From the IMG/VR virus record IMGVR_UViG_3300033388_001337: DNA of 64,000 nt, one strand, 5' to 3'. Positions 1 to 64,000 of the stretch are shown here, one piece after another. The position numbers were made by a program, and so were the translations under genes. Source of the stretch: an uncultured virus (IMG/VR IMGVR_UViG_3300033388_001337). Its lineage: Duplodnaviria > Heunggongvirae > Uroviricota > Caudoviricetes > Crassvirales. How positions within the stretch are numbered: the first letter of the stretch is position 1; every line of letters begins with the position of its first letter. The notes under the pieces were generated by a model. The model saw only the letters and a list, made by a program, of their open reading frames with translations, ran no database searches and had not been told where the DNA came from.

Positions 1-564
1 GATATTATATTTAAAGGAGTTGATAATAATTCTACTATTACCTCTTTAACCTTAGATATGTCAAATGCTGGAGCAGCTACTTTTGCTGACAGCATTTCAG
101 TTCAAGGTGACGCAATTAATTTATCAACTGATACGCTTATTGAGTATGGGTTAAGCTCTGGTATAGATTACAATATTGGTGCGCCAGTCTCAGGAACAAA
201 TGCAAGGGGAGAAAGAATCTCAATGTATACCACTACAGGTATGACAGCAGGCGATTTATATGTTACAAGTGATTTTGCAGCCGCTTGGACTCCTGCTAAT
301 AATACAGATGATGACACTAAAAACATGATAGTTGTAGCTATCGGTGCTTCAAGTTCAACAGACCAGGTTTTATTAAGGGGTATATTTAGAAAAGCATCTC
401 ATGGATTTACAACAGGACAACCATTGTATGTGGGTTCAACTGATGGTCAATTTACAGCCACTTGCCCAACAGCTTCAGGAAGCTTTGCTAGAGTTGTAGG
501 ATATGCTGTAAACTCAAATGAAATATATTTTTGTCCAGACAATACTTGGGTAGAAATTAGTTAA
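1..564 (+). CDS. C-terminal part of tail fibre/virion appendage protein (open at window start)
   Basis: Frame of ORF 58..564 is open back to base 1 (DIIFKGVDNNSTITSLTLDMSNAGAATF); ends in 'VVGYAVNSNEIYFCPDNTWVEI', a C-terminus typical of phage appendage proteins. Confidence 0.6.
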   Translation, partial: DIIFKGVDNNSTITSLTLDMSNAGAATFADSISVQGDAINLSTDTLIEYGLSSGIDYNIGAPVSGTNARGERISMYTTTGMTAGDLYVTSDFAAAWTPANNTDDDTKNMIVVAIGASSSTDQVLLRGIFRKASHGFTTGQPLYVGSTDGQFTATCPTASGSFARVVGYAVNSNEIYFCPDNTWVEIS

Positions 565-569
565 TTCTT

Positions 570-1133
570 ATGGCTTATAAAGATAAAAATTTAGTATTTA
601 CAGCCGACTCTATTTACTTTGATTATGATGGTGAAAAGGAGTTTGTAATGATGGAATGGGAAAGACCTTTAATGGAAAAACACGCCAACTATGTTTGTGA
701 AAATGGAGGAGATATTTTAGAGATAGGTTTTGGTATGGGAATAAGCGCTGATTATATACAAGCAAATAACATAAACTCTCACACTATTGTAGAAATTCAT
801 CCTGATATTTTAAACAAAGCTTATGAATGGGCTGAAGGAAAATCAAACATTAATATAATAGCTGGGGACTGGTATAATTCTTTAGATGTATTGTCAACTT
901 ATGACGGTATTTTTTTAGACACTTTTGGTGATGATAATATTGATAAATTTAACAACCACATAAACTCTTTAGCTAAATCAGGATGTAAAATTAGTTGGTG
1001 GAATAATTCCAGAAAACCTAATAATAATACTTTAAATATAGAGGGGGTTACATATGAAGAGGTAAATGTAACACCTCCGTTAAATGGATATTTTGACCAA
1101 TCAGTTTATTATTTACCTAAAAAACAAATATAA
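570..1133 (+). CDS. Class I SAM-dependent methyltransferase, GAMT/RMT2-like
   Basis: Motifs VMMEWERPLM, ILEIGFGMGISA (SAM motif I), HTIVEIHP, YDGIFLDTF. Confidence 0.8.
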   Translation: MAYKDKNLVFTADSIYFDYDGEKEFVMMEWERPLMEKHANYVCENGGDILEIGFGMGISADYIQANNINSHTIVEIHPDILNKAYEWAEGKSNINIIAGDWYNSLDVLSTYDGIFLDTFGDDNIDKFNNHINSLAKSGCKISWWNNSRKPNNNTLNIEGVTYEEVNVTPPLNGYFDQSVYYLPKKQI

Positions 1134-1832
1134 ATGGCTACTACTACTATATATGCAAGCTCAAACACTAACGGTAGAGGAATCGTAGCTGTTGCTAATA
1201 GTGATTGGGATGATGCGATAAACGCAACCTCGGGAAGTGTTCAGTCATCTACATCAAATAATTTTGCTATTAGAGCTGGAGCTGTAACAGGAAGGGGTGG
1301 AACAGACTATAGGGTTTGGCGTTCTTTTGCTTATTTTGATTTATCTTCAATCACAACAACAATTACTGCTGCAACTGTAAAAGTACAAGGATCAGGAAGT
1401 ATTAACAATGGAGGTACTGCGAAAATGTATGCAAGTACAGCATTCGGAAACAATGGTACTGCTTTAGCTGGTTCAGATTTTGATAACGTATCAAGCACCT
1501 TATATTCAGCTACTTCTTTTAATGAAATAACTTGGAATAAAAGCGGGCAAAATTCATTTGTAGTAAACGCAACAGGTATTTCTGCTATGAACACAAACGG
1601 TATACTAAACGTTTGTTTTCGAAATGACATGGATGTAGACGAAGAAGAGCCAGAGTCTGATCATTATTTAGGAATTAATTTTGGTACAAGTACTCAGAGT
1701 TTTAGAATACAAGTTGTTATTACTCATAATGATCCAGGATATGGGAATAAGGTTATCGATGTAGCCGCTTCTTCAATAGGCGAAATAAACGAAGTGCCGA
1801 CAGCTAATATTGAGAAAGTAATAGACGCATAG
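1134..1832 (+). CDS. Putative virion/tail-associated protein
   Basis: 232 aa, Ser/Thr/Asn-rich, 'RSFAYFDLSSI..TITAAT' beta-rich motif; located in the tail fibre block. Confidence 0.5.
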   Translation: MATTTIYASSNTNGRGIVAVANSDWDDAINATSGSVQSSTSNNFAIRAGAVTGRGGTDYRVWRSFAYFDLSSITTTITAATVKVQGSGSINNGGTAKMYASTAFGNNGTALAGSDFDNVSSTLYSATSFNEITWNKSGQNSFVVNATGISAMNTNGILNVCFRNDMDVDEEEPESDHYLGINFGTSTQSFRIQVVITHNDPGYGNKVIDVAASSIGEINEVPTANIEKVIDA

Positions 1833-1850
1833 CAATTCAAAAAAAATAAC

Positions 1851-1858
1851 TATCTTTG
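1851..1858 (+). promoter_or_regulatory. Bacteroidota-type -7 promoter element (TATCTTTG)
   Basis: Matches TAnnTTTG in an intergenic gap 26 nt upstream of ORF 1885. Confidence 0.65.
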
Positions 1859-1884
1859 TTTACTAATTAATAAAATATAATATA

Positions 1885-2157
1885 ATGAAAAAATTAACAC
1901 AAGAAGAGTTAACATCAGTAACTGAAATCCACAACCAGTACACAAAAGCTAAAATAGACTTAGGTGACCACGTTTTACAAAGAAGAGCTTTGTTACAAAA
2001 CATAGACAGATTAAAAGAAGAGTTTGCAAAAGTTGAAGCTGGTTTAATTGAAAAGTACGGTAAAGATTCAATGATTGATTTAGCATCTGGAGACGTAAAA
2101 TCCGCAGAAGAAGTAGCGGCTGAAAAAGAAAAAGTTGAAAACCTAACAAAAGCGTAA
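1885..2157 (+). CDS. Hypothetical coiled-coil protein
   Basis: 90 aa ORF with 'LIEKYGKDSMIDLASG' motif; follows a promoter. Confidence 0.7.
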   Translation: MKKLTQEELTSVTEIHNQYTKAKIDLGDHVLQRRALLQNIDRLKEEFAKVEAGLIEKYGKDSMIDLASGDVKSAEEVAAEKEKVENLTKA

Positions 2158-2678
2158 TGTCAAAAATAAGTAATCAATCAGCATATCCTGCCTTAAATAA
2201 TCCTCATTTAGATGACTATTTAGTTATCACGGATTTTGATAATAAATTAAAAACTAAAACCGTTAGTTTAAATACAATAAAAAATTTATTTCAGGTAAGC
2301 TATAATGATATTACTATTGAAATTAGTGCGGCAGAATTAAAAGCATTATTAGGTACTCCTAAAGAATTAATCCCAGCGCCAGGCGCAGGAAAAGTTTTAG
2401 AAGTATTTAGTGTGTTTGTTTATATGGATGTAGGGCTTACAGCTTTTGATTTTGGAGACCCAGTGCAAGTAAAGCAAGGAGTGTCGGTATGGGCTGATGT
2501 GCCTACTTCTGTAATGAATTCAGTTACGGACTCAGCTGCTCATTTTTCTAAAACTTCACTTAACTGTCCTATCAACACATCTATTGTTTTTCAAGCACAA
2601 AGCTCTAATGCTACAGTAGGTAACGGTATTTGTAAAATTAATATACGTTACAGAACAATAGACCTTCAATCATTCTAA
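2157..2678 (+). CDS. Hypothetical (possible virion) protein
   Basis: 173 aa, translationally coupled to the previous ORF (TAATG). Confidence 0.6.
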   Translation: MSKISNQSAYPALNNPHLDDYLVITDFDNKLKTKTVSLNTIKNLFQVSYNDITIEISAAELKALLGTPKELIPAPGAGKVLEVFSVFVYMDVGLTAFDFGDPVQVKQGVSVWADVPTSVMNSVTDSAAHFSKTSLNCPINTSIVFQAQSSNATVGNGICKINIRYRTIDLQSF

Positions 2679-2679
2679 C

Positions 2680-2904
2680 ATGGTTATAAGAAAAATTTCT
2701 ATAGGCGCTGATTATAAGTCAGGAGCAATGCACTATATAGTTGGCCAAGAAGTTTTGGGAGGAAGCTATAAAATTCACTTAATACAGCATGATGAAAAAG
2801 CTAAGTCATATCAAATATGGGTAGACAAAAAATCAGAGATTTTGCTGTGGAAAGAATTTAAAACAACACTGCCTATTTCGCTTGAGTATAATATAAACTT
2901 TTAA
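2680..2904 (+). CDS. Hypothetical protein
   Basis: 74 aa, 'IRKISIGADYKSGAMHYIVGQ', tightly packed. Confidence 0.7.
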   Translation: MVIRKISIGADYKSGAMHYIVGQEVLGGSYKIHLIQHDEKAKSYQIWVDKKSEILLWKEFKTTLPISLEYNINF

Positions 2905-3473
2905 TGAAATCTCCACATTCTTTTATTGTAAGACCTATTGGAAATAGAAGATACGATAATATAAAAAAGATTGGTAGTATAGATTTTATTACCAGCACAT
3001 CTGAGGAAGACCATACAGTTTCAAACAGATATGCAGAGGTTGTAGAAACTCCTATTAATTACACAGGGGAAGTAAAAAAAGGAGACACTCTTTTAGTACA
3101 CCATAATGTTTTTAAATTTTATAATGACATGTATGGTAAAAGAAAAAGCGGTAAAAGTTTTTTTAAAGAAGATTTATTCTTTATTGATCCTGATCAGTTT
3201 TTTTTATTTAAAAGAGGTGATAAGTGGCATGGGTATGATAAATATTGTTTTGTAAAACCTGGCAAGGTAAGAGATAGTTTTTTGAAAAAATCAGGAACTG
3301 TTGAGCCTTTAATTGGAACTTTAATTTACTCTAATGCTCAACTTAAAAAGAAAGGTCTCAAAGAAGGAGATGTTGTTTCTTATCAACCAGATTCTGAATA
3401 TGCATTTAAGGTAGATGGAGAGACTTTGTACAGGATGTTTACAAACAATATAACTCTTAAATTAAATGGATAG
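2904..3473 (+). CDS. GroES-like co-chaperonin (two-domain, phage type)
   Basis: Two GroES-like beta modules ('FIVRP...AEVVETP...VKKGDTLLVHHN' and 'CFVKP...LKEGDVVSY...YAFKVDGETLYRM'); just upstream of terminase. Confidence 0.55.
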   Translation: MKSPHSFIVRPIGNRRYDNIKKIGSIDFITSTSEEDHTVSNRYAEVVETPINYTGEVKKGDTLLVHHNVFKFYNDMYGKRKSGKSFFKEDLFFIDPDQFFLFKRGDKWHGYDKYCFVKPGKVRDSFLKKSGTVEPLIGTLIYSNAQLKKKGLKEGDVVSYQPDSEYAFKVDGETLYRMFTNNITLKLNG

Positions 3474-3741
3474 CAAAAGTATAAAACTACAAATTATAAA
3501 CGCAGGGGAACAAGCTGTAAATCAGCTTATTAAAGTTGCAAAAGAAGATATAATTAAATATGACAAAGATGACGAGTTGGCAGCTGACAGATTAAAAAAT
3601 GCAGCAGCTACTAAAAAACTAGCTATATTTGATGCTTTTGAAATTTTACAAAGAATTGAAGAAGAAAGAGATATTTTGAATGGAGTAGAAAAAACAACAA
3701 CTAACACCCCTAAAGGATTTGCAGAATCAAGATCAAAATAA
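3466..3741 (+). CDS. Hypothetical protein, possible terminase small subunit
   Basis: 91 aa helical protein overlapping the start of the large terminase; function inferred from position only. Confidence 0.45.
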   Translation: MDSKSIKLQIINAGEQAVNQLIKVAKEDIIKYDKDDELAADRLKNAAATKKLAIFDAFEILQRIEEERDILNGVEKTTTNTPKGFAESRSK

Positions 3742-5959
3742 ACTATATCGAATTGTAAACAAGAAAGTTCCTAAATCTGTTATAGCTACAAAAAACAGAG
3801 CAAGAAGCTGGCAGTATGGGTATAATGAAAAATACGATATAGTTGTAATTTCTAAAGACGGAACAATAGGGGATATTTACAATATTAATAATTTACTTAT
3901 TGCTTTACCCTCCACTCCTAAACTAAATTCTGAGTTAAAAAAACAAGACCAATACTGGAAGTCTTTTGACATCCCAAAAGAAATTAAAAAACTTCAAACT
4001 ATATTTCACTGGCATCAAACCCCTCCTCACTTTAAATCTAAATGGGTTGATTTTATAGAAAAAGAATTTGATAAAAGAGAGCAAGGACACTGGTTTTTGA
4101 ATAATGGAACACCTACATATATTACAGGAACACATTATATGTATTTACAGTGGACAAAAATAGACGTAGGTCATCCAGATTTTAGAGAAGCAAATAGGAT
4201 ATTTTATATATTTTGGGAAGCATGTAAGGCTGACTCCAGAAGCTTTGGCATGTGTTATTTAAAAATAAGACGTTCTGGGTTTTCTTTTATGAGTTCATGT
4301 GAAGGGGTAAATCAAGCTACTATTACTAAAGATGCACGTATAGGTATACTTTCTAAAACAGGTGCTGATGCAAAAAAAATGTTTACCGATAAAGTTGTAC
4401 CAATATCTAACAACTACCCTTTCTTTTTTAAACCTATACAAGATGGTATGGATAAACCTAAAACCGAACTAGCATACCGTGTTCCCGCATCTAAGATTAC
4501 TAAAAAAAATATGTATGAAACTAATGATGAAGAATTAGAAGGATTAGATACTACTATAGACTGGAAGAACACTTCTGACAACTCTTATGACGGTGAGAAA
4601 CTTCAATACTTATTACATGATGAAAGTGGTAAATGGGAAAGACCAGAAAACATTTTAAATAACTGGCGTGTAACTAAAACGTGTTTACGTTTAGGAAGTA
4701 AGATAATAGGAAAATGCATGATGGGTTCTACTTCAAACGCTTTAGACAAAGGAGGAGCAAACTTTAAAAAACTTTATGAAGACTCTGATTGTTTAAAAAG
4801 AAACGCAAACGGACAAACTAAATCTGGACTATATAATTTATTTATACCAATGGAGTGGAACTTTGAAGGGTATATAGATAAATATGGAATGCCTGTATTA
4901 CATACACCTAAACAACCAGTTGAAGGAATAGATGGTGAGCCTATAAAACTTGGAGCAATAGATTATTGGAAAAATGAAGTAGAGTCTTTATCACAAGATG
5001 CTGATGCTTTAAACGAATTTTACAGACAGTTTCCTAGAACAGAATCACATGCATTTAGAGATGAAAGCAAACAATCTTTGTTTAATTTAACTAAAATTTA
5101 CCAGCAAATAGATTATAACGATTCATTAATAAAAGAACATTTTATAACTCAAGGATCATTTCACTGGCGTGATGGAGTTAAAGATTCTACAGTTGTGTGG
5201 AGTCCGAATAGAAATGGAAGATTTTTTGTAACTTGGCTACCAAGAAAAGATTTACAAAACAGAATAATAACTAGAAACGGAAGAAAGTATCCTGGAAACG
5301 AACATCTTGGTTCTTTTGGATGTGACTCGTATGATATTTCTGGTGTTGTTGTAGGAAAAGGTTCTAACGGATCTTTACACGGAATGACTAAATTTAGTAT
5401 GGAAGAAACACCTAACAATCATTTCTTTTTAGAATATATAGCTCGACCACAAACTGCTGAAATATTTTTTGAAGAAGTTTTAATGGCTTGTGTGTTTTAT
5501 GGTATGCCAATATTGGCTGAGAACAATAAACCTCGTTTATTATATCATTTTAAAAATCGTGGCTATAGAGGATTTTGTATGAATAGAGTAGATAAAAGAT
5601 TAAATAAGTTATCAAAAACTGAGCGTGAGTTAGGAGGTATACCTAATTCTTCTGAAGATGTAAAACAATCACATGCTTCAGCGATAGAGTCGTATATAGA
5701 AAAACATATAGGCCTTGATTTAACAGGTGAATATAGAGATAAAGAAGATATGGGTGAAATGTATTTTCAACGTACATTAGAAGATTGGGCTAAATTTGAC
5801 ATAAGTAATAGAACTAAATTTGATGCGTCCATCAGCTCTGGTTTAGCTATAATGGCTAATCAGAAGCACTTATATACACCGACTAAAGAAAAATCAAAAA
5901 TAAGCGTTAACTTTGCACGATACAACAACTCAAGCTCTTACAGTCAATTAATAAAGTAA
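3719..5959 (+). CDS. terL: Terminase large subunit
   Basis: Walker A-like LKIRRSGFS, Walker B LLHDESGK, motif III MGST, RNase H-like nuclease FGCDSYD / ILAENNK / KFDASISSGLA. Confidence 0.92.
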   Translation: MQNQDQNKLYRIVNKKVPKSVIATKNRARSWQYGYNEKYDIVVISKDGTIGDIYNINNLLIALPSTPKLNSELKKQDQYWKSFDIPKEIKKLQTIFHWHQTPPHFKSKWVDFIEKEFDKREQGHWFLNNGTPTYITGTHYMYLQWTKIDVGHPDFREANRIFYIFWEACKADSRSFGMCYLKIRRSGFSFMSSCEGVNQATITKDARIGILSKTGADAKKMFTDKVVPISNNYPFFFKPIQDGMDKPKTELAYRVPASKITKKNMYETNDEELEGLDTTIDWKNTSDNSYDGEKLQYLLHDESGKWERPENILNNWRVTKTCLRLGSKIIGKCMMGSTSNALDKGGANFKKLYEDSDCLKRNANGQTKSGLYNLFIPMEWNFEGYIDKYGMPVLHTPKQPVEGIDGEPIKLGAIDYWKNEVESLSQDADALNEFYRQFPRTESHAFRDESKQSLFNLTKIYQQIDYNDSLIKEHFITQGSFHWRDGVKDSTVVWSPNRNGRFFVTWLPRKDLQNRIITRNGRKYPGNEHLGSFGCDSYDISGVVVGKGSNGSLHGMTKFSMEETPNNHFFLEYIARPQTAEIFFEEVLMACVFYGMPILAENNKPRLLYHFKNRGYRGFCMNRVDKRLNKLSKTERELGGIPNSSEDVKQSHASAIESYIEKHIGLDLTGEYRDKEDMGEMYFQRTLEDWAKFDISNRTKFDASISSGLAIMANQKHLYTPTKEKSKISVNFARYNNSSSYSQLIK

Positions 5960-8395
5960 ATGAAAGAAGTTAAAATAAATATTAAGTCCGCTGTATTTCC
6001 AGATCAATTCGCTTCAGATGCGCAGAAAAAAACAGAAGAATTTGGATTACAGGTAGGACAAGCTATACAATACGAGTGGTTTAGAAAAGATGGTGGGAGC
6101 TGTAGGTTTTATGACCAATGGACTGCTTTTAATAGATTAAGATTATATTCGAGAGGAGAACAATCTATAGCTAAATACAAAAATGAATTAGCTGTAGATG
6201 GAGATTTGAGTTATTTAAATTTAGACTGGACTCCTATTTCGGTTATACCAAAGTTTGTAGACATAGTTGTAAACGGAATGTCGGACAGATTATTTAAAGT
6301 AAAAGCGTATGCGCAAGACGCTATGTCTGCCGAAAAAAGAAACAAATTTCAAAACATGATAGAAGGACAAATGATTGCTCGTCCTTTATTAAGACAAATA
6401 ACAGAAGATTTTGGAGTAGATGTATTTAGTGTTCCTGAAGAAACTTTACCTAATGATGATCAGGAGCTGGAACTATACATGAATTTAAAATATAAACCAG
6501 CTATAGAGATAGCTGAAGAAGAAGCTATAAATACTTTGTTAGCCGAAAATCATTATGAAGATTTAAGAAAAAGAGTAGATTTAGATTTAATGGTGTTAGG
6601 TGTAGGAATGACTAAACACCAATTTTTATTAGGTCAAGGGGTAACGGTTGATTATGTTGATCCAGCTAATGTTGTTTATAGCTACACAGAAGACCCTTAT
6701 TTTAAAGACTGTTTTTATTGGGGTGAAATAAAAACTATACCTATAACTGAGCTAGTTAAGATTGACCCAGATATCACAAATGAACAAATGCAAGAGATAT
6801 CTAAATACAGTCAATCGTGGTATGACTATTTTAATGTAGCGCAAATGTATGAGAACAGTATGTTTGCAAAAGACACATGCACATTATTATATTTTAATTA
6901 TAAAACAACAAATACTTTTGTTTACAAAAAGAAAGAAATAAGCGAAGGAGTATATAAGACTGTAGAAAAAGACGATCAATTTAATCCGCCAGAAGAAATG
7001 ATGTCGGAAGGAAAGTTTGAAAAAGTAGAGAAAAGAATAGATGTATGGTATGAAGGTATAATGGTTATGGGTACTAACATTATTTTAAAATGGGAGATGA
7101 TGGAGAATATGGTAAGACCTAATTCTGCAAACCAATACGCTTTACCAAATTATGTTGCTTGCGCACCAAGAATGTATAAAGGAAACATTGAATCTCTTGT
7201 AAGAAGAATGATTCCTTTTGCTGACTTAATACAAATGACTCATTTAAAAATTCAACAAGTCGTAGCAAGAGTAGTTCCTGATGGTGTATTTATAGATGCT
7301 GACGGATTAAACGAAGTTGATTTAGGAACAGGCAACGCTTATAATCCAGAGGATGCCTTAAGACTGTACTTCCAAACAGGTAGTGTTGTTGGTAGAAGTT
7401 ACACTCAAGACGGAGAGTTTAACAATGCAAGAATACCTATTTCTCAACTTACTTCTAACAGCGGGCAAAGTAAAATGCAAATGCTTATAGGAAATTATAA
7501 TCATTACTTAGATATGATTAGGCAAGTAACAGGATTAAATGAAGCAAGGGATGGTTCTACACCTGATCCTAACTCTTTAGTTGGTGTTCAAAAACTAGCA
7601 GCGTTAAATTCTAATACCGCTACTAGACATATATTACAAGGTAGTTTGTATATAACTAAAACTTTAGCTGAGGCTTTAGCTATAAGAACTGCTGATATTT
7701 TACAATACTCTGATTTTAAAGATGAGTTCGCAATGCAAATTGGTAAATATAATGTAGCTATTATAGAAGAAATTAAAAATTTATACCTGCATGATTTTGG
7801 AATATTTATTGAAATGTCTCCAGATGAAGAAGAAAAAGCTATGTTAGAAGCAAATATACAAATGGCTTTATCTCAAAAAGATATTAGCTTAGAAGATGCA
7901 ATTGACATAAGAGAGATTCATAATTTAAAAATGGCGAATCAATTATTAAAAGTCAAAAGAAAAGCGAAGCAAGACGCAGAACAACAACAGCAAATGCAAC
8001 AACAACAAATGCAAGCTCAAATGCAAATGCAACAACAACAAGCTGCAGCTCAAGCTGAAATGCAAAAAGTCCAAATGGAGATGGAAGGTAAGATGCAGTT
8101 AAAACAAGCTGAGATAGGTTTCGAAATAGAAAAAATGAAAAACGAAGCTACTCTCAAGTCTCAGTTAATGGCTGAAGAGTTCCAATACAATATGCAAATA
8201 AAAGGCATGGAACAAAGCAATATGGATGCAAGAGAGCAAAACAGAGAGAAAGCAAAAGACAGAAGGATAAATCAACAATCTTCAAATCAATCTAGAATGA
8301 TTGAGCAAAGAAAAAGAAACACTCCTTCTATAAATTTTGAGTCTAACGAGGACAGTTTAGATGGATTTGATTTAGCTGAATTCGACCCTCGATAG
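5960..8395 (+). CDS. Portal protein
   Basis: 811 aa directly after terL; 'LNLDWTPISVIPKFVDIVVNG', 'IRQVTGLNEARDG', Gln-rich C-terminal coil. Confidence 0.88.
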   Translation: MKEVKINIKSAVFPDQFASDAQKKTEEFGLQVGQAIQYEWFRKDGGSCRFYDQWTAFNRLRLYSRGEQSIAKYKNELAVDGDLSYLNLDWTPISVIPKFVDIVVNGMSDRLFKVKAYAQDAMSAEKRNKFQNMIEGQMIARPLLRQITEDFGVDVFSVPEETLPNDDQELELYMNLKYKPAIEIAEEEAINTLLAENHYEDLRKRVDLDLMVLGVGMTKHQFLLGQGVTVDYVDPANVVYSYTEDPYFKDCFYWGEIKTIPITELVKIDPDITNEQMQEISKYSQSWYDYFNVAQMYENSMFAKDTCTLLYFNYKTTNTFVYKKKEISEGVYKTVEKDDQFNPPEEMMSEGKFEKVEKRIDVWYEGIMVMGTNIILKWEMMENMVRPNSANQYALPNYVACAPRMYKGNIESLVRRMIPFADLIQMTHLKIQQVVARVVPDGVFIDADGLNEVDLGTGNAYNPEDALRLYFQTGSVVGRSYTQDGEFNNARIPISQLTSNSGQSKMQMLIGNYNHYLDMIRQVTGLNEARDGSTPDPNSLVGVQKLAALNSNTATRHILQGSLYITKTLAEALAIRTADILQYSDFKDEFAMQIGKYNVAIIEEIKNLYLHDFGIFIEMSPDEEEKAMLEANIQMALSQKDISLEDAIDIREIHNLKMANQLLKVKRKAKQDAEQQQQMQQQQMQAQMQMQQQQAAAQAEMQKVQMEMEGKMQLKQAEIGFEIEKMKNEATLKSQLMAEEFQYNMQIKGMEQSNMDAREQNREKAKDRRINQQSSNQSRMIEQRKRNTPSINFESNEDSLDGFDLAEFDPR

Positions 8396-8420
8396 CTTAA
8401 ATTTATATTAAATTAAGTAT

Positions 8421-8428
8421 TAACTTTG
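8421..8428 (+). promoter_or_regulatory. Bacteroidota-type -7 promoter element (TAACTTTG)
   Basis: TAnnTTTG in the gap before the scaffold/capsid genes. Confidence 0.6.
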
Positions 8429-8444
8429 TAAAAAATTAAATAAA

Positions 8445-9551
8445 ATGGAATTAAAAGTAAAAGAAGTAAAATTCGAAGAAGAAAAATCTACTCAAGAAAT
8501 TGAGGCAAAACTATTAGACGAACACGCTAAAAAGCAAGAGGCTCAAGAAGTTACTGAAGAGCCAGTTGCTGAGGTAAAAGAAAATGTTTCTGATGTAAAA
8601 GAAGAAACACAAACTCCCGTGTCAGAGTTAAGTGACACAGATGTTCTTTCATATATTAAAGAGAGATATGATAAAAACATAAATTCAGTTGATGAATTGT
8701 TTGCTCAGAAAAAAGAAAACGAACCATTACCTGAAGATGTTGCAGCATATTTCAAATATAAAAAGGAAACTGGTCGTGGCATCGAAGACTTTTATAAATT
8801 ACAGAAAGACTACGATAACATGGACGGTGACCAACTGTTAGCTGATTATTATGGCGCTACCGAAGAAGGTTTAGACGCTATAGATATTCAAGATATGATG
8901 GAGGATAAGTTTAGCTTTGATGAAGAGATGGACGATCCAAAAGATATCAAGAAAATTAAATTAGCTAAAAAACGAGAACTTGCGAAAGCAAAAAAGTTTT
9001 TTAATGAACAGAAAGATAAATATAAAGCTCCTCTTGAGTCAAGTGGGGGTGGGTTATCTGATGAACAAGAAAAAAATCTTAATGCTTATAAAAGTTATAT
9101 AGAGGAATCTAAATCAGTTGAAGAGGCAAATAACAAAAGATACAACCACTTCTTGCAAAAAACAGACTCTGTTTTTAACGATGAATTTAAAGGTTTTAAA
9201 TTCGATGTCGGAGAGAAGTCAATTTCTTTTAAGCCTGGGACAGCTCAAGAATTAAAAAACAGACAATCTGATGTAAATATCTTTTTAGAGAAATTTATGA
9301 AAGATGGTTTGATAGCTGATGCAGAAGGATACCACAGGTCTCTTTCAATAGCAATGAACCCAGACAAATTTGCAAAATTTTTCTACGAGCAAGGGGTTGC
9401 TGCAACCGTAGATGATGTTGCTAAAAAATCTAAAAACATCAATATGGATGTAAGGCAAGCTCCAAAGTCTTTCTCAAAAGATGGGCTAAAAATAAGAGCG
9501 GTAGGAGATACATCAACTGGTAAAGGACTCAAAATTAGAAGTATTAAATAA
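8445..9551 (+). CDS. Putative capsid scaffolding protein
   Basis: 368 aa acidic coiled-coil protein between portal and major capsid gene. Confidence 0.65.
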   Translation: MELKVKEVKFEEEKSTQEIEAKLLDEHAKKQEAQEVTEEPVAEVKENVSDVKEETQTPVSELSDTDVLSYIKERYDKNINSVDELFAQKKENEPLPEDVAAYFKYKKETGRGIEDFYKLQKDYDNMDGDQLLADYYGATEEGLDAIDIQDMMEDKFSFDEEMDDPKDIKKIKLAKKRELAKAKKFFNEQKDKYKAPLESSGGGLSDEQEKNLNAYKSYIEESKSVEEANNKRYNHFLQKTDSVFNDEFKGFKFDVGEKSISFKPGTAQELKNRQSDVNIFLEKFMKDGLIADAEGYHRSLSIAMNPDKFAKFFYEQGVAATVDDVAKKSKNINMDVRQAPKSFSKDGLKIRAVGDTSTGKGLKIRSIK

Positions 9552-9576
9552 ATTATTAAAATAAAAAAAAGTAATT

Positions 9577-11013
9577 ATGTCAGTATTATTAAACCCAAAT
9601 TTTCAATTACAGCCATCTGCACAGAGAACTGTATTGCAATCTAACTACATAACAGACTTTAATTTCTTGAATCAGTATTTACCAGATACCTATGAAAAAG
9701 AATTTGAGCGTTATGGAAATAGATCAGTAGCATCTTTCTTAAGACAAGTAGGTGCTGAAATGCCAACTAACTCAGATTTGATTAAGTGGGCAGAACAAGG
9801 TAGATTACACGTTAAGTATACAAATGTAAACGCAGACGATGCAGCGGCTCAAGGTAACGCAGCAGCTAACTTTACAGTTAACGATGTATTAAACCCTGCT
9901 ACTAACGCAGCAGCAAACATTTCAGGACAAATCGCAATCAGAATTGGTCAAACAATTATGATTTCTGATAACACTCCTGGATCAACATTAAGTAACAAAG
10001 CAATTGTAACTAACGTAAACTACGCTACAGGAGTTGTAACGGTTGTATTCTATGAAGCAGCTGGTCAGGCAATGGCACAAAACTCAACTGTAACTCTTTT
10101 CGTTTACGGTTCTGAATTCAAAAAAGGAACTGATACAATGGCTGAATCATTAACTTCAGATGATTTCATCTTCCAAAATTCACCAATCATTATCAAAGAC
10201 AAGTATAGAGTTGCTGGTTCTGATATGGCGCAAATCGGATGGATTGAAATTTCAGGAGAAGATGGAGCAAACGGATACCTATGGTATTTAAAGTCAGAGC
10301 ATGACACTAGACTACGTTTTGAGGACTACCTAGAAACAGCAATGGTGGAAGCAGTTCCAGCAGCAGTTGGTTCTGGTGCAATCGCAGCTGGTGGTGATGT
10401 AGGTAACAAAGGTTCTGACGGAATCTTCTTTGTAGTAGAAAACAGAGGAAATGTATGGGGTGGAGGTAACCCTGTAACTCTTGCTGGTTTCGATTCAATG
10501 ATTCAAAGATTAGATAAGCAAGGAGCTATTGAAGAAAATGTTCTATTTGTAAATAGACAATTCTCATTTGATATAGATGATATGTTAGCAGCACAAAACT
10601 CTTACGGAGCTGGTGGTACTTCATACGGTCTATTTGACAATGATGCAGATATGGCTTTAAATCTTGGATTCACAGGATTTAGAAGAGGTTATGACTTCTA
10701 CAAGTCAGACTGGAAATATCTTAACGATGCTACTATGAGAGGTGGTTTAGTTGGAGGAGCAGTAAACGGACTTTTAGTTCCAGCTGGTTCAACTACTGTT
10801 TATGACCAAATCTTAGGTAAAAACGCTAAGAGACCATTCTTACATGTACGTTATAGAGCTTCTGAAACAGAAGACAGAAGATATAAAACTTGGATTACTG
10901 GTTCTGCTGGTGGTGCATCATCTTCTAACTTTGACAGAATGGATGTTAACTTCCTTTCTGAAAGAGCTGTATGTACATTAGGTGCAAACAACTTCTTCTT
11001 ATTCAAGCAATAA
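9577..11013 (+). CDS. Major capsid protein
   Basis: 478 aa after portal and scaffold, followed by a strong hairpin; 'IKWAEQGRLH', 'GYDFYKSDWKYLND'; codon usage suggests high expression. Confidence 0.85.
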   Translation: MSVLLNPNFQLQPSAQRTVLQSNYITDFNFLNQYLPDTYEKEFERYGNRSVASFLRQVGAEMPTNSDLIKWAEQGRLHVKYTNVNADDAAAQGNAAANFTVNDVLNPATNAAANISGQIAIRIGQTIMISDNTPGSTLSNKAIVTNVNYATGVVTVVFYEAAGQAMAQNSTVTLFVYGSEFKKGTDTMAESLTSDDFIFQNSPIIIKDKYRVAGSDMAQIGWIEISGEDGANGYLWYLKSEHDTRLRFEDYLETAMVEAVPAAVGSGAIAAGGDVGNKGSDGIFFVVENRGNVWGGGNPVTLAGFDSMIQRLDKQGAIEENVLFVNRQFSFDIDDMLAAQNSYGAGGTSYGLFDNDADMALNLGFTGFRRGYDFYKSDWKYLNDATMRGGLVGGAVNGLLVPAGSTTVYDQILGKNAKRPFLHVRYRASETEDRRYKTWITGSAGGASSSNFDRMDVNFLSERAVCTLGANNFFLFKQ

Positions 11014-11032
11014 GATAAGCTAACCAAATATA

Positions 11033-11066
11033 AGGGGGGTTCTATACCCCCCTCATATTTATTTTT
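11033..11066 (+). terminator. Intrinsic terminator-like hairpin after the capsid gene
   Basis: AGGGGGGT-tctat-ACCCCCCT stem followed by a T-rich tract. Confidence 0.7.
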
Positions 11067-11089
11067 AAATTAAATTAAATTATAATAAA

Positions 11090-11798
11090 ATGAAAAAAAC
11101 AAATAAATTTGTCGCTAAGACATACAAACTCACAAGTGATTCAACTCCACTTTCTTACATGTTGGCATCACGTAATTCAGCCAGATATCCATTACTACAT
11201 TTTGATGACGAAAAAGGTATTAACAGACCAATGCGTTATGCAAAAAATCAAAAGTCTCCATTCGAGGATGAGCAAGACGGTAATGCTATAAAAAGAAAAC
11301 CAAGTACTACAACAATTTTTACATTATCACCCACAAAAGGGAAAAGTGTTTGTTGAAGTAGACAAAGCTAGGGATGCAAGTGAACAAGTAGATTGGATGG
11401 ATTTTGTGTTAGAAGCACAAATACAAGCAAGAGATTTATCGGTAGCTAAATTAGCTAGTCTCGGTAGAGTTGTTTTCGGTCAAAAGGCTGATAAAATGAC
11501 TACAGCTGAACTGAGAAGAGATATGCTTGTGTATGCTCAAAATGACCCACAAGACTTTTTAGATACTTTAAACGACCCTATGATTCAAATACAAGATGAA
11601 GTAGTTCAGTTTGTAAGCGCAGGATTGTTAAGAATAAACGCTAATAAAGTAAGTTTTAATTTACCAAGTAATAAGAAAAAATTAATGACAGTTCCTTTTG
11701 GTGAAGACGCTCATTATATACTAGCTTCTTATATGCAAAGTGACGATGGTTTAGAAGTTTATAAGTTGTTGAAGAAGCACCTTAATAAATCTAAGTAA
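11090..11798 (+). pseudogene. Post-capsid gene apparently broken by a frameshift at ~11291 (ORFs 11090..11356 and 11346..11798)
   Basis: Frame 1 reads ...EDEQDGNAI to 11290; the +1 frame from 11292 reads KENQVLQQFLHYHPQKGKVFVEVDK... straight into the second ORF. Confidence 0.6.
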
Positions 11799-11851
11799 TA
11801 TTGCTTATCTTTATGGCTCAAATAAATGTTTAACCCTAAAAAATTTTTACT

Positions 11852-12178
11852 ATGTTAAAATATTTAAAAATTGAAATTAGTGATGTTTTTTATCTGATAC
11901 CTATACACTCGATCATTACTGTTGAAGTAGGCGCAAATAGTCAAGTTGATATTCTTTTCAACTTAGCTGGCCATACTGCTACGGGAGCGGCAGAAGTGTT
12001 AGGAGTAAGATTAACAGCTACTACAGCATCTGATGCTGCAAAGACTAAAGAGCAAGCTAATAGTATCGTTGATGCTATGGAGCAAGCTTTAAGTACAAGC
12101 TGGACAAGTCCTTATTTTGAGTTAGTTCCTGCGTATCCTATTACTGCAGTAGCGCAACTTCAAGAAGCATGGGCATAA
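11852..12178 (+). CDS. Hypothetical (possible capsid decoration) protein
   Basis: 108 aa, Ala/Thr-rich, followed by a terminator. Confidence 0.6.
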   Translation: MLKYLKIEISDVFYLIPIHSIITVEVGANSQVDILFNLAGHTATGAAEVLGVRLTATTASDAAKTKEQANSIVDAMEQALSTSWTSPYFELVPAYPITAVAQLQEAWA

Positions 12179-12200
12179 GTAACATTTGCTAAAAACTAAG

Positions 12201-12233
12201 AAGAGGCTTAAAAATTTAGGCCTCTTTTTTTTT
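12201..12233 (+). terminator. Intrinsic terminator
   Basis: AAGAGGC...GCCTCTT stem followed by a T-run. Confidence 0.8.
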
Positions 12234-12236
12234 ACG

Positions 12237-12244
12237 TATATTTG
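12237..12244 (+). promoter_or_regulatory. Bacteroidota-type -7 promoter element (TATATTTG)
   Basis: TAnnTTTG right after the terminator, upstream of ORF 12263. Confidence 0.6.
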
Positions 12245-12262
12245 TAAAAATAATTATACACT

Positions 12263-13240
12263 ATGCCAGCAAATATTAATGAGGTAAGAAACACCGTTTT
12301 AGCTATTGCTAATAAAAATAATTATGGCTACATATCTCCTGCAGATTTTAACTTATATGCAAAGCAGGCGCAAATGGATATGTTCGAAGATTATTTTTAT
12401 CAATACAATAATTGGGTAAATAAACAAAACGCAAGAGTATCAGGAACAGGATATGCTGATATAGTTAAAGGATTAGTTGAGGTTATAGATTCGTTTTCTG
12501 TACAAGTTTTTTTAACACAAACTTTGGCAAATACATATCAACTACCAGTTGATTATTATTTAATTAATAAATTATTTTATTATCCTACAGTTTTGTCTAC
12601 AGGAACAAACACAACAGTAACAGCTTTTAAATTAACAGATTCAGCTGCAAGCTTTTCAAACTTAACCTCACCTTATACACCACCTATTTCTAGCTTAATA
12701 GTTAACACAACTACTCAAGCTCAGGCATATGTAACTGATGTAGACAATCCAACTGTTTTATCTATAAGTGGAAACATAATGAACTTAAATGATAATTATG
12801 TTATTTATGATAACACAAAAATTACGGAAGTAGAAAGAGTTAGTCAAAATAAAATATTTTATTTAACTAGCTCCCCACTTACCGCTCCTTCTGCCCAGTT
12901 TCCAGCTTATGTTCTAGATGGAAATACCGTAACTGTATACCCTACAGTATTAGGGCCTAATGTGGGGAGCAACACATTTAGTCAGTGGACACCGTCAAGT
13001 ATTATGTGTCAGTATGTAAGATACCCTCTTACACCACAATGGACTTATGTTTCGTTAGCTGGTGGTGAGCCTTTATTTGATAACACAAACCCAAGCTTTC
13101 AAGAGTTTGAGTTACCTAATTCTGATGAACCTGCATTGATTGCTAAAATTTGTCAGTATGTAGGTATTGAGATTAGAGAAGCTGACGTGTATAATTTTGG
13201 AGAAAAACAAGTAATAGAAGAAGCACAAACAACAACATAA
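12263..13240 (+). CDS. Tail/head-tail adaptor (ring) protein
   Basis: 'INEVRNTVLAIANKNNYGYISPADFN...AQ' N-terminus; position after the capsid gene. Confidence 0.65.
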   Translation: MPANINEVRNTVLAIANKNNYGYISPADFNLYAKQAQMDMFEDYFYQYNNWVNKQNARVSGTGYADIVKGLVEVIDSFSVQVFLTQTLANTYQLPVDYYLINKLFYYPTVLSTGTNTTVTAFKLTDSAASFSNLTSPYTPPISSLIVNTTTQAQAYVTDVDNPTVLSISGNIMNLNDNYVIYDNTKITEVERVSQNKIFYLTSSPLTAPSAQFPAYVLDGNTVTVYPTVLGPNVGSNTFSQWTPSSIMCQYVRYPLTPQWTYVSLAGGEPLFDNTNPSFQEFELPNSDEPALIAKICQYVGIEIREADVYNFGEKQVIEEAQTTT

Positions 13241-13241
13241 T

Positions 13242-14165
13242 ATGGCATATATTAACGATTATCAATATTACGAGAATGGCGGAAATCTTCCTGCAGATGC
13301 TAATTGGGGGTCTTATCAATATGTGTCTTTAGAAGAAATAGTAAACAACTTTGTATTAATGTATACAGGTAATAATGAGTTGTTGAACAATGTAAATAGA
13401 TATCAAGTTTTATTCTACGCAAAAAGAGGCATACAAGAATTGAACTATGATGCTATGAAAGAAATTAAAATTTTAGAACTAGACGTGTGCGATTCTTTAA
13501 GGTTTGTTTTACCACAAGACTATGTTAACTGGGTTAGAATATCTATTTATAAAAACCAAGTTCTGATGCCTTTATCAGAAAACATACAAACACTTTGGAG
13601 TGGAGCATACTTACAAGACAATAATTGTAATATTTTATTTGATCAGGATGGTAATGTGTTAAAACCACAACACTCATCTTTAGATATGGATAGGATTACG
13701 GGAACTAAAAAAAGTATTTATCTAAATGAAGACAGTCCATTTAATGAACAGTTAGGTTATAATGTAGATGGATACTGGTACTTTGACTATGCAATAGGTG
13801 CAAGGTTTGGATTAAATACCGAGACCGCTAATCAGAACCCAACATTTAGCATCGATAAAAAAGCTGGTGTTATCAATTTTAGCTCAGGGACATTAAATGA
13901 ATTAGTTATTTTAGAATATGTATCAGACGGAATGGAGAATGGTAATAATGCAAACATTGAAGTAAATAAACTTTTCGAAGATTATTTATATGCATATATT
14001 AGATACTCGTTATTAAACGGTAGATTAGGAGTGCAAGAATACATAGTTAATAGAGCAAGAAAAGACAAATCTTCTTTATTAAGAAACGCAAAAATAAGAT
14101 TAAGTAATATACACCCTGGAAGACTCTTACAAAACTTAAGAGGTCAGGCTAAATGGATAAAGTAA
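13242..14165 (+). CDS. Tail ring/tubular protein
   Basis: 'LPQDYVNWVRIS', 'VILEYVSDG'; position before the muzzle gene. Confidence 0.6.
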   Translation: MAYINDYQYYENGGNLPADANWGSYQYVSLEEIVNNFVLMYTGNNELLNNVNRYQVLFYAKRGIQELNYDAMKEIKILELDVCDSLRFVLPQDYVNWVRISIYKNQVLMPLSENIQTLWSGAYLQDNNCNILFDQDGNVLKPQHSSLDMDRITGTKKSIYLNEDSPFNEQLGYNVDGYWYFDYAIGARFGLNTETANQNPTFSIDKKAGVINFSSGTLNELVILEYVSDGMENGNNANIEVNKLFEDYLYAYIRYSLLNGRLGVQEYIVNRARKDKSSLLRNAKIRLSNIHPGRLLQNLRGQAKWIK

Positions 14166-14166
14166 T

Positions 14167-17100
14167 ATGGCTTTAGTAAGCACGAATTTCGTACAAGGTA
14201 AGATGAATAAGAGCGTTGATGAACGTCTTATTCCAGAAGGTCAGTATATTGACGCAATGAATGTACGTTTAGGTTCTACCGAAACTACAGAAATTGGTGC
14301 AGTAGAAAACTCAAGAGGTAACACTCAGTTAACCAATATAGATGGTTTAGGTGCTAACCCAAGATGTATAGGAGCTTATGATGACGGTATTAGCGAAACT
14401 ATGTATTGGTTTGTTACTTCTGATACTACTGATATGATTTTATCTTATCACACCCCAACACAAGTTACCACAAAACATGTAGTTTCTGTAAGTGTATTAA
14501 ACTTTAATTCTCAGTATTTAATAACAGGTGTAAATTTAATAGAAGACTTATTGTTTTTTACAGACGATTTTAATCCACCTAGAAAAATAAATGTAAATAG
14601 AAATTATCCTGAACCAAGTGGCTCACCTTTAACAGATAATATTATTGCAGAAGATTTAAACGTAATATTAAAACCACCAGGATATGAGCCTTTAGATAAT
14701 TTACCAGCACCACAGGTAGATTTATTAAATATTCCAGGCGAAGAAAATTATATAGAAGATAGATTTATTTCTTTTGGTTATAGATATAGATATCAAGATA
14801 AAGAATATAGTGCAACTTCCTTATTTACAGTGCCAGCATTTCAACCTGGTACTTTTAGCTTAGACCCTAATAATTATAACAATAAGGGTATGGTCAATAA
14901 CTTTAATTCAGCTAATGTAACTTTTGATACAGGATCAGAAAGAGTTATTGAAATTGATTTATTATACAAACTTACCACATCAAGTACTATTTATGTAATT
15001 GAAAGATTTGTAAAAGAAGATTTAGGTTGGGGTGATAACACTAATCAAACTATTCTCTTTACTAACAGTAAAATATATACTACGTTAGGATCAGACGAAT
15101 TATTAAGGTTATATGATAATGTGCCTAGATTATCAAAAGCTCAAACAATAATGGCAAACCGTTTAGTATATGGAAACAATGTAGATGGTTATGATATAGC
15201 TGATGCTAACGGGCAAATATTATCTCAAAATTTTAACACTACTTTAGAAAGCACTCAGCTTTCATTAACTGAAGGGCCAAGTCCTACATTTAATACTGCT
15301 GCACCAAATAACGCTAACTCTATACCTTATAACATAAATCCTAATTCAGCAAACTTAACTTACGCTAATAGCACGATAACTTTTGATTTAACTGATTTTG
15401 TAGCTAACCCAAGCGCTGGATTACCAAACAGGCTATTACAAGGAACACAATTAAATTTCAACTTTACGGTTGAAAGTTATAGATGGGAGTCAACCTCAAC
15501 AAATTCAGCAGGAACAGTAACAACAACCTGTACTGCAGCTGGTGCGCCTATAGCGGACTGTTCTTGTTTTCCAACATGGACAGGAACTGACTCGCCTTTT
15601 GACATATCATTTACATTTAGATTAAATCAGGATTATACAACTATTTTTGATATGGTTAATAGTTCTGAGTTTCAAGCACAAGTAGGAACAGAATTACCAT
15701 TAAACATAACTGCTTTATCGGCTTGCGGAACAGCTAATCAAGGAACTTCAATGTGCGACAACTTTAATTGTTCAGTAGCTATACCAACAATATGCGCATA
15801 TACTAAAAACAATAGTAGTATAAACGATCAAACACAGCAACAAGGATTTAGGCTTACAGCAACACCAGGAAGTAATCAGTTTTCTTTACAGCTAATAGCG
15901 ATGAACTCTAGATTTACTGATGGTACTGGAATTCGTCACGATGTTTTTGAATATTTTAGATTTGTAAATGGTAGTTTCTTTTATATAAGTGACCAAAACA
16001 CTGCAAGCTTACATAGTAATAGAGATTACGAAACAGGTATAGTTTATCTTGATGATTATGGTAGAGCATCTACGGTATTAGTTTCTTTATTTAATACAGT
16101 GTTTGTTCCTCCAGCACAATCAATAGATAAAAACCAAATTAAAGTTAACATACCTACTTTTGACCAAGCGCCATATTGGGCTAATTCATACAAGTTTGTA
16201 GTTAAACCAAGTGCAACAACTTACGAAACTATTTTTGTAAACTTCTTTTATGTTGACCCTTTAACTAATATTACTTATTTTAAATTAGAAGGTGATAATA
16301 TAAATAAGGTAAAATTAGGTGATACTTTAATTGTAAAAAAAGATACACTAGGACCTACAACACAAGAAATAAAAGTTACAGTTTTAGATACATCTGCACA
16401 GTCAAGAAACTTTTTAAACTCAGACCCTACTAATCCATCACCAGCAACTAATGTTCAATTAGCTGGGTATTATATGCAGTTAAAAGCTATAAACTTTTCA
16501 GCTGCTGCGCAAGAGGGAGATGTAATAGAAACTTGGCCAACTAAAAGTGCAGGCGGAATAGTAACAGGAGCTTTCCCTTGTTCTGGTGGTTACGATTGGA
16601 TTGGTACAAGATCTAGACAAAATGTAGCATCTGTTAATTACAATAGATGGATGTATAGGCTAGCTCAGTTTGATGACTTAAACAACCCGAGTTACGCCAA
16701 CATGACTAACATTGATTTGCCTGCAGGGTCGGTTGTTCAAATTAAAATTGAAAACAAAAGAACCCATAGAGGAAATAAGTGTGAAGGGTTAGAATATATA
16801 TACGACAAACAATATGTGGTATCGCAAGACTACGCTACTTTTAGTGCGTGGTGGTTTGGTGATAATATTGCTATAGACACGGGAGATGTTAATGCAGGTA
16901 ATTTAACAAATACCTTTAATAACACCGTTATAAACTCAACAACCATACCTCCATGTAAATCTGACATACCAAATCCTCCAGGTTTTGGAGAAACACAATA
17001 TCACTTTATAAAAGACTCTAACGGTATAGAGTATTTTGCAATTGCAGTAGCTATTCCAGCTTGTAGAGGTTCTGTATTTGCACCAGTAAGAGATTCTATA

Positions 17101-19308
17101 TCTTCAATGGAATTAGTTGTATATAGAGCGGATAATACTATCATATTTGAAACTGAGCCAGCGGATGCCGACCCAGATTTATTTTATGATTCTTCTGAAA
17201 AATACCCTGTTATTCACACCCCTCAACACAGTTATCACGCCACAGGGCCTATAAAGGCTAGCTCTACGATAACATCAGTTGCGGTTGACAAATTGGTTGA
17301 TAGTACAGCAAGCTTCATAGGAACAATAGCTGTTGGAGATTACGTATACAACACTACTACACTTGGAGCAACAAACACAGCTTTAGTTACAGCTATAGAT
17401 AGTGGTACTCAATTGTCGATTGACACTAATATATTTTTAGCAGGTAATGAATCGTATACAATAGTACGCCCATATGCTGGTAATATAAATCAAAACAACA
17501 CTACACAGGCGGAAATAATTTTACCTTTTATGAATTGTTATACTTTTGGTAACGGTGTTGAAAGTTTTAAAATAAACGATGCTTTAGCTGGTAGGTCATT
17601 CTCATTAGGAGAAAGGGTTTTAGCTGTATCGAATGCTGATTATAAAGAAGCTGATAGGTTTGCAGGTTTGACATACAGCGGTCTGTATAGTGGAACAAAT
17701 AACTTAAACAACTTAAATGAGTTTAATTTAGGACTAGCAAACTTTAAAGATTGCGAAACTTCTTTCGGCCCTATTCAGTATTTACATGCACGTAAAACAG
17801 ACATCTTAGTTTTACAAGAAGATAGAATTACTTATGTGTATGCGGGTAAAAATATATTAACAGATGCTGTAGGGGGTGGTTTAGTAACATCAGTTCCTGA
17901 AGTTTTAGGAGAGCAAATAGCTAGAATAGAAGAGTATGGAATGAGTTTTAATCCAGAAAGCTTTGCTTCATTTGGTTATGATATGTACTTCACAGATACA
18001 AAGCGTGGCGCTGTTTTACAGTTAAGTGGGTCAAGCGCAGCTAATGATGTATTAAATGTTATATCAGAACAAGGAATGCGTTCATGGTTTAGAGATCAGT
18101 TTTATGCTCAATTATTAACACAAAAACTAGGAGGATACGACCCTTATATGCAAGAATATGTATTGAATAGTAATACAATTGAAGTACCTTTTGAAGCTCC
18201 TAAAGTTCCGTGTAATCAAGTGCTGCAACAACAAAACAGAACCACACCTTATTCATATGTAGTAGATGCGGGTAATGTTATCGGAACTGTTAGTATAATA
18301 TTAGTAGTAGAGGCTGGAAGTGGAAACGTACAATTAACTGGAGAATGGAATGGTGTTAGCTTCCCTAATGCACCTGTTGGGCCTGGAACTTATACTTTTA
18401 CTGTTAATAAAACAGCTAATACTCCTAGCGATGTAAACATAACAATTACACCAAGTAGCGCTGCTAGTTATTCTGTTCAAGTAAAATGTCCTCCTCCTGT
18501 AAATATAACTGTTACTCAAGTAGTAATAACTTCTGCACAGGATGTAGGTAAGTATATACACGCAGAATACTATTGGTCAAACAATACTGTGACAAGCCCT
18601 ATCTCAAGTTCTATGGTAACTTTTGGTAACAGCACAACCGTAGCGTCTTTATTTTATTCTCAAACAGGGGTGCGTTCAGTAGGAGTATTTCCGTATGATG
18701 GTGTAAATTTAATATTGAGAAGTAATAAAATTAATTTTGATGACTTTGATTTCCAGCAAGGTTCAAATAAATTTTTATGGTTAAGCACAAATACTGTTTA
18801 TCAAAACACTGCAGCTGATATATCTACATTACTTCAGGCTGGTAACCTCATAGTGCCTGTAACAAATCCGCAAACAGGATTATTTCAAGCACAAGTAACA
18901 GGTGCTAGTATACCAAATAATCAAAATCAGTTATATTTGATTTATGATTTAAGAGAAGTGACTGCACAAAAGTTATGTTATAGTGCAGTAAGTGCGGCTG
19001 AAGCATGTTGTGATTGTCAAAGCACTGGTGATGGTTGTACAGCTAACCCAGCTTGTTGCTTTGGGTGTACAGCTTTTGCAGTGGGTGGATTAAGATATAA
19101 TCCAAGTGACGCTTGCGCATCACCACAATTTACAAATTATTATCACTCAGGAACAGGTACATATCCAATTGTTGGAGATATTGTATATTCGTCAACAACT
19201 TGTGATAGTGGTACTCACGTTGGTCAGGGGTATTATAAAATTATGAATGAAAACACAGTAATGGAAATAGGAACACAAGGATTAGTAATTAGTAAACAAA
19301 CATGTTAA
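14167..19308 (+). CDS. Tail muzzle/stabilisation (nozzle) protein, N-terminal major part, with Cys-rich C-terminal extension
   Basis: 1713 aa; 'FVQGKMNKSVDERLIPEGQYIDAMNVR', 'LFFTDDFNPPRKIN', 'YGMSFNPESFA', 'YFTDTKRGAVL'. Confidence 0.75.
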   Translation: MALVSTNFVQGKMNKSVDERLIPEGQYIDAMNVRLGSTETTEIGAVENSRGNTQLTNIDGLGANPRCIGAYDDGISETMYWFVTSDTTDMILSYHTPTQVTTKHVVSVSVLNFNSQYLITGVNLIEDLLFFTDDFNPPRKINVNRNYPEPSGSPLTDNIIAEDLNVILKPPGYEPLDNLPAPQVDLLNIPGEENYIEDRFISFGYRYRYQDKEYSATSLFTVPAFQPGTFSLDPNNYNNKGMVNNFNSANVTFDTGSERVIEIDLLYKLTTSSTIYVIERFVKEDLGWGDNTNQTILFTNSKIYTTLGSDELLRLYDNVPRLSKAQTIMANRLVYGNNVDGYDIADANGQILSQNFNTTLESTQLSLTEGPSPTFNTAAPNNANSIPYNINPNSANLTYANSTITFDLTDFVANPSAGLPNRLLQGTQLNFNFTVESYRWESTSTNSAGTVTTTCTAAGAPIADCSCFPTWTGTDSPFDISFTFRLNQDYTTIFDMVNSSEFQAQVGTELPLNITALSACGTANQGTSMCDNFNCSVAIPTICAYTKNNSSINDQTQQQGFRLTATPGSNQFSLQLIAMNSRFTDGTGIRHDVFEYFRFVNGSFFYISDQNTASLHSNRDYETGIVYLDDYGRASTVLVSLFNTVFVPPAQSIDKNQIKVNIPTFDQAPYWANSYKFVVKPSATTYETIFVNFFYVDPLTNITYFKLEGDNINKVKLGDTLIVKKDTLGPTTQEIKVTVLDTSAQSRNFLNSDPTNPSPATNVQLAGYYMQLKAINFSAAAQEGDVIETWPTKSAGGIVTGAFPCSGGYDWIGTRSRQNVASVNYNRWMYRLAQFDDLNNPSYANMTNIDLPAGSVVQIKIENKRTHRGNKCEGLEYIYDKQYVVSQDYATFSAWWFGDNIAIDTGDVNAGNLTNTFNNTVINSTTIPPCKSDIPNPPGFGETQYHFIKDSNGIEYFAIAVAIPACRGSVFAPVRDSISSMELVVYRADNTIIFETEPADADPDLFYDSSEKYPVIHTPQHSYHATGPIKASSTITSVAVDKLVDSTASFIGTIAVGDYVYNTTTLGATNTALVTAIDSGTQLSIDTNIFLAGNESYTIVRPYAGNINQNNTTQAEIILPFMNCYTFGNGVESFKINDALAGRSFSLGERVLAVSNADYKEADRFAGLTYSGLYSGTNNLNNLNEFNLGLANFKDCETSFGPIQYLHARKTDILVLQEDRITYVYAGKNILTDAVGGGLVTSVPEVLGEQIARIEEYGMSFNPESFASFGYDMYFTDTKRGAVLQLSGSSAANDVLNVISEQGMRSWFRDQFYAQLLTQKLGGYDPYMQEYVLNSNTIEVPFEAPKVPCNQVLQQQNRTTPYSYVVDAGNVIGTVSIILVVEAGSGNVQLTGEWNGVSFPNAPVGPGTYTFTVNKTANTPSDVNITITPSSAASYSVQVKCPPPVNITVTQVVITSAQDVGKYIHAEYYWSNNTVTSPISSSMVTFGNSTTVASLFYSQTGVRSVGVFPYDGVNLILRSNKINFDDFDFQQGSNKFLWLSTNTVYQNTAADISTLLQAGNLIVPVTNPQTGLFQAQVTGASIPNNQNQLYLIYDLREVTAQKLCYSAVSAAEACCDCQSTGDGCTANPACCFGCTAFAVGGLRYNPSDACASPQFTNYYHSGTGTYPIVGDIVYSSTTCDSGTHVGQGYYKIMNENTVMEIGTQGLVISKQTC

Positions 19309-19311
19309 ATT

Positions 19312-20304
19312 ATGGCAGGATGTATAGGAACATATTATTACGATGGGACGAGTTTTGCAAATTCGACATCTATATACACTAACTCAAGCTTACTAACTGT
19401 AGCTCCAGATGGATGGTATAGTTTAAATGGTTTAAGTAGACAAATGATAGGTGGAGTTCTTCAAGCTGCAGTTGCGTGTGTAACTTGTGCGTCACCGTGT
19501 ACCATTACACCAGCGGCAAATAGTGCTGGTAGAGGGCAGTTTAAAGCAACAATAGATTTAGGAACTGCAACTGGCGCTGTTATATTAAAATTTAACCCAC
19601 AAGGTGTTCCAGATGGATTAACTTGGGTTTATGACGGAACAACAGCATCAGAATACTCTTCTCCAACTTTTGGTTATTTACAAGGTTTAATAGGAACAGT
19701 TGCCGCTGCAGGATTAACATCTTGCGATAGTAATTTAGGTTTAGGAAGCGGGCTTGATAATGCGACTGGAAGTAACGGAGGTTCTTATCTAAACGTTCCT
19801 GTTTTTAATTGGGATTCAGGAAGTAATTCTTTTGTAAACAGTGGTGGCACAACAACACTAGGCCCTTATGCTAATCAAGCTGCAGGTGGTGTAGATTTTA
19901 CATCAACCCCTCCAGCACCAACAGGTGATTGGGTATATATAGTAGTGCCAAAACCAAATGCCACCCCAACTACAATGTTAATAACAGTTGAAGCGCCATG
20001 TACAGGTACAGCTTGGAGTATGCAAAGTTCGTGTCCAGCTCCTTTAACTGGAAATAATACTTTTACTGCTGCAAAAGCATCAGCAGCTCAAGCGTGTGCT
20101 GAGACCACTCGAGCAACTAGCTTATATAATGTTCCAGTGAATGGAACTGCAGGTGTACCAGGTTTATATGACTGGGTATTTACTGATCCTAATGGAGTCA
20201 CTCCAGCATTAGGATTTTATTCATACGGGCCTCAAGGAACAGGCGCACCATGGATAGAAGTAGGAACAGATGGAGTAGTAGTAGCAACAGGAACTTGTCC
20301 TTAA
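19312..20304 (+). CDS. Cys/Gly/Thr-rich virion appendage protein
   Basis: 330 aa; its C-terminal module resembles the end of the 1713-aa protein. Confidence 0.55.
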   Translation: MAGCIGTYYYDGTSFANSTSIYTNSSLLTVAPDGWYSLNGLSRQMIGGVLQAAVACVTCASPCTITPAANSAGRGQFKATIDLGTATGAVILKFNPQGVPDGLTWVYDGTTASEYSSPTFGYLQGLIGTVAAAGLTSCDSNLGLGSGLDNATGSNGGSYLNVPVFNWDSGSNSFVNSGGTTTLGPYANQAAGGVDFTSTPPAPTGDWVYIVVPKPNATPTTMLITVEAPCTGTAWSMQSSCPAPLTGNNTFTAAKASAAQACAETTRATSLYNVPVNGTAGVPGLYDWVFTDPNGVTPALGFYSYGPQGTGAPWIEVGTDGVVVATGTCP

Positions 20305-20314
20305 AAAATTAATT

Positions 20315-21103
20315 ATGTCAGGAACATCGATACCAACTTGTCCAACCTTATCGTATAGCGGGCCTCCTGTAAACGGATGGCCATCGTTTTATTCTTTCTG
20401 TCCTGAGTGGATGCAAGGAATGAATAACTTTTTTTATTCATTTAAGAATGGCGAGTTGTATAGACATAATACTAACAACGCAAGAAACACTTACTACGGA
20501 ATATTTAGTCCCTCAACTATAACAGGAGTGTTTAATCAAGAACCACAAACTATTAAATTATTTAAAACAATGTCTCTCGAGTCAGATGCCTCATGGGCGG
20601 CTACAGAATTGTTTACAGATTTGAGTACAGGATCAATGCTGAACACTTATTTTGAACAAAAAGAAGGCGAGTGGTTTTCTTTTATTAGAGCTAATGCAGG
20701 AACAGTAAATTGGAATATGCGTTCAGCAAATGGTATAGGAAATAACAACGCTGTATCAGGGCCTGTAGCGGCAACTGTTATAGGTTTTGCAGCTCCTAAT
20801 TCTCCTGGTTACATTATATCTGTAGGAGATATAGCTTATTGGAACAATGGTGGAGCGGCTACTTTAATAGGGCCTGTAACAGCTGTTAACAATAGCAATA
20901 CAGTAAACCAGTCATCTATAACTGTTGATGCTTCAGCTACTGCACAACCACCAGTAGGTGCATTTATTATGTACATAAAAGATGCAGTTGCAGAGTCACA
21001 TGGAGCTAGAGGATATTATATGCAATTTACTATTTCAAATTCACTAACTACGCCTGTTGAATTATTTGCTGTAGGAAGTAGCGTGATGAAAAGTTATCCA
21101 TAG
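20315..21103 (+). CDS. Tail protein, probable C-terminal part of the muzzle/stabilisation protein
   Basis: 'GWPSFYSFCPEWM', 'FYSFKNGELYRHN', 'KLFKTMSLESD', 'FEQKEGEWFSFI', 'RGYYM...ELFAV'. Confidence 0.6.
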   Translation: MSGTSIPTCPTLSYSGPPVNGWPSFYSFCPEWMQGMNNFFYSFKNGELYRHNTNNARNTYYGIFSPSTITGVFNQEPQTIKLFKTMSLESDASWAATELFTDLSTGSMLNTYFEQKEGEWFSFIRANAGTVNWNMRSANGIGNNNAVSGPVAATVIGFAAPNSPGYIISVGDIAYWNNGGAATLIGPVTAVNNSNTVNQSSITVDASATAQPPVGAFIMYIKDAVAESHGARGYYMQFTISNSLTTPVELFAVGSSVMKSYP

Positions 21104-21111
21104 ATTTTTAT

Positions 21112-21119
21112 TATCTTTG
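21112..21119 (+). promoter_or_regulatory. Bacteroidota-type -7 promoter element (TATCTTTG)
   Basis: TAnnTTTG in the gap before ORF 21125. Confidence 0.5.
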
Positions 21120-21124
21120 CGTAA

Positions 21125-21535
21125 ATGGATTTGGATATTAGAGTATTAAAAGAAGGGGATTACGAAGATATATTAGTAAAATGGTGGAAAGATTGGAGAT
21201 GGACTCCCCCTTCAAAAGAATTTTTACCTGAAGATGGCAAGGGAGGTTATATAGTATATGACGGAGAAACTCCTGTGTGTGCAGGATTTATGTATCTTAC
21301 AAATTCAAAAGTAGTGTGGTGTGATTGGATAGTTTCTAATTTTCAATACAAAGACAGGGAAAAAAGAAAACAAGCTATTTATTTATTAATAGCAACTATA
21401 AGCCAAATGGCTAAAGATTTAGAAAAAAAATATGTTTATGCTTTATTAAAAAATCAACCTTTAATAAACGCATACAAACAACTAGGGTATCAAGAAGGTA
21501 GTACATATACTCAAGAAATGATAAAAATATTATAA
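21125..21535 (+). CDS. GNAT-fold acetyltransferase-like protein (position of internal virion protein A)
   Basis: 'GYIVYDGETPVCAGF', 'INAYKQLGY' GNAT-like motifs; lies between tail and ejection genes. Confidence 0.6.
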   Translation: MDLDIRVLKEGDYEDILVKWWKDWRWTPPSKEFLPEDGKGGYIVYDGETPVCAGFMYLTNSKVVWCDWIVSNFQYKDREKRKQAIYLLIATISQMAKDLEKKYVYALLKNQPLINAYKQLGYQEGSTYTQEMIKIL

Positions 21536-21536
21536 T

Positions 21537-22340
21537 ATGGCAGCAGTAACATCATCTATAGTCGGGATTGCTTCGGGAGCTTTTGGTGCTTATCAATCTT
21601 TTAAACAAGCAGCAGACGCAAAATCCGCTGCAGCAAAGGCCGCAAAAGATTCTAAAAAATTAATGGCAGAAGCAAAGCTAATGGCAGAAAAGAACTTCTT
21701 TGAAGGTCTTAATGTTCCTATGGGTGCATACGAAAGACAAAGAGAGGAAAATCTTGTTGCTGGTCAACAAGCTATTGCAGCACTACAAGAAGGGGATCAA
21801 AGAGCTTTAGCTGGTGGTGTAGGTTCTGTAAATCAAGCACAAACTGTAGCATCTGAAAATTTAAGAAATGATTTAGGTCAAGCTTTGTATGATAATGAAA
21901 AAATGAAAGCTGAAGAAAGAAAGTCGATAAATGAAAACTTAATTGCAGCAAATGTAGGTGAAGCCAAAGATTTAAGAGCTGAAGCAGATTATCAAGAAAG
22001 AGCTAGAAAACAATCTATGATGTCTGGAGTTACTTCAGCATTAGGTGCTGTTAGTTCTGCAGCAGACTTAGTGCCTTTGTATGGTAAAAGCAAAAGCGCT
22101 AAACGTGCTGAATCAATTTATAAAGCAAACGAAAGTGCATTTAAAGAGAAAGGTATTGGTTCTGCAAGAGCGCAAAGATTACTTTCTAACCTTGATAAAA
22201 ACCAACTAAAAGATTTAAGTAAAGAAGGAGCAACTTTTGATTTTGAGACTATATTTGGTAAAGGTAGAAAAAATCAAGCTGGAACAATGATGCTGTATGA
22301 AGGGGATATAGGGTATTATGATGATCCTTCAGACGATTAA
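21537..22340 (+). CDS. Putative ejected (internal virion) protein
   Basis: Ala/Gly-rich hydrophobic N-terminus then Ala/Gln coiled coil; first of three size-increasing genes. Confidence 0.6.
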   Translation: MAAVTSSIVGIASGAFGAYQSFKQAADAKSAAAKAAKDSKKLMAEAKLMAEKNFFEGLNVPMGAYERQREENLVAGQQAIAALQEGDQRALAGGVGSVNQAQTVASENLRNDLGQALYDNEKMKAEERKSINENLIAANVGEAKDLRAEADYQERARKQSMMSGVTSALGAVSSAADLVPLYGKSKSAKRAESIYKANESAFKEKGIGSARAQRLLSNLDKNQLKDLSKEGATFDFETIFGKGRKNQAGTMMLYEGDIGYYDDPSDD

Positions 22341-22349
22341 AATAAAAAT

Positions 22350-24539
22350 ATGGCTAATTTAAAAGATAAAAATTTCTGGTCAGTCAGAGGCGAAAAAAGT
22401 GTTGCTGAAACACAAATCGATTGGAGTGCGGTATCTAAAGATGTTACGACAACTTTAGAAACAATTCGTGATGAAAGAGCTGCAGCTAAACAAGCTATAG
22501 AAGACTCAACCAATGAGATGATGAAAGAGTTGATGAAAGGTGAAGACATCAACAACGCCACATTATCTACAGCATTAATTGACGGAGGACAGAGTGGAGC
22601 AGACGCTTTACAAGTTCAATTTGATTTACTGAAAAAAGGATTAATAAAGCCAAAAGATTATAAAATCTTTATGCAGAAGCAACAGAATGCATACACTAAC
22701 CTTAAAAATGTTGTTACTAACTGGGATGCGTGGGATACTAAATCTAAAGAAAGATTAGCTATCGACCCTGCTACTGGACTTCAAATTGCATCACAACTAG
22801 AACAAGACTTTAATATAAGCACTTCAGCTTTTGGAAATATGGAAAACGTAAAGTTTATACCAACTGAAGACGGTGGTATGGAAGCGGTTAGATTTATTTA
22901 CGATGAAGCCACTCAGCAATACGTAATGCCAGACAGAGATAAGAACCCTGAAAACTTTATGAACCCTAATGTTATTGGTGCAAGACAAAGATTTGAAATG
23001 AACACCACTGATATTACAACTTCAATGAAGAAGCAAACAGATGCTTTAGGTCAATTTTTAAGAGAAGAACAAATACGTTCTGGTAGAATATTTCAATCTG
23101 TAGAAGATTTTAAAGACTCTCCTAATTATTTATCAGCTAAAGAAGCTGCAATAAAAGCGCTAGCTACTACTGATTTACAGAAAGCTAATATAGCTGGTCA
23201 AATGGGGTATAGGTTTGCAATGAGTGAAGACCAAAAAGAAAAGATGATTAGCGAAGGAGTGGATGCAAGTAAAATTATCATGTATAAAGCAAATGACGGA
23301 AGACCTTCTTTTGCTGATGATGCATTTGATAATGTGGGTATAGAAGAGTTTTTAGGAAATAGATTTGATTCTCAATTAACAGACACATTAAAATTAGAGA
23401 AAGGTATTGACCCAATAAAACCATCTGCTAGTGAAACTTTAATAGAGCAAAAAGAAGAGAAAAAAGGTACGACAATTAGAGATTACAATAAGATATTAAC
23501 TTCAGATAATCTTGATGATGTACAAACTAGTTTAGAAGGACTAATTCAAAGTTATAATCAAGGTGTTAGAGAAGAGGGTGGTAAAGGAGCAGGTAAGGCT
23601 ATTGTAAGTTATGAGTTAACTGATAATGCAATTATATTTAAATATGCAGACGGAAGCGCTAGTGACCCTATTGAAAGAATAGACCCAGGGCCTGATGGTC
23701 AATTCGGAACTGATGACGATGTAATAGTAGATATGTCAGCTCAAATATACGCTATGAGTGAAGCCTTAACTCCTGATATTTTTGATAATTCTACAGAGGT
23801 AACAGACTGGATTACAGAAAATAATTTTGAGGTAGGAGATCAAAGAAGAGTAACTGCAGAGGAGGCTAAAGAAATGTTAGCAGGAGAGAATGGTCAAACT
23901 ATCAGAGATAATGCTATAGCTAGAATTAGAGCTAAAAAGAATGAGAAAGAGGAAGGAAGTGGAGATAATTATAATCCAAGTGAAGAGGAGATAATTAGAG
24001 ATATTGTTCAGTCAGGTAAAGATGCGTTTAGTGTAACTTTAGGTGGATCAGAGCCTTACAACATAGACGAAACTGCTAATGCTGAAACATTCAGTGCAGG
24101 CTTGCAGATTGACGGAAGTACTAGAACTGATATGTTGGCTGGAACATTTAATCCACCACTTAACCTAATTTCTAACTCACTATTAACCGCTTTAGGTCAA
24201 ATGTTACCAACAGAGCTTATAGATGATATGAGAAAGAAAGGATTAACATTAGATGTTAATCTTATAGATTTAGATGCTGATGAAAACGCAAATACAGATA
24301 AAGGTAAAATGGTATTTACTTTTGGAAAGAAAGGTCAGGCTGGATACCAGGAGTTTGTATTAGATTTTAGTGACCCGTCAGAATTTGGTGGTACTGAAAT
24401 GGGAGAGATTCCTTTTAATGTGATATTAAAAAATGCTGAAGATGGATTCATAAAAAGAATTTTAGATTACGCAAACGAACAAAGAGGACAGAAAACACAA
24501 AAAGGAGGTATAGGTGGTAAGAAAAAATTTAACGGATAA
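22350..24539 (+). CDS. Putative ejected (internal virion) protein
   Basis: 729 aa acidic helical protein in the ejection-gene position. Confidence 0.55.
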   Translation: MANLKDKNFWSVRGEKSVAETQIDWSAVSKDVTTTLETIRDERAAAKQAIEDSTNEMMKELMKGEDINNATLSTALIDGGQSGADALQVQFDLLKKGLIKPKDYKIFMQKQQNAYTNLKNVVTNWDAWDTKSKERLAIDPATGLQIASQLEQDFNISTSAFGNMENVKFIPTEDGGMEAVRFIYDEATQQYVMPDRDKNPENFMNPNVIGARQRFEMNTTDITTSMKKQTDALGQFLREEQIRSGRIFQSVEDFKDSPNYLSAKEAAIKALATTDLQKANIAGQMGYRFAMSEDQKEKMISEGVDASKIIMYKANDGRPSFADDAFDNVGIEEFLGNRFDSQLTDTLKLEKGIDPIKPSASETLIEQKEEKKGTTIRDYNKILTSDNLDDVQTSLEGLIQSYNQGVREEGGKGAGKAIVSYELTDNAIIFKYADGSASDPIERIDPGPDGQFGTDDDVIVDMSAQIYAMSEALTPDIFDNSTEVTDWITENNFEVGDQRRVTAEEAKEMLAGENGQTIRDNAIARIRAKKNEKEEGSGDNYNPSEEEIIRDIVQSGKDAFSVTLGGSEPYNIDETANAETFSAGLQIDGSTRTDMLAGTFNPPLNLISNSLLTALGQMLPTELIDDMRKKGLTLDVNLIDLDADENANTDKGKMVFTFGKKGQAGYQEFVLDFSDPSEFGGTEMGEIPFNVILKNAEDGFIKRILDYANEQRGQKTQKGGIGGKKKFNG

Positions 24540-24544
24540 TAATT

Positions 24545-27500
24545 ATGGAGAACAAATTATTTGAAGAACTATATAGTTATTTCTCAGACGAAGGACTTAC
24601 AGACCTTGCAGCTGAGGAATTTTTTAATGCTTATAAAGATATAGAAAGCCCGCAGTATAGCGAGCTTTATCAATATCTTTTTGATGAAGGCATGACCGAC
24701 CTTTCTAAAGAAGAGTTCAACGAAAAATACTTTACAGAACAAGTCGTTGAAAAAAAAAATCCCGACCTTACTCCTGTCGTACCTGGTGGGCCTGGTTCAC
24801 CAGACGCTCCATCAAATTTCACGCCAGAGGAGGAAGATACGGAATCTCCTACCACACCCCAAGTAACACCACCTTCATCGGATATTGGAGAAGAAGAAAT
24901 AATTGAAGAAGAGCCTGAAGAAGAAACTGTAACTTATACCGCATCACTAGGCGGTGATGGTACACCTGAAACCGAAGATCAGAATATTGTAAGAACAACT
25001 GATGTAACGCCTGGACTAAACCCTCAAGGAGAAAAAATAACTGCAATAGAAGAGCTTTTTGGCTACAATGGCTTCACAGATTTCTTTGGTGACATGTATA
25101 GAGGAGTAGAAGTGGGAGCTGCGCAAGCAGACGCTGTAGACGAATACATGGCTTTAGCACTATCCAACCCTAACAATATAAGCGATGAAGATGTCGCTGA
25201 TTATTTAGAAGCTCTAGAGCGTTTAGAAAGTCAGCCTGAGTCTAAAGAAATGGAGGAGTTTAGAAAAGTCTCTGCAGCTAACGGTGGTGGATTTATGGGT
25301 ATGATGGTTGGTTTAATGCAGAATTTTTCTATAGCACCAGCTGTTATGTTGCAGTCGCTTAGAAGCATGTTAAATGCTTACTCACTAGCTACAGGGGGAG
25401 CAAGTGCAGTGGTAGTAGGAAAAGCTTCAGCCGCAGCCAGCGCAGGTTTAGCCGCAGCAGCTAGTTCATTTACAGGGCCAGGTGCGGCAATCGCAGGTAC
25501 TTTAGCTGGTTTGATAGGAGGAACTACAGGAGCTATCGGAGGATTTATTGGGGGAGCAACAACTGCCTTAGAAGGAGCATTATCTTTTGGCGAATTTTTT
25601 AAAGAAGAAATAGAAAAACAAGACCTACCTGTAAATGAAAGGGGTGTTAAAACTATTTTACAAGACCCTGAAGCTATGGCTCGTATAAGAAACAGAGCTT
25701 TGTCTAGAGGTTTTACTATTGGTACAGTGGAGGCTTTAACTTTTGGATTATCAAAAGGTGCAGTAACAGGCATAGCAAAAGTAGGAACAGAAGGGGTTAA
25801 GAAAGGAATATTGGCTGGAACTATGAAAGGGACTAGGGCTATTCAAGCTAGTAATATTTCGGCTGCAGCTGCAGCTTACGCTATAGAAGCAGGAGGAGGT
25901 TCGTTAGGTGAAGTATTAGGTAGAGTAGCGGCAGACCAAGAGATGGATGAAATAGATATATTTCTAGAAGGTATTGCTGGAACATCTACAGCACCAATAT
26001 CTTTAGCCTCTGGTTTAATGAAAGTTCCTAAATATAAGATTAATGGAAAGCCTGCGACTCAAGCAGACGTAGATGCTTTACTTAAAAAAGTAGAAGACGG
26101 AGGAATGACTATGGAAGAATTAGCTTCTCCTGAGTTAAACATTGAGGTTTTTAACGACCCTGTTAGAAAAAAAATTATTACCGATGCTAAGTCATATGCT
26201 AAATTAGGATTAGAGTTAGACCCTAACATTACAGAGTTTGCTGATAAAAAATTAGCAATAGATTTAGAGTACAAGAAAAGAGCAATTAAAAATCCAGATT
26301 TAGAAACATCAAAAGAAACTATTAAAAAAATTGATAAAGTATTAAAAGCTATATCTAATAAATACAACGGAACGCTAGATGCGGAAGCAAAAGCAGAATT
26401 AATAAAAGAAGGTGTGGAAAGTCCCACCCAAGAACAAATAACAGAAAGAGCCAATGCCATTTTTAAGCGAATCACAGAGACGGTGGATGTACAAAAACTT
26501 ACCACGGGTCGCAGCAAAGTGGGAAAAAGAGACGAATCCGAACAAGAAACTACCGAACAAAGTCAGGAAGAAGCCGAAGTTGCAGCTACCGAGACGGAGA
26601 AGACGGAAGTAACAGACCAAGATGCTATAGACGCATTGAACGAGGAGGGTATCACAGATCCTACAGACAAACAAGTAGCCGACAAGAAACAATCTTTACA
26701 AGTAGAGGTTGATAAACTAGAAGAGCAAAAAGAACCAGCCATGCAGCGTAATGAGTCTACAGAAACTGAGACCACTACTAAGGATGGTTCTAAAATTAAA
26801 GTTGCAGTAGAAAAGGTTATGGATAATTTATTTAATTATCAAGGAAAACCTATAACAAATAAAGTAGCAAGAGTAGCCTACAACAAAACAGTTAATATAG
26901 CAAAAAGAGCAGCTAAAGCAGCAAAAAGGATACTTCCTAAAACTAAAATAGTTTTAGTTGAAGACCCTGATACTTTTACACTACTTACAGGTAAACCAGA
27001 TGCTGCAGGTGAATATTCCGTAGCTGACAATACAATATATATTAACACCTCAAAAGCTACTACAGCCACTATAGCTCACGAAATAGGGCATGCTGCATTC
27101 ATTCAGGCTCTTAAAAAAAGTGAAAAAAATATTACTGCGGTAACAACCAGAATGTTTGAGTCTTTAAAAAACTCTAAAGCTTTAAATAACATTAGAGTAA
27201 CTTATACAGACACTAGAACAGGTAAAAAAGTTAAAGAAACCTTAGAAGATTATTTAAATAAGTTTGCTGAACAATACGAGTCTAATTTACAAAACGAAGA
27301 AAAATTAATGGAGGCTATAGGATTTTTAGCTGGTAACTTTTCAAGGTTAGATATAAAAGAACAAGGCACTATAAGAAAGTTTGTAAATAAAATTCTTAAG
27401 GCTTTAAAATTAGATAGATTTGTTAGTGAAGTAACTAAAACAGATAGGCAGATTGTGCAATTCATGAATGCTATTGCAGGAAAAGTTGCATCAGGTACTG

Positions 27501-30500
27501 AACTAACCACAGAAGACTTGTCTATCTTGCAAGAAATAGAACAAGAGGTGGCGGCTGAAGAAGCAGCTGCGCCTAAAAAGAAAGCGCCTAAGAAGAAAGC
27601 ACCTAAAAAGAAAGCACCTAAGAAGAAAGCACCATCTAAAAAAACTCCGAAGGCTGAACCAAAACCTAAAGCTACTAAGAAATCAACAGTAAAAGGCCAA
27701 CAAGAAGAAGAGGTTGTTGTTGAAGATGCAACGCAAACTGAATTACAGTTTGATAAAGAATTGTCTGAAACAGGAACAGCTGCGGTAGGAAACCCTACAG
27801 AAATAGCTAGCCCAGAGCAAGAGTTACAGAATGAAATTGAATCTATCGAAGAAGAAAGAGATGCAGAGATTGCAGCAATACAAGAAGAAATAAGTTCAGT
27901 AAAGATAGATTTAAAAAATGATTTAATAGGAAAAACTAAGGATCAGAAAATAGAACTTAGAGAAGAGGCAAAAGCAACTCTTGATGACCTTAAATTCGAA
28001 ATAAGTGAAATAAAAAGAGAAGCTAAAAAAGCAATAACTCAAGCTAAAAAAGACGCAAAGAAGGGTATAAGTGATAGAAGTCAAATAAACTTTAGAGAGT
28101 CTTACGACATGTCGTTAGTAAAACCTTCTGATAAAATAGATATAAACGCACTCATAAAAGACATACAAAATAAAAAACAAAAGGTTTGGTTCTGGACAGC
28201 CGATCAGCTTGGTGCGGGTATGGTAGATGGGCAGATGATGGATGCTGGCCCGAGCTATGCTTTACAGCCAGAAAACAGAGAAAAAGGTATTATATGGGCT
28301 GCCTCAAAGTCCCCTAAATTAATTAATGACAAAATAAAAGAATCAGATTATATTTTTATAATGAGCGGTTCTCCAACAAAATCTCAACTGTTTAATAAAA
28401 AAGTATATGATGCTTTTGTAAGTAAGCTGGGCGATTTCAATGTGTTTAAAAAAGAAGTGCTTGGTATGAAAAAGGTAGTTGGAGTTGTTAAGAATATATT
28501 AAACAAACATGAGGGCTGGGCTTCGTTAAGAAGAAGTCCTGAAAGAAAAGCTTTTTTAAATGCTTTAGTAAATCAATTTGATAAAAAAGGTACAGAGTTA
28601 AAATTACTTTTAGAAAAACAAAATGCTGTAATAGATTTAAATAAATTTAGAGATGGTTTCTATAAAGCAAATAACTTTGGTATGAATGACATTATGTTGG
28701 TTCTAAAGCCAACTAAAGCTGGTGGTCAGTCTCAACACTCTACTTATGGTACTGATATTTTAGGCGAGGTAGTAGGTGTTCCTGATAGAAAGGTAAACGC
28801 ATTTAATATAATGCCTGCAGAGTTAAAGGCTAAATATGAAAGACCATTAACTTTATCGGAACAATCTCAAGCTGTAGCTCCTTACGGTATCGGTGTAAGA
28901 GACGTAGAGTTAACTGAAAGACAGCAAAAAAACTTTGCAAGGTTTATTGATAACTACCAAATTAATGAAAGAGGATTTATGCCATCTACGGTATTTGATG
29001 TAGGAAGATTAAAAAGAGAAGCAAAGGAATTTGGATATGGTGTTAGAACAGCTAGATTTAGAGAAGGGTATAGAGCGGGAGAAATTTCTGGCTACTACTT
29101 AACCAAGAATGGTAAGTTTTTTAATCCTCGAGCTAGATATCAAATGATTGATTCTAACAATCCAATCGAAGTAATTGTCGATGCTAGAAAAAATAAAATA
29201 TCAGACGCAGCTATAAAAATAAAACTTAGAGCTGATGGTCTAAGCACATCTCAAATAGCCGCAGCTTTAGAAAACGCTGAACTCTTTGCAGACATAAGCA
29301 CTCAAGTTCCTTCAGCCTTTTTAATTTTAGGCGACAAGGTTGGAAGAAAAGTATATAATCGTGTTGTTGACTTTGTGAAAAAAACAAACATAGAAAACGC
29401 TAAAAAGAAATACAGAATGAGCGATGCAGAAATGGCTGCTATAGCTGATAAAAAAGAAAAGGCGTTAAGAAAAAAAGCTAAATTAAAATCTCCTGATACA
29501 ATTAAAGAAGAGGTGGCTGACTTTACAGCAAGGATGAAAAAGAAAAATCCAAAGCTTACTCAAGATGAATTGAATGAGTTGGCTGTAAAAAAAGCTAATG
29601 ATATAAATAGAGTAGAAGAGAAAAAGCTTAATACAATTAACAAGGCCATGAGAAAGTTTCGTGAAGACCAGGTTAAAAGAAACAACTCTAAACCAGCCAA
29701 ACTAACAAAAGCAGAAATTATTGATAAAGCTATAGAGGTTTTACAAACTGACCCCGCTTATATAGATGCTGCAGGTAAAGTAGAGGGTAAGTCAGATTTA
29801 CAAAGTTTAATGGTAGATCAGCTGATTGTAGCGCTATCTACTAAAGCTGCCTTAGATACAAATACTAAAGTTGAACAGGCTAAACAAAGAATAAAAAAAC
29901 AAACTAAAGGTAAGGTTAAGATAAATACTAAAAAAGATTTGTTTTATACACAAACTCAGTTAATTAATTTAATTAAAAAAACTATACCAGCTGCTCAGTT
30001 TAACAAGAAGCAAGTTAAAGACCTTATGGCTAAGGTAAGAGACTTGGTAAAGCCAGGGATAAATGTAGAACAAGTCTTTAATGAAGTTGTTGCTGAAATT
30101 AATACTATTAATAGTAAAATTTTACAACAAGAAATGACTGGCATACTAACCAAAAAGTATGAAAGTAAAAGTGGTGGTGTTACCAGAGCAAAAGAAGTAA
30201 TAGGTGATGTTGCAGCAAGAATAAAAAATATACTTAAAAACACTTTAGTAGAAGAAAATAAAAACTTAGACATAGATGAATTAGATAATCAGGTTACTAA
30301 GAAAAATGCTCAACTTCAAGACAGGATGAATGAATTAGAAGCGGAGATAAAAGGTAGTCCAGAAAATGTTGAGGAACTTGTAAACGAGATGGCTGATATA
30401 CAATTAGCAATGATGATTAACAGTACTTTAACTTTAGAAGATAGTTCTACAGCTAAAGTAGAAGAGTTAAACTCTATTTTGCAAAACTTAGATGAGTTAT

Positions 30501-33220
30501 TAATAGATGGTAACACACAATTAAAACTTGCTAAACAAGCTCAGTATCAGGCTCATCTTGAAAATATTAATGCAGCATATGAAGCTATTACAGGAGAGAA
30601 ATTAGATTTAGGTATAAAAGAAAATATAGAAAAGGCTAAGAAAAAAATTGCTGAGACTAAAACACAGAAAGAACAAAATGCTTCTAAGATATTTTTACTT
30701 AGTAGAATGATGACTACAATAGCTTCAGGATTAAGTTACTTCCGTGATGCTACTTCAGGTCTTTCGTTGTTGATGGAAAAAATTGACGTACTCCCTGGTG
30801 AATTGTTTGGTGGGGTAATGCAAGACTTAGTGTATGAAAAAATAAACGAATCTAGTTATGCTTTTAAACAGTTTCAGATTGATAATCAGAAAATGTTAGA
30901 AGACAAGGCTATTGAATTATTTGTAGACCCTAGATTCTTAGGCATCAAGAAACCATCCTTTATAAAAAGAAGACAAGCTCGTAATGCTTTGCGTGAAATG
31001 AATATTCCTGCTAATAAAAAGGGAGGGCTACTAGGTAGAGCTGGAAGAAAACTAAAATCTATGTTTACTAGGGCTGGTGCTAAAGAAATTTACACCACCT
31101 TTACCAAAGGAGTTAGAAGAGATGCAGATGGTAATCCTATATTTAGAGACCAAGCGGCTGTAGACGCAGCTTTAGCTGATTACAAAAATGCTAGAGGATT
31201 TTTTAACAGACTACGTAAGAAGGCTATACTACGAGGAGTTATGGATAAAAATGTAATGGATTTAAGTGATGGACAAACTTATTATTTATACAACCAATAC
31301 AAAGACCCACGTAATCATATAAACTTTGAAAACTCTCCAGAGATTGGAAAGGATCATGCTCGTATTATGAGACAGCTTGAGGAGTCTATGTCAGATGAGT
31401 TAAAGGCTTGGGCTGACTGGCAAGTGAATGAGTTATATCCATTTCTCTATAACAGATATAACAGGGTGTTTAAGAAGCTATATCACACTAATTTAAATTG
31501 GAATAGATACTATGCAGGAAGATTATATTTAGATGGAGTAGAAAGAGATGCTGTAAACTTAACAGGTAAACCAAATATTTACAAAAAAGACGGTGTTACA
31601 AGCGCCTCTATGTTTGATAGAGTACACCATAAAAATGGTATTGAGTTAGCAAACGGTAATGATGTTCTATCAACGTACCTGACTGATATGGATTGGTTTG
31701 CTGCATATGGGGAAAGTATAAATCAAATAAGCAAGATGTTTGGCAATTCAGTTATAGCTGGTGCAATAAAAGCTAAAGAAGGAAAGTTCTTTTACGATAC
31801 TGTTATAAAGATTATAGATGAGATAGCTGGTAGAGGAATACAGGCTTCAGGATCAACTAAATTAATTAACATAACAAACAACTTCTTCTTAACTACAAGA
31901 TTAGCTTTAACACCTATCCTTGCAGTAAAACAGCTACTATCTACAGTAACATACATTGGAGATATTGGTGCAGTAAACTGGTTAAAATATGCGGGCATGA
32001 TGACAGCTAACACTGTAACATTTGGAAAGTTCGGTAAAGGTTTTGTAGGTGCTGCAAGAGAAATATTTGCAAACTCACCTTATATGCAAGACCGATACAG
32101 TGCAGGATTCCAAAGAACACTAGAGGCTTATGACGGAACAAAAGAAACAAGATTAGTGGGAACGGGTGGTCAAAGATATCTACAGTTTGTTATGGACTTT
32201 AACTTGTTTTTCTCAAAGCTGGGTGATGCTGGAGCAATATTCTTAGGTGGTATTCCTAACTATTTATACTTTAAAGAACAGGCACGTAAGACTAATCCTG
32301 ATGCTACAGAACAAGAAATTATTGATATTGCAATAAAGCAGTTTCAAAGAAACACTAAAAATACTCAGCAGTCTTCAGACCTTCAAGATAAAGATATCTA
32401 CCAAATGGGTGGTAGTGCTTTAAGGTATTTAAATATGTTTAAAACCTCTCCTAAACAATATTTAAGAAACTCTATGTATTCACAGATACAGTTGGGTAGA
32501 AAAATTGGAGCTGCTACAAAAGCAATTTTTCAAGGAAGAAATCCTTTAACAGCGATGAGTCAAGCAGGTAAAGGAACATTTGCAGAAAATTTAAGAAACT
32601 GGTTCTTATACCACGTTACAATGCCTGTTACTTTCCAATACGTAAGTATGGGGTTGCCAGGATTATTAAAGCCAGAGTTTGATGATGAGGATACTGCAGA
32701 TTTAGCCAGAGCAGCTGTATTAGGTAATGTAAATGCTGTATTTATATTAGGAGATTTAATAAAAGCAGCTGCAGATTTAACAATAGGAGGAAAAAGATAT
32801 GCTACTGAGGCAGGTGTCGGTATTCCTATCTATGAGTTGTATGAAAACTTTGGTAAAAACTACGTAAAGTTTTTAACTGTAAAAGACCCTGAATTAAAAA
32901 CTTACTATGCTGTGAAGGCTATGGGTAATATAGCAGACATGAAAGGTCTACCAGGATCAAAGGGAGTTCAGTTGTTCTATCATTTAGATAAAATAAGTAA
33001 TGGACAAATACAGGATAATGAAAAATTAATGAGAGCTTTAGGGTTTAGCGAGTACATAGTAAAACAAAGTTTCCCTAAAGAAGATAAGATGCCTCCTGGA
33101 TTAACCAGAAAACAACAAGAGGAGTGGAAAAAGAAACAGCGTAAAAAGTCTGGTTTATTAACCAGATCAGAACAGGCTGAAAAATTAAGAAAACAAAGAC
33201 AAAAAAATAGAAGAAAGTAA
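24545..33220 (+). CDS. Giant putative ejected multidomain protein with zincin-like HExxH motif
   Basis: 2891 aa; Ala/Gly hydrophobic segment, 'NTIYIN...TIAHEIGH', APKKK repeats, long helical regions. Confidence 0.7.
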   Translation: MENKLFEELYSYFSDEGLTDLAAEEFFNAYKDIESPQYSELYQYLFDEGMTDLSKEEFNEKYFTEQVVEKKNPDLTPVVPGGPGSPDAPSNFTPEEEDTESPTTPQVTPPSSDIGEEEIIEEEPEEETVTYTASLGGDGTPETEDQNIVRTTDVTPGLNPQGEKITAIEELFGYNGFTDFFGDMYRGVEVGAAQADAVDEYMALALSNPNNISDEDVADYLEALERLESQPESKEMEEFRKVSAANGGGFMGMMVGLMQNFSIAPAVMLQSLRSMLNAYSLATGGASAVVVGKASAAASAGLAAAASSFTGPGAAIAGTLAGLIGGTTGAIGGFIGGATTALEGALSFGEFFKEEIEKQDLPVNERGVKTILQDPEAMARIRNRALSRGFTIGTVEALTFGLSKGAVTGIAKVGTEGVKKGILAGTMKGTRAIQASNISAAAAAYAIEAGGGSLGEVLGRVAADQEMDEIDIFLEGIAGTSTAPISLASGLMKVPKYKINGKPATQADVDALLKKVEDGGMTMEELASPELNIEVFNDPVRKKIITDAKSYAKLGLELDPNITEFADKKLAIDLEYKKRAIKNPDLETSKETIKKIDKVLKAISNKYNGTLDAEAKAELIKEGVESPTQEQITERANAIFKRITETVDVQKLTTGRSKVGKRDESEQETTEQSQEEAEVAATETEKTEVTDQDAIDALNEEGITDPTDKQVADKKQSLQVEVDKLEEQKEPAMQRNESTETETTTKDGSKIKVAVEKVMDNLFNYQGKPITNKVARVAYNKTVNIAKRAAKAAKRILPKTKIVLVEDPDTFTLLTGKPDAAGEYSVADNTIYINTSKATTATIAHEIGHAAFIQALKKSEKNITAVTTRMFESLKNSKALNNIRVTYTDTRTGKKVKETLEDYLNKFAEQYESNLQNEEKLMEAIGFLAGNFSRLDIKEQGTIRKFVNKILKALKLDRFVSEVTKTDRQIVQFMNAIAGKVASGTELTTEDLSILQEIEQEVAAEEAAAPKKKAPKKKAPKKKAPKKKAPSKKTPKAEPKPKATKKSTVKGQQEEEVVVEDATQTELQFDKELSETGTAAVGNPTEIASPEQELQNEIESIEEERDAEIAAIQEEISSVKIDLKNDLIGKTKDQKIELREEAKATLDDLKFEISEIKREAKKAITQAKKDAKKGISDRSQINFRESYDMSLVKPSDKIDINALIKDIQNKKQKVWFWTADQLGAGMVDGQMMDAGPSYALQPENREKGIIWAASKSPKLINDKIKESDYIFIMSGSPTKSQLFNKKVYDAFVSKLGDFNVFKKEVLGMKKVVGVVKNILNKHEGWASLRRSPERKAFLNALVNQFDKKGTELKLLLEKQNAVIDLNKFRDGFYKANNFGMNDIMLVLKPTKAGGQSQHSTYGTDILGEVVGVPDRKVNAFNIMPAELKAKYERPLTLSEQSQAVAPYGIGVRDVELTERQQKNFARFIDNYQINERGFMPSTVFDVGRLKREAKEFGYGVRTARFREGYRAGEISGYYLTKNGKFFNPRARYQMIDSNNPIEVIVDARKNKISDAAIKIKLRADGLSTSQIAAALENAELFADISTQVPSAFLILGDKVGRKVYNRVVDFVKKTNIENAKKKYRMSDAEMAAIADKKEKALRKKAKLKSPDTIKEEVADFTARMKKKNPKLTQDELNELAVKKANDINRVEEKKLNTINKAMRKFREDQVKRNNSKPAKLTKAEIIDKAIEVLQTDPAYIDAAGKVEGKSDLQSLMVDQLIVALSTKAALDTNTKVEQAKQRIKKQTKGKVKINTKKDLFYTQTQLINLIKKTIPAAQFNKKQVKDLMAKVRDLVKPGINVEQVFNEVVAEINTINSKILQQEMTGILTKKYESKSGGVTRAKEVIGDVAARIKNILKNTLVEENKNLDIDELDNQVTKKNAQLQDRMNELEAEIKGSPENVEELVNEMADIQLAMMINSTLTLEDSSTAKVEELNSILQNLDELLIDGNTQLKLAKQAQYQAHLENINAAYEAITGEKLDLGIKENIEKAKKKIAETKTQKEQNASKIFLLSRMMTTIASGLSYFRDATSGLSLLMEKIDVLPGELFGGVMQDLVYEKINESSYAFKQFQIDNQKMLEDKAIELFVDPRFLGIKKPSFIKRRQARNALREMNIPANKKGGLLGRAGRKLKSMFTRAGAKEIYTTFTKGVRRDADGNPIFRDQAAVDAALADYKNARGFFNRLRKKAILRGVMDKNVMDLSDGQTYYLYNQYKDPRNHINFENSPEIGKDHARIMRQLEESMSDELKAWADWQVNELYPFLYNRYNRVFKKLYHTNLNWNRYYAGRLYLDGVERDAVNLTGKPNIYKKDGVTSASMFDRVHHKNGIELANGNDVLSTYLTDMDWFAAYGESINQISKMFGNSVIAGAIKAKEGKFFYDTVIKIIDEIAGRGIQASGSTKLINITNNFFLTTRLALTPILAVKQLLSTVTYIGDIGAVNWLKYAGMMTANTVTFGKFGKGFVGAAREIFANSPYMQDRYSAGFQRTLEAYDGTKETRLVGTGGQRYLQFVMDFNLFFSKLGDAGAIFLGGIPNYLYFKEQARKTNPDATEQEIIDIAIKQFQRNTKNTQQSSDLQDKDIYQMGGSALRYLNMFKTSPKQYLRNSMYSQIQLGRKIGAATKAIFQGRNPLTAMSQAGKGTFAENLRNWFLYHVTMPVTFQYVSMGLPGLLKPEFDDEDTADLARAAVLGNVNAVFILGDLIKAAADLTIGGKRYATEAGVGIPIYELYENFGKNYVKFLTVKDPELKTYYAVKAMGNIADMKGLPGSKGVQLFYHLDKISNGQIQDNEKLMRALGFSEYIVKQSFPKEDKMPPGLTRKQQEEWKKKQRKKSGLLTRSEQAEKLRKQRQKNRRK
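27569..27628 (+). repeat. 4x 15-bp tandem repeat encoding (APKKK)4
   Basis: gcgcctaaaaagaaa gcgcctaagaagaaa gcacctaaaaagaaa gcacctaagaagaaa. Confidence 0.95.
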
Positions 33221-33468
33221 TGCCGCAGTTTGATGAACATAAATGTATGACTCAAAGCTATCAAGTTTTAACTGGTAGAAAAACTTTCGAAGACCTCTTG
33301 GAAGAGGATGAAGATGTGGCTCTTATGTTTAACCCAACCCGCCCTGTTATAGTAATGGTAGATGATATCTATGATGTACTTATAGACTACTTCGCATCAC
33401 TAGAAGAGTATGAAAAATGCCAAGAAATTTTGGATATAAAAAATTTAGCAAGAGCGATTCAAGAATGA
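33220..33468 (+). CDS. Hypothetical protein with UVR-like C-terminal motif
   Basis: 'LIDYFASLEEYEKCQEI'; last gene of the + strand block. Confidence 0.6.
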   Translation: MPQFDEHKCMTQSYQVLTGRKTFEDLLEEDEDVALMFNPTRPVIVMVDDIYDVLIDYFASLEEYEKCQEILDIKNLARAIQE

Positions 33469-33623
33469 AAGATTCTAGGTCTTCTTACTTTAACTAGATC
33501 TATTGAAGCTATTGATCTATTTCTACTATACTGTTCAATAGATTTTTCTATATCATCTGTTCTTAATTCTACAGATTCTTTAGTACCATCTGTCAAAGTA
33601 TATTTAACTAAGTAGGTTTTCAT
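33459..33623 (-). CDS. Small hypothetical protein (54 aa, not in ORF track)
   Basis: MKTYLVKYTLTDGTKESVELRTDDIEKSIEQYSRNR...; ATG directly after the phosphoesterase stop. Confidence 0.6.
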   Translation of the reverse strand: MKTYLVKYTLTDGTKESVELRTDDIEKSIEQYSRNRSIASIDLVKVRRPRIFHS

Positions 33624-34715
33624 TTAAAAATAATGTGTTAGTCTAGCGACTTGACCTGTGGTTTTTTCGTGTATAAAACCTTCACAAGCTAAAGGTGCGC
33701 CAGTGTAACCTTTGCGTGAATGCCAGCTGTCTGCTGAAGAAGGTGACCTCATATATTCAACAGTCACCCCAATAAAATCTTTTCCATCTCTCCATTTATG
33801 TTTTATCTTATGATGTAAATGATGTAAGTACCAATACCTGTGCGTAGTTTGAGACCAGTCTTGTGGATTTTCTTGAGCCATTAGTAAAGGTAGGTTATCC
33901 ATTTTAGCTCCGTCACCATGCTCTATACCTATAAGGTTTGTTCCGTAAGTATAATACTTTCTATGAGCAACACTAATGTCAAACTTAACATCTTTAGCTT
34001 TTCTGAACCAGCTTTTTAAAGTATGTGCTAAGTGAAATCCTGATTGATAATCGTGGTTACTCATACTATGAAGCACATCAACAGGAGCTATGTGCCTCAA
34101 CATTTCAACACACTTTACATACAACATCAAAGCTATCTCATAATGCTCCCACCACTTACCATCTGTGTCTTGATAAGTTCCTTTAGTAGTTGTAGAGTAA
34201 ACATTATCTATATGTAGAATATCGTTTCCTATGCAGAATAAAACACGATCAATATCAAACCCTTTGGATTTTTCAATCAGCCCAGAAACACCCTCTAAAA
34301 CTCGTTTAACAGCAGTTTGGCAGTCATACTTTTGTTTTGTCTCTACTTCACTTGCGTATTTACCAATGTGTACATCAGCAGGATTTATTACTAACAAGTG
34401 TGTTCCTTTTTTTCTTTTAATTGCTGGGTATTCAGGTGAATACTCAGCTAAAAACTTATTTACTTTAGAAAATAATTGTTGTTCATCTAGCCCTATATTC
34501 TCTTTAGTTACAATAGAAAATCTATATTCACCACTACCGCTCTGCCAATGCTTTACACTTACTACATCTTTTTTATCAATACCTCTTTCTTCTAGATGTA
34601 TATCAAGAGCTGTGTTATTATTAATATTGTCAAGGGTTGTGGCTCTTTTTTGAAGAATGTAATCTACTTCCTCTACAGACAGCCTGAGTCTTTTACCGTA
34701 ATTTTTAGATTTCAT
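33624..34715 (-). CDS. Calcineurin-like metallophosphoesterase
   Basis: Motifs DVH, GNDILH, NHD, HGD, HLHH. Confidence 0.85.
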   Translation of the reverse strand: MKSKNYGKRLRLSVEEVDYILQKRATTLDNINNNTALDIHLEERGIDKKDVVSVKHWQSGSGEYRFSIVTKENIGLDEQQLFSKVNKFLAEYSPEYPAIKRKKGTHLLVINPADVHIGKYASEVETKQKYDCQTAVKRVLEGVSGLIEKSKGFDIDRVLFCIGNDILHIDNVYSTTTKGTYQDTDGKWWEHYEIALMLYVKCVEMLRHIAPVDVLHSMSNHDYQSGFHLAHTLKSWFRKAKDVKFDISVAHRKYYTYGTNLIGIEHGDGAKMDNLPLLMAQENPQDWSQTTHRYWYLHHLHHKIKHKWRDGKDFIGVTVEYMRSPSSADSWHSRKGYTGAPLACEGFIHEKTTGQVARLTHYF

Positions 34716-34896
34716 CAGATAGAGATTGTATTAAGTCAGCAAGAACTTTAATTAAATTTTGCGCCTTCTTCTTTGCTGCTTCATGCTCTCTATCCATTAA
34801 GTCTTCGTAGATATCAGTTCCAAAGTCATGAATACTATTAGACACAAAATTGATGTGACTAATGGTATTAACATCATCTTTAGAAACTCTAGACAT
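34705..34896 (-). CDS. Hypothetical protein
   Basis: 63 aa, overlaps both neighbours in an operon. Confidence 0.6.
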   Translation of the reverse strand: MSRVSKDDVNTISHINFVSNSIHDFGTDIYEDLMDREHEAAKKKAQNLIKVLADLIQSLSDEI

Positions 34897-35311
34897 TTAT
34901 TTTATCTTGGATAGCTTTTATATTATTAGTTAGTTCTTGTACTTGTAAATTTAAGGATTTATTTTGTTCCACCAAATTATTCACTGTCTTTTTGAGCAGC
35001 TCAGGGTTGAACTCTATGTACTCTTGACAGTCACTTTTCCATACTTGTAAGGCTTTTGAGTAATTACGATTAAAGTTTTTATCTACCTCAACTTCGTTCT
35101 GAAAGTTTTTTAAAGCTGACATAACAGTTACGTGATTCATTCCGAATTGGGTCGCAATAAATTGATAGGTTAATCCTAACTCTTGTCGTAAGATAGCATA
35201 ACAAATAGCTCGAGCTTGTATAAATTCTGTTTTACGTGATTTATTTGATGGATCTACTCCTAAAAGGTCTTTCACTATTCCTTTTAAGGCGTTGGTCTTT
35301 GCAATATTCAT
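34889..35311 (-). CDS. DnaA domain IV-like helix-turn-helix protein
   Basis: 'KSRKTEFIQARAICYAILRQELGLTYQFIATQFGMNHVTVMSALK'. Confidence 0.75.
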   Translation of the reverse strand: MNIAKTNALKGIVKDLLGVDPSNKSRKTEFIQARAICYAILRQELGLTYQFIATQFGMNHVTVMSALKNFQNEVEVDKNFNRNYSKALQVWKSDCQEYIEFNPELLKKTVNNLVEQNKSLNLQVQELTNNIKAIQDKINV

Positions 35312-35627
35312 CTGATTTTATATATAAATTTAAGTTCATTAAGTCTAAATATTCATCCATTGATATAAGCTCAATGTCTGAAAGTATTGGATTGTCGCCC
35401 AAAGTTCTTACAAGCTCTAAAGCAAACGCTACAGGTTTATGGTTATACATAACCAAACCACCGACAACGTAAGAAACTAAGTTGCTACTAGGAATGTATT
35501 TTAAATTTTCCTCAATGAACTCAGCAATTCTAACGCTTAACGGAAACTCTATCTCTTGTAAATTTTCAATAAAGAAATCGTCAATATCATATTTTTTAAC
35601 CTCTGTATATTTCTGTCTTACACCCAT
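35241..35627 (-). CDS. Hypothetical protein
   Basis: 128 aa in the - strand operon. Confidence 0.55.
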   Translation of the reverse strand: MGVRQKYTEVKKYDIDDFFIENLQEIEFPLSVRIAEFIEENLKYIPSSNLVSYVVGGLVMYNHKPVAFALELVRTLGDNPILSDIELISMDEYLDLMNLNLYIKSDEYCKDQRLKRNSERPFRSRSIK

Positions 35628-35835
35628 GATTTCTTAATTCTTTTAATCTATATTCTTGTAATTTTGATACCTTTCCTGTACTTGTTTTGCATTCTGAAAA
35701 TAAAACATCACAGTCTGGAGGTATAGCTAGAAGATCAGGGATACCATTCTTATTGGTTTTAATAAGTTTTATAACAAAATACCCTTCACTTTCTAACTGC
35801 TTAATTCTTTTAGCCTGTATTTTTTGTTCACTCAT
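35596..35835 (-). CDS. VRR-NUC domain nuclease (Holliday junction resolvase-like)
   Basis: 'SEQKIQ...GIPDLL...FSECKT..GKVSKLQ'. Confidence 0.85.
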   Translation of the reverse strand: MSEQKIQAKRIKQLESEGYFVIKLIKTNKNGIPDLLAIPPDCDVLFSECKTSTGKVSKLQEYRLKELRNHGCKTEIYRG

Positions 35836-35838
35836 CTA

Positions 35839-37086
35839 TTACAAATCTAACAAATCTCTTTTAAAATGATTCAGTGTATAATCTTTTTTCTTCAGTACAG
35901 CTTTGTATATTTTGTTTTCTATACCCCCTTCACTAAACACCCAATATATTTTATTATACTTTCTATCTTTAGTAGTCATTCTATCTCTTGACTGCCAATA
36001 AGATGTGGCGCTGAAGTCTATATTGTAGTATACTAAAGCTTCAGCATTACGCAAACTAATTCCTTCTCTACCACTAACAATTTGTAGAGCAATGTTCTTA
36101 TTGGTGGTATCAAAAGTATATAAATCTGTACACACACTGTTGCCAAATATTTTTTTAATTGCGTTTAGTTCTTCTTTGAATTTATAAAAAATAGCTATCT
36201 TTTTCTTACCAAATTGTTTGCGAATAAAATTAGCTTTGTTATAATTTAATACAGTAGAATTACCTGACTCAAACTTTACAGTTCCAGAATATAACTGATG
36301 CAGTTTCATCATCAGCTTTACAGCAGTGTCAGCTAACACCACCTCTTCCTTTCCTTCTACAACTAGGTTTTTCTTTAACAACCTAATCACATCAGCAGTG
36401 TATTTATCTAAAGGAACAGTTAATATTTCTTCATCAGTTTTAGTTATAAAACCAGCATCCTTTTGAGAGTAGTTGATTGTATAAGGCTTCATCTTTCTTA
36501 ATATCTCTTCCCGACCACGTGAGTAATCGTTTACCATTAAACTACTTAGTTTTTTCTGAAACACATCAACGTATCTTTTACAGAAAGAGTAAAAGTTTTT
36601 ATGTTCAGCAAAAGGGTTGGTAGGTATACCGTAAACTTGATGATACATTTGACTGTATGATTCAGGAGTAGGTGTACCACTCATAAGTATAACGTATGCG
36701 TTACGTGATATACGCAGTAATTCTTTTACATCTTTTGCTCTTTTACTAGGTTTTGGAAATGCACCAAGCCCATGAGCCTCATCTATAATTACTGCATCCC
36801 ACAATACTACAGGTAACTTATGCATTGATTCATAGTTAATAACGTGTAGATCAAAAGGTGGGTTTAGTAATTTATAATCAGCCTCAATACTTGATATAGC
36901 TTTTTTCTTTGTAAGAAACAAAACCCTTGGAGTACTCATCGAGTGGTCTAGAATTCTATGACACAAGCCCATTGAAGTAAGGGTCTTTCCTGTCCTAACT
37001 TCCATAGCTAAATACAGAAACCTATATCTTTGTAACACTTGTAACCCCTGTGTTATAATTAGCTTTTGATAATCTCTAAATTCCAT
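35839..37086 (-). CDS. SNF2-like superfamily 2 helicase
   Basis: 'MEVRTGKT', 'INYESM', 'IIDEAH', 'MSGTP', 'QSRDR'; likely start at MEFRDYQ. Confidence 0.88.
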   Translation of the reverse strand: MEFRDYQKLIITQGLQVLQRYRFLYLAMEVRTGKTLTSMGLCHRILDHSMSTPRVLFLTKKKAISSIEADYKLLNPPFDLHVINYESMHKLPVVLWDAVIIDEAHGLGAFPKPSKRAKDVKELLRISRNAYVILMSGTPTPESYSQMYHQVYGIPTNPFAEHKNFYSFCKRYVDVFQKKLSSLMVNDYSRGREEILRKMKPYTINYSQKDAGFITKTDEEILTVPLDKYTADVIRLLKKNLVVEGKEEVVLADTAVKLMMKLHQLYSGTVKFESGNSTVLNYNKANFIRKQFGKKKIAIFYKFKEELNAIKKIFGNSVCTDLYTFDTTNKNIALQIVSGREGISLRNAEALVYYNIDFSATSYWQSRDRMTTKDRKYNKIYWVFSEGGIENKIYKAVLKKKDYTLNHFKRDLLDL

Positions 37087-39469
37087 CTTCGTATTTTTTA
37101 TTTTCAAAGTGAATCCACTTACCAATCATATCTCTACCTATTGAAATTTTTAATGTATCTTTATAGATTGCATAAGAGTTAAGCCATTTATTAAATTTGG
37201 TTCTTGATATAGTAAATTTAGATTTAGGTGCGTAATCAGGATATTCATTTATAAAGTCATTGTACAAGTCGGACATATATATTCTTTTGTCCATAATAAA
37301 CTTTTCACTTTCAGTATTATTGATTATACCTAACCATTCTAAAAAGTCGTGACTAGTCTCGGCAGAAAGTTTCCTAATCCTTAGATTAACAAACTCACTC
37401 TTCATTAATCCATTCATTAAATATAACTGAAGATTGCTAATCATATAGTTATCAAACTGACACCACTCATCATCATCCCATTCTCCAAACATCATCTTTC
37501 CGAACTCAACTAATGGAGTAAAATCTTTATTATAATGCTGTGTCAATTCTAACTCCCATTTTCTTCTTTCAAAACTTGCACCCTTACCTCTGATCGCATA
37601 GTTAGTAGTAATCGCAACCTTTGGGCTTTTGCTAAAAGGTATCTTAATAGCATCTTTGTTTTTCTTTTCTAAAGTCAAGCCCTCTGTCACAACACTAAAT
37701 AATCTTTCAAAGTCAAAAGCTTTCTTTACATCATCAAAGCAAAGTATTTGAGTGTCGGCAGAAACTAATTGATATGCAAAGCTTTTTTCAAAATTAAACG
37801 ACTTACCATCAATTACTACAAGCTTTTTCATATGCGATAATCCATTCATAAATAATCCTTTTCCTGTACCACCTTCTGGATTCTCAGAAATAACCTCATC
37901 ATTTAATATTGTAGCTGGACTGTAAGATAAATTTTTCCAACCGTGTAGCAAGTATCCAATAGTAGAACGCATAGAGTTTATTCTACTGTCATTTTCCCCA
38001 CAAATATTAGAGATAAATACTTTATAGTCACACTCTTTAGGCTCACATAAAGTAAATGTTCTGTCAATTACATGATCCTTCCAAACGTACCCACCCAAGT
38101 CTATGTAATCTATCATAGTTACTTTGTCTTGTGTAATTTTTACTGCACTGTTTTTATAATATAAATATGCAGTGTCTTTATCATCCTCAATAAAGTACAC
38201 ATCTATGGATGAAAGTAGTGTAAGAAACTCTTCCCTAAAATATCTTGTGTGTTCTGCAAAATAATTATACACCGTGTAATCATCTATGCCTAGTAAATAG
38301 TTCAGGATAAAATCTTTTATTTCTTTTTCACTAGTATGGTCAATTAGATTATTGGTTACCTTAACAAAAATGTAACTCTTACTTCCTTCAGGGTTAAACT
38401 TGTAGAATCCGTTTTCTTCTAAAAAGTTTTTAAATAATATATGTACTATTTTAATTGTACCTTTTTCGTTCTTAGTCCAAAATTTATGATTAGCTTGTTC
38501 TTCCTCAAGCCTGTTAATCACATTATCTGCTACACCGACCTCAATATTGGACTCTTCTAATTGAGATCTAATTTCTTTTTTTGATACTCCTCGTTTTAAT
38601 TTTTCTTTTACTTCATTTATTTTATCCTCATCTTGATAATATTTTGTACCAAAGTTTTGTCTATGTGAATATGCAGACTGTATAGTTCTACGCACCTCGC
38701 TTGAAGGAAAGTCACGTGAAGAGAATCTATTAATAACATACTCGGCTAGGTTTTGATTTACACCGAAGTCATTAAATGCAGATGCTAAAATATATACATT
38801 GTTGTTTCTTTCCCCTTCAATCATTCCATACTTTCTAGTCCACCACTTAAGTAATATGTCTACTATTTTATTTTCATCAGTAATAGGAATAGTGGGTAGA
38901 TCAACGTGCTTTCTTATCTGTTCATACTCTTGTTCCTCAATATCTTCCCATACACTAGCCAACGTATTGATGTGTATCAGGGGGTCGTAAGACTCATAAC
39001 AAACTCTTGATAAGTTTTTAGAAGTCTTATCGAAATGTGGAGAATCAAAATGTTTTTGTAAAGCCAAAAAGTAACCTTTGTGATTTGCTACATCTTCTGG
39101 AATACGAACTAAAGCCTTTAAACCCTCTCCACTAGGGCTTATAAATACCGAGTATACATACTTGTTTTTAGATAATCTTTCTTTTTCTTGTAGTAGTTCT
39201 TTGTTAGATTTATATCCATCAAAGTCTAGACATATAATACCACTGTGTACATTTAATGAGTTGTCATTTCGTTTCGTAAACTGCCCACTAAAACAAATAG
39301 CGGGTAAAGATTGTTTCAATAAATTACGTTTAGACTTATCCTTTTCTTGCCTGATTTTCTTAACTAAATCTTTTGATTTTCCCTCTTGGATGCGATTTAA
39401 AACAACTGAAATATCCACAAAAAAAGGCTGTGATGTCTCTTTTATGTTTTGAAATATGGTTATTTTCAT
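37076..39469 (-). CDS. Primase-helicase (BT4734/VirE-N-like prim-pol, PriCT, P-loop helicase)
   Basis: 'CLDFD', 'FISPSGEGLK', 'GERNNN', Walker A GGTGKG, 'CFDD', 'ITTN'. Confidence 0.85.
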   Translation of the reverse strand: MKITIFQNIKETSQPFFVDISVVLNRIQEGKSKDLVKKIRQEKDKSKRNLLKQSLPAICFSGQFTKRNDNSLNVHSGIICLDFDGYKSNKELLQEKERLSKNKYVYSVFISPSGEGLKALVRIPEDVANHKGYFLALQKHFDSPHFDKTSKNLSRVCYESYDPLIHINTLASVWEDIEEQEYEQIRKHVDLPTIPITDENKIVDILLKWWTRKYGMIEGERNNNVYILASAFNDFGVNQNLAEYVINRFSSRDFPSSEVRRTIQSAYSHRQNFGTKYYQDEDKINEVKEKLKRGVSKKEIRSQLEESNIEVGVADNVINRLEEEQANHKFWTKNEKGTIKIVHILFKNFLEENGFYKFNPEGSKSYIFVKVTNNLIDHTSEKEIKDFILNYLLGIDDYTVYNYFAEHTRYFREEFLTLLSSIDVYFIEDDKDTAYLYYKNSAVKITQDKVTMIDYIDLGGYVWKDHVIDRTFTLCEPKECDYKVFISNICGENDSRINSMRSTIGYLLHGWKNLSYSPATILNDEVISENPEGGTGKGLFMNGLSHMKKLVVIDGKSFNFEKSFAYQLVSADTQILCFDDVKKAFDFERLFSVVTEGLTLEKKNKDAIKIPFSKSPKVAITTNYAIRGKGASFERRKWELELTQHYNKDFTPLVEFGKMMFGEWDDDEWCQFDNYMISNLQLYLMNGLMKSEFVNLRIRKLSAETSHDFLEWLGIINNTESEKFIMDKRIYMSDLYNDFINEYPDYAPKSKFTISRTKFNKWLNSYAIYKDTLKISIGRDMIGKWIHFENKKYEDGI

Positions 39470-39474
39470 TGGAT

Positions 39475-39554
39475 TATGTTGAATTTATGTTGATTTTGTG
39501 TTTTGTAACCCTCTCATTTACAATTAATAACAAGAATTTATGTTGAAATGTTAA
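39475..39554. repeat. TATGTTRA direct-repeat cluster immediately upstream of the primase gene
   Basis: TATGTTGA at 39475, 39486, 39539 and AATGTTAA at 39547. Confidence 0.75.
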
Positions 39555-39658
39555 TAATGTATAGATAATGTGAAGGTAAGTAATTAAAGTCGAATAAAAA
39601 AGAGCAGAGGGGAAAATTTATAACCCCCCTACTCTTATAGTAGCCTAACCCACTAATC

Positions 39659-39916
39659 TTAGAAAGGTAAGTCTGGCTCAGGTTGAGCTTCAGCTTCTTC
39701 TTTCTTAGGCTCTGGCTTCCAAGTGTCAACAGCTACGTAATGTGTTTTACCATACTGATCAGCCTCTCTTTTCTTCTGAACGATAAGCTTTACATATTTT
39801 TTACCATTGTATTCGAACATATGCTCTTGAGGTAAATCTGATAAACATAAACTACAAGCTACTTGGTCTCCGTCAAACTTGGAAACTCCACTACCTACAT
39901 AGATTTTTTCTGACAT
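39659..39916 (-). CDS. Putative single-stranded DNA-binding protein
   Basis: Small beta protein with acidic C-terminal tail ending DLPF; beside primase and recombination genes. Confidence 0.6.
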   Translation of the reverse strand: MSEKIYVGSGVSKFDGDQVACSLCLSDLPQEHMFEYNGKKYVKLIVQKKREADQYGKTHYVAVDTWKPEPKKEEAEAQPEPDLPF

Positions 39917-40080
39917 GATTTATTAATTTTAATGTTTTGTTCCAAATGATTAATTGTAGATATGATGATATCATCCTTATCTTGTCTACTATTACAGGAC
40001 ATTGGAACTTGAACCCACATAATAGTATTTTTCTTTGTTTTTTTAGGCAACATTGCCCATAGCTTTTTAAAGATATTCAT
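39895..40080 (-). CDS. Hypothetical protein
   Basis: 61 aa, overlaps its neighbours. Confidence 0.45.
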   Translation of the reverse strand: MNIFKKLWAMLPKKTKKNTIMWVQVPMSCNSRQDKDDIIISTINHLEQNIKINKSCQKKSM

Positions 40081-40810
40081 AATGTATGTATTGTTTTATA
40101 TCCTCATCTGCATTTTCAGAAAAGAATTTATTATACACTATAACAGCTTTAGCTACTTTCTCTTGCCCACTTGCTAAAAACATTTCAGTCGGCTCGTATA
40201 TACCTAGCGCCTGTGTTTGCTTGTCTACTACATAAAAATGTAGAGGCTTATCAAATAACATTTGGTATATATATGCCTGACTATCGTAACCAAAAGCACG
40301 TGCTTTATTAGGGAATTGTGAAAGTGAACTTGTTGTCTTTAGATCTATTAATAAGTTATCTGATACAACATCAGCTTTACCTTTCCATTTTAACCCCATA
40401 TGTTGACTAACTCTTGGTACTTCAAACTCATTACCCTCTTTGTAGATGTCTTCAAAGAATGTAAAGTTTTGTTTCATTGCATCTGCACACTTGTGTAGAT
40501 TATCCACTTCGCTTTGTAACAGAAGAATATCTTCCTTTGTTTCGTACTTTGCCTCCTTATACTTGTTTGTATTCCTAGTTGTAGAATCTACAATAGTGTA
40601 CTGACTTAATTTTTCAGGCTCAAGCATTAGTGTATGAAAATAACTCCCCTCCAACATAGCTTTAGTTTTTTCTATGTCTTGATGAAACTCTTGTGGATTA
40701 GAATTTAAAATCTTTACATCAGAGTTTGACAGCCATTGTTTACCATAGTCGCCATAGTAACGACTATCATCCTTCAGCATTGCTAGGATGTCTTCTTTAA
40801 CAGCACTCAT
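40067..40810 (-). CDS. PD-(D/E)XK exonuclease (RecE/exonuclease VIII-like, DUF3799)
   Basis: 'LSNSDVK', 'GSYFH', 'KGKADVV...IDLKTT', 'GYDSQAYIYQ'. Confidence 0.85.
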   Translation of the reverse strand: MSAVKEDILAMLKDDSRYYGDYGKQWLSNSDVKILNSNPQEFHQDIEKTKAMLEGSYFHTLMLEPEKLSQYTIVDSTTRNTNKYKEAKYETKEDILLLQSEVDNLHKCADAMKQNFTFFEDIYKEGNEFEVPRVSQHMGLKWKGKADVVSDNLLIDLKTTSSLSQFPNKARAFGYDSQAYIYQMLFDKPLHFYVVDKQTQALGIYEPTEMFLASGQEKVAKAVIVYNKFFSENADEDIKQYIHYEYL

Positions 40811-41355
40811 TATGAATGTTTTGCTAATTCTTTTTTGACTGTAGCTTTTATACTGTATTTAGTTTCAAGCTGTGGTATTATCTTCGCTAATCCTAATGCT
40901 TTGTTCTTTGCTATATAGTTAAGAACATTAGTCCAATTAGAATCCCCTATATTTAAAACTATTTTCTTTTGCTGAGTTTTAACAGTAGATTTCTTTGGAG
41001 TTGGTTTTGATTGGTTAACTATAGCATTCTGTACTTCTTCAGCACTAGCTACAGAAGTTTCAATACCGATTCCAAAATTACCTAATGCTCTACCCCAAGC
41101 TGAAGTCTCACAGTTTTCTACATAAGATGTTTTGTTAATGAAGGTACTCCCTTTTACTTCCTCTGCCATACCTGTAGCTATGACTCTACCATCTTCATTT
41201 ATAATAGATGCGAGGATTAGGATTGATTTGTCTGTTTTCTCCAACACTTCTGATGTAAGAGAAAAATTTGGGTATGTCTTTCTAAAAAAGATTAACCTTT
41301 CGTTAACCTCAACATACTCCTTACCTTTGATGTTTACAGTTTTTAATTTTCCCAT
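40810..41355 (-). CDS. Single-strand annealing recombinase (Rad52/Sak-like)
   Basis: 'IKGKEYVEVNERL', 'IATGMAEE', 'ENCETSAWGRAL'; adjacent to the exonuclease. Confidence 0.7.
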   Translation of the reverse strand: MGKLKTVNIKGKEYVEVNERLIFFRKTYPNFSLTSEVLEKTDKSILILASIINEDGRVIATGMAEEVKGSTFINKTSYVENCETSAWGRALGNFGIGIETSVASAEEVQNAIVNQSKPTPKKSTVKTQQKKIVLNIGDSNWTNVLNYIAKNKALGLAKIIPQLETKYSIKATVKKELAKHS

Positions 41356-41360
41356 TTGAT

Positions 41361-41762
41361 TTATTTTAATTTAATTAATTTGATTTTGTGTTTTGCATAT
41401 CTATTCAAGATACTATCTCTACGAGTTTTTAGATTCTGGATGTGCTTGTCGTTCTTACGTGTGTTAACTTCAATCTTCATTTTATTTTCAATTAAATCAA
41501 GCTTGTGTTTACAGTTGCTCATTGCAGTAATTACGCACCCACGTTTCCATCCTTCATTAAAAAATACTTCGTATTCGTTTTCGGTTAACTCCTGAAAGTA
41601 ATCCCCACCCTTTGAACAATTAAGTAGTTCAATGTGGCTTGGAAACTTTTGAAGTTTAACTCCCATATTAATTATAGATTCTCCTCTACTCATAGTAGTT
41701 TGAATAGAGCCATGATCCTGTTTAGCCTGTTCGTATATTTCTTGTAAACTATACTGTTTCAT
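41361..41762 (-). CDS. Hypothetical protein
   Basis: 133 aa ORF in operon. Confidence 0.6.
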   Translation of the reverse strand: MKQYSLQEIYEQAKQDHGSIQTTMSRGESIINMGVKLQKFPSHIELLNCSKGGDYFQELTENEYEVFFNEGWKRGCVITAMSNCKHKLDLIENKMKIEVNTRKNDKHIQNLKTRRDSILNRYAKHKIKLIKLK

Positions 41763-42045
41763 TAATAGATTCTATAATATTTTTGTAGTCCTTATCATTA
41801 TCAATAAGTTCTTTAGCTTTTTTATATCCGTGTATTATGGTTGTGATGTGAACATCAAGTCCAGCTTCAGACATAAATCTTTTAATATATGAAACCCTAA
41901 TAGGCCTTTCCATACATAGATAGTAGAGCATTTGTCTTGCATCTACCTTTTCTTGTTTTCTACTTTTATCAAACATCTCATCTAAACTTAAATGAAACTG
42001 TTTGGATATAGCTGTAGCATAGCTATTAAATATATCTTTCTTCAT
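41749..42045 (-). CDS. DnaA domain IV-like helix-turn-helix protein
   Basis: 'KSRKQEKVDARQMLYYLC...VHITTIIHGYKK'. Confidence 0.75.
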   Translation of the reverse strand: MKKDIFNSYATAISKQFHLSLDEMFDKSRKQEKVDARQMLYYLCMERPIRVSYIKRFMSEAGLDVHITTIIHGYKKAKELIDNDKDYKNIIESINETV

Positions 42046-42275
42046 TCTTTAATTTCTTTTAATCTTTCTATTTCAAATTCTAAATGTGCAATAGCTTTAC
42101 GTAAATCCTCAACAGGAGTTTCGTGTTTTCTAGAACTACGTAAGCAGTAAGTCACAGCAGTGCCGATATTATATGTGCAATCAAAATCGCTTACTACATA
42201 TCGTGCTTGATAATTTCTTTTTTTATTAGTTCCTACATAATAATGTGGAACTCTATCATCTGATTCCCAATTCAT
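42042..42275 (-). CDS. DUF3310 family protein (T7 gp1.7-like)
   Basis: 'PHYY...YNIGTAVTYCLRS..K...EDLRKAIAHLEFEI'. Confidence 0.75.
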   Translation of the reverse strand: MNWESDDRVPHYYVGTNKKRNYQARYVVSDFDCTYNIGTAVTYCLRSSRKHETPVEDLRKAIAHLEFEIERLKEIKE

Positions 42276-42481
42276 TTTTTAATATTTAATTTATATTTAG
42301 ACATATCATTTCTGATTATAACTTTAGTTTTTGGTACGTAAGGTTTTGGGAGAACAAATCTTTTTTTATACTCTACCTTTCCACTATAAGTAAAGTAATT
42401 ATCTAAATCAACAAACACGTTTTTGTGATGCTGATCTAACAATTTTTTCTGATATAATTCTTTAATAAGGTGTGTTGGCAT
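42272..42481 (-). CDS. Hypothetical protein
   Basis: 69 aa, first gene after a structured leader. Confidence 0.55.
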   Translation of the reverse strand: MPTHLIKELYQKKLLDQHHKNVFVDLDNYFTYSGKVEYKKRFVLPKPYVPKTKVIIRNDMSKYKLNIKK

Positions 42482-42495
42482 TGATTAGTTCTAAA

Positions 42496-42584
42496 GAAAA
42501 TGGGGGGACACTAAAACATTTAATATTAAGGTTTCTTAAACCGAACAAGTTATTGGCAATATTAACCGAATCCCCCCAGCTTTC
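42496..42584 (-). other. Long structured 5' leader (nested inverted repeats)
   Basis: TGGGGGGA/TCCCCCCA (42501/42571), TTAATATT/AATATTAA (42520/42558), inner GGTTT/AAACC. Confidence 0.6.
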
Positions 42585-42618
42585 TATTAAACAAAATTTA
42601 CGTTATGAAAACTGATAG

Positions 42619-42626
42619 CAAAATTA
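42619..42626 (-). promoter_or_regulatory. Bacteroidota-type -7 promoter element (TAATTTTG)
   Basis: TAnnTTTG on the - strand upstream of the replication operon leader. Confidence 0.5.
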
Positions 42627-42631
42627 TATAA

Positions 42632-42778
42632 TTACTTTTGAATATGCAAGTTATTGTTTGACTTATTTTTAAGCATTGAAAAATGCTCTTGTGTCAATTG
42701 CTGTAGCCATCTTATGTAATCATAATTTGGTTTGTCTTTCAGTTTTTCTTTTAAAATAAGAGTTTCTAATTCATTCAT
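42632..42778 (-). CDS. Small hypothetical protein (48 aa, not in track)
   Basis: MNELETLILKEKLKDKPNYDYIRWLQQL...; starts 2 nt after the upstream stop. Confidence 0.5.
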   Translation of the reverse strand: MNELETLILKEKLKDKPNYDYIRWLQQLTQEHFSMLKNKSNNNLHIQK

Positions 42779-42780
42779 AG

Positions 42781-43578
42781 TTATCCGAATATTATAGGTT
42801 GATTTCCTTTTCTATCTTTATGACAGTGCCATTCAAAAACTTCTTTAAGAGTTTTTCCGTAGTATTCGTGCAAACTATAACACTCATACCACCCCTCTTC
42901 ATAGGTATCATCAGCATTGGTGTGTTCATTACGTAGGTAAGACACTTCACATAGAAACTTAAAGCCCTCTTCATACTCTACTACTTTGGTTTCGTGATTG
43001 TACACTCCCTCCATTTCTTTAATGACTCCCTGCTCGTTTATAGCAAATTCTTTTGAGTCATCCCATTCAGGCTCACTATAATCTCCACTATCAACAATAT
43101 CTCCATTCTCATATTCTCTGAATCCACCCCATCCTGTTTCTTCCTCGTAAAAATAAGAAAATCCTTTTACTTGTTTTGCAAAGGCATCAAGTATATCATC
43201 ATCAAGAGGACTCCAAGCTGTAGTAAAGGTATAGGTTAATGTTTCATCATCAAGATTGTTTTCGTAACAACCCCATTTTGTACCCCAATTGTTCAAAGCC
43301 CACGTGTACCAATTGTCAGCACCGAATTTAGCTTTCCAACTGTTCGACATATCAAGAGTTATTCCCCTGTTCCATATTCTATCTGTTTTTGCTTTTTTCT
43401 CCTGATCAAGATACTCTTTCTTAGATATAATAGAAGTCGGAGATGAAGTGTTAAACAATTCCTCTGGCATTGGCAGAATAAATTCAGCCAACCCTCTTTC
43501 TAGTTTTACAATTTTTTTAAGAAGTTTGTAATCTTCTTTGTTGCTCACTGCTATTGAGCAAAATACGTGATTAGGCAT
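42781..43578 (-). CDS. DUF1281/YubB ferredoxin-like domain protein
   Basis: 'MPNHV', 'NWYTWALNNWGTKW', 'FTTAWSP', 'YEEETG'. Confidence 0.8.
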   Translation of the reverse strand: MPNHVFCSIAVSNKEDYKLLKKIVKLERGLAEFILPMPEELFNTSSPTSIISKKEYLDQEKKAKTDRIWNRGITLDMSNSWKAKFGADNWYTWALNNWGTKWGCYENNLDDETLTYTFTTAWSPLDDDILDAFAKQVKGFSYFYEEETGWGGFREYENGDIVDSGDYSEPEWDDSKEFAINEQGVIKEMEGVYNHETKVVEYEEGFKFLCEVSYLRNEHTNADDTYEEGWYECYSLHEYYGKTLKEVFEWHCHKDRKGNQPIIFG

Positions 43579-43611
43579 AATAATAAATTTAAATTAAACT
43601 TCGTTTCGTTA

Positions 43612-43659
43612 TCTACCACGAAAAGCCCGACACATTTACGTGCCGAGCTACTCGCAGAA
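43612..43659 (-). ncRNA. Conserved intergenic hairpin motif, copy A
   Basis: UUCUGC-gagu-AGCUCGGCAC-guaaau-GUGUCGGGCU-uuucg-UGGUAGA. Confidence 0.55.
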
Positions 43660-43670
43660 CAAACAACAAA

Positions 43671-43745
43671 TTATAACAACTTACTCAATACTATCAATAT
43701 GAATGTTATTACTACACCTAAAAAGGAATAGAATGTTGCTTTCAT
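43671..43745 (-). CDS. Putative 24-aa membrane peptide
   Basis: MKATFYSFLGVVITFILIVLSKLL; fills the gap between genes. Confidence 0.35.
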   Translation of the reverse strand: MKATFYSFLGVVITFILIVLSKLL

Positions 43746-43758
43746 TTTATCTTCATAT

Positions 43759-44100
43759 TTACTCATCTTCTTGCATTTTATCTGCATACTTACACGCAGA
43801 GTTATAAATATTTCTGTCGTACTCCTGTACAAAGTCAACAAAGTAATTCATCCATTCGTACAGTCCTGTATTCATAAAACTATCCATCTCTCTTACTTCT
43901 ATATCATCATCATACTTCAACCCATTGATAGAATTTACAACATATTTGTCAGGTGCGATTAAGTCGCACAACTGTTGGATTTGGGAGACATCATCTTCAG
44001 CCTCCCAACCCTTACCAAAATGTAAGTCAGCAATTTTTTCTAAATTGTTTGCTGACACAAAGCCATATGTAGACATATAACGTTCAGTTTTTATTCTCAT
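43759..44100 (-). CDS. Hypothetical early protein
   Basis: 113 aa, acidic; A-rich leader. Confidence 0.65.
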   Translation of the reverse strand: MRIKTERYMSTYGFVSANNLEKIADLHFGKGWEAEDDVSQIQQLCDLIAPDKYVVNSINGLKYDDDIEVREMDSFMNTGLYEWMNYFVDFVQEYDRNIYNSACKYADKMQEDE

Positions 44101-44111
44101 AATTTTAAATT

Positions 44112-44297
44112 TTAATAGTTATCTCTTCCTAAAAACAGGGTGATGCTTGAGTCACCTCCATCCTCCCACACTTCTATAGTGTCGAGGATAACATCTCTGT
44201 CAGGAATATTTTCTTTTGTTAGGTTTGCTACAGGCAGAATCTCTGCATCCTGAAATTCACAATCCTGTAGCATTTTTACTAGTTCTTTTACTTTCAT
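44112..44297 (-). CDS. Hypothetical early protein
   Basis: 61 aa; 'MKVKELVKMLQ...DAEI' is a common small phage protein start. Confidence 0.65.
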   Translation of the reverse strand: MKVKELVKMLQDCEFQDAEILPVANLTKENIPDRDVILDTIEVWEDGGDSSITLFLGRDNY

Positions 44298-44303
44298 ATA
44301 ATG

Positions 44304-44975
44304 TTATTTAAGTTCGTGTTCTATTTCTGCAGACACTAGAATTACTTCGCATAATTCTGATGGTATCTTGCTTCTCTCGTGATTACCTTTCAGTCCCTGT
44401 GTCCCTGTTTGGCTTCCTCGTGGTGCTGGAGTATGACACGTGTCTCCGTTCTTACACATTGCACGTGGAGTCCAGCCCATATCGTTAGTCCAAATATCTG
44501 TAGGCTTCATTCTTGAGTCGCCATATTGACAATAGGTAACTGTTTCTCTTCTATGTTCTAGTTCAGTCCAATGAGGTGCTTTTCTCATTTTACCTCGTGG
44601 ATTTTCTACGTACCATAAAAGGTTGGGATTCTTATCAAGATAATTAGAAATGATTTCTAATGTTTTCTCGAAGATTTTTAGCCCGATCATGTCAGGATCA
44701 CGTGGTGTAAAATTCTCTCCTGAAACCCACTTTCTGCCTATACAGGCTACTGAAAAGTCAGTACAGGGTGGAGATGCCCAAAGGACATCAGGAATCCACA
44801 ACTCATCTAATGTTCCTACATTGATTTCATTCATACGATAGTCCCAATCCATAATATCGCCCACCCAATTTGTGTTAGGGTACGCTACATTATCAACAGA
44901 GAATACCTCGTGGCCACGCTGTTCTGCAACTTTGCCTATACTACTTGAGCCACTAAATAGTTCAAGTATTTTCAT
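44304..44975 (-). CDS. C5-cytosine DNA methyltransferase (short phage type)
   Basis: Motif I LELFSG, catalytic WASPPC, motif VI YVENP, 'YCQYG...KPTDIWTN'. Confidence 0.85.
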   Translation of the reverse strand: MKILELFSGSSSIGKVAEQRGHEVFSVDNVAYPNTNWVGDIMDWDYRMNEINVGTLDELWIPDVLWASPPCTDFSVACIGRKWVSGENFTPRDPDMIGLKIFEKTLEIISNYLDKNPNLLWYVENPRGKMRKAPHWTELEHRRETVTYCQYGDSRMKPTDIWTNDMGWTPRAMCKNGDTCHTPAPRGSQTGTQGLKGNHERSKIPSELCEVILVSAEIEHELK

Positions 44976-44988
44976 AATTGTTTGTTTT

Positions 44989-45075
44989 GATTAAGACACA
45001 AGAGTAATAATCTACCAACGTGGTTTGTCATTTGCACCTCTCGTGTTTCGGATATTTAATCCTCATCAGTTAATC
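44989..45075 (-). ncRNA. Hammerhead ribozyme HH-1 (type I)
   Basis: GAUUAA CUGAUGA GGAU-uaaau-AUCC GAAA CACGAGAG-(33 nt)-CUCUUGUG UC^UUAAUC; cut between 44995 and 44994. Confidence 0.93.
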
Positions 45076-45078
45076 TGT

Positions 45079-45315
45079 TTAAAAAATCTCATCAAGATAT
45101 TTATATGACTCAGTTATTTTTTCTAACGCATATATGTATTTAAATATATGGTCACTTTTATTGAGTTCATCTTCATACTCTTGCGAAAACACTTCTTCTT
45201 CGACACTATGTCTTTCATTATAATCAGTGAATTCAGGCTCATAAATGTATTCCAAAACTTTGTTACATAAATGAATCATTTGTTCCTCTTGAAAAGGAGT
45301 CAATTTGTTTTTCAT
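45079..45315 (-). CDS. Hypothetical early protein
   Basis: 78 aa, acidic; stop is 3 nt before HH-1. Confidence 0.7.
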   Translation of the reverse strand: MKNKLTPFQEEQMIHLCNKVLEYIYEPEFTDYNERHSVEEEVFSQEYEDELNKSDHIFKYIYALEKITESYKYLDEIF

Positions 45316-45335
45316 AATTGTTATTTGTTATAGGT

Positions 45336-45385
45336 TTCTACCACCAAAACCCCAACACGTTTTACTGTGTTGAGGTAAGGCAGAA
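45336..45385 (-). ncRNA. Conserved intergenic hairpin motif, copy B
   Basis: UUCUGC-cuu-ACCUCAACAC-aguaaaac-GUGUUGGGGU-uuugg-UGGUAGAA. Confidence 0.55.
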
Positions 45386-45399
45386 TCACACACTACAAA

Positions 45400-45645
45400 T
45401 CAGGATGCGTTCAATGGCGATTCTATATTGTATTCGCCATCCATAATAATCGCATCAATAATCTCTTCTTCATAATTGTACAGGACATCAGTGACATCAT
45501 CTCCATTAAGAATCATTTTGTCTATTGTAATCTCCTCAATGGGTGGGGAATCATAACTTCCTGATTCAACGTAGTATTCGTAATGTACTTCTACTACATT
45601 ATTTTCGGACAGTTCCCAATCGAATTGTAAGTTATAACTTTTCAT
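45400..45645 (-). CDS. Hypothetical early protein
   Basis: 81 aa, very acidic, 'ESGSYDSPP'. Confidence 0.7.
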   Translation of the reverse strand: MKSYNLQFDWELSENNVVEVHYEYYVESGSYDSPPIEEITIDKMILNGDDVTDVLYNYEEEIIDAIIMDGEYNIESPLNAS

Positions 45646-45647
45646 AA

Positions 45648-45902
45648 TTATAATGTTGGTATTGTTCCGTAACCTTTAATTGTAGTGAACAACGCACCAC
45701 CATCATTACCCTCATCATCCATAGATGGATATAGCCAAAATGTCTCTCCGTGTTTGTTTTCCATTAACATACATAAAGGAGATTTGTACCACATCATTTC
45801 ATCTACTTCATCTTCTGACATATATTGTACTTTAACAATCTTACATCCGACAAGATGTTTCTTCGCTAAATCAGTCCAACGTGTTTCTGTGTTTGTTTTC
45901 AT
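45648..45902 (-). CDS. Hypothetical early protein
   Basis: 84 aa; 'LVGCKIVKVQYM...PSMDDEGNDGGALF'. Confidence 0.75.
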   Translation of the reverse strand: MKTNTETRWTDLAKKHLVGCKIVKVQYMSEDEVDEMMWYKSPLCMLMENKHGETFWLYPSMDDEGNDGGALFTTIKGYGTIPTL

Positions 45903-45925
45903 ATTTGATAGTATTTATATGGTTT

Positions 45926-45981
45926 GTAAATGACACCTACATAGGTAGGTGTTTCGGATATTTAATCCTCATCAGATTTAC
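45926..45981 (-). ncRNA. Hammerhead ribozyme HH-2 (type I)
   Basis: GUAAAU CUGAUGA GGAU-uaaau-AUCC GAAA CACCUAC-cuau-GUAGGUG UC^AUUUAC; cut between 45932 and 45931. Confidence 0.95.
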
Positions 45982-46117
45982 TTGCGTACTCCATTGCATT
46001 GCAATATACCCTGTAATAATTAGTACGAACATAGGATATGAAATCAGTGTAAAATTCCTCTTCGGACTCACGTGTATAACCCATATCTTTTTGTTTTATC
46101 AGTGGTTTGTTTTTCAT
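45962..46117 (-). CDS. Small hypothetical protein (51 aa, not in track) ending inside HH-2
   Basis: MKNKPLIKQKDMGYTRESEEEFYTDFISYVRTNYYRVYCNAMEYASKSDED; ATGA-coupled to the upstream gene. Confidence 0.65.
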   Translation of the reverse strand: MKNKPLIKQKDMGYTRESEEEFYTDFISYVRTNYYRVYCNAMEYASKSDED

Positions 46118-46518
46118 TTCTTAAAGGTTTTAATAAATTCATCTACTGTATCATCAAATTTAATTTGATAATCGTAATCTCGCATTTGAATACGAATTTT
46201 GTTATCACTATTTACATAGACAAAATATGTATATTCTTCCCAAACATCTTTACAGTTTGGTGTATGAACATAAATATTACCACGTGGATTCTGTTGTTTG
46301 AACTCGCATAAAGCTAAAGCTGTCAATTCTTCGATTCCGTTTGCGTATTGTGATTCAGTATTGTGGCTTACTCCGTTTGTCAACGTGTATTGTTGCAGAA
46401 TCTCTGCAAGTTCTACTCCGTGTGATTCAGGATAGCCATCATACTGTCTATACATAGTTAATAATGTAGCAGAACCTCTGCCACCATTTTCGAAATGTGT
46501 TAAACTTCTTGTTCCCAT
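46114..46518 (-). CDS. Hypothetical early protein
   Basis: 134 aa; 'MGTRSLT...YRQYDGYPESHG...WEEYTY'. Confidence 0.8.
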   Translation of the reverse strand: MGTRSLTHFENGGRGSATLLTMYRQYDGYPESHGVELAEILQQYTLTNGVSHNTESQYANGIEELTALALCEFKQQNPRGNIYVHTPNCKDVWEEYTYFVYVNSDNKIRIQMRDYDYQIKFDDTVDEFIKTFKK

Positions 46519-46534
46519 ATTTGATAGTTTTTAT

Positions 46535-46592
46535 GATTAGGACACCACTTCATGAAGTGGTGTTTCGGATACTGAATCCTCATCAGCTAATC
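46535..46592 (-). ncRNA. Hammerhead ribozyme HH-3 (type I)
   Basis: GAUUAG CUGAUGA GGAU-ucagu-AUCC GAAA CACCACUU-caug-AAGUGGUG UC^CUAAUC; cut between 46541 and 46540. Confidence 0.95.
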
Positions 46593-46708
46593 TCAACATA
46601 GAATATCCACATCCCCACATAAAATATGAAGAATAAGAATAATAAAAACACTACGTTAATTATATATTCTACAGGATTTTCTTTGATGTCTTTTAATAGT
46701 TGTTTCAT
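46583..46708 (-). CDS. Small membrane protein (41 aa, not in track) whose UGA stop is in the HH-3 core
   Basis: MKQLLKDIKENPVEYIINVVFLLFLFFIFYVGMWIFYVEIS; single transmembrane segment. Confidence 0.6.
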   Translation of the reverse strand: MKQLLKDIKENPVEYIINVVFLLFLFFIFYVGMWIFYVEIS

Positions 46709-46723
46709 AATGTGATTTTTAAA

Positions 46724-47077
46724 TTAATACCTCTTCCTAATAGTTTCTCTTTGGTCTTCAGTCAATACATTGTTCCAAACATACCCATAAGTTTTATCTA
46801 ACTTTTGGTATTTTGATGCGTGTATGTCTAAATCTTTTTCCAATGTTTTTACCCTTTGTTCTAACTCTTCTTTGTCAAAAATGATATTAGCAATATACTC
46901 ATCATTTTCAGCTAATTTTCTGTTTAGATTTTCAGTCAGAGCAGTCCATTGTAAGATTCCAAAAAGCATTTCTATTTTGGAAGTTTTAAGTGCCTCATTT
47001 ACCTCCTCTTCATTATGTTGAGGAAAATGTTTTAATAAGAGGCCTCTGTCGATTTTGCAACTAGTTTTGATTTTCAT
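46724..47077 (-). CDS. Hypothetical coiled-coil early protein
   Basis: 117 aa. Confidence 0.7.
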   Translation of the reverse strand: MKIKTSCKIDRGLLLKHFPQHNEEEVNEALKTSKIEMLFGILQWTALTENLNRKLAENDEYIANIIFDKEELEQRVKTLEKDLDIHASKYQKLDKTYGYVWNNVLTEDQRETIRKRY

Positions 47078-47081
47078 AATA

Positions 47082-47375
47082 TTAAATTTTATTAATTAAG
47101 TTAAGTGCTTTTTTAATTGTCTTTACAGTAAATTTTGCATTCTGGAAGTGAAAGTAATCCTCGCCAATATTAGCAAGAAACTCTAGATTCCATTTAACAA
47201 CCTCTAAAGCATTTTTTGAATCTGTTCTAGTGTAACCCTTACTGCATTTAGGAACAGCCATATCTTTCATTGTGTTATGCATATTCTCTAAAATAGCAGA
47301 TGGTTTTGCAGTGTGTCCGATTGTATTCTTTGATACTAAATCTTGACACATCTTAAAATACTCATTGTAATTCAT
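47082..47375 (-). CDS. Hypothetical early protein
   Basis: 97 aa; preceded by HH-4 and the AACUAUCAAA leader. Confidence 0.7.
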   Translation of the reverse strand: MNYNEYFKMCQDLVSKNTIGHTAKPSAILENMHNTMKDMAVPKCSKGYTRTDSKNALEVVKWNLEFLANIGEDYFHFQNAKFTVKTIKKALNLINKI

Positions 47376-47390
47376 AATTTTGATAGTTTT

Positions 47391-47451
47391 GATTAAGACA
47401 CCTCTAGATCATTTTGAGGTGTTTCGAATATTAAATTCTCATCAGTTAATC
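47391..47451 (-). ncRNA. Hammerhead ribozyme HH-4 (type I)
   Basis: GAUUAA CUGAUGA GAAU-uuaau-AUUC GAAA CACCUC-aaaaugaucua-GAGGUG UC^UUAAUC; cut between 47397 and 47396. Confidence 0.95.
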
Positions 47452-47835
47452 TTCATATTCTATGTTCCACGTATCGCATAAATCTCTTTTAAGATATTCA
47501 TCATCATCCCATCTGTCTGAAATCATTTCTAAAATGTCTTCATCAATGTAGATGCGATTATCTTCTTCAAAGTTATATGCGTAACTGTTTTGCATAAAAG
47601 CATCAATGACAGCTTCAACTAAATTGTCATCATAGTAATACACATCATCAAGTATATTGATTTGTCCTCCTCTTACATTGTCTGTAAAAACAAAGACATC
47701 ATAAGAGTCAGCAGTTTCCTGTGAGTGAATCATATAATCTAGCCCACTGAAATCATCTGTAGTAATTTCTAATGGAAGATACTCATCAACAAATTGTTTG
47801 AATGAGGTGTACTCTGATAAATTTAACTTTTTCAT
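47446..47835 (-). CDS. Hypothetical acidic early protein
   Basis: 129 aa, very Asp/Glu/Tyr-rich; last codon and stop (GAU UAA) form HH-4 stem I. Confidence 0.75.
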   Translation of the reverse strand: MKKLNLSEYTSFKQFVDEYLPLEITTDDFSGLDYMIHSQETADSYDVFVFTDNVRGGQINILDDVYYYDDNLVEAVIDAFMQNSYAYNFEEDNRIYIDEDILEMISDRWDDDEYLKRDLCDTWNIEYED

Positions 47836-47857
47836 AATTTGATAGTTTATTGTGATT

Positions 47858-47914
47858 ATTATAAGACACCTAACTAGTAGGTGTTTCGGATTTTAAATCC
47901 TCATCAGTTATAAT
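47858..47914 (-). ncRNA. Hammerhead ribozyme HH-5 (type I)
   Basis: AUUAUAA CUGAUGA GGAU-uuaaa-AUCC GAAA CACCUA-cuagu-UAGGUG UC^UUAUAAU; cut between 47865 and 47864. Confidence 0.95.
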
Positions 47915-47916
47915 GG

Positions 47917-48117
47917 TTAAGCATTGTTAATCGTACCCTCATAAGAGGTTAGATTATTAGATTCCATCTCTAGTATTGTTAGCTTTGCAACCCTGATACA
48001 CATTGAATATTCTGCTGGAGATATTGCTGTGTTATTGTCAAACATTTTATTAGCTACATTCATAGCTATTTTCATATCGTTTTCAGGCTCAATACTAATA
48101 GTTTTTACTGTACTCAT
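47917..48117 (-). CDS. Hypothetical early protein
   Basis: 66 aa, flanked by HH-6 and HH-5. Confidence 0.7.
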   Translation of the reverse strand: MSTVKTISIEPENDMKIAMNVANKMFDNNTAISPAEYSMCIRVAKLTILEMESNNLTSYEGTINNA

Positions 48118-48136
48118 AATTGATAGTTTTTATTGT

Positions 48137-48243
48137 GATTAATGACTATCACTTCTCGCACACATCCACCACTCTTTCAGGTGTTCGCAACGTATTTCGT
48201 GATAGTTTCGTAGGTGTTTAAACCTTTACTCATCAGATTAATC
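48137..48243 (-). ncRNA. Hammerhead ribozyme HH-6 (type I, extended stem II and large loop III)
   Basis: GAUUAAU CUGAUGA GUA-aa-GGU-uuaaac-ACC-UAC GAAA CUAUCAC-(46 nt)-GUGAUAG UC^AUUAAUC; cut between 48144 and 48143. Confidence 0.9.
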
Positions 48244-48311
48244 TTGATTAGATGAACACAACCTCGAACTCATTCGAGATGTCTTCAAGAGCAATTTCAT
48301 AGCTTTCCATA

Positions 48312-48608
48312 TTAGTAAATGTATTTGTGATTAATAATGTATTTATTTAGTTTTTCTTTATTAGCAGAATCTAGCATCATATAGAACTCATAGAAACAAG
48401 CAGTTCCAAATCTAAATGGCAGTTCTCCGTGATATTGTTTTTTGTATTTGGATACCAAGCCTTCAAACTTCCCTATCAAATGATATAAAAGTGTTGGCTC
48501 ATCTCCCCATACATTTTCAAGAAAAGATGCCTCATAATTGTTAGCATAAACATTAAATTTTACAATGCAGTTACTAGCATTTGCAGTAGCTTCATAATTA
48601 GTTTTCAT
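48312..48608 (-). CDS. Hypothetical early protein (first gene of the leftward operon)
   Basis: 98 aa, directly downstream of the leftward promoters. Confidence 0.7.
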   Translation of the reverse strand: MKTNYEATANASNCIVKFNVYANNYEASFLENVWGDEPTLLYHLIGKFEGLVSKYKKQYHGELPFRFGTACFYEFYMMLDSANKEKLNKYIINHKYIY

Positions 48609-48621
48609 AATAATAAATTTG

Positions 48622-48639
48622 TGTGATTAATGACTATCA
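48622..48639 (-). repeat. 18-nt exact copy of the HH-6 substrate strand
   Basis: tgtgattaatgactatca at 48622-48639 is identical to 48134-48151. Confidence 0.9.
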
Positions 48640-48762
48640 AAACAAGTATTACTAGCACTGCATTCATCTTGAGATTATAGTGGTATGCGAGGTAGCCCAC
48701 TTGTAGTTCATAACGCTACGTAATTTTTATGCAGTAATACTCGGTATGTCAAAGAACAGGTG

Positions 48763-48770
48763 CAAATATA
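48763..48770 (-). promoter_or_regulatory. Leftward early promoter, -7 element TATATTTG
   Basis: TAnnTTTG on the - strand upstream of the ribozyme-punctuated operon. Confidence 0.65.
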
Positions 48771-48944
48771 GTATATGTATAGCATAATTCTATAATAACT
48801 TACTGACAATTTGTCTACTTTCTTCTGCATATTTGTCACACATTTAACGTTTTCTTTATCAACAAGTTACGCAACACTATTGCAATATATATTGTTTAGC
48901 AATATTAGGTATCGTACAGGCACTATCCCTTTGCTATTGATGTG

Positions 48945-48952
48945 CAAAGGTA
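48945..48952 (-). promoter_or_regulatory. Second leftward promoter, -7 element TACCTTTG
   Basis: TAnnTTTG on the - strand in the divergent non-coding region. Confidence 0.5.
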
Positions 48953-49186
48953 CTTTATAAATTAAAGTTCGTTAAACGTAAGCTATGAGAGTGTACGAGG
49001 GACAGGTATTTTGGGGTATGGCTAAAATAAAAAACCCAAAAAAATGCAGAAAAAAATTTCAGAATCTAGATTCGAGCTGAAAAAAATATGACTTTCGATT
49101 GTAGGGGGTGCAACGTGAGACGACATATAACCCTCAACCTCTAAATATCTAATATTTTTTTATTACCTTTACAAAAAAGAAAAACT

Positions 49187-49366
49187 ATGGATGGACTAAT
49201 TATAAAAAACGGAAGACTAATCAATGAGAGACGACCAGGCGAATCAGGTATCGCTATGGCAGCACGATTAAAGCGTGCAGTAAAAAACGATCGTAAAATA
49301 AATCAGATAGCAGAAGCTATTGAACTTGCAGAAAATAAAAAGAACTTTAGACAACTAGAATTTTAA
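49187..49366 (+). CDS. Small hypothetical protein (59 aa, not in track)
   Basis: MDGLIIKNGRLINERRPGESGIAMAARLKRAVKNDRK...; followed by a terminator. Confidence 0.65.
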   Translation: MDGLIIKNGRLINERRPGESGIAMAARLKRAVKNDRKINQIAEAIELAENKKNFRQLEF

Positions 49367-49398
49367 GTTTCCCATTTGTGTGTTTTGATTAGTAGTGA

Positions 49399-49432
49399 GA
49401 AGAGTATCTATTCAGGTACTCTTTTCTTTTTT
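49399..49432 (+). terminator. Intrinsic terminator
   Basis: AAGAGTA...TACTCTT stem followed by TTCTTTTTT. Confidence 0.65.
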
Positions 49433-49616
49433 AACATACTATGTTGATTTTATGTTAATTTTAATTTTACTTAAGTTATTGAAAATAATATATTTAAATA
49501 CTATTTATGTTAATATGTTAAAAATTATATATAAAAAAATAATTTAAAAAAAATATATAGCAAGCTCTTTTACTAAGACTGATAAAATATTTATAAAAAA
49601 TCAACATATCAACATA
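49431..49616. repeat. AT-rich region with seven TATGTTRA boxes (candidate replication origin)
   Basis: Direct copies at 49440, 49451, 49506, 49514; inverted copies at 49431, 49601, 49609. Confidence 0.7.
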
Positions 49617-49636
49617 TTAGAATTCAATAAAAGTTT

Positions 49637-49644
49637 TATATTTG
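49637..49644 (+). promoter_or_regulatory. Bacteroidota-type -7 promoter element (TATATTTG)
   Basis: TAnnTTTG upstream of groEL. Confidence 0.65.
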
Positions 49645-49667
49645 TATAAAATCAAATACATTTAAAT

Positions 49668-51278
49668 ATGCAAACAGACTCGGGATACATTCCTAAAAAC
49701 CTAGACTTCGGTCAAGACGGTAGACAAAAACTTATAAACGGAATCACTGCAATCTCTAAAGCAGTTAAGAGTACACTAGGCCCACGAGGCAGAACAGTAC
49801 TAATAGAATCACCACAACATACTAACGGAATAACGGTAACTAAAGACGGGGTTACAGTCGCAAGGTCAGTTGCTTTACTTGATCCAGTTGAAAACTTAGC
49901 AATACAAATGATGCAGGAAGCTGCGAGTCGTACTGCTACTTCGGCTGGTGATGGTACAACTACCGCTATTGTTTTAACTGAAGCTTTAGTAAAAGCTGGT
50001 CAAGAACACATAACACCTGAAAATAATATAACTGAAGTTTTAAAACATATTAATAGAATATGTAACGAAACTATTCTTAAGTTGAAAATGAAAACCAAGA
50101 AAGTAACTAAATCTAAATTAGATGCAGTTGCTTCAATCTCTGCAAACAATGATAAAGAGTTAGGAAAGATTATAGCTGATGCATATAAGAAAGTAGGTGC
50201 AGACGGAATAGTAACTGTAGAAAAATCTATGACAGCCGAAACATATGCTGAGGTTACTAACGGTATTAAAGTAGATAGAGGTTATACTTCACCACTCTTT
50301 ATTAATAATCAAAAGAAAGATGAGTGTATATTAGAAGGAGTTAGGATTTTAGTTTGTGATCAGGAGATTACTAATGTATTGCAAATCGAGAATATATTAA
50401 AACCAATAATTAATAAAGGCGATAAACTTTTAATTATAGCTGAGTGTAATTCAAATGTTGTAAACACACTTGCTGCCAATGTAGTTCGTAATGGTTTAAA
50501 GTTCTGTAATATCATGCCTCCATCATTTGGATATAAAACCCACGAGCTGATGCAGGATATTGCTTTATCAGTTGGTGCAAAATACTTTTCTGAAAAGACA
50601 GGTGATGATTTATCACTGATGCAGTTTTCAGATTTAGGTTATGCAGATAAAATTATTGTAGGAAAAGAAAGTACTGTCTTAATTAAAAACCAAGATATGA
50701 CTGAAGAGATTAAAGAAAGAATCAGTCAACTTAAAGTACAACAAGAAAACACTACACATTTAGGAGATAGAAAGTTTATCAATGAACGTATTGCTAGTTT
50801 AGCAGGTTCTATTGGTTGTATTTATGTAGGAGGTAACAGTGATGTAGAGCAAAAAGAAAAATTTGACCGAGTCGATGACTCGGTGTGCGCTGTGCGCAGT
50901 GCCTTACAAGAAGGCATATTACCAGGCGGAGGAATAGCTTTACGTAAATTAACTCCCCTTGTATATGCAACAGGAGATAAAGATAAGGCTACAGCTGAAC
51001 TTATAATGGCTACAGCTCTTAGCGCACCATTTAATCATATACTTACTAATGCAGGAATCAATATAGAATCTATAGCTGATAAACTTGTAAGCTCAGACTT
51101 TGCTTTTGGTTATGATGTAAAGAATGAAAAGTTTGGTGATATGTTCCAGTTAGGAGTTATTGATCCATTAAAGGTTACTAAGAATGCTTTGATTAATGCA
51201 GTATCTGTAGCAACAACTATATTAAGTACTAACGCTATTATTACACATAAAAGATTAAATGAAGAAAAGGAAGCTTAA
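49668..51278 (+). CDS. groEL: Chaperonin GroEL (phage-encoded)
   Basis: 'AVKSTLGPRGR', 'VTKDGVTVA', 'AGDGTTTA', 'GILPGGG', 'GVIDPLKVTKNAL'. Confidence 0.97.
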   Translation: MQTDSGYIPKNLDFGQDGRQKLINGITAISKAVKSTLGPRGRTVLIESPQHTNGITVTKDGVTVARSVALLDPVENLAIQMMQEAASRTATSAGDGTTTAIVLTEALVKAGQEHITPENNITEVLKHINRICNETILKLKMKTKKVTKSKLDAVASISANNDKELGKIIADAYKKVGADGIVTVEKSMTAETYAEVTNGIKVDRGYTSPLFINNQKKDECILEGVRILVCDQEITNVLQIENILKPIINKGDKLLIIAECNSNVVNTLAANVVRNGLKFCNIMPPSFGYKTHELMQDIALSVGAKYFSEKTGDDLSLMQFSDLGYADKIIVGKESTVLIKNQDMTEEIKERISQLKVQQENTTHLGDRKFINERIASLAGSIGCIYVGGNSDVEQKEKFDRVDDSVCAVRSALQEGILPGGGIALRKLTPLVYATGDKDKATAELIMATALSAPFNHILTNAGINIESIADKLVSSDFAFGYDVKNEKFGDMFQLGVIDPLKVTKNALINAVSVATTILSTNAIITHKRLNEEKEA

Positions 51279-51402
51279 TTCAAAGAACCCTAAATACTAT
51301 CCTGTAAAAGAAGAGGAAGTAAAAGAAACTAAAAAATTAATACGCTCCATACCAATGGGCAAAAAAAGAAGCGTAAAAGTATACGCTGTATTTAAACATT
51401 AA
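51259..51402 (+). CDS. Small basic protein (47 aa, not in track)
   Basis: MKKRKLNSKNPKYYPVKEEEVKETKKLIRSIPMGKKRSVKVYAVFKH. Confidence 0.45.
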   Translation: MKKRKLNSKNPKYYPVKEEEVKETKKLIRSIPMGKKRSVKVYAVFKH

Positions 51403-51412
51403 ATTTAATATT

Positions 51413-51616
51413 ATGCACCCAATTAACAATCAAATCTTCGATTCATATAGATTAGAAGTAAAAAAAATTCATGACGCTATTCGTTTATTAGCAACACAAG
51501 GATATACTGTGATAGACTTAGAAGGTCAAGTTATTACAAAATGGAATATTGGAAAAGACAATTACCCTAATATAACTTACAACAGAACCCCAAAACAATT
51601 AGAATATAACGACTAA
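51413..51616 (+). CDS. Hypothetical protein
   Basis: 67 aa, coupled to groES. Confidence 0.6.
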   Translation: MHPINNQIFDSYRLEVKKIHDAIRLLATQGYTVIDLEGQVITKWNIGKDNYPNITYNRTPKQLEYND

Positions 51617-51873
51617 TGCAACCAATAGGAAAATATATAGCAGTAAAACCTATAGAAGAAGAAATAAAAACTGATTCAGGATTATTGTTATCTTCAAAAG
51701 AAGCGCAAGACTTTAGATATAAAAAGGGATCAGTAATAAAACCTGGCAGTGATGTGACGGTTATAAAAGCTGATGATGTTATATACTACGACAAAAATGC
51801 TGGACACTCTATGCTTTTAGATAATGAGTCGATGACTATTATTCAAGAGAGAGATGTGGTTGTAGTCTTATAA
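51616..51873 (+). CDS. groES: Co-chaperonin GroES
   Basis: 'MQPIGKYIAVKP', mobile loop 'KTDSGLLL', 'IIQERDVV'. Confidence 0.9.
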   Translation: MQPIGKYIAVKPIEEEIKTDSGLLLSSKEAQDFRYKKGSVIKPGSDVTVIKADDVIYYDKNAGHSMLLDNESMTIIQERDVVVVL

Positions 51874-51883
51874 ATAAATTTAA

Positions 51884-51891
51884 TATCTTTG
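51884..51891 (+). promoter_or_regulatory. Bacteroidota-type -7 promoter element (TATCTTTG)
   Basis: TAnnTTTG just before ORF 51896. Confidence 0.5.
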
Positions 51892-51895
51892 TAAG

Positions 51896-52423
51896 ATGCC
51901 TACAAAGAAAAAACCTAAAACTAAAGTCACCCGTGGTAAAGTAACACGTAGACAAGCTAGACGCTCTAGAGGTAAAGAGGTCGTTCTTCCAGATACCAGA
52001 ACAAAAGCTCAAAAAGAAAAAGATGCTAAAAGAGTAGCCGCTAAAACTAAAGTGTCTACTACATCTACTAACTACCGAGTTACTAGAGCTAAAAGCAAGA
52101 AAGGCAAAACTAAAGTTAGATCAGGAGCGCAGTTCAGAACTAAAAGCAATCAAGAGAATAAATACATGAGGTCTAAATCCTCGGGTACTACAACTACTAC
52201 TACTAGAGGTAAACAAACATATCGTAAAAAATATTTCCGAAGAGATAAAGAAACAGGAAAAGAAATAGCAACGAGAACTAGAACAAACAAAAGAGGAACA
52301 ACTAGATATACAACTGTAACAGGCCCTAAAGCTTATAAGAAGTATTCAAAGTGGGAAAACAAAGACAATAAGAAAGCAGCAAGACAAGTAAAAAGAATTA
52401 AAAGAAGAACTAGAAAGACTTAA
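51896..52423 (+). CDS. Highly basic Lys/Arg/Thr-rich protein
   Basis: 175 aa with extreme K/R content. Confidence 0.7.
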   Translation: MPTKKKPKTKVTRGKVTRRQARRSRGKEVVLPDTRTKAQKEKDAKRVAAKTKVSTTSTNYRVTRAKSKKGKTKVRSGAQFRTKSNQENKYMRSKSSGTTTTTTRGKQTYRKKYFRRDKETGKEIATRTRTNKRGTTRYTTVTGPKAYKKYSKWENKDNKKAARQVKRIKRRTRKT

Positions 52424-52856
52424 TCTCTTCGTTTAATTTTTTAATATAGTTCCTATAAACCTTATCCATATACGAAGCATCACTCTTAAATAAAGGATTA
52501 GTTCTATGATCCTCACCAAACTCTTCACCGTTTAACTTCTTGTATATGGTATTAACTAATCGTTTACCTTTATACGTTAGTTCGTATAAAGTGGTCTCCT
52601 TAGCCCTACCTTTTCTCCATACATGTATCCATCCATCTCTAAGCAACTTATCAAACCTATTAACATCCCATGACATTAATTCTTCAAACTCATTAAACTT
52701 TGTCTTATTAAAAACATCTTCACTGTAAAGAAACAGCATCATGTCAATATCAGGAGTTCCAATATTATACTTGGCTTTAACCCAGTACTTTACAACTCTC
52801 CAATATTTTAAATAATCGTGAGTAGGTACTTTTCTGTCGTAATTTGGTCTTCTCAA
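52410..52856 (-). CDS. Winged-helix (MarR-like) DNA-binding protein
   Basis: 'FDKLLRDGWIHVWR...LYELTYKGKRLV' wing motif; lone antisense gene in a + strand block. Confidence 0.65.
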   Translation of the reverse strand: MRRPNYDRKVPTHDYLKYWRVVKYWVKAKYNIGTPDIDMMLFLYSEDVFNKTKFNEFEELMSWDVNRFDKLLRDGWIHVWRKGRAKETTLYELTYKGKRLVNTIYKKLNGEEFGEDHRTNPLFKSDASYMDKVYRNYIKKLNEEIKSF

Positions 52857-52875
52857 AAGTATTTAATTAAATTGT

Positions 52876-52883
52876 TATCTTTG
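52876..52883 (+). promoter_or_regulatory. Bacteroidota-type -7 promoter element (TATCTTTG)
   Basis: TAnnTTTG in the divergent gap 52857-52907. Confidence 0.6.
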
Positions 52884-52907
52884 TGTAAATATAAAAATAA
52901 AAAAGCC

Positions 52908-53402
52908 ATGCCCGTAAAAAAACTAGTAAAGAAAATAAAATCAGCTGTAGCAAGAAGAAGAAGACCTGGAGTAGTCTCTAAGGTTAAAAAAGTTGTTAAA
53001 ACAAAAGACGGAGGTTCTAAACTTAAAACAACCAGATCTACAGGAGTTACAAATAGTACAAGAAGCAAATACCGTACTTCCAATATGGGAACTAGAGGTG
53101 TTGACGCAACACGTAAGCCAAAAGCAACTGTAACAAAAGATGGTAGGAGAGGAAACGTAAGAAAGAAAACTGTTTCTATGAACACCTCGAGACCAGGGTT
53201 AAAGAAAAAAGACCTTGTTGGAAAAATTACTAAAACAAAAGAAAATATAAGAACAGGTAAAAAGAAAACTACAACTAAAAATGTTTCTTATAAAAAAGCT
53301 AGAAGAGTTCTAAAAAGAATGAATAAAAAAACCAACAGGATGATTAAGACTGCTGAAAGAAAAGGTAGAAGACAAAAAAGAAGATTAGAACTTAAAAAGT
53401 AA
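52908..53402 (+). CDS. Highly basic Lys/Arg-rich protein
   Basis: Likely start at ATG 52908 (MPVKKLVKKIKSAVARRRR...). Confidence 0.7.
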   Translation: MPVKKLVKKIKSAVARRRRPGVVSKVKKVVKTKDGGSKLKTTRSTGVTNSTRSKYRTSNMGTRGVDATRKPKATVTKDGRRGNVRKKTVSMNTSRPGLKKKDLVGKITKTKENIRTGKKKTTTKNVSYKKARRVLKRMNKKTNRMIKTAERKGRRQKRRLELKK

Positions 53403-53407
53403 AAATT

Positions 53408-53572
53408 ATGCCAACAGTAAAATATAAATGTGGAGACACAGGTAAAATGAAAAAGAAGCAATTTCCTTACAATGCAGTAGGGAAAGCTCAAGCAGCTGAA
53501 TTTGCTAAGACTATGAAAGGATCAATTAAAAACAATCCAGGCTACGGCATGGAGAAAAAAATGGGATACTAA
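53408..53572 (+). CDS. Small basic protein (54 aa, not in track)
   Basis: MPTVKYKCGDTGKMKKKQFPYNAVGKAQAAEFAK... Confidence 0.6.
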   Translation: MPTVKYKCGDTGKMKKKQFPYNAVGKAQAAEFAKTMKGSIKNNPGYGMEKKMGY

Positions 53573-53763
53573 TGCCAGGTCATACAAAGAAGAAAAAAGC
53601 AATAGCAAGAAAGAAAAAAGCAATAGGTGTTGCTAAAGATATGTTAACGGGCAAGAGAAAAAAACCTCTTCTTGTTTCTAAAAACAAAATCAAAAGAGAC
53701 ATTAAAAGAAAAACTAAGGCTATTGCAAGAAAAACAAGAAAACTTAGTTCAAAAAAGAGATAA
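53572..53763 (+). CDS. Small basic protein
   Basis: 63 aa, K/R-rich, coupled. Confidence 0.65.
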   Translation: MPGHTKKKKAIARKKKAIGVAKDMLTGKRKKPLLVSKNKIKRDIKRKTKAIARKTRKLSSKKR

Positions 53764-53773
53764 AATAAATTTT

Positions 53774-53781
53774 TATCTTTG
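53774..53781 (+). promoter_or_regulatory. Bacteroidota-type -7 promoter element (TATCTTTG)
   Basis: TAnnTTTG, intergenic. Confidence 0.6.
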
Positions 53782-53813
53782 TTAATTAATTACTAACTAA
53801 TAAATTTTTAAAA

Positions 53814-54014
53814 ATGAAAAAGCAAGGTTATAACGCTAGACTTGATGAGTCACTAGGCGGAAGACATAAAGGAAAACATTCTCAGTCTATGAAAGACAGA
53901 AGAGATGAAAGTAAAGCTATGTCTAAAAAAATGTATGGTCACTCTTACGGAGCTGACAAAGGTATGTCTTACAGACATGTAGCGTCTTGGAAAACTCACG
54001 ATCACCTAAAGTAA
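53814..54014 (+). CDS. Small basic protein
   Basis: 66 aa; 'KQGYNARLDESLG...QSMKDRRDESKAM'. Confidence 0.7.
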   Translation: MKKQGYNARLDESLGGRHKGKHSQSMKDRRDESKAMSKKMYGHSYGADKGMSYRHVASWKTHDHLK

Positions 54015-54214
54015 TGGCTGGTCGTACCAAAAAGGAAAAGTTTCCTGAGATAAAAAAGTCTAGACAAGGAGCATTTACGTCTTGGGCTAAGAAAAACGGA
54101 TTCAAAGATGCGTGCAGTGCCGCTTCTGCTGTAATGAAGAACACAAAAAAGTATTCTGAAAAGGTAGTAAAGATGGCAAACTATGCAAACAACTTTGGAT
54201 GCAAAATGAAATAG
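54014..54214 (+). CDS. Small basic protein
   Basis: Start at ATG 54014 (MAGRTKKEKF...GAFTSWAKKNG...VKMANYANNF). Confidence 0.7.
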   Translation: MAGRTKKEKFPEIKKSRQGAFTSWAKKNGFKDACSAASAVMKNTKKYSEKVVKMANYANNFGCKMK

Positions 54215-54231
54215 TAATTTAATATAATTTT

Positions 54232-54504
54232 ATGGCAAAAAAGAAAGTAACAACTAAGAAAAAGGCTGTTGAATCTAAAAAATCAGTAAAAAAAGCTGTA
54301 GCCAAACCAGAAAAAGTAGCTGAGGTTAAAGTAGAAGACAAAAAAGAAATACCTACAGAGGTAGTTATAGAAAAAAAGGTTTGTTTTGTACCATACAACC
54401 CGCCAAAACGACTCTGGTCGGACACTAGAACGCATATAAACCCTGATGATTTTAGAAATACTGAAAATGACGACAATCCTTTTCTACCAAAAGAAAAAAA
54501 ATAG
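54232..54504 (+). CDS. Lys-rich hypothetical protein
   Basis: 90 aa. Confidence 0.65.
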   Translation: MAKKKVTTKKKAVESKKSVKKAVAKPEKVAEVKVEDKKEIPTEVVIEKKVCFVPYNPPKRLWSDTRTHINPDDFRNTENDDNPFLPKEKK

Positions 54505-54507
54505 AAC

Positions 54508-54645
54508 ATGGGGAAATTATTAGTAAAATTAGGACTGAAATTACAGGAATTATGGTGCAAATTCCAATGCGCATGGAACTGGCTGTTAAGTAAAGCGTTG
54601 TTCAGCGTAGCAAAATGTCCTAATAAAGCATGCACCTGTAAATAA
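54508..54645 (+). CDS. Small Cys-rich protein (45 aa, not in track)
   Basis: MGKLLVKLGLKLQELWCKFQCAWNWLLSKALFSVAKCPNKACTCK. Confidence 0.55.
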   Translation: MGKLLVKLGLKLQELWCKFQCAWNWLLSKALFSVAKCPNKACTCK

Positions 54646-54649
54646 TAAA

Positions 54650-54820
54650 ATGAAAAGAACTAAAGTAAAATCAATAGGCTTAGGTGATACAGTAGAAAAG
54701 GTTGCAAAAGCAATCGGTGCTGATAAAGTTGCTAAAGTTTATGAAAAAGTCACAGGTAATGACTGTGGTTGTGGAAAAAGACGTGATACATTAAACCGAG
54801 TTTTTCCATATGATAGATAA
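54650..54820 (+). CDS. Small protein with DCGC motif (56 aa, not in track)
   Basis: 'SIGLGDTVEKVAK...DCGCGKRRDTLNRVFPY'. Confidence 0.65.
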   Translation: MKRTKVKSIGLGDTVEKVAKAIGADKVAKVYEKVTGNDCGCGKRRDTLNRVFPYDR

Positions 54821-54852
54821 AAGAGAATTTTTAACCCTCTAAAAATAAAAAA

Positions 54853-55386
54853 ATGGCATATCCAAAAATAACCGTTAACACGGGCAAAGCATTATCACTT
54901 ATCGCTAGTGATTCAATTCCAATTCCTTACGTAGACGCAATACAATTAGTCGGAACAACTTCAGCTAGTACTCAAAACAAGTTAGTTGCTGTAGGATCTG
55001 ATTTTAGTAATGTTACTGTAGGTGATATTGTATATAATACTACAGATAACACCTCAACTACCGTAACTGCAGTAGATAGTTCTACAATACTTTCTGTTGC
55101 AGCCGATATATTTACTTCACCTGAAGATTTTATAGTATTTCAAGCAGGGCCTGTCTTTGAAAGAAGAACAGACTCTTCTTCTGGTTGTTTATTATATGTA
55201 GGAAGTAGCGAAGCATCTATGGATGTAGCAAAATCATTCGTAGATGTAAAAGTAAAAACAGTAGCTGGAAGTATTGTTACATTTAGTAACTTTCCTGTAG
55301 GAGAATATCTACCCGTACAAGTAGTACAGTTATATGCTACAGGTACTGACGCAGCTGCAGATAATAATTGTTTAGCAATCTGGTAA
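54853..55386 (+). CDS. Putative virion structural protein
   Basis: 177 aa; 'VGDIVYNTTD' module like those in the tail proteins; C-terminal 'GEYLPVQVVQLYATGT...IW'. Confidence 0.6.
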   Translation: MAYPKITVNTGKALSLIASDSIPIPYVDAIQLVGTTSASTQNKLVAVGSDFSNVTVGDIVYNTTDNTSTTVTAVDSSTILSVAADIFTSPEDFIVFQAGPVFERRTDSSSGCLLYVGSSEASMDVAKSFVDVKVKTVAGSIVTFSNFPVGEYLPVQVVQLYATGTDAAADNNCLAIW

Positions 55387-55387
55387 T

Positions 55388-55597
55388 ATGAACGGAAAAA
55401 AGACTAGAAAGGACGCAAAAAAAAGCAACATGATTTGCAAAAAAATGCGTGTCAATGGCAGAATGCAAAGAGTTTGCAAACCAGTGGGTAAAGCAAAAAA
55501 CAAAGCGGAAGCTATGAGACGTAGAATGCCTAAAAAAACAATGACAGCTCAAGAAGGTAAAAAGCAAGTAAAACCTAACCGTATAATAATAAATTAA
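55388..55597 (+). CDS. Small basic protein
   Basis: 69 aa, K/R-rich. Confidence 0.55.
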   Translation: MNGKKTRKDAKKSNMICKKMRVNGRMQRVCKPVGKAKNKAEAMRRRMPKKTMTAQEGKKQVKPNRIIIN

Positions 55598-55598
55598 G

Positions 55599-55883
55599 AT
55601 GGCGCAGCAAATAGGAGAAGATACAAAGGTTACACTTGATTTAAAAACTATATCCATGATTATTGGATTTACAGTTTCTTTATGCAGTATGTATTTTGTT
55701 CTTCAGGCAGATATAGCAAAAGCAATGGAATTGCCAGCGCCAGAAGTAACTAAAACAGAATTTACTTATAAGGATCAAATAATACGAGACGCTATTATGA
55801 CAACTCAAGAAGATGTAAAAGAAATGAAAGCTACTCTTGAAAAACTAGATGAACGTATATTTGAGTTAACAAATGAAAGATGA
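55599..55883 (+). CDS. Membrane protein (one TM plus coiled coil), possibly lysis-related
   Basis: TM 'ISMIIGFTVSLCSMYFVL' followed by a coil. Confidence 0.6.
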   Translation: MAQQIGEDTKVTLDLKTISMIIGFTVSLCSMYFVLQADIAKAMELPAPEVTKTEFTYKDQIIRDAIMTTQEDVKEMKATLEKLDERIFELTNER

Positions 55884-56218
55884 GATTATGTATACTAATA
55901 TTATTTTTAATCCCAACCTTAACTTTTGCTCAATCTTATAAAGACGGTATAGTTGTAGTTCAGTATTCAGCTGACTTTGTAAAAGCCAACGAAATAGATA
56001 TTAGCAAGTTAGAAGGCGCAGACCTTTTACGTTTAGCTATGTCTGAACATCCCAAAATTTTCGAAAAAGAAGAAATAAAATTTCTACCCACAGTTTGTTT
56101 ATATCATAATCGTAAACTAATATTGAAAGTAGAAAGCGATATATCATTAAAGCTACCTGAAGGTTCTTTAGATAAAATACAAAAACATATAAATAAAATA
56201 GTTAAAAGTAAATTTTAG
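55880..56218 (+). CDS. Exported thioredoxin-like fold protein lacking CxxC
   Basis: Signal peptide ending TFA^Q; 'IVVVQYSADF', 'IKFLPTVCLY'. Confidence 0.55.
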   Translation: MRLCILILFLIPTLTFAQSYKDGIVVVQYSADFVKANEIDISKLEGADLLRLAMSEHPKIFEKEEIKFLPTVCLYHNRKLILKVESDISLKLPEGSLDKIQKHINKIVKSKF

Positions 56219-56220
56219 AT

Positions 56221-57501
56221 ATGAATAGAAAACAGAAGACAGAGAAGTTCGCATTAAACGCTATGCTATATATTGTAATATTATTTTTATTAGCATGTTT
56301 TACATTTAGTGCGCAGGCTCAAGTAATACAAGAGCCTAGTAAAAAAGAAATTAAAAAACTTAAAAAAGGATTTAGTAAAGAAAATATTTTTACCAAAACC
56401 TATAAAGACTTTTTAAAATACGGTACACTTTATATAGCGGGAGACATAAGTAATCCTTACCAAAAACAATCTATTGATTATGTTGTAAGAACTAATCCTA
56501 ATGGAAACTTATATAGTGTGCCTATTGTAGAAGACGCAACTGAATATCATGAGTTTGATTATAGATACGGTTTTGGAATCAGACGTATTGCACGATTTGA
56601 TTATGAGAATAAAGAGAAAGCATATTATGATGGAACAGAAAAAAACGTAGCACTGTCTTCTCCAACAGCTGCATTTAATGGATTTGAATATTTATTCCAT
56701 TGGGAGAAAGAAAGGGAGAGAGGTGAGGTGTTTACTAATCACCGTTACTTTCTTAGGCATACAGGTAAAAATCACATTGTTAAACTCGAGTCTAGAGAAG
56801 AAGGTAATGTAGGTTTTAAATATCAAAGCGCTGAAGTAAGAGGTCGTTTACCTATAGGAAAGAAGTTTAGTATTTCAGCTGGAGTTATTGCCCGAACACA
56901 CGAGCAAGCATTTGGATATAATCCTGTTGAAATATGGTTAAATGAAACCGATGATGAAGGGTTTGCATTAAACCCGTGGTGGACTTTAGGGTTTGAATAT
57001 GGTTATGACGATATCTATTATACACAAGAAGATCAGTTTGGTAATGAAGTAACAGACTGGTACTGGATTGACCAAGATGGAACAATCGTAGCCCATACAG
57101 ATTTAGAGTTTCGTGAGACAGTATTTGCTGACTTGATGAACAGGTATAATAGAGAGCAGTGGGATTTGCTAGATGATTTTGCAGAAGTTGCTCCTATAGT
57201 TGGAGCTGATTGGTATAGCTATACTGATAAAGCTTGGATTCACGCTTATGCTAATTACATATTACCGTATCATAAATATTTTAAAGGAGACGAAGACTTC
57301 AGTTATTTAAATAGAAACAACTGGGGGTTAGGAGGATTAAGACAAGATTCAGAATTAGAACAGTGGGATGACTATCAGTTCGGTTTAATATTAGGCTGGA
57401 ACATTACTTCAAAATTAGGTATATTTGTAGAGGGAGAATACACGAAGTTTTGGGACACAGAAATATTTAAATCAACTGTAGGACTGAATATTGAATTATG
57501 A
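56221..57501 (+). CDS. Exported protein, possible outer-membrane beta-barrel
   Basis: Signal peptide (AQA^Q), aromatic-rich amphipathic strands, C-terminal 'STVGLNIEL'. Confidence 0.6.
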   Translation: MNRKQKTEKFALNAMLYIVILFLLACFTFSAQAQVIQEPSKKEIKKLKKGFSKENIFTKTYKDFLKYGTLYIAGDISNPYQKQSIDYVVRTNPNGNLYSVPIVEDATEYHEFDYRYGFGIRRIARFDYENKEKAYYDGTEKNVALSSPTAAFNGFEYLFHWEKERERGEVFTNHRYFLRHTGKNHIVKLESREEGNVGFKYQSAEVRGRLPIGKKFSISAGVIARTHEQAFGYNPVEIWLNETDDEGFALNPWWTLGFEYGYDDIYYTQEDQFGNEVTDWYWIDQDGTIVAHTDLEFRETVFADLMNRYNREQWDLLDDFAEVAPIVGADWYSYTDKAWIHAYANYILPYHKYFKGDEDFSYLNRNNWGLGGLRQDSELEQWDDYQFGLILGWNITSKLGIFVEGEYTKFWDTEIFKSTVGLNIEL

Positions 57502-57956
57502 AAATAAGCGATCATATAACTTACGCTGAAGCTATACATTCAAACACTGCGAAGCGAAAAAGAATTGACAACACGCCTAACCCTACACAAGTAGAGGCTA
57601 TGAAGGAGACAGCGCTAAAAGTATTTGAACCTTTAAGAGCTTGGGTTGGTGGCCCTATAAAAGTAAATTCATTCTTCAGGTCACCTGTTTTGAATGAGGC
57701 AATTGGCGGGGTAGCTTCCTCACAACATTGCAAAGGTCAAGCGATTGATATTGATGATGTATATGGATATAAAACAAATGCAGAAATGTTTATGTATATC
57801 CGAGAGAACTTAGATTTTGACCAATTAATTTGGGAGTTTGGAACTGACATGAATCCTAACTGGCTACATGTTTCATACGTTTCAAAAGAAGATAACAGAG
57901 GTAGATGCCTGAAAGCCTACAAAGAAGATGGCAAAACAAAATATAAAGTTATATAA
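57498..57956 (+). CDS. Peptidase M15A-family endolysin
   Basis: 'NSFFRS..LN..IGG..SSQHCKGQAID', 'DFDQLIWE', 'WLHVSY'. Confidence 0.9.
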   Translation: MKISDHITYAEAIHSNTAKRKRIDNTPNPTQVEAMKETALKVFEPLRAWVGGPIKVNSFFRSPVLNEAIGGVASSQHCKGQAIDIDDVYGYKTNAEMFMYIRENLDFDQLIWEFGTDMNPNWLHVSYVSKEDNRGRCLKAYKEDGKTKYKVI

Positions 57957-58114
57957 TGGCAAAGAAAGGAAGAACAAAAAAGAAAGGTAGCAAAATATGT
58001 GCAGCTGGTATAGCGTGGGCTAAAAGAACATTTGACACTTATCCTGGTGCTTATGCTAATATGGCCGCAAGTAAATATTGTAAAGACCCTAATTACGCAA
58101 AAAAAAGTAAATAA
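57956..58114 (+). CDS. Small basic protein (52 aa, not in track)
   Basis: MAKKGRTKKKGSKICAAGIAWAKRTFDTYPGAYANMAASKYCKDPNYAKKSK. Confidence 0.65.
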   Translation: MAKKGRTKKKGSKICAAGIAWAKRTFDTYPGAYANMAASKYCKDPNYAKKSK

Positions 58115-58242
58115 TGAAAAGAAAATTAAAACCAAAACAAAAGAAAATAGCTAGAGCTGCAAAGCCTTATAACAGAATTACTGGAGCTGACTTTAAAGCT
58201 TTAAGAGGAAAAAGAACTGTAAAAAAAAGAGGCGGTAGATAA
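58114..58242 (+). CDS. Small basic protein (42 aa, not in track)
   Basis: MKRKLKPKQKKIARAAKPYNRITGADFKALRGKR...; TAATG-coupled on both sides. Confidence 0.6.
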   Translation: MKRKLKPKQKKIARAAKPYNRITGADFKALRGKRTVKKRGGR

Positions 58243-58484
58243 TGGCAGGTGCATTAAAAAAGTGGCGGGATCAAGACTGGGTTCGTATTGGAAGTGATGG
58301 TAAAATCAAAGGAAAATGCGGTACTTCAAAAGATAAAAAAAATCCTGATAGATGTTTGCCAAGATCAAAAGCAAACAGTTTGTCAAGAAGACAATTAGCT
58401 GCCACTGCACGTAAAAAGAAAAAAGCTGGAGCTAAAGGTAAAACCGTAGTTAGTAACACAAGGGCTGCAAAAGTAAAATCATAA
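58242..58484 (+). CDS. Small basic protein
   Basis: 'LKKWRDQDWV...CG...PDRCLP'. Confidence 0.7.
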   Translation: MAGALKKWRDQDWVRIGSDGKIKGKCGTSKDKKNPDRCLPRSKANSLSRRQLAATARKKKKAGAKGKTVVSNTRAAKVKS

Positions 58485-58762
58485 TGGCGATAAGAAGAAC
58501 AACAGGAAAAGGAGGAAATTACAGACCAACTAAGTCAGGCGCAGGCATGACTAAAAAAGGTGTGGCTGCATATAGAAGAGCTAATCCAGGATCAAAACTT
58601 AAGACAGCTGTAACTGGTAAAGTAAAACCTGGAAGTAAAAGAGCTAAAAGAAGAAAGTCATATTGCGCAAGAAGTTTAGGTCAGTTAAAAAGAAGTAGTG
58701 CTAAAACAAGAAATAACCCTAATTCTAGAATCAGACAAGCTAGAAGAAGATGGAAATGTTAA
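58484..58762 (+). CDS. Small basic protein
   Basis: 'GAGMTKKGVAAYRRANPGSKLK...RRKSYCARS...ARRRWKC'. Confidence 0.75.
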   Translation: MAIRRTTGKGGNYRPTKSGAGMTKKGVAAYRRANPGSKLKTAVTGKVKPGSKRAKRRKSYCARSLGQLKRSSAKTRNNPNSRIRQARRRWKC

Positions 58763-58763
58763 T

Positions 58764-59168
58764 ATGAAAGATATATTATTAAAAATATTTGGAGGTTCAG
58801 CTGGAGAAGTCACTAATAGGATTTCAAATGTTGTAGATAAATTCGTTAGAACAAAAGACGAAAAAGCAGCTTTTGAAAAAGAAATGACTCAAATATTAAT
58901 TGAAGCTGAAGCTGCTATGCAAAAAAATGTAACTGAGCGATGGAAAGCTGATATGGCTAGTGATAACAAACTATCTAAATCAGTAAGACCTTTAGTTTTA
59001 ATCTTTGTTATAGTATGCACTATGTTGCTAATTTTTATTGACTCAGGATTTATTAACTTTGCAGTTGAAGATAAATGGGCAGACTTACTTCAGATGCTTC
59101 TCATTACAATTGTGGCTGCATACTTCGGAGGAAGGTCTTACGAAAAAGGTAAATCGATTAAAAAGTAA
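58764..59168 (+). CDS. Putative holin (3TM/GTA-holin-like)
   Basis: 'ERWKADMASDNKLSKSVRP' plus two TM helices and 'AYFGGRSYEK'; near the endolysin. Confidence 0.7.
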   Translation: MKDILLKIFGGSAGEVTNRISNVVDKFVRTKDEKAAFEKEMTQILIEAEAAMQKNVTERWKADMASDNKLSKSVRPLVLIFVIVCTMLLIFIDSGFINFAVEDKWADLLQMLLITIVAAYFGGRSYEKGKSIKK

Positions 59169-59173
59169 ATTAA

Positions 59174-59914
59174 ATGGCAAGAATAAGTACCTATGAGAAA
59201 GATTTAAATATTAATCCAGATGATAAATGGATTGGTACGGATGCCGACTTTTTAGACGCTACCAAAAACTTTACAGCGGGAGCTGTTGCTACATGGATTG
59301 CGCAATTTAATTATGTAGACAATCCTTTTCCAAGATACACATATAAAGACATGACAATACCAGCGAACATAGCGGCTGGTAGAGAATGCGGAACAATATC
59401 TCAAGACCCAGCTGTAGCTGGAGTTATTCCGTTTTCAACTCTTACTAACTTCATGTTAAGTATCTATCAAAAAAATAGATGTACTGTAGATATATCAGGT
59501 TATTATACTGCACCCTTAGTAGGATCAACAGTTATAATAACTAAGTGTACAGATATGTCAACATGGGGTATTTTCACATGGGTGTCGGCTCAGGTTGACC
59601 CTATAGAAACAAGTTTTTTCGATATTCAAGTTACTTATATTGCAGGTAATGGAGGCTTCGAAAATGATCAAGATTATTTTATATCTTTGTTGGACTATGG
59701 AACTAATGTTCCTGGCGATAAAAATCACGTTGCAACTTTAACGCCTGCAGCGTCAACTTTTAACGTAAATCACGGTCTTAATAAATTTTCTTCTGTCACA
59801 ATAGTTGACCCAAATGAAGAGATAGTTGAGGCTCACGTAGATTACACTAGCGCTAACTCTGTAACCATAACGTTTTCAGAAGTAGTAAACAATTATAAGG
59901 CGTTTTTTAATTAA
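59174..59914 (+). CDS. Putative tail fibre base/virion protein
   Basis: 246 aa; 'MARISTY', C-terminal 'VNHGLNKFSSVTIVD...VTITF' module. Confidence 0.6.
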   Translation: MARISTYEKDLNINPDDKWIGTDADFLDATKNFTAGAVATWIAQFNYVDNPFPRYTYKDMTIPANIAAGRECGTISQDPAVAGVIPFSTLTNFMLSIYQKNRCTVDISGYYTAPLVGSTVIITKCTDMSTWGIFTWVSAQVDPIETSFFDIQVTYIAGNGGFENDQDYFISLLDYGTNVPGDKNHVATLTPAASTFNVNHGLNKFSSVTIVDPNEEIVEAHVDYTSANSVTITFSEVVNNYKAFFN

Positions 59915-59932
59915 TAAAAGAAAAAAAATATT

Positions 59933-62500
59933 ATGGCAGAAATTAATTATTATGCAGATATTGACTTAAATAATGGTCAGGTAAAGAATTTTAAAGTAGA
60001 CAACTCTACTTCTTTTCCGAGTATAGCTGGTGTAGGTCAACTACGATACGATACAGGTAACTCAGTATTAAAGTATCACACAGGTGGTGGAACATGGGTA
60101 ACTATTGGAACAAGTACAGGTGGAGTAACAACTTTTACAAATACAAACGGTGGAACATTCGTAGCTTACGGAACTGCAAACTCCGCAGCTTCAGGAGCTA
60201 TAAATATTGGAGATGTAGACTTAACAGCAGGTGGTACTCCAAGTGCAACTACATTCCTTAGAGGTGATAACGTGTGGGCAACACCAGCGGGTGCGTATAC
60301 GTCTTGGACGTTAGCAGGTGACTCTGGTTCGAGTCAGGCAATCGCAGATGGTAATACAGCTACTTTTGCTGGAGGCACAGGTATATCAACCGCAGCTTCA
60401 GCAACCGATACGTTAACAATTACTAACTCACTTCCTTTTAACAGCATTACGTTAGCTGCAACTTCAGGAAGTAGTTCTACAATTTCAAACAACGGAACAA
60501 TTACTATAGCCGCAGGTTCTAATATTTCAACTACTGGAAACGGTAGTGGAACTGTAACTATAGCATATACAGGAGGAACAGGAAGCATGTCTTCTTGGAC
60601 TTTATCAGGAGACAGCGGTTCTTCACAAAGTATAACAGACGGTAACACAGTTGATATTGCAGGAGGTACTGGGGTAAATACAGTTGCTTCAGCTACAGAC
60701 ACACTTACTGTTAATATTGATATGGTTGGAACTGACAACTATATAGAAGTAAATTCAGCGGATTCAATAGCTGCTGGTGACTTCTTAGCGTTTAGTGATA
60801 TCAGTGACTCTAACACAGTAAAGAAAATTACATATACTAATTTATTTGCTGGTTACATGCAAGGCTTCTTTATAGATGCTGACACAAACGGTGGTGCGGT
60901 AACAGCAACTAACAACTATATGGATATTGCAGGAGGTACTGCAATCAGCACTGCTTGGACAGGTGTAGGTTCAAACCCTCAAATCCAAACAGTAACTGTA
61001 AACCACAATAATTTTGGTACTGCAGGTACTTACGCTTATCCTTCAGCAATTCAGACAAATGCTCAAGGTCACGTTATTTCTGTAACTGCAGGTTCAGCTC
61101 CTGGTACAATGTCAAGCTGGACATTGGCTGGAGATAGTGGGTCTCAATCAATAACAAACGGTAACACTGCTACATTTATTGGCGGTACAGGTATTACAAC
61201 AGCTGCATCTGCAACTGATGATTTAACAATTACCAACTCATTACCATTTAACAGTATAACTTTAGCTGCATCATCTGGTTCGAACTCAACAATTGCCAAC
61301 TCAGGAACTATAACTATAGCTGCTGGTTCAAACATATCTACTACAAACAATGGTAGTGGAACTGTTACAATTGCTTACACTGGTGGAACAGGTACTATGT
61401 CATCATTTACTTTAGCTGCGGACTCAGGTTCTTCGCAAACTATTAGTAATGGAAATACAATGACAATAGCTGGATCAGGTTCGGGAGTCAACGCAGGTAT
61501 TGATACAGTAGCGAGTGCGACAGACACCGTAACAGTATTACTTGATTTAAATGAACTTACTACAGCTACCTCTATTAGTAAAGATGCAGACTTCTTAGTA
61601 GGTGTTGATGGAGGTACGAGTGGAAATGAAAAAATATTATATAAAGACGTACATCTTAACGACTGGGGTGATGCAGAAGCAGATATAGACTTCGGTGGTA
61701 ATAAATTATTAGATGTAGCTACGGGTACTGCAGGAACAGACGGTGTAAACTTAGCACAAGTTCAAGCATTAGTTGCAGGTACAGGAATATTCCAAGGAGG
61801 ATATGACGCAATAAACAACTCGCCAGCATTAACTGGAGCTAGTAACGTTGCGATGGATACAGGAGATTTTTATGCTGTAACAGATTCTAACAACACTTCG
61901 TTCTTAGGAACAGTTGTCGAAGTTGGAGATTTAATATTTGCTAACAATACAATTGCAGCAAACTCATCTCCATCAGCTTCAGATTATACAATAGTACAAT
62001 CAGGACAAAGTATTGCAGAAGCAGGAGCTACTGACGGTGCAACAACAAAAGGTATTACAGGATTTGACAGTGCTAACTTCCAAGTTACTGGTAACGGTTG
62101 GACACAATTAAAGAACACAGGTGTTAGTGCTGGTTCTTATGGTGGAGCAACTAAATCTTTATCAGCAACAGTTACTGCAAAAGGTTTATTAACTTCGTTA
62201 AGTGAGCAAGCAATTTCGATTCCTTCGAGTCAGGTTCAAAACTTCTGTACAGATGTTGAAACTTGTGTAAACTCAGCGTTCTTCTATCAAGTTACTTTTG
62301 GTAATGCATCGGATACTGATTATGCTATATCTCATGGATTTAACACAAAAGATGTTATGTGTCAAATATATGATGTTGCTTCTGGAGACACTATTTATGC
62401 AGAAGTAGAAAGAACATCAACCTCAGTTGTTACAGTAAGATCAAACTCTGCGCCTGGAACAAACGCATGGAGAATTTTAGTAACTAATGTTTCTGGATAA
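59933..62500 (+). CDS. Tail fibre protein with internal repeats
   Basis: 855 aa, G/T/S/A-rich, repeated 'SWTLAGDSGSSQ.I..GNT..IAGG' modules. Confidence 0.8.
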   Translation: MAEINYYADIDLNNGQVKNFKVDNSTSFPSIAGVGQLRYDTGNSVLKYHTGGGTWVTIGTSTGGVTTFTNTNGGTFVAYGTANSAASGAINIGDVDLTAGGTPSATTFLRGDNVWATPAGAYTSWTLAGDSGSSQAIADGNTATFAGGTGISTAASATDTLTITNSLPFNSITLAATSGSSSTISNNGTITIAAGSNISTTGNGSGTVTIAYTGGTGSMSSWTLSGDSGSSQSITDGNTVDIAGGTGVNTVASATDTLTVNIDMVGTDNYIEVNSADSIAAGDFLAFSDISDSNTVKKITYTNLFAGYMQGFFIDADTNGGAVTATNNYMDIAGGTAISTAWTGVGSNPQIQTVTVNHNNFGTAGTYAYPSAIQTNAQGHVISVTAGSAPGTMSSWTLAGDSGSQSITNGNTATFIGGTGITTAASATDDLTITNSLPFNSITLAASSGSNSTIANSGTITIAAGSNISTTNNGSGTVTIAYTGGTGTMSSFTLAADSGSSQTISNGNTMTIAGSGSGVNAGIDTVASATDTVTVLLDLNELTTATSISKDADFLVGVDGGTSGNEKILYKDVHLNDWGDAEADIDFGGNKLLDVATGTAGTDGVNLAQVQALVAGTGIFQGGYDAINNSPALTGASNVAMDTGDFYAVTDSNNTSFLGTVVEVGDLIFANNTIAANSSPSASDYTIVQSGQSIAEAGATDGATTKGITGFDSANFQVTGNGWTQLKNTGVSAGSYGGATKSLSATVTAKGLLTSLSEQAISIPSSQVQNFCTDVETCVNSAFFYQVTFGNASDTDYAISHGFNTKDVMCQIYDVASGDTIYAEVERTSTSVVTVRSNSAPGTNAWRILVTNVSG

Positions 62501-62512
62501 GAAATATTAAAT

Positions 62513-62520
62513 TATATTTG
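62513..62520 (+). promoter_or_regulatory. Bacteroidota-type -7 promoter element (TATATTTG)
   Basis: TAnnTTTG just before ATG 62527. Confidence 0.45.
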
Positions 62521-62526
62521 TAACAT

Positions 62527-64000
62527 ATGGCAACTACCAATTATTATAATGATTTAGTTGTTACAGGAGGAGCGACATTTTCGAACACTGTAACATTGTC
62601 TAATGGTAGTCTCATACTAAGCGGAACAGGTAGAATCCAAGGTGTTGATACAGTTTCAGCTAACACAGATGCTGCAAATAAATTATATGTTGATAATGCA
62701 ATTTCTGGAGTTCCTCAAGGTACTGTAACAGGTACAGGTACAACTAACGATATAGTTAAATTTACTAATGGAGGTAGTGGTATTATAGGAGATTCTTCTA
62801 TTGCAGATAACGGAACTACAGTTTCTACTCCAAGCTATTTAAATCTTTCTAAAGATGTTTCTACAGCTTCTTTCCCAACCGCTGCTTCTGACTATGTTTT
62901 ACAATTTGATTTAGCTAGTACAGCTGAATATAATGGAGGAATATCTTGGAGTGATGGTGCAGACACTAAAGCAAGTATAGGGGTTTTAGACACAACAGGA
63001 AGTGGTGCAGTGCTGTGGCTTGGAACACAAGGAACATCAGGAAATGTGCAACTAAGAATGGCTATTTTAAGCACGGGAGATGCGCAGTTCTATGAATCCG
63101 TAGATATAAACCAACAATTGACAGTTGATGGGGTTTGTGATTTAAACAACATTCCTGAAATATTATCTGATACAGATAAGTTTTTAATGTCTGATGGAGG
63201 AAGAGTTAAATATGTTACAGGAGCTAATCTTAGAAGTTATATTGGCGCAGGAACTGGTAGTGGTAGTGTAACATCTGTAACTGGGACTGGTAATGTAAAT
63301 GGAATTACATTAAGCGACTCTGGTACTAACGCAGTTACGCTTACATTAGGAGGAACTTTATCTATAAGTAATGATGATTGGTCAGGAGCTGACTTAGCTA
63401 TTGTTAATGGTGGAACGGGTGCATCAAACGCTGCTGATGCAAGAAGTAATTTAGGTGTAATAAATGACACAGGAACACCAGCTATTTTATCTGATGGAAC
63501 AAGTCCTACACTAAACACAGGAATTACAGCAGCTGAAGTAAGAACATTAATTGGCGCTGGTACAGGAAGTGGCTCAATGACATCTTGGACTATTGCTGGA
63601 GATTCTGGCTCAAGTGCAGTCTCAAATGGAGATACAGTTACAATAGCAGGGGGAACAAATATAACAACTGCAGAAAGTGGCGGCACTGTTACAATTACTA
63701 ATGGCATAACAAATAATAACCAGTTAACTAATGGAGCTGGTTATACAACAAACACTGGTACAGTAACAGGCACAGGAGTTAATAACAGGTTGGCTCTTTG
63801 GAGTGGTACAAGCTCTATTGATTCTGATTCAGACTTTTATGTAGATGCTGATACACTTTTTACAACAAATTTAGAAGCAAGTGGTAAAGTAGTAACCACT
63901 GAAATAGAATCTTCAGGAATTATTGTTTTAGATGCAGCTGGAGATATTACTTTAGATGCTGATGGTAATGATATTATATTTAAAAATGGTGGAACAGAAT
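62527..64000 (+). CDS. Tail fibre protein (runs off the window end)
   Basis: MATTNYYNDLVVTGGATF... read as open to the end; 'DAANKLYVD', 'IVNGGTGASNAADARSNLG', 'DITLDADGNDIIFK'. Confidence 0.8.
   Translation, partial: MATTNYYNDLVVTGGATFSNTVTLSNGSLILSGTGRIQGVDTVSANTDAANKLYVDNAISGVPQGTVTGTGTTNDIVKFTNGGSGIIGDSSIADNGTTVSTPSYLNLSKDVSTASFPTAASDYVLQFDLASTAEYNGGISWSDGADTKASIGVLDTTGSGAVLWLGTQGTSGNVQLRMAILSTGDAQFYESVDINQQLTVDGVCDLNNIPEILSDTDKFLMSDGGRVKYVTGANLRSYIGAGTGSGSVTSVTGTGNVNGITLSDSGTNAVTLTLGGTLSISNDDWSGADLAIVNGGTGASNAADARSNLGVINDTGTPAILSDGTSPTLNTGITAAEVRTLIGAGTGSGSMTSWTIAGDSGSSAVSNGDTVTIAGGTNITTAESGGTVTITNGITNNNQLTNGAGYTTNTGTVTGTGVNNRLALWSGTSSIDSDSDFYVDADTLFTTNLEASGKVVTTEIESSGIIVLDAAGDITLDADGNDIIFKNGGTE

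What the first reader, a model, noticed from the sequence alone, without database searches (positions are those of the whole stretch)
44989..48243. Array of six hammerhead ribozymes punctuating the phage early operon
Seen: on the - strand (the sense strand of these genes), six intergenic elements each have the full hammerhead core CUGAUGA...GAAA...GUC, with stems I, II and III all paired. They lie at 44989-45075, 45926-45981, 46535-46592, 47391-47451, 47858-47914 and 48137-48243. Stem sequences differ but pairing is kept: stem I is GAUUAA/UUAAUC, GUAAAU/AUUUAC, GAUUAG/CUAAUC or AUUAUAA/UUAUAAU, and stem II is GGAU/AUCC or GAAU/AUUC. That covariation indicates selection on structure. Established: type I hammerheads cut after GUC, leaving a 2',3'-cyclic phosphate and a 5'-OH, and single hammerheads in bacterial or prophage intergenic regions are known. 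Inference: the early polycistronic RNA self-processes into units of 279, 468, 856, 609 and 937 nt carrying 1-3 small genes each. Every cut falls 19-29 nt upstream of the next AUG (19, 29, 22, 21, 29, 26). This would be a protein-free analogue of RNase III processing of T7 early mRNA. The 5'-OH ends could also resist 5'-monophosphate-stimulated decay. I cannot say from sequence whether such an array has been described in this phage group.
Basis: partly seen in the sequence, partly recalled or inferred. Interest (0 to 1): 0.95.

Follow-up and report, generated by a model that had tools for sequence, protein, structure and literature searches.

The report
Six-hammerhead ribozyme array in phage
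Six small self-cutting RNA motifs (hammerhead ribozymes) really do sit between the small early genes of this marine phage, each just before the next gene's start, but this layout has been known in phages since 2011, so it is a clean new example, not a new kind of system.

Summary
Six type I hammerheads lie on the - strand at the stated coordinates, with a complete catalytic core and stems I-III paired. My descriptor scan finds exactly these six in the 64-kb window; 200 dinucleotide shuffles gave 3 hits in total.

Relatives in IMG/VR phage contigs carry 1-9 copies. In 29 distinct sequences, 100% of 479 pair cells are paired and 14 of 17 pairs show compensatory changes.

No element reaches an Rfam gathering score.

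The most likely role is self-processing of a polycistronic early transcript into 1-3-gene units. This is inferred; no RNA data exist.

The idea is not new. Perreault et al. 2011 (PMC3088659) described clustered hammerheads flanking genes in prophages and showed cleavage. This scan already holds 65 notes of such arrays on other DNA, in at least 59 genomes.

Local extras are a hammerhead-linked ACUAUCAA leader motif, gene indels between relatives that begin and end at hammerhead modules, and variable inserts in stem III.

Verdict: real, ordinary, a new member of a known kind.

The parts
48137..48243 (-). HH1. Type I hammerhead. Stem I is GAUUAAU/AUUAAUC. Stem II is 20 nt and atypical, with an AA bulge. 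Stem III is 8 bp with a long insert. C17 is at 48144. The leader to ATG 48117 is 26 nt.
   Evidence: Descriptor scan and fold. Model R1 missed it. The same type with a shorter stem III is found in G006 and G002. Support comes from conservation only; this type has no covariation of its own.
47858..47914 (-). HH2. Type I hammerhead. Stem I is AUUAUAA/UUAUAAU. Stem II is GGAUU/AAUCC. C17 is at 47865. The leader is 29 nt.
   Evidence: 74.7 bits. RAGATH-1 gives 25.8 bits, below its gathering score of 56.3.
47391..47451 (-). HH3. Stem I is GAUUAA/UUAAUC and contains the upstream stop codon UAA. Stem II is GAAU/AUUC. C17 is at 47397. The leader is 21 nt.
   Evidence: (78.9 bits).
46535..46592 (-). 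HH4. Stem I is GAUUAG/CUAAUC. The upstream ORF stops at the first UGA of the CUGAUGA core. C17 is at 46541. The leader is 22 nt.
   Evidence: (82.8 bits).
45926..45981 (-). HH5. Stem I is GUAAAU/AUUUAC. The upstream 51-aa ORF runs into loop II. C17 is at 45932. The leader is 29 nt.
   Evidence: (77.7 bits). Contigs from other runs carry a 49-nt insert in its stem III loop.
44989..45075 (-). HH6. Stem I is GAUUAA/UUAAUC. Stem III is 9 bp with a 33-nt insert. C17 is at 44995. The leader is 19 nt and runs to the DNA methyltransferase gene.
   Evidence: 40.8 bits local; 57.6 bits; phrog_757.
45902..48143 (-). Five leaders, one following each of HH1-HH5. Each carries the motif ACUAUCAA 8-10 nt before the ATG. 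On the - strand the motif starts at 48127, 47846, 47387, 46528 and 45912.
   Evidence: Five of the six - strand occurrences of ACTATCAA in the 64-kb window lie here.
45079..48117 (-). Eleven small genes in five ribozyme-bounded units: 66 aa | 129 aa | 97+117+41 aa | 134+51 aa | 84+81+78 aa. All are of unknown function.
   Evidence: ORFs. There are no Pfam or PHROG hits at E<=0.001 and only sub-cutoff hits at E<=1. Homologues in G002 and G006 share 41-100% identity.
44304..44975 (-). DNA methyltransferase gene, the first gene after HH6. Replication genes follow.
   Evidence: phrog_757 at E 1.7e-30. Downstream are an exonuclease, a primase/helicase and a helicase.

Best explanation
The six elements are active type I hammerhead ribozymes embedded in the sense strand of the phage's promoter-proximal - strand operon. 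The phage is about 64 kb, tailed and marine, and probably infects Flavobacteriia.

As the long transcript is made, each ribozyme folds and cuts after its GUC. This splits the RNA into units of one to three genes.

Each upstream product ends in the stable stem II and stem III hairpins with a 2',3'-cyclic phosphate. Each downstream product starts with a 5'-OH and a short A-rich leader of 19-29 nt that carries a conserved ACUAUCAA motif before the ATG. The weak AU-rich stem I of 6-7 bp lets the products part.

The result is that each gene cassette is expressed and decays independently of its neighbours.

Shown here: the sequence and structure features, covariation, placement, and recurrence in relatives. 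Inferred: cleavage, co-transcription, and the effects on stability or translation.
For: Core and stems in the window:
- The complete core and three stems are present in 6 of 6 elements. The hit count is far above chance, 6 against 3 in 200 shuffles.

Covariation in relatives:
- Among 32 matches (29 distinct) from the window and 10 loci, 100% of 479 cells are paired. Fourteen of 17 pairs have changes on both sides. No shuffle of 500 reaches the observed covariation score. Controls with partners slid by 1-3 columns pair only 26-43%.
- RNAalifold predicts the same 17 pairs on its own.
- Variation in relatives falls where the hammerhead consensus allows it. N7 is U or C. H17 is C or A. G10.1-C11.1 and A15.1-U16.1 are invariant.

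Recurrence:
- Arrays recur in related phage contigs. G002 (64.7 kb, rated complete) has 9 by my descriptor and 8 by model R1. G006 has 5, G003 has 4, G005 has 3, and G004, G009 and G010 have 2 each.

Placement across 35 distinct instances:
- The cut lies 13-32 nt before an ATG that opens an ORF of at least 30 codons in 31 of the 33 that have such an ORF within 90 nt.
- The upstream ORF's stop lies within -9 to +19 of the ribozyme's first base in 29 of 33.

Context:
- All flanking genes are on the same strand and are conserved as proteins.

Precedent:
- Three tandem prophage hammerhead arrangements cleaved in vitro and one in vivo (PMC3088659, passages).
Against: - No RNA evidence exists. No listed sequencing run on record as RNA holds the region, so neither co-transcription nor cleavage is shown.
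- No element reaches an Rfam gathering score.
- I found no stem I/loop II tertiary contact of the recognised kinds. Minimal hammerheads without one are slow at physiological Mg2+ (recalled).
- Stem I is missing from the minimum-energy fold of 2 of 6.
- HH1 has a bulged stem II and no covariation support of its own.
- A terminator-like hairpin at 45375-45350 followed by four U lies inside unit 5, and internal promoters cannot be excluded. The sigma-70 scan is uninformative (35 sites against 40.2 expected), and Bacteroidota-type promoters are not covered by the tool.
- The 35 instances include close homologues, so they are not 35 independent observations.
Confidence: 0.72

Rival explanations
1. 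The main role is translation activation, not message separation. Cleavage creates a 5' end 19-29 nt from the AUG and frees the first 6-7 leader bases from stem I. The host ribosome, which in Bacteroidota does not rely on Shine-Dalgarno pairing (recalled), can then load on each cistron.
For: The cut-to-ATG distance is tightly kept, 13-32 nt in 31 of 33. The first base after stem I is A in 35 of 35, followed by an A-rich tail. The leader motif ACUAUCAA is specific to these junctions. In eukaryotic RNA viruses, 5'-UTR type I hammerhead cleavage was reported as essential for translation initiation (PMC13725137, abstract only).
Against: Genes inside a unit (for example 117, 41, 81 and 78 aa) are presumably expressed without a ribozyme in front. 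In a compact genome, any element in a gap of about 90 nt must lie near the next start. The eukaryotic precedent concerns cap-independent initiation, which is a different problem.
Confidence: 0.12
2. The repeated hammerhead-plus-leader modules matter mainly at the DNA level. They would serve as homology blocks that let related phages gain, lose and swap early-gene cassettes. RNA cleavage would be a secondary insulating feature.
For: - G006 and a contig of run X5 lack exactly the 66-aa gene plus HH2. The junction lies in the AAUCACAAUAAA...CUAUCAA leader shared by HH1 and HH2.
- G002 has an extra unit of one hammerhead plus a 104-aa gene at the HH4 position. Window HH4 aligns to both flanking G002 hammerheads.
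- G002 has two further extra hammerhead-plus-gene units.
- In all, 4 of 5 whole-gene indels touch a hammerhead, and 3 are flanked by one on both sides.
- Contigs in run X1 share only the 31-32-nt ribozyme core and diverge on both sides.
Against: Any repeated sequence produces such recombination, so function does not follow. One of the 5 indels, the extra gene after the methyltransferase in G006, has no hammerhead. DNA-level homology would not select for compensatory stem changes or an invariant catalytic core.
Confidence: 0.08
3. The motifs are inactive or very slow relics. In that case the hairpins act as RNase III or other nuclease sites, 3' stabilisers or protein-binding sites, without self-cleavage.
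For: No tertiary contact was identified. Stem I is weak. All scores are below Rfam gathering values. The leader of the 98-aa gene keeps only the 3' part of an HH1-type element, which shows that such elements do decay.
Against: The catalytic core is invariant in 35 of 35 instances, while the stems change by compensation. That pattern is expected only if the catalytic fold is under selection.
Confidence: 0.05
4. Excised fragments are circularised, either by the ribozyme's reverse reaction or by a host ligase, giving circular mRNAs.
For: Cleavage leaves the ligatable 5'-OH and 2',3'-cyclic-phosphate ends. The HH3 3' strand could pair with the HH4 5' strand, with one G-U (sequence). Two adjacent G002 hammerheads share the same stem I.
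Against: In the window, 4 of 5 adjacent pairs have incompatible stem I strands. Perreault 2011 looked for spliced or circular products and found none.
Confidence: 0.03

Closest known systems
Clustered hammerhead ribozymes flanking genes in prophages (Perreault et al. 2011, PLoS Comput Biol, PMC3088659; Clostridium scindens, Azorhizobium caulinodans, Agrobacterium tumefaciens)
   Same: Several same-orientation hammerheads flank single genes or short gene blocks of variable identity in phage DNA. Processing of long phage transcripts is the proposed role. An anti-restriction-type gene sits next to the array: ardA there, a DNA methyltransferase here.
   Different: - Here there are six (up to nine in relative G002), in an apparently lytic marine phage and not a prophage. 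The pattern has 0 matches in 185,579 species genomes.
- All are type I, with stem I of 6-7 bp, stem II of 4-5 bp, and no recognised pseudoknot.
- They carry a linked leader motif.
- Cleavage has not been tested here.
Rfam RF03152 RAGATH-1 hammerhead and RF00163 Hammerhead_1 (type I)
   Same: The core, the type I topology and the stem III hairpin match. RAGATH-1 is the best Rfam match for HH2 and HH3. Relatives in G003 score 25.2 bits on RF00163.
   Different: Scores are 25-26 bits against a gathering score of 56.3, and 25.2 against 34. The upstream hairpin of RAGATH-1 is absent, and stem II here is a normal 4-bp helix where that model has a single pair (alignment). Routine Rfam annotation would miss all six.
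RNase III processing of the T7 early polycistronic mRNA
   Same: A long early phage transcript is cut between cistrons at structured intercistronic sites, which leaves hairpins at the 3' ends.
   Different: That system uses a host protein enzyme and leaves 5'-phosphate and 3'-OH ends. Here the RNA would cut itself and leave 5'-OH and 2',3'-cyclic phosphate. The two are analogous, not homologous.
RiboJ-type engineered ribozyme insulators (recalled from synthetic biology)
   Same: A hammerhead placed just upstream of a coding sequence removes the variable upstream RNA and standardises the 5' leader.
   Different: RiboJ is an engineered part derived from a satellite RNA hammerhead plus an added hairpin. 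Here the module is natural, repeated in series, and followed by its own conserved leader.
Type I hammerheads in 5'-UTRs of fungal and plant RNA viruses (Lopez-Galiano et al. 2026, PMC13725137; abstract read)
   Same: A type I hammerhead lies shortly upstream of a viral ORF, and self-cleavage is linked to expression of the downstream gene.
   Different: Those are eukaryotic RNA viruses using cap-independent translation, with single motifs or pairs. This is a DNA phage with a bacterial host and a serial array.

Membership tests
Hammerhead ribozyme class (core and stem criteria as listed in Perreault 2011, PMC3088659, Methods passage) | Core C3 U4 G5 A6 N7 G8 A9 | tested here: met
   CUGAUGA in 6 of 6 window elements. 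CUGAUGA or CUGACGA in 35 of 35 distinct instances, including relatives.
Hammerhead ribozyme class | G12 A13 A14, the A15.1-U16.1 pair, and H17 (not G) at the cleavage site | tested here: met
   GAAA...U-C in 6 of 6. In relatives H17 is C or A. The A15.1-U16.1 column pair is AU in 28 of 28 cells that hold letters.
Hammerhead ribozyme class | Three helices around the core, with standard pairs next to the core (1.1-2.1, 10.1-11.1) and no multiple mispairs | tested here: met
   100% of 479 cells are paired. Fourteen of 17 pairs covary. G10.1-C11.1 is present in 29 of 29. RNAalifold gives the same structure. HH1 has one 2-nt bulge in stem II.
Hammerhead ribozyme class | Tertiary contact between stem I and stem II elements, which gives fast cleavage at physiological Mg2+ | tested here: inconclusive
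   By inspection of the sequences, no internal bulge, loop I or obvious pseudoknot is present. Stem lengths are fixed, with a 13-nt stem II in 32 of 35. Reading the list printed, loop II keeps U at its first position in 32 of 32 and A at its third in 31 of 32. The first base after stem I is A in 35 of 35. Together these hint at an unrecognised contact.
Hammerhead ribozyme class | Site-specific self-cleavage giving 2',3'-cyclic phosphate and 5'-OH | not testable with these tools
   This needs transcription and cleavage assays or end-specific RNA sequencing.
Rfam hammerhead families (RF00163, RF00008, RF02276, RF02275, RF02277, RF03152) | Score at or above the family's gathering threshold | tested here: not met
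   There are 0 matches at gathering score in the window. The best are RF03152 at 25.8 and 25.1 bits against 56.3. Relatives reach at most 25.2 of 34 on RF00163 and 35.9 of 56.3 on RF03152.
Clustered phage/prophage hammerhead arrangement (Perreault 2011) | Several hammerheads in the same orientation as the genes, flanking single genes or short gene blocks in phage DNA | tested here: met
   Six elements over 3.3 kb bound units of 1, 1, 3, 2 and 3 genes on the same strand. The phage context is shown by terminase, portal and virion proteins.

The most novel reading that the evidence does not exclude
The roughly 85-nt unit of hammerhead plus ACUAUCAA leader may be a portable cassette junction with two roles.

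At the RNA level it would act as a natural insulator. It ends translation of whatever lies upstream, caps that message with hairpins, cuts, and hands the next gene a standard short A-rich 5'-OH leader. Early genes would then be expressed independently of context.

At the DNA level, the same repeated unit would supply the homology by which related marine Flavobacteriia-type phages exchange early-gene cassettes. This would be functionally comparable to an integron's cassette boundary, but built around a ribozyme.

A so far unrecognised tertiary contact may make these minimal-looking type I hammerheads fast in vivo. The candidates are the invariant U of loop II and the invariant A that follows stem I.
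Probability: 0.2. Interest if true: 0.6.

Novelty: new member of a known kind. Interest (0 to 1): 0.3.

Why it matters
The biological role of bacterial and phage hammerheads is still described as unresolved in the 2019 review (PMC6765202, passages read). This phage group offers a compact natural test bed for that question.

It has six to nine consensus-core ribozymes in one operon and a fixed distance to the next start codon. It has a junction-specific leader motif. Close relatives differ by whole gene-plus-ribozyme units.

It also shows that a well-formed hammerhead subfamily escapes every Rfam gathering threshold, so routine annotation undercounts such arrays.

It does not change what is known about how phages use ribozymes.

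Tried and rejected
- **Rfam:** at gathering thresholds there were no matches. At E<=10 only two sub-threshold RAGATH-1 hits were relevant.
- **Pattern with long gaps:** I replaced it with my own script.
- **GenBank phage collection:** blastn of the 3.5-kb region found no match. blastn of HH5 plus its leader gave 3 marginal hits (E 0.07-0.8) covering only the leader part.
- **Prokaryote genomes:** the pattern scan of 185,579 species genomes found 0 matches.
- **Own assembly:** it is not held. The nearest record, G001, is a 28-kb fragment with no match.
- **Closest relative by primase:** MW202828.1 (65.7% identity) has no R1 match.
- **Cultured phages:** Maribacter phage Panino has none. Flavobacterium phage elemoE_10-3D has one weak hammerhead-like element of 29.5 bits with a poor stem II. 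I do not count it as a member.
- **Sequencing runs:** no RNA holder is listed. Laying DNA contigs therefore says nothing about RNA ends.
- **Promoter and terminator scan:** sigma-70 sites are not above chance (35 against 40.2±5.8; terminators 3 against 2.3±2.0). The TAnnTTTG motifs at 48952 and 48770 on the - strand are candidate Bacteroidota-type -7 boxes, known to me from recall only, and are not established.
- **Function of the eleven cassette genes:** no Pfam or PHROG family at E<=0.001. At E<=1 only sub-cutoff hits appear. The ESM Atlas gives only unnamed viral clusters for the 134-aa protein.
- **Pseudoknot:** I looked by eye for pairing between loop II and the flanks and found none.
- **Three-frame stop idea:** I considered that each hammerhead supplies stop codons in all three frames. 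HH2 lacks one frame, so I dropped it.

Full report
**Observation**

Reading the - strand of 44800-48500 shows six elements. Each has the order stem I 5' strand, CUGAUGA, stem II hairpin, GAAA, stem III hairpin, GUC, stem I 3' strand. This is the type I topology, with stem I open.

An independent descriptor scan of the whole window on both strands returns exactly these six and nothing else. The same scan over 200 dinucleotide-preserving shuffles gives 3 hits in total.

The C17 positions are 48144, 47865, 47397, 46541, 45932 and 44995.

Three corrections apply:
- HH1 differs from the rest, with a bulged 20-nt stem II and a 62-nt stem III.
- HH3, HH4 and HH5 overlap the end of the upstream ORF.
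- Stem I is thermodynamically marginal. It appears in the minimum-energy fold of 4 of 6 elements, whereas stems II and III appear in 6 of 6.

**Database status**

Rfam 15 gives no match at gathering thresholds anywhere in the window.

With permissive settings on 43000-50000, the only relevant hits are RAGATH-1 hammerhead (RF03152) at 25.8 and 25.1 bits for HH2 and HH3, against a gathering score of 56.3. The alignment shows that the core, stem III and stem I match. The upstream hairpin of that family is absent.

Relatives likewise stay below threshold, at 25.2 of 34 bits on Hammerhead_1.

**A model of my own**

A covariance model built from the four short elements (A2, R1) finds five of the six in the window. 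HH4, HH3, HH5 and HH2 score 75-83 bits, and HH6 scores 40.8. It misses HH1.

The next hit, at 20 bits, is only the antisense reading of a palindromic stem III. Everything else is at or below 13.2 bits.

**Relatives and covariation**

An exact IUPAC pattern scan of IMG/VR found 19 stretches on 11 viral contigs.

R1 then found 32 matches at E<=1e-4 in the window plus 10 loci. In the 29 distinct sequences:
- 100% of 479 pair cells are standard pairs.
- 14 of 17 pairs show changes on both sides.
- None of 500 shuffles reaches the observed covariation score.
- Sliding the partners by 1-3 columns drops pairing to 26-43%.

This alignment was fitted to the model, which favours the structure. However, RNAalifold predicts the same 17 pairs independently.

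Variation in the core sits only where the hammerhead consensus tolerates it. N7 is U or C. H17 is C or A. This is the signature of selection on the catalytic fold, not of a DNA repeat.

**Array sizes elsewhere**

- G002 (64.7 kb, rated complete): 9 by my descriptor and 8 by R1, spanning the permuted contig ends.
- G006: 5.
- G003: 4, plus a sub-threshold type III hit.
- G005: 3.
- G004, G009 and G010: 2 each.
- G007 and G008: 1 each by R1. (Without filters, R1 gave L001, which lies in G007, a second weak match, and my descriptor finds 2 there.)
- G001, the nearest fragment: none.

The pattern has no match in 185,579 prokaryote species genomes. The region has no match in GenBank phages.

**Context**

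The window is a tailed-phage genome. It encodes a large terminase, a portal, virion proteins and a GroEL-like chaperonin.

Genes run on the + strand to 33468, on the - strand from 48839 down to 33624, and on the + strand again from 49668. The array occupies the promoter-proximal 3.3 kb of the - strand block.

The eleven genes it separates have no Pfam or PHROG family. The gene after HH6 is a DNA methyltransferase. An exonuclease, a primase/helicase and a helicase follow.

The primase is closest to an uncultured podovirus from a spring, and then to Flavobacterium, Maribacter and Polaribacter phages. DNA runs that hold the region are marine, estuarine and sediment metagenomes from 10 studies.

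"Early operon" and the Flavobacteriia host are inferences.

**Placement rules across the family**

Across 35 distinct instances, not all independent:
- The cut lies 13-32 nt before an ATG that opens at least 30 codons in 31 of the 33 with such an ORF nearby.
- The upstream stop lies within -9 to +19 of the ribozyme's first base in 29 of 33.
- The first base after stem I is A in 35 of 35.
- Stem II is 13 nt in 32 of 35.

In the window, 5 of the 6 - strand copies of ACTATCAA lie in the leaders after HH1-HH5. The ribozyme and this leader therefore form one module.

**Cassette variation**

G006, and a contig of run X5, lack exactly the 66-aa gene plus HH2. The junction lies in the leader shared by HH1 and HH2.

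G002 has an extra hammerhead plus a 104-aa gene where the window has only HH4. HH4 aligns to both flanking G002 ribozymes. G002 also has further extra units after the 66-aa gene and after the methyltransferase.

G006 has one extra gene without a ribozyme.

In total, 4 of 5 whole-gene indels touch a hammerhead. This is what recombination between repeats would produce, and it does not by itself show a function.

Stem III loops also take variable inserts of 33-60 nt.

**Mechanism**

I consider self-processing of a polycistronic transcript the most likely role (0.72). The catalytic core is under selection, the elements are in sense orientation at gene junctions, and the same arrangement has been shown to cleave in vitro and in vivo in prophages (PMC3088659, passages).

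Not shown here: cleavage, a single precursor, and any effect on stability or translation.

The rivals are a translation-activating role, a mainly DNA-level cassette role, inactive relics, and circular RNA. They are set out separately with their tests.

**Comparison and novelty**

Perreault et al. [quoted passage not shown] They say this implies processing of long phage transcripts.

The 2019 review repeats the proposal and calls the function unresolved (PMC6765202).

This scan's notebook holds 65 notes of phage hammerhead arrays in at least 59 other genomes. The follow-ups shown that rate novelty file them as known. None lies on this genome or on look-alike sequence.

This locus is therefore a new member of a known kind. 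Its modest distinctions are an all-type-I, minimal-stem subfamily invisible to Rfam thresholds, the linked leader motif, and clear gene-plus-ribozyme indels between close relatives.

Noticed in passing
window 48621-48638 (- strand): The leader of the 98-aa gene (ATG at 48608) carries GATAGTCATTAATCACAC. This is the 3' end of an HH1-type hammerhead plus its leader, with a GTC 23 nt before the ATG. No CUGAUGA core, stem II or GAAA lies upstream. It looks like a decayed seventh ribozyme.
   Followed up: partly
window 45350-45375 (- strand), then TTTT at 45346-45349: A 9-bp GC-containing hairpin followed by four U lies in the 85-nt gap between the 81-aa and 78-aa genes. This is the only long gap in the array without a hammerhead. 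It may be an attenuator or a 3' stabiliser. The terminator scan did not flag it.
   Followed up: no
L022 667-722 (-) and L001 3223-3278 (-): Related contigs G003 and G007 also carry a type III hammerhead candidate (RF00008, 43.2 bits against a gathering score of 48.5) near their type I copies. Arrays in this group can therefore mix hammerhead types.
   Followed up: no
L029 1501-1558 (-), equal to MT497078.1 27095-27152: Cultured Flavobacterium phage vB_FspP_elemoE_10-3D has one hammerhead-like element: CUGACGA, GAAAC, GUC and a 6-bp stem I. Its stem II is poor and resembles RAGATH-1. It lies 24 nt before an ATG, in a run of small - strand genes. The record annotates a + strand CDS (phanotate41) over it.
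   Followed up: partly
L006 3863-3959, L016 250-346; window 45938-45947 in runs X4 and X5: Nearly the same insert of about 45-49 nt, containing GTGATAGCAACGAAACT, sits in the stem III loop of hammerheads with different stem I sequences (HH5-like and HH2-like). This suggests a mobile or exchangeable stem III extension.
   Followed up: no
window 49668-51278 (+): The phage encodes a GroEL-like chaperonin (Cpn60_TCP1 at E 3.6e-61; phrog_5725). It is transcribed divergently from the hammerhead operon.
   Followed up: no
window 24545-33220 (+): A 2891-aa ORF lies in the structural block. Only residues 137-760 match a PHROG of unknown function (phrog_32588). The rest is unassigned.
   Followed up: no
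window 41749-42045 and 34889-35311 (-): Two small proteins (98 and 140 aa) each carry a DnaA C-terminal helix-turn-helix domain (PF08299, just above the cutoff). They lie within the replication block.
   Followed up: no
window 48952 and 48770 (- strand): TACCTTTG and TATATTTG fit the TAnnTTTG -7 box that I recall for Bacteroidota promoters. They lie upstream of the first small ORF (48830-48708) and of the 98-aa gene, and are candidate starts of the precursor transcript.
   Followed up: no

What the first reader, a model, noticed from the sequence alone, without database searches (positions are those of the whole stretch)
45075..47919. Stop codons are built into the ribozymes, suggesting coupling of translation termination and cleavage
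Seen: five of the six ribozymes overlap or abut the end of the upstream gene. In HH-2, a 51-aa ORF reads through stem I and the core (AGU AAA UCU GAU GAG GAU UAA) and stops in loop II. In HH-3, the stop codon of a 41-aa ORF is the UGA of CUGAUGA. In HH-4, the last codon plus stop (GAU UAA) is the 5' strand of stem I. HH-1 and HH-5 begin 3 and 2 nt after a stop. Inference: a terminating ribosome would cover the enzyme strand, so cleavage could depend on whether the upstream gene is being translated. The alternative is simple genome compaction.
Basis: partly seen in the sequence, partly recalled or inferred. Interest (0 to 1): 0.7.

Follow-up and report, generated by a model that had tools for sequence, protein, structure and literature searches.

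The report
Phage hammerheads doubling as gene ends
Six hammerhead RNA motifs, predicted to cut themselves, start at or across the stop codons of small phage genes; this likely reflects a compact layout in which the ribozyme body serves as the protected tail of each cut message, not a switch run by ribosomes.

Summary
Observation confirmed and extended: six type I hammerheads lie on the minus strand of a Flavobacteriaceae-type phage's early region. All five stop positions are as stated, and the sixth ribozyme follows an unnoticed conserved 20-aa gene by 4 nt. The pattern is general: 226 of 269 independent phage type I hammerheads overlap or lie within 12 nt of a stop.

Coupling as the purpose is not supported. 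Type III hammerheads from the same kind of array are that close in only 8 of 65; 31 of the 40 with a nearby gene carry a separate strong hairpin a median 7 nt after the stop. Type II motifs put stem III a median 8 nt after it. Stop positions fit shared letters plus exponential spacer decay better than a ribosome-footprint step. The stop triplets are also present where unused, the register drifts in relatives, and the small ORFs are conserved proteins.

Best reading: constitutive cutting into gene-sized messages, each with a short hairpin-ended tail. Ribosome slowing of type I/II cleavage is not excluded; no RNA data. Such arrays are known (Perreault 2011), and this scan has noted stop-sharing hammerheads on other DNA.

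The parts
48137..48243 (-). HH-6, type I hammerhead with atypical 20-nt stem/loop II and a long loop III insertion; predicted cut after 48144, 26 nt before the next AUG
48248..48310 (-). 20-aa ORF ending 4 nt before HH-6; starts 1 nt after the stop of the 98-aa gene
   Evidence: 2 and 4 synonymous, 0 non-synonymous codon differences against two relatives
47917..48117 (-). 66-aa gene; stop at -12 of HH-5; gene plus HH-5 absent as a block in relative G002
47858..47914 (-). HH-5; cut after 47865, leader 29 nt; carries the A-U form of the loop II / cut+7 pair
47446..47835 (-). 129-aa gene; last codon plus stop form the 5' strand of stem I of HH-4
47391..47452 (-). HH-4 including the conserved A at -7; cut after 47397, leader 21 nt
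46583..46708 (-). 41-aa hydrophobic protein gene; stop is the first UGA of the HH-3 core
46535..46593 (-). HH-3; cut after 46541, leader 22 nt
46114..46518 (-). 134-aa gene whose stop overlaps the start of the 51-aa gene (AUGA)
45962..46117 (-). 51-aa gene reading through stem I and the core of HH-2, stop in loop II; 36 and 56 aa in relatives, same frame and same end
45926..45982 (-). HH-2; cut after 45932, leader 29 nt
45323..45400 (-). Long imperfect hairpin, not a hammerhead, starting on the last base of the upstream stop; a second copy at 43670-43605
   Evidence: z -3.8 and -6.4
45079..45315 (-). 78-aa gene; stop at -12 of HH-1, but at -3 in relative G001
44989..45076 (-). HH-1 with a loop III insertion; cut after 44995, 19 nt before a DNA methyltransferase gene
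48763..48770 (-). Candidate Bacteroidota -7 promoter element (TAnnTTTG) upstream of the array; another at 48952-48945. Consensus match only
   Evidence: 11 matches against 5 expected in the locus; consensus from PMC6847099

Best explanation
Six type I hammerhead motifs sit between small early genes and are predicted to cut one long phage transcript into units of one to three genes; their overlap with stop codons likely arises because the ribozyme body itself serves as the short, hairpin-ended tail of the upstream message, so no spacer is kept. Steps. (1) Shown: full core, three stems, GUC site, and a loop II to cut+7 covariation that suggests a tertiary contact. (2) Inferred: fast, largely constitutive cleavage soon after transcription. 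(3) Follows from type I topology: the upstream piece keeps its stop, the opened stem I strand, the core and hairpins II and III, and ends in a cyclic phosphate; the downstream gene gets a 5'-OH end and a 19-29 nt A-rich leader. (4) Inferred: spacer loss pulls the stop into the motif until it shares conserved letters (U+AG at -8, UA+A at -9) or is caught by the motif's own UAA or UGA (-3, +1, +11). Stops stay short of stem III and the cut. (5) Inferred: terminating ribosomes briefly melt stem I, a side effect that delays an irreversible cut without gating it.
For: Topology control. Within 12 nt of a stop or overlapping it: type I 226 of 269, type II 55 of 77 (4 of 81 inside long ORFs set aside), type III 8 of 65. 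Among motifs with a gene end within 70 nt: 226 of 239 against 8 of 40, Fisher p=3e-24. Type III leaves no hairpin on the upstream piece, and 31 of those 40 have an added hairpin of -6 kcal/mol or stronger (35% of shuffles), touching the ribozyme in 22 of 31 and starting 3-14 nt after the stop in 28 of 31, median 7. Type II: stop to stem III median 8 nt, n=64. Type I: stop to first intact hairpin 3-14 nt in 169 of 210, median 12. For stops at -8 to -35 among 240 motifs, shared letters times exponential decay gives log-likelihood -247.1; step models at gaps of 3, 6, 9, 12 and 15 nt give -250.9, -257.2, -268.9, -272.8 and -284.5. Unused stop triplets: UAA at -3 in 83 of 201, a stop at +11 in 103 of 221, UGA at +1 in 207 of 207; A-7 in 77 of 78 where it is non-coding. 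At the HH-1 site the stop is -12 in three genomes and -3 in G001, where the -12 codon reads AAA. A non-hammerhead hairpin in the window also starts at the stop. Tandem phage hammerheads cut polycistronic RNA in vitro and in E. coli (PMC3088659).
Against: Type I junctions are tighter than ordinary ones: 226 of 269 within 12 nt, against 541 of 996 plain stop-to-AUG gaps of 15 nt or less, although plain gaps may hide promoters or missed small genes. Loop III tolerates insertions of 30-45 nt in this phage, so compaction is not uniform. The 3-nt step model is only 3.8 log units worse than the decay model. The 5-nt lower limit for type II is partly forced by my search pattern. Type I/II and type III could have different jobs. 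Stem III is not clearly stronger where the stop lies in loop II (-10.1 against -9.4 kcal/mol, p=0.08). Protection by the hairpins and ends is inferred, and no cleavage or RNA-end data exist for this phage.
Confidence: 0.66

Rival explanations
1. Negative coupling: ribosomes terminating on the enzyme strand hold the ribozyme open, so the message stays uncut while the upstream gene is heavily translated or ribosomes stall at the stop, and is cut when translation falls.
For: 6 of 6 stops here and 226 of 269 type I stops lie within reach; type II also abuts with an essential strand (55 of 77). The small ORF before HH-2 keeps its AUGA start and its +11 end through in-frame length changes (36, 51, 56 aa). 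In a toy model with assumed rates, the share of time folded falls to 0.05-0.18 if refolding is slow (0.05/s) and ribosomes arrive at 0.2-0.5/s.
Against: Type III motifs in similar arrays are out of reach in 32 of 40, and 13 of 65 share a locus with type I motifs. No plateau over the footprint width. The register varies over three frames and drifts between relatives. The small ORFs conserve protein sequence. With refolding of 0.5-5/s the toy model gives 0.25-0.97 folded, a delay of at most four-fold of an irreversible cut (rates assumed, not measured).
Confidence: 0.14
2. [quoted passage not shown]
For: Precedent: translation of the upstream exon rescues folding of the T4 td intron, and in-frame stops at introns are read the same way (PMC3017892; PMC3984707). 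Naked HH-3 and HH-4 with their last codons fold into non-hammerhead structures; the native flank costs 4.9 and 4.2 kcal/mol for HH-3 and HH-5.
Against: Across 236 motifs native 30-nt flanks are no worse than shuffled ones: mean rank 0.471, p=0.16; worst of 12 in 14 cases against about 20 expected; overlap class 0.488. A 6-bp AU-rich stem I should release unaided (general knowledge).
Confidence: 0.12
3. The motifs matter mainly as DNA repeats that let gene cassettes be gained, lost and swapped by recombination; cleavage is weak or incidental and the overlap is a scar of trimming.
For: Gene-plus-ribozyme blocks are absent in G002 and extra in G001, and one loop III insertion appears at different sites in different relatives. 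An orphan half-site precedes the first gene. An exonuclease VIII-like gene lies downstream.
Against: All six cores are intact, and stem I differs between copies with pairing kept. Stem columns and an unselected loop II to cut+7 pair covary across 240 motifs (U-A 199, A-U 18). Cuts sit 19-29 nt before an AUG. Recombination explains the shuffling, not the RNA-level conservation.
Confidence: 0.08

Closest known systems
Clustered hammerheads flanking single genes or short gene blocks in phages and prophages (Perreault et al. 2011, PMC3088659; passages, section 6 and a supplement text search seen)
   Same: Several hammerheads between small variable genes, proposed to process long phage transcripts into operon- or gene-length mRNAs; tested arrays cleave in vitro and in E. 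coli.
   Different: [quoted passage not shown] The relation to stops and the type I/II/III contrast are not described there, and this subfamily falls below all Rfam gathering scores.
RAGATH-1 hammerhead (Rfam RF03152)
   Same: Type I topology, same core and GUC site; best Rfam match.
   Different: 25.8 and 25.1 bits against a gathering score of 56.3; the model has a 5' hairpin and a very short stem II, whereas these have a 4-bp stem II with a U-N-A-N-U loop.
T4 td group I intron and other bacterial group I introns with an in-frame stop (reviews PMC3017892 and PMC3984707, passages seen)
   Same: A phage ribozyme next to a stop whose folding depends on translation of the upstream sequence.
   Different: Splicing, not cleavage; there translation helps folding. 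No population-level sign of a folding trap here.
[quoted passage not shown]
   Same: An intergenic type I hammerhead filling a short UTR and cutting just before a start codon.
   Different: Eukaryotic RNA viruses, cap-independent initiation, no clear tertiary contact; that study set DNA phage hits aside.
RNase III processing sites of the T7 early region (recalled) and RiboJ-type insulators (one passage in PMC12857756)
   Same: Works like them: cuts an early polycistron or standardises the 5' leader of the next gene.
   Different: T7 sites need a host enzyme; RiboJ is synthetic. Likeness of function only.

Membership tests
Hammerhead ribozyme, type I | Conserved core CUGANGA, GAAA and NUH cleavage triplet | tested here: met
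   All six: CUGAUGA, GAAA, GUC
Hammerhead ribozyme, type I | Three helices, stems II and III closed, stem I open | tested here: met
   Stem I 6-7 bp, stem II 4-5 bp (3 bp plus a bulged extension in HH-6), stem III 7-9 bp; pairing kept where copies differ
Hammerhead ribozyme, type I | Tertiary contact between stems I and II | tested here: inconclusive
   Last base of loop II covaries with cut+7 in 240 motifs (U-A 199, A-U 18, G-A 16); HH-5 has the A-U form; HH-6 does not fit. Geometry not determined
Hammerhead ribozyme, type I | Self-cleavage giving 2',3'-cyclic phosphate and 5'-OH ends | not testable with these tools
   No RNA holder listed
Rfam hammerhead families including RAGATH-1 (RF03152) | Score at or above the gathering threshold | tested here: not met
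   0 matches in the window; best 25.8 of 56.3 bits
Clustered phage hammerheads (Perreault 2011) | Several hammerheads flanking single genes or short blocks in a phage genome | tested here: met
   Six within 3.3 kb; terminase, portal and GroEL genes; nearest cultured terminases in Flavobacterium and Cellulophaga phages
Translation-controlled RNA switch (leader-peptide or td-intron type) | Fixed stop register or a sequence-free short ORF that delivers ribosomes | tested here: not met
   Registers -14, -12, -3, +1, +11 and -12 here; drift in G001; conserved peptide motifs; upstream ORFs median 87 aa
Translation-controlled RNA switch (leader-peptide or td-intron type) | Built-in alternative fold resolved by the ribosome | tested here: inconclusive
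   No excess over shuffles in 236 motifs; individual misfolds predicted for HH-3, HH-4 and HH-5
Translation-controlled RNA switch (leader-peptide or td-intron type) | Activity changes with upstream translation | not testable with these tools
   Needs a cleavage assay

The most novel reading that the evidence does not exclude
Type I and type II phage hammerheads are translation-gated nucleases: the stop codon is placed on the catalytic strand so that ribosome traffic or stalling at the stop sets when each junction of the early transcript is cut, while type III motifs, insulated by their own hairpin, cut constitutively. Phages would then choose a hammerhead topology to choose between regulated and unregulated mRNA processing.
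Probability: 0.14. Interest if true: 0.7.

Novelty: new member of a known kind. Interest (0 to 1): 0.33.

Why it matters
The role of bacterial and phage hammerheads is called an open question in two reviews (PMC6765202; PMC6155905). The comparison here gives a testable design rule across the three topologies: the upstream message ends in a stop, a few unpaired bases and a hairpin, and the hairpin is added separately only when the ribozyme does not leave one behind. That points to cutting into separately stabilised gene units as the function. The six natural registers, from 4 nt outside to 11 nt inside the core, form a ready series for measuring how a terminating ribosome affects ribozyme folding. 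A cultured relative, Flavobacterium phage elemoA_13-1A, carries one type III and one weaker type I motif and could serve for end mapping.

Tried and rejected
Rfam: no gathering hit; weak matches only. No RNA holder listed for the region; one RNA run gave 0 contigs on it, and three other runs only confirmed the G002-type variant. Neither says anything on expression.

One search seemed to show native flanks folding better than shuffled ones (p=1e-6), but it compared one value with a mean of skewed values; the rank test removed the effect.

The pair count on a four-copy alignment is uninformative: the alignment put the 3' strand of stem III out of register and my structure string did not fit it. 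One search held a mistyped one-base row and was not used.

The idea that one core cuts two sites: the orphan half-site before the first gene has a counterpart upstream in only 1 of 269 motifs, so I treat it as a relic. An integron attC reading was considered and dropped on recalled consensus; no integrase appeared among the 26 proteins scanned.

The scan for the second hairpin element gave mostly chance hits: 34 of 103 distinct matches folded at -9 kcal/mol or better, and by eye one outside this phage (L709) had the same shape. Homologue searches for the small ORFs returned only the protein itself (51 aa) or two near-identical proteins (41 aa); the evidence comes from relatives' loci instead. 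Sigma-70 promoter and terminator scans were at chance. A blastn search of HH-2 against cultured phages found no match. Splitting type I motifs by a Shine-Dalgarno-like leader changed little: 110 of 121 against 91 of 116 within 12 nt.
Full report
Setting. The window is nearly all of a 64,173-base virus record with direct terminal repeats. It encodes terminase, portal, GroEL, a primase-like protein, helicase, exonucleases and a DNA methyltransferase. The nearest cultured terminases are from Flavobacterium (45%) and Cellulophaga phages. The six leaders after the ribozymes have A at -3 and no Shine-Dalgarno motif, as described for Flavobacterium (PMC6847099, passages). A Flavobacteriaceae host is therefore likely. 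The small minus-strand genes at 44-48.7 kb are read as early genes from their position and size (inference); 11 of the 12 genes from 48608 to 44304 that I scanned have no convincing family.

The ribozymes. Six motifs with CUGAUGA, GAAA and GUC form type I hammerheads; predicted cuts lie 26, 29, 21, 22, 29 and 19 nt before the next AUG. My descriptor finds 6 on the minus strand, 0 on plus and 0 in 60 resampled windows. Stem I differs between copies with pairing kept. In 240 related motifs the last base of loop II covaries with the base 7 nt after the cut, a pair that my search did not select. None reaches an Rfam gathering score.

The observation. All five stated positions are right. HH-6 also follows a 20-aa ORF by 4 nt, and that ORF shows only synonymous changes in two relatives. 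The 41-aa ORF has 3 synonymous and 0 other codon changes in G002 and keeps its hydrophobic stretch in G001. The 51-aa ORF starts in an AUGA overlap and is 36 or 56 aa in relatives, with a shared motif and the same end in loop II. Both look like real proteins.

Close relatives. The -3, +1 and +11 registers are inherited at their sites. At HH-1 the stop is at -12 in the window, G002 and G003, despite a 21-nt deletion at the gene end in the latter two, but at -3 in G001, where the -12 codon reads AAA and the frame runs on to the ribozyme's own UAA. G001 has an extra gene with its own ribozyme (stop at -3) and one more hammerhead after the methyltransferase gene, whose stop is at +1; G002 lacks the 66-aa gene with HH-5. 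Adjacency is kept, register is not.

Wider sample. Six pattern scans of IMG/VR gave 301 distinct type I and 89 type III motifs with at least 450 nt upstream, merged by shared upstream DNA into 269 and 65; a seventh scan gave 81 type II. Genes were called by my own script (AUG start, 45 aa or more), which misses genes such as the window's 41-aa one and so inflates the 'far' classes. Type I: 179 overlap, 30 at 0-3 nt, 17 at 4-12, 11 at 13-60, 24 at 61-450, 8 with none. Type III: 5 overlap (probably miscalled ORFs or another family, since they run past the cut), 0 at 0-3, 3 at 4-12, 32 at 13-60, 10 farther, 15 with none. Type II, 77 not inside long ORFs: 15 overlap, 28 at 0-3, 12 at 4-12, 8 at 13-60, 11 farther, 3 with none.

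What separates the topologies. After cutting, type I leaves stems II and III on the upstream RNA, type II leaves stem III, and type III leaves nothing. Of 40 type III motifs with a gene end within 70 nt, 31 have a strong extra hairpin set against the ribozyme, a median 7 nt after the stop. Type II stem III starts a median 8 nt after the stop; for type I the first intact hairpin is a median 12 nt away. One rule covers all three: stop, a few unpaired bases, hairpin. In type I the stem I strand and core fill that spacer. Type III is also more often at the head of an array: no gene end within 70 nt in 25 of 65 against 30 of 269, and 5'-most in 10 of 13 mixed loci. A different long hairpin in this window also begins at the stop, twice.

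Why the stops are built in. Among 240 motifs with the common stem II, stops peak at -9 (28), -8 (31), -3 (39), +1 (33) and +11 (19). The -8 and -9 peaks use the conserved A and G at the motif's edge, and a model of free letters times exponential decay (about 6 nt scale) fits offsets -8 to -35 better than any footprint step tried. The triplets at -3, +1 and +11 are common in motifs that do not use them, and two or three frames are closed before the cut in 235 of 240. The deepest stop used is at +15, short of stem III. In the earlier set of 264, 4 ORFs of 60 aa or more ran past a cut.

Against this reading. Type I junctions are tighter than plain ones, loop III insertions persist, and the geometry does put the ribosome on the enzyme strand. 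A toy calculation with assumed rates gives anything from no effect to a twenty-fold slowing, the latter only if refolding is slow. Translation is known to help a phage group I intron fold (reviews), but native flanks show no excess of folding traps here. No RNA data were available.

What is known. Perreault 2011 describes clustered phage hammerheads and proposes processing of polycistronic RNA. Three searches for a link to stop codons or mRNA processing in phages returned only two unrelated reviews or nothing; 'stop codon' is absent from Perreault's text and searchable supplements and from the Weinberg review. Subscription papers, figures and alignment images were not searched. Earlier notes of this scan report stop-sharing type I hammerheads and hairpins before type III motifs in other phages; I read those after forming my view, and they are unchecked notes.

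Verdict. A real, clean example of a known arrangement. The overlap is general and best explained as a minimal, self-protecting gene tail (0.66); negative coupling 0.14, positive coupling 0.12, recombination repeats 0.08. New member of a known kind, interest 0.33.

Noticed in passing
window 45400-45323 and 43670-43605, minus strand: Two related long imperfect hairpins fill 84- and 92-nt gaps, starting at the stop; z -3.8 and -6.4; kept in relatives; no Rfam match. They may be RNase III-type sites (recalled likeness). One similar element at L709.
   Followed up: partly
window 48640-48625, minus strand: Orphan substrate half of a hammerhead before the first gene, complementary to the HH-6 enzyme strand over 7 + 7 bp and kept in G001 and G002. 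It could be a cassette relic or a long-range second cut site; only 1 of 269 motifs has one upstream.
   Followed up: partly
window about 48750-48635, minus strand: Long bulged hairpin in the leader of the first early gene, predicted in all three relatives.
   Followed up: no
240 type I motifs in loci L007-L659: A subfamily with 6-bp stem I, A at -7 (237 of 240), loop II U-N-A-N-U and a covarying loop II / cut+7 pair; below all Rfam thresholds and a candidate for a new model.
   Followed up: partly
type III loci such as L065, L530, L560, L580: A GC-rich hairpin abuts the 5' edge of type III hammerheads in 31 of 40 cases with a nearby gene.
   Followed up: yes
L656:2505-2600 (G001), minus strand: An extra hammerhead with a branched stem III and a UUA site after the methyltransferase gene, whose stop is the core UGA; absent in the window.
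   Followed up: partly
L651 (HH-2 site) and L658 (HH-5 site): Nearly the same loop III insertion occurs at different ribozymes in different relatives, suggesting exchange between copies.
   Followed up: no
L917 and L918 (MT497065.1, 16723-16747 and 18494-18518): Cultured Flavobacterium phage elemoA_13-1A has a type III hammerhead at the head of its small-gene array and a weaker type I motif 76 nt after a stop; 4 other related records have none.
   Followed up: partly
L297:2500 and L325:2500: Type III-like hammerheads with a long stem I insertion overlapped by 440-464 aa ORFs that end past the predicted cut; a different setting.
   Followed up: no
window 49668-51278, plus strand: Phage-encoded GroEL chaperonin, with an 85-aa ORF at 51616-51873 that I did not scan.
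   Followed up: no
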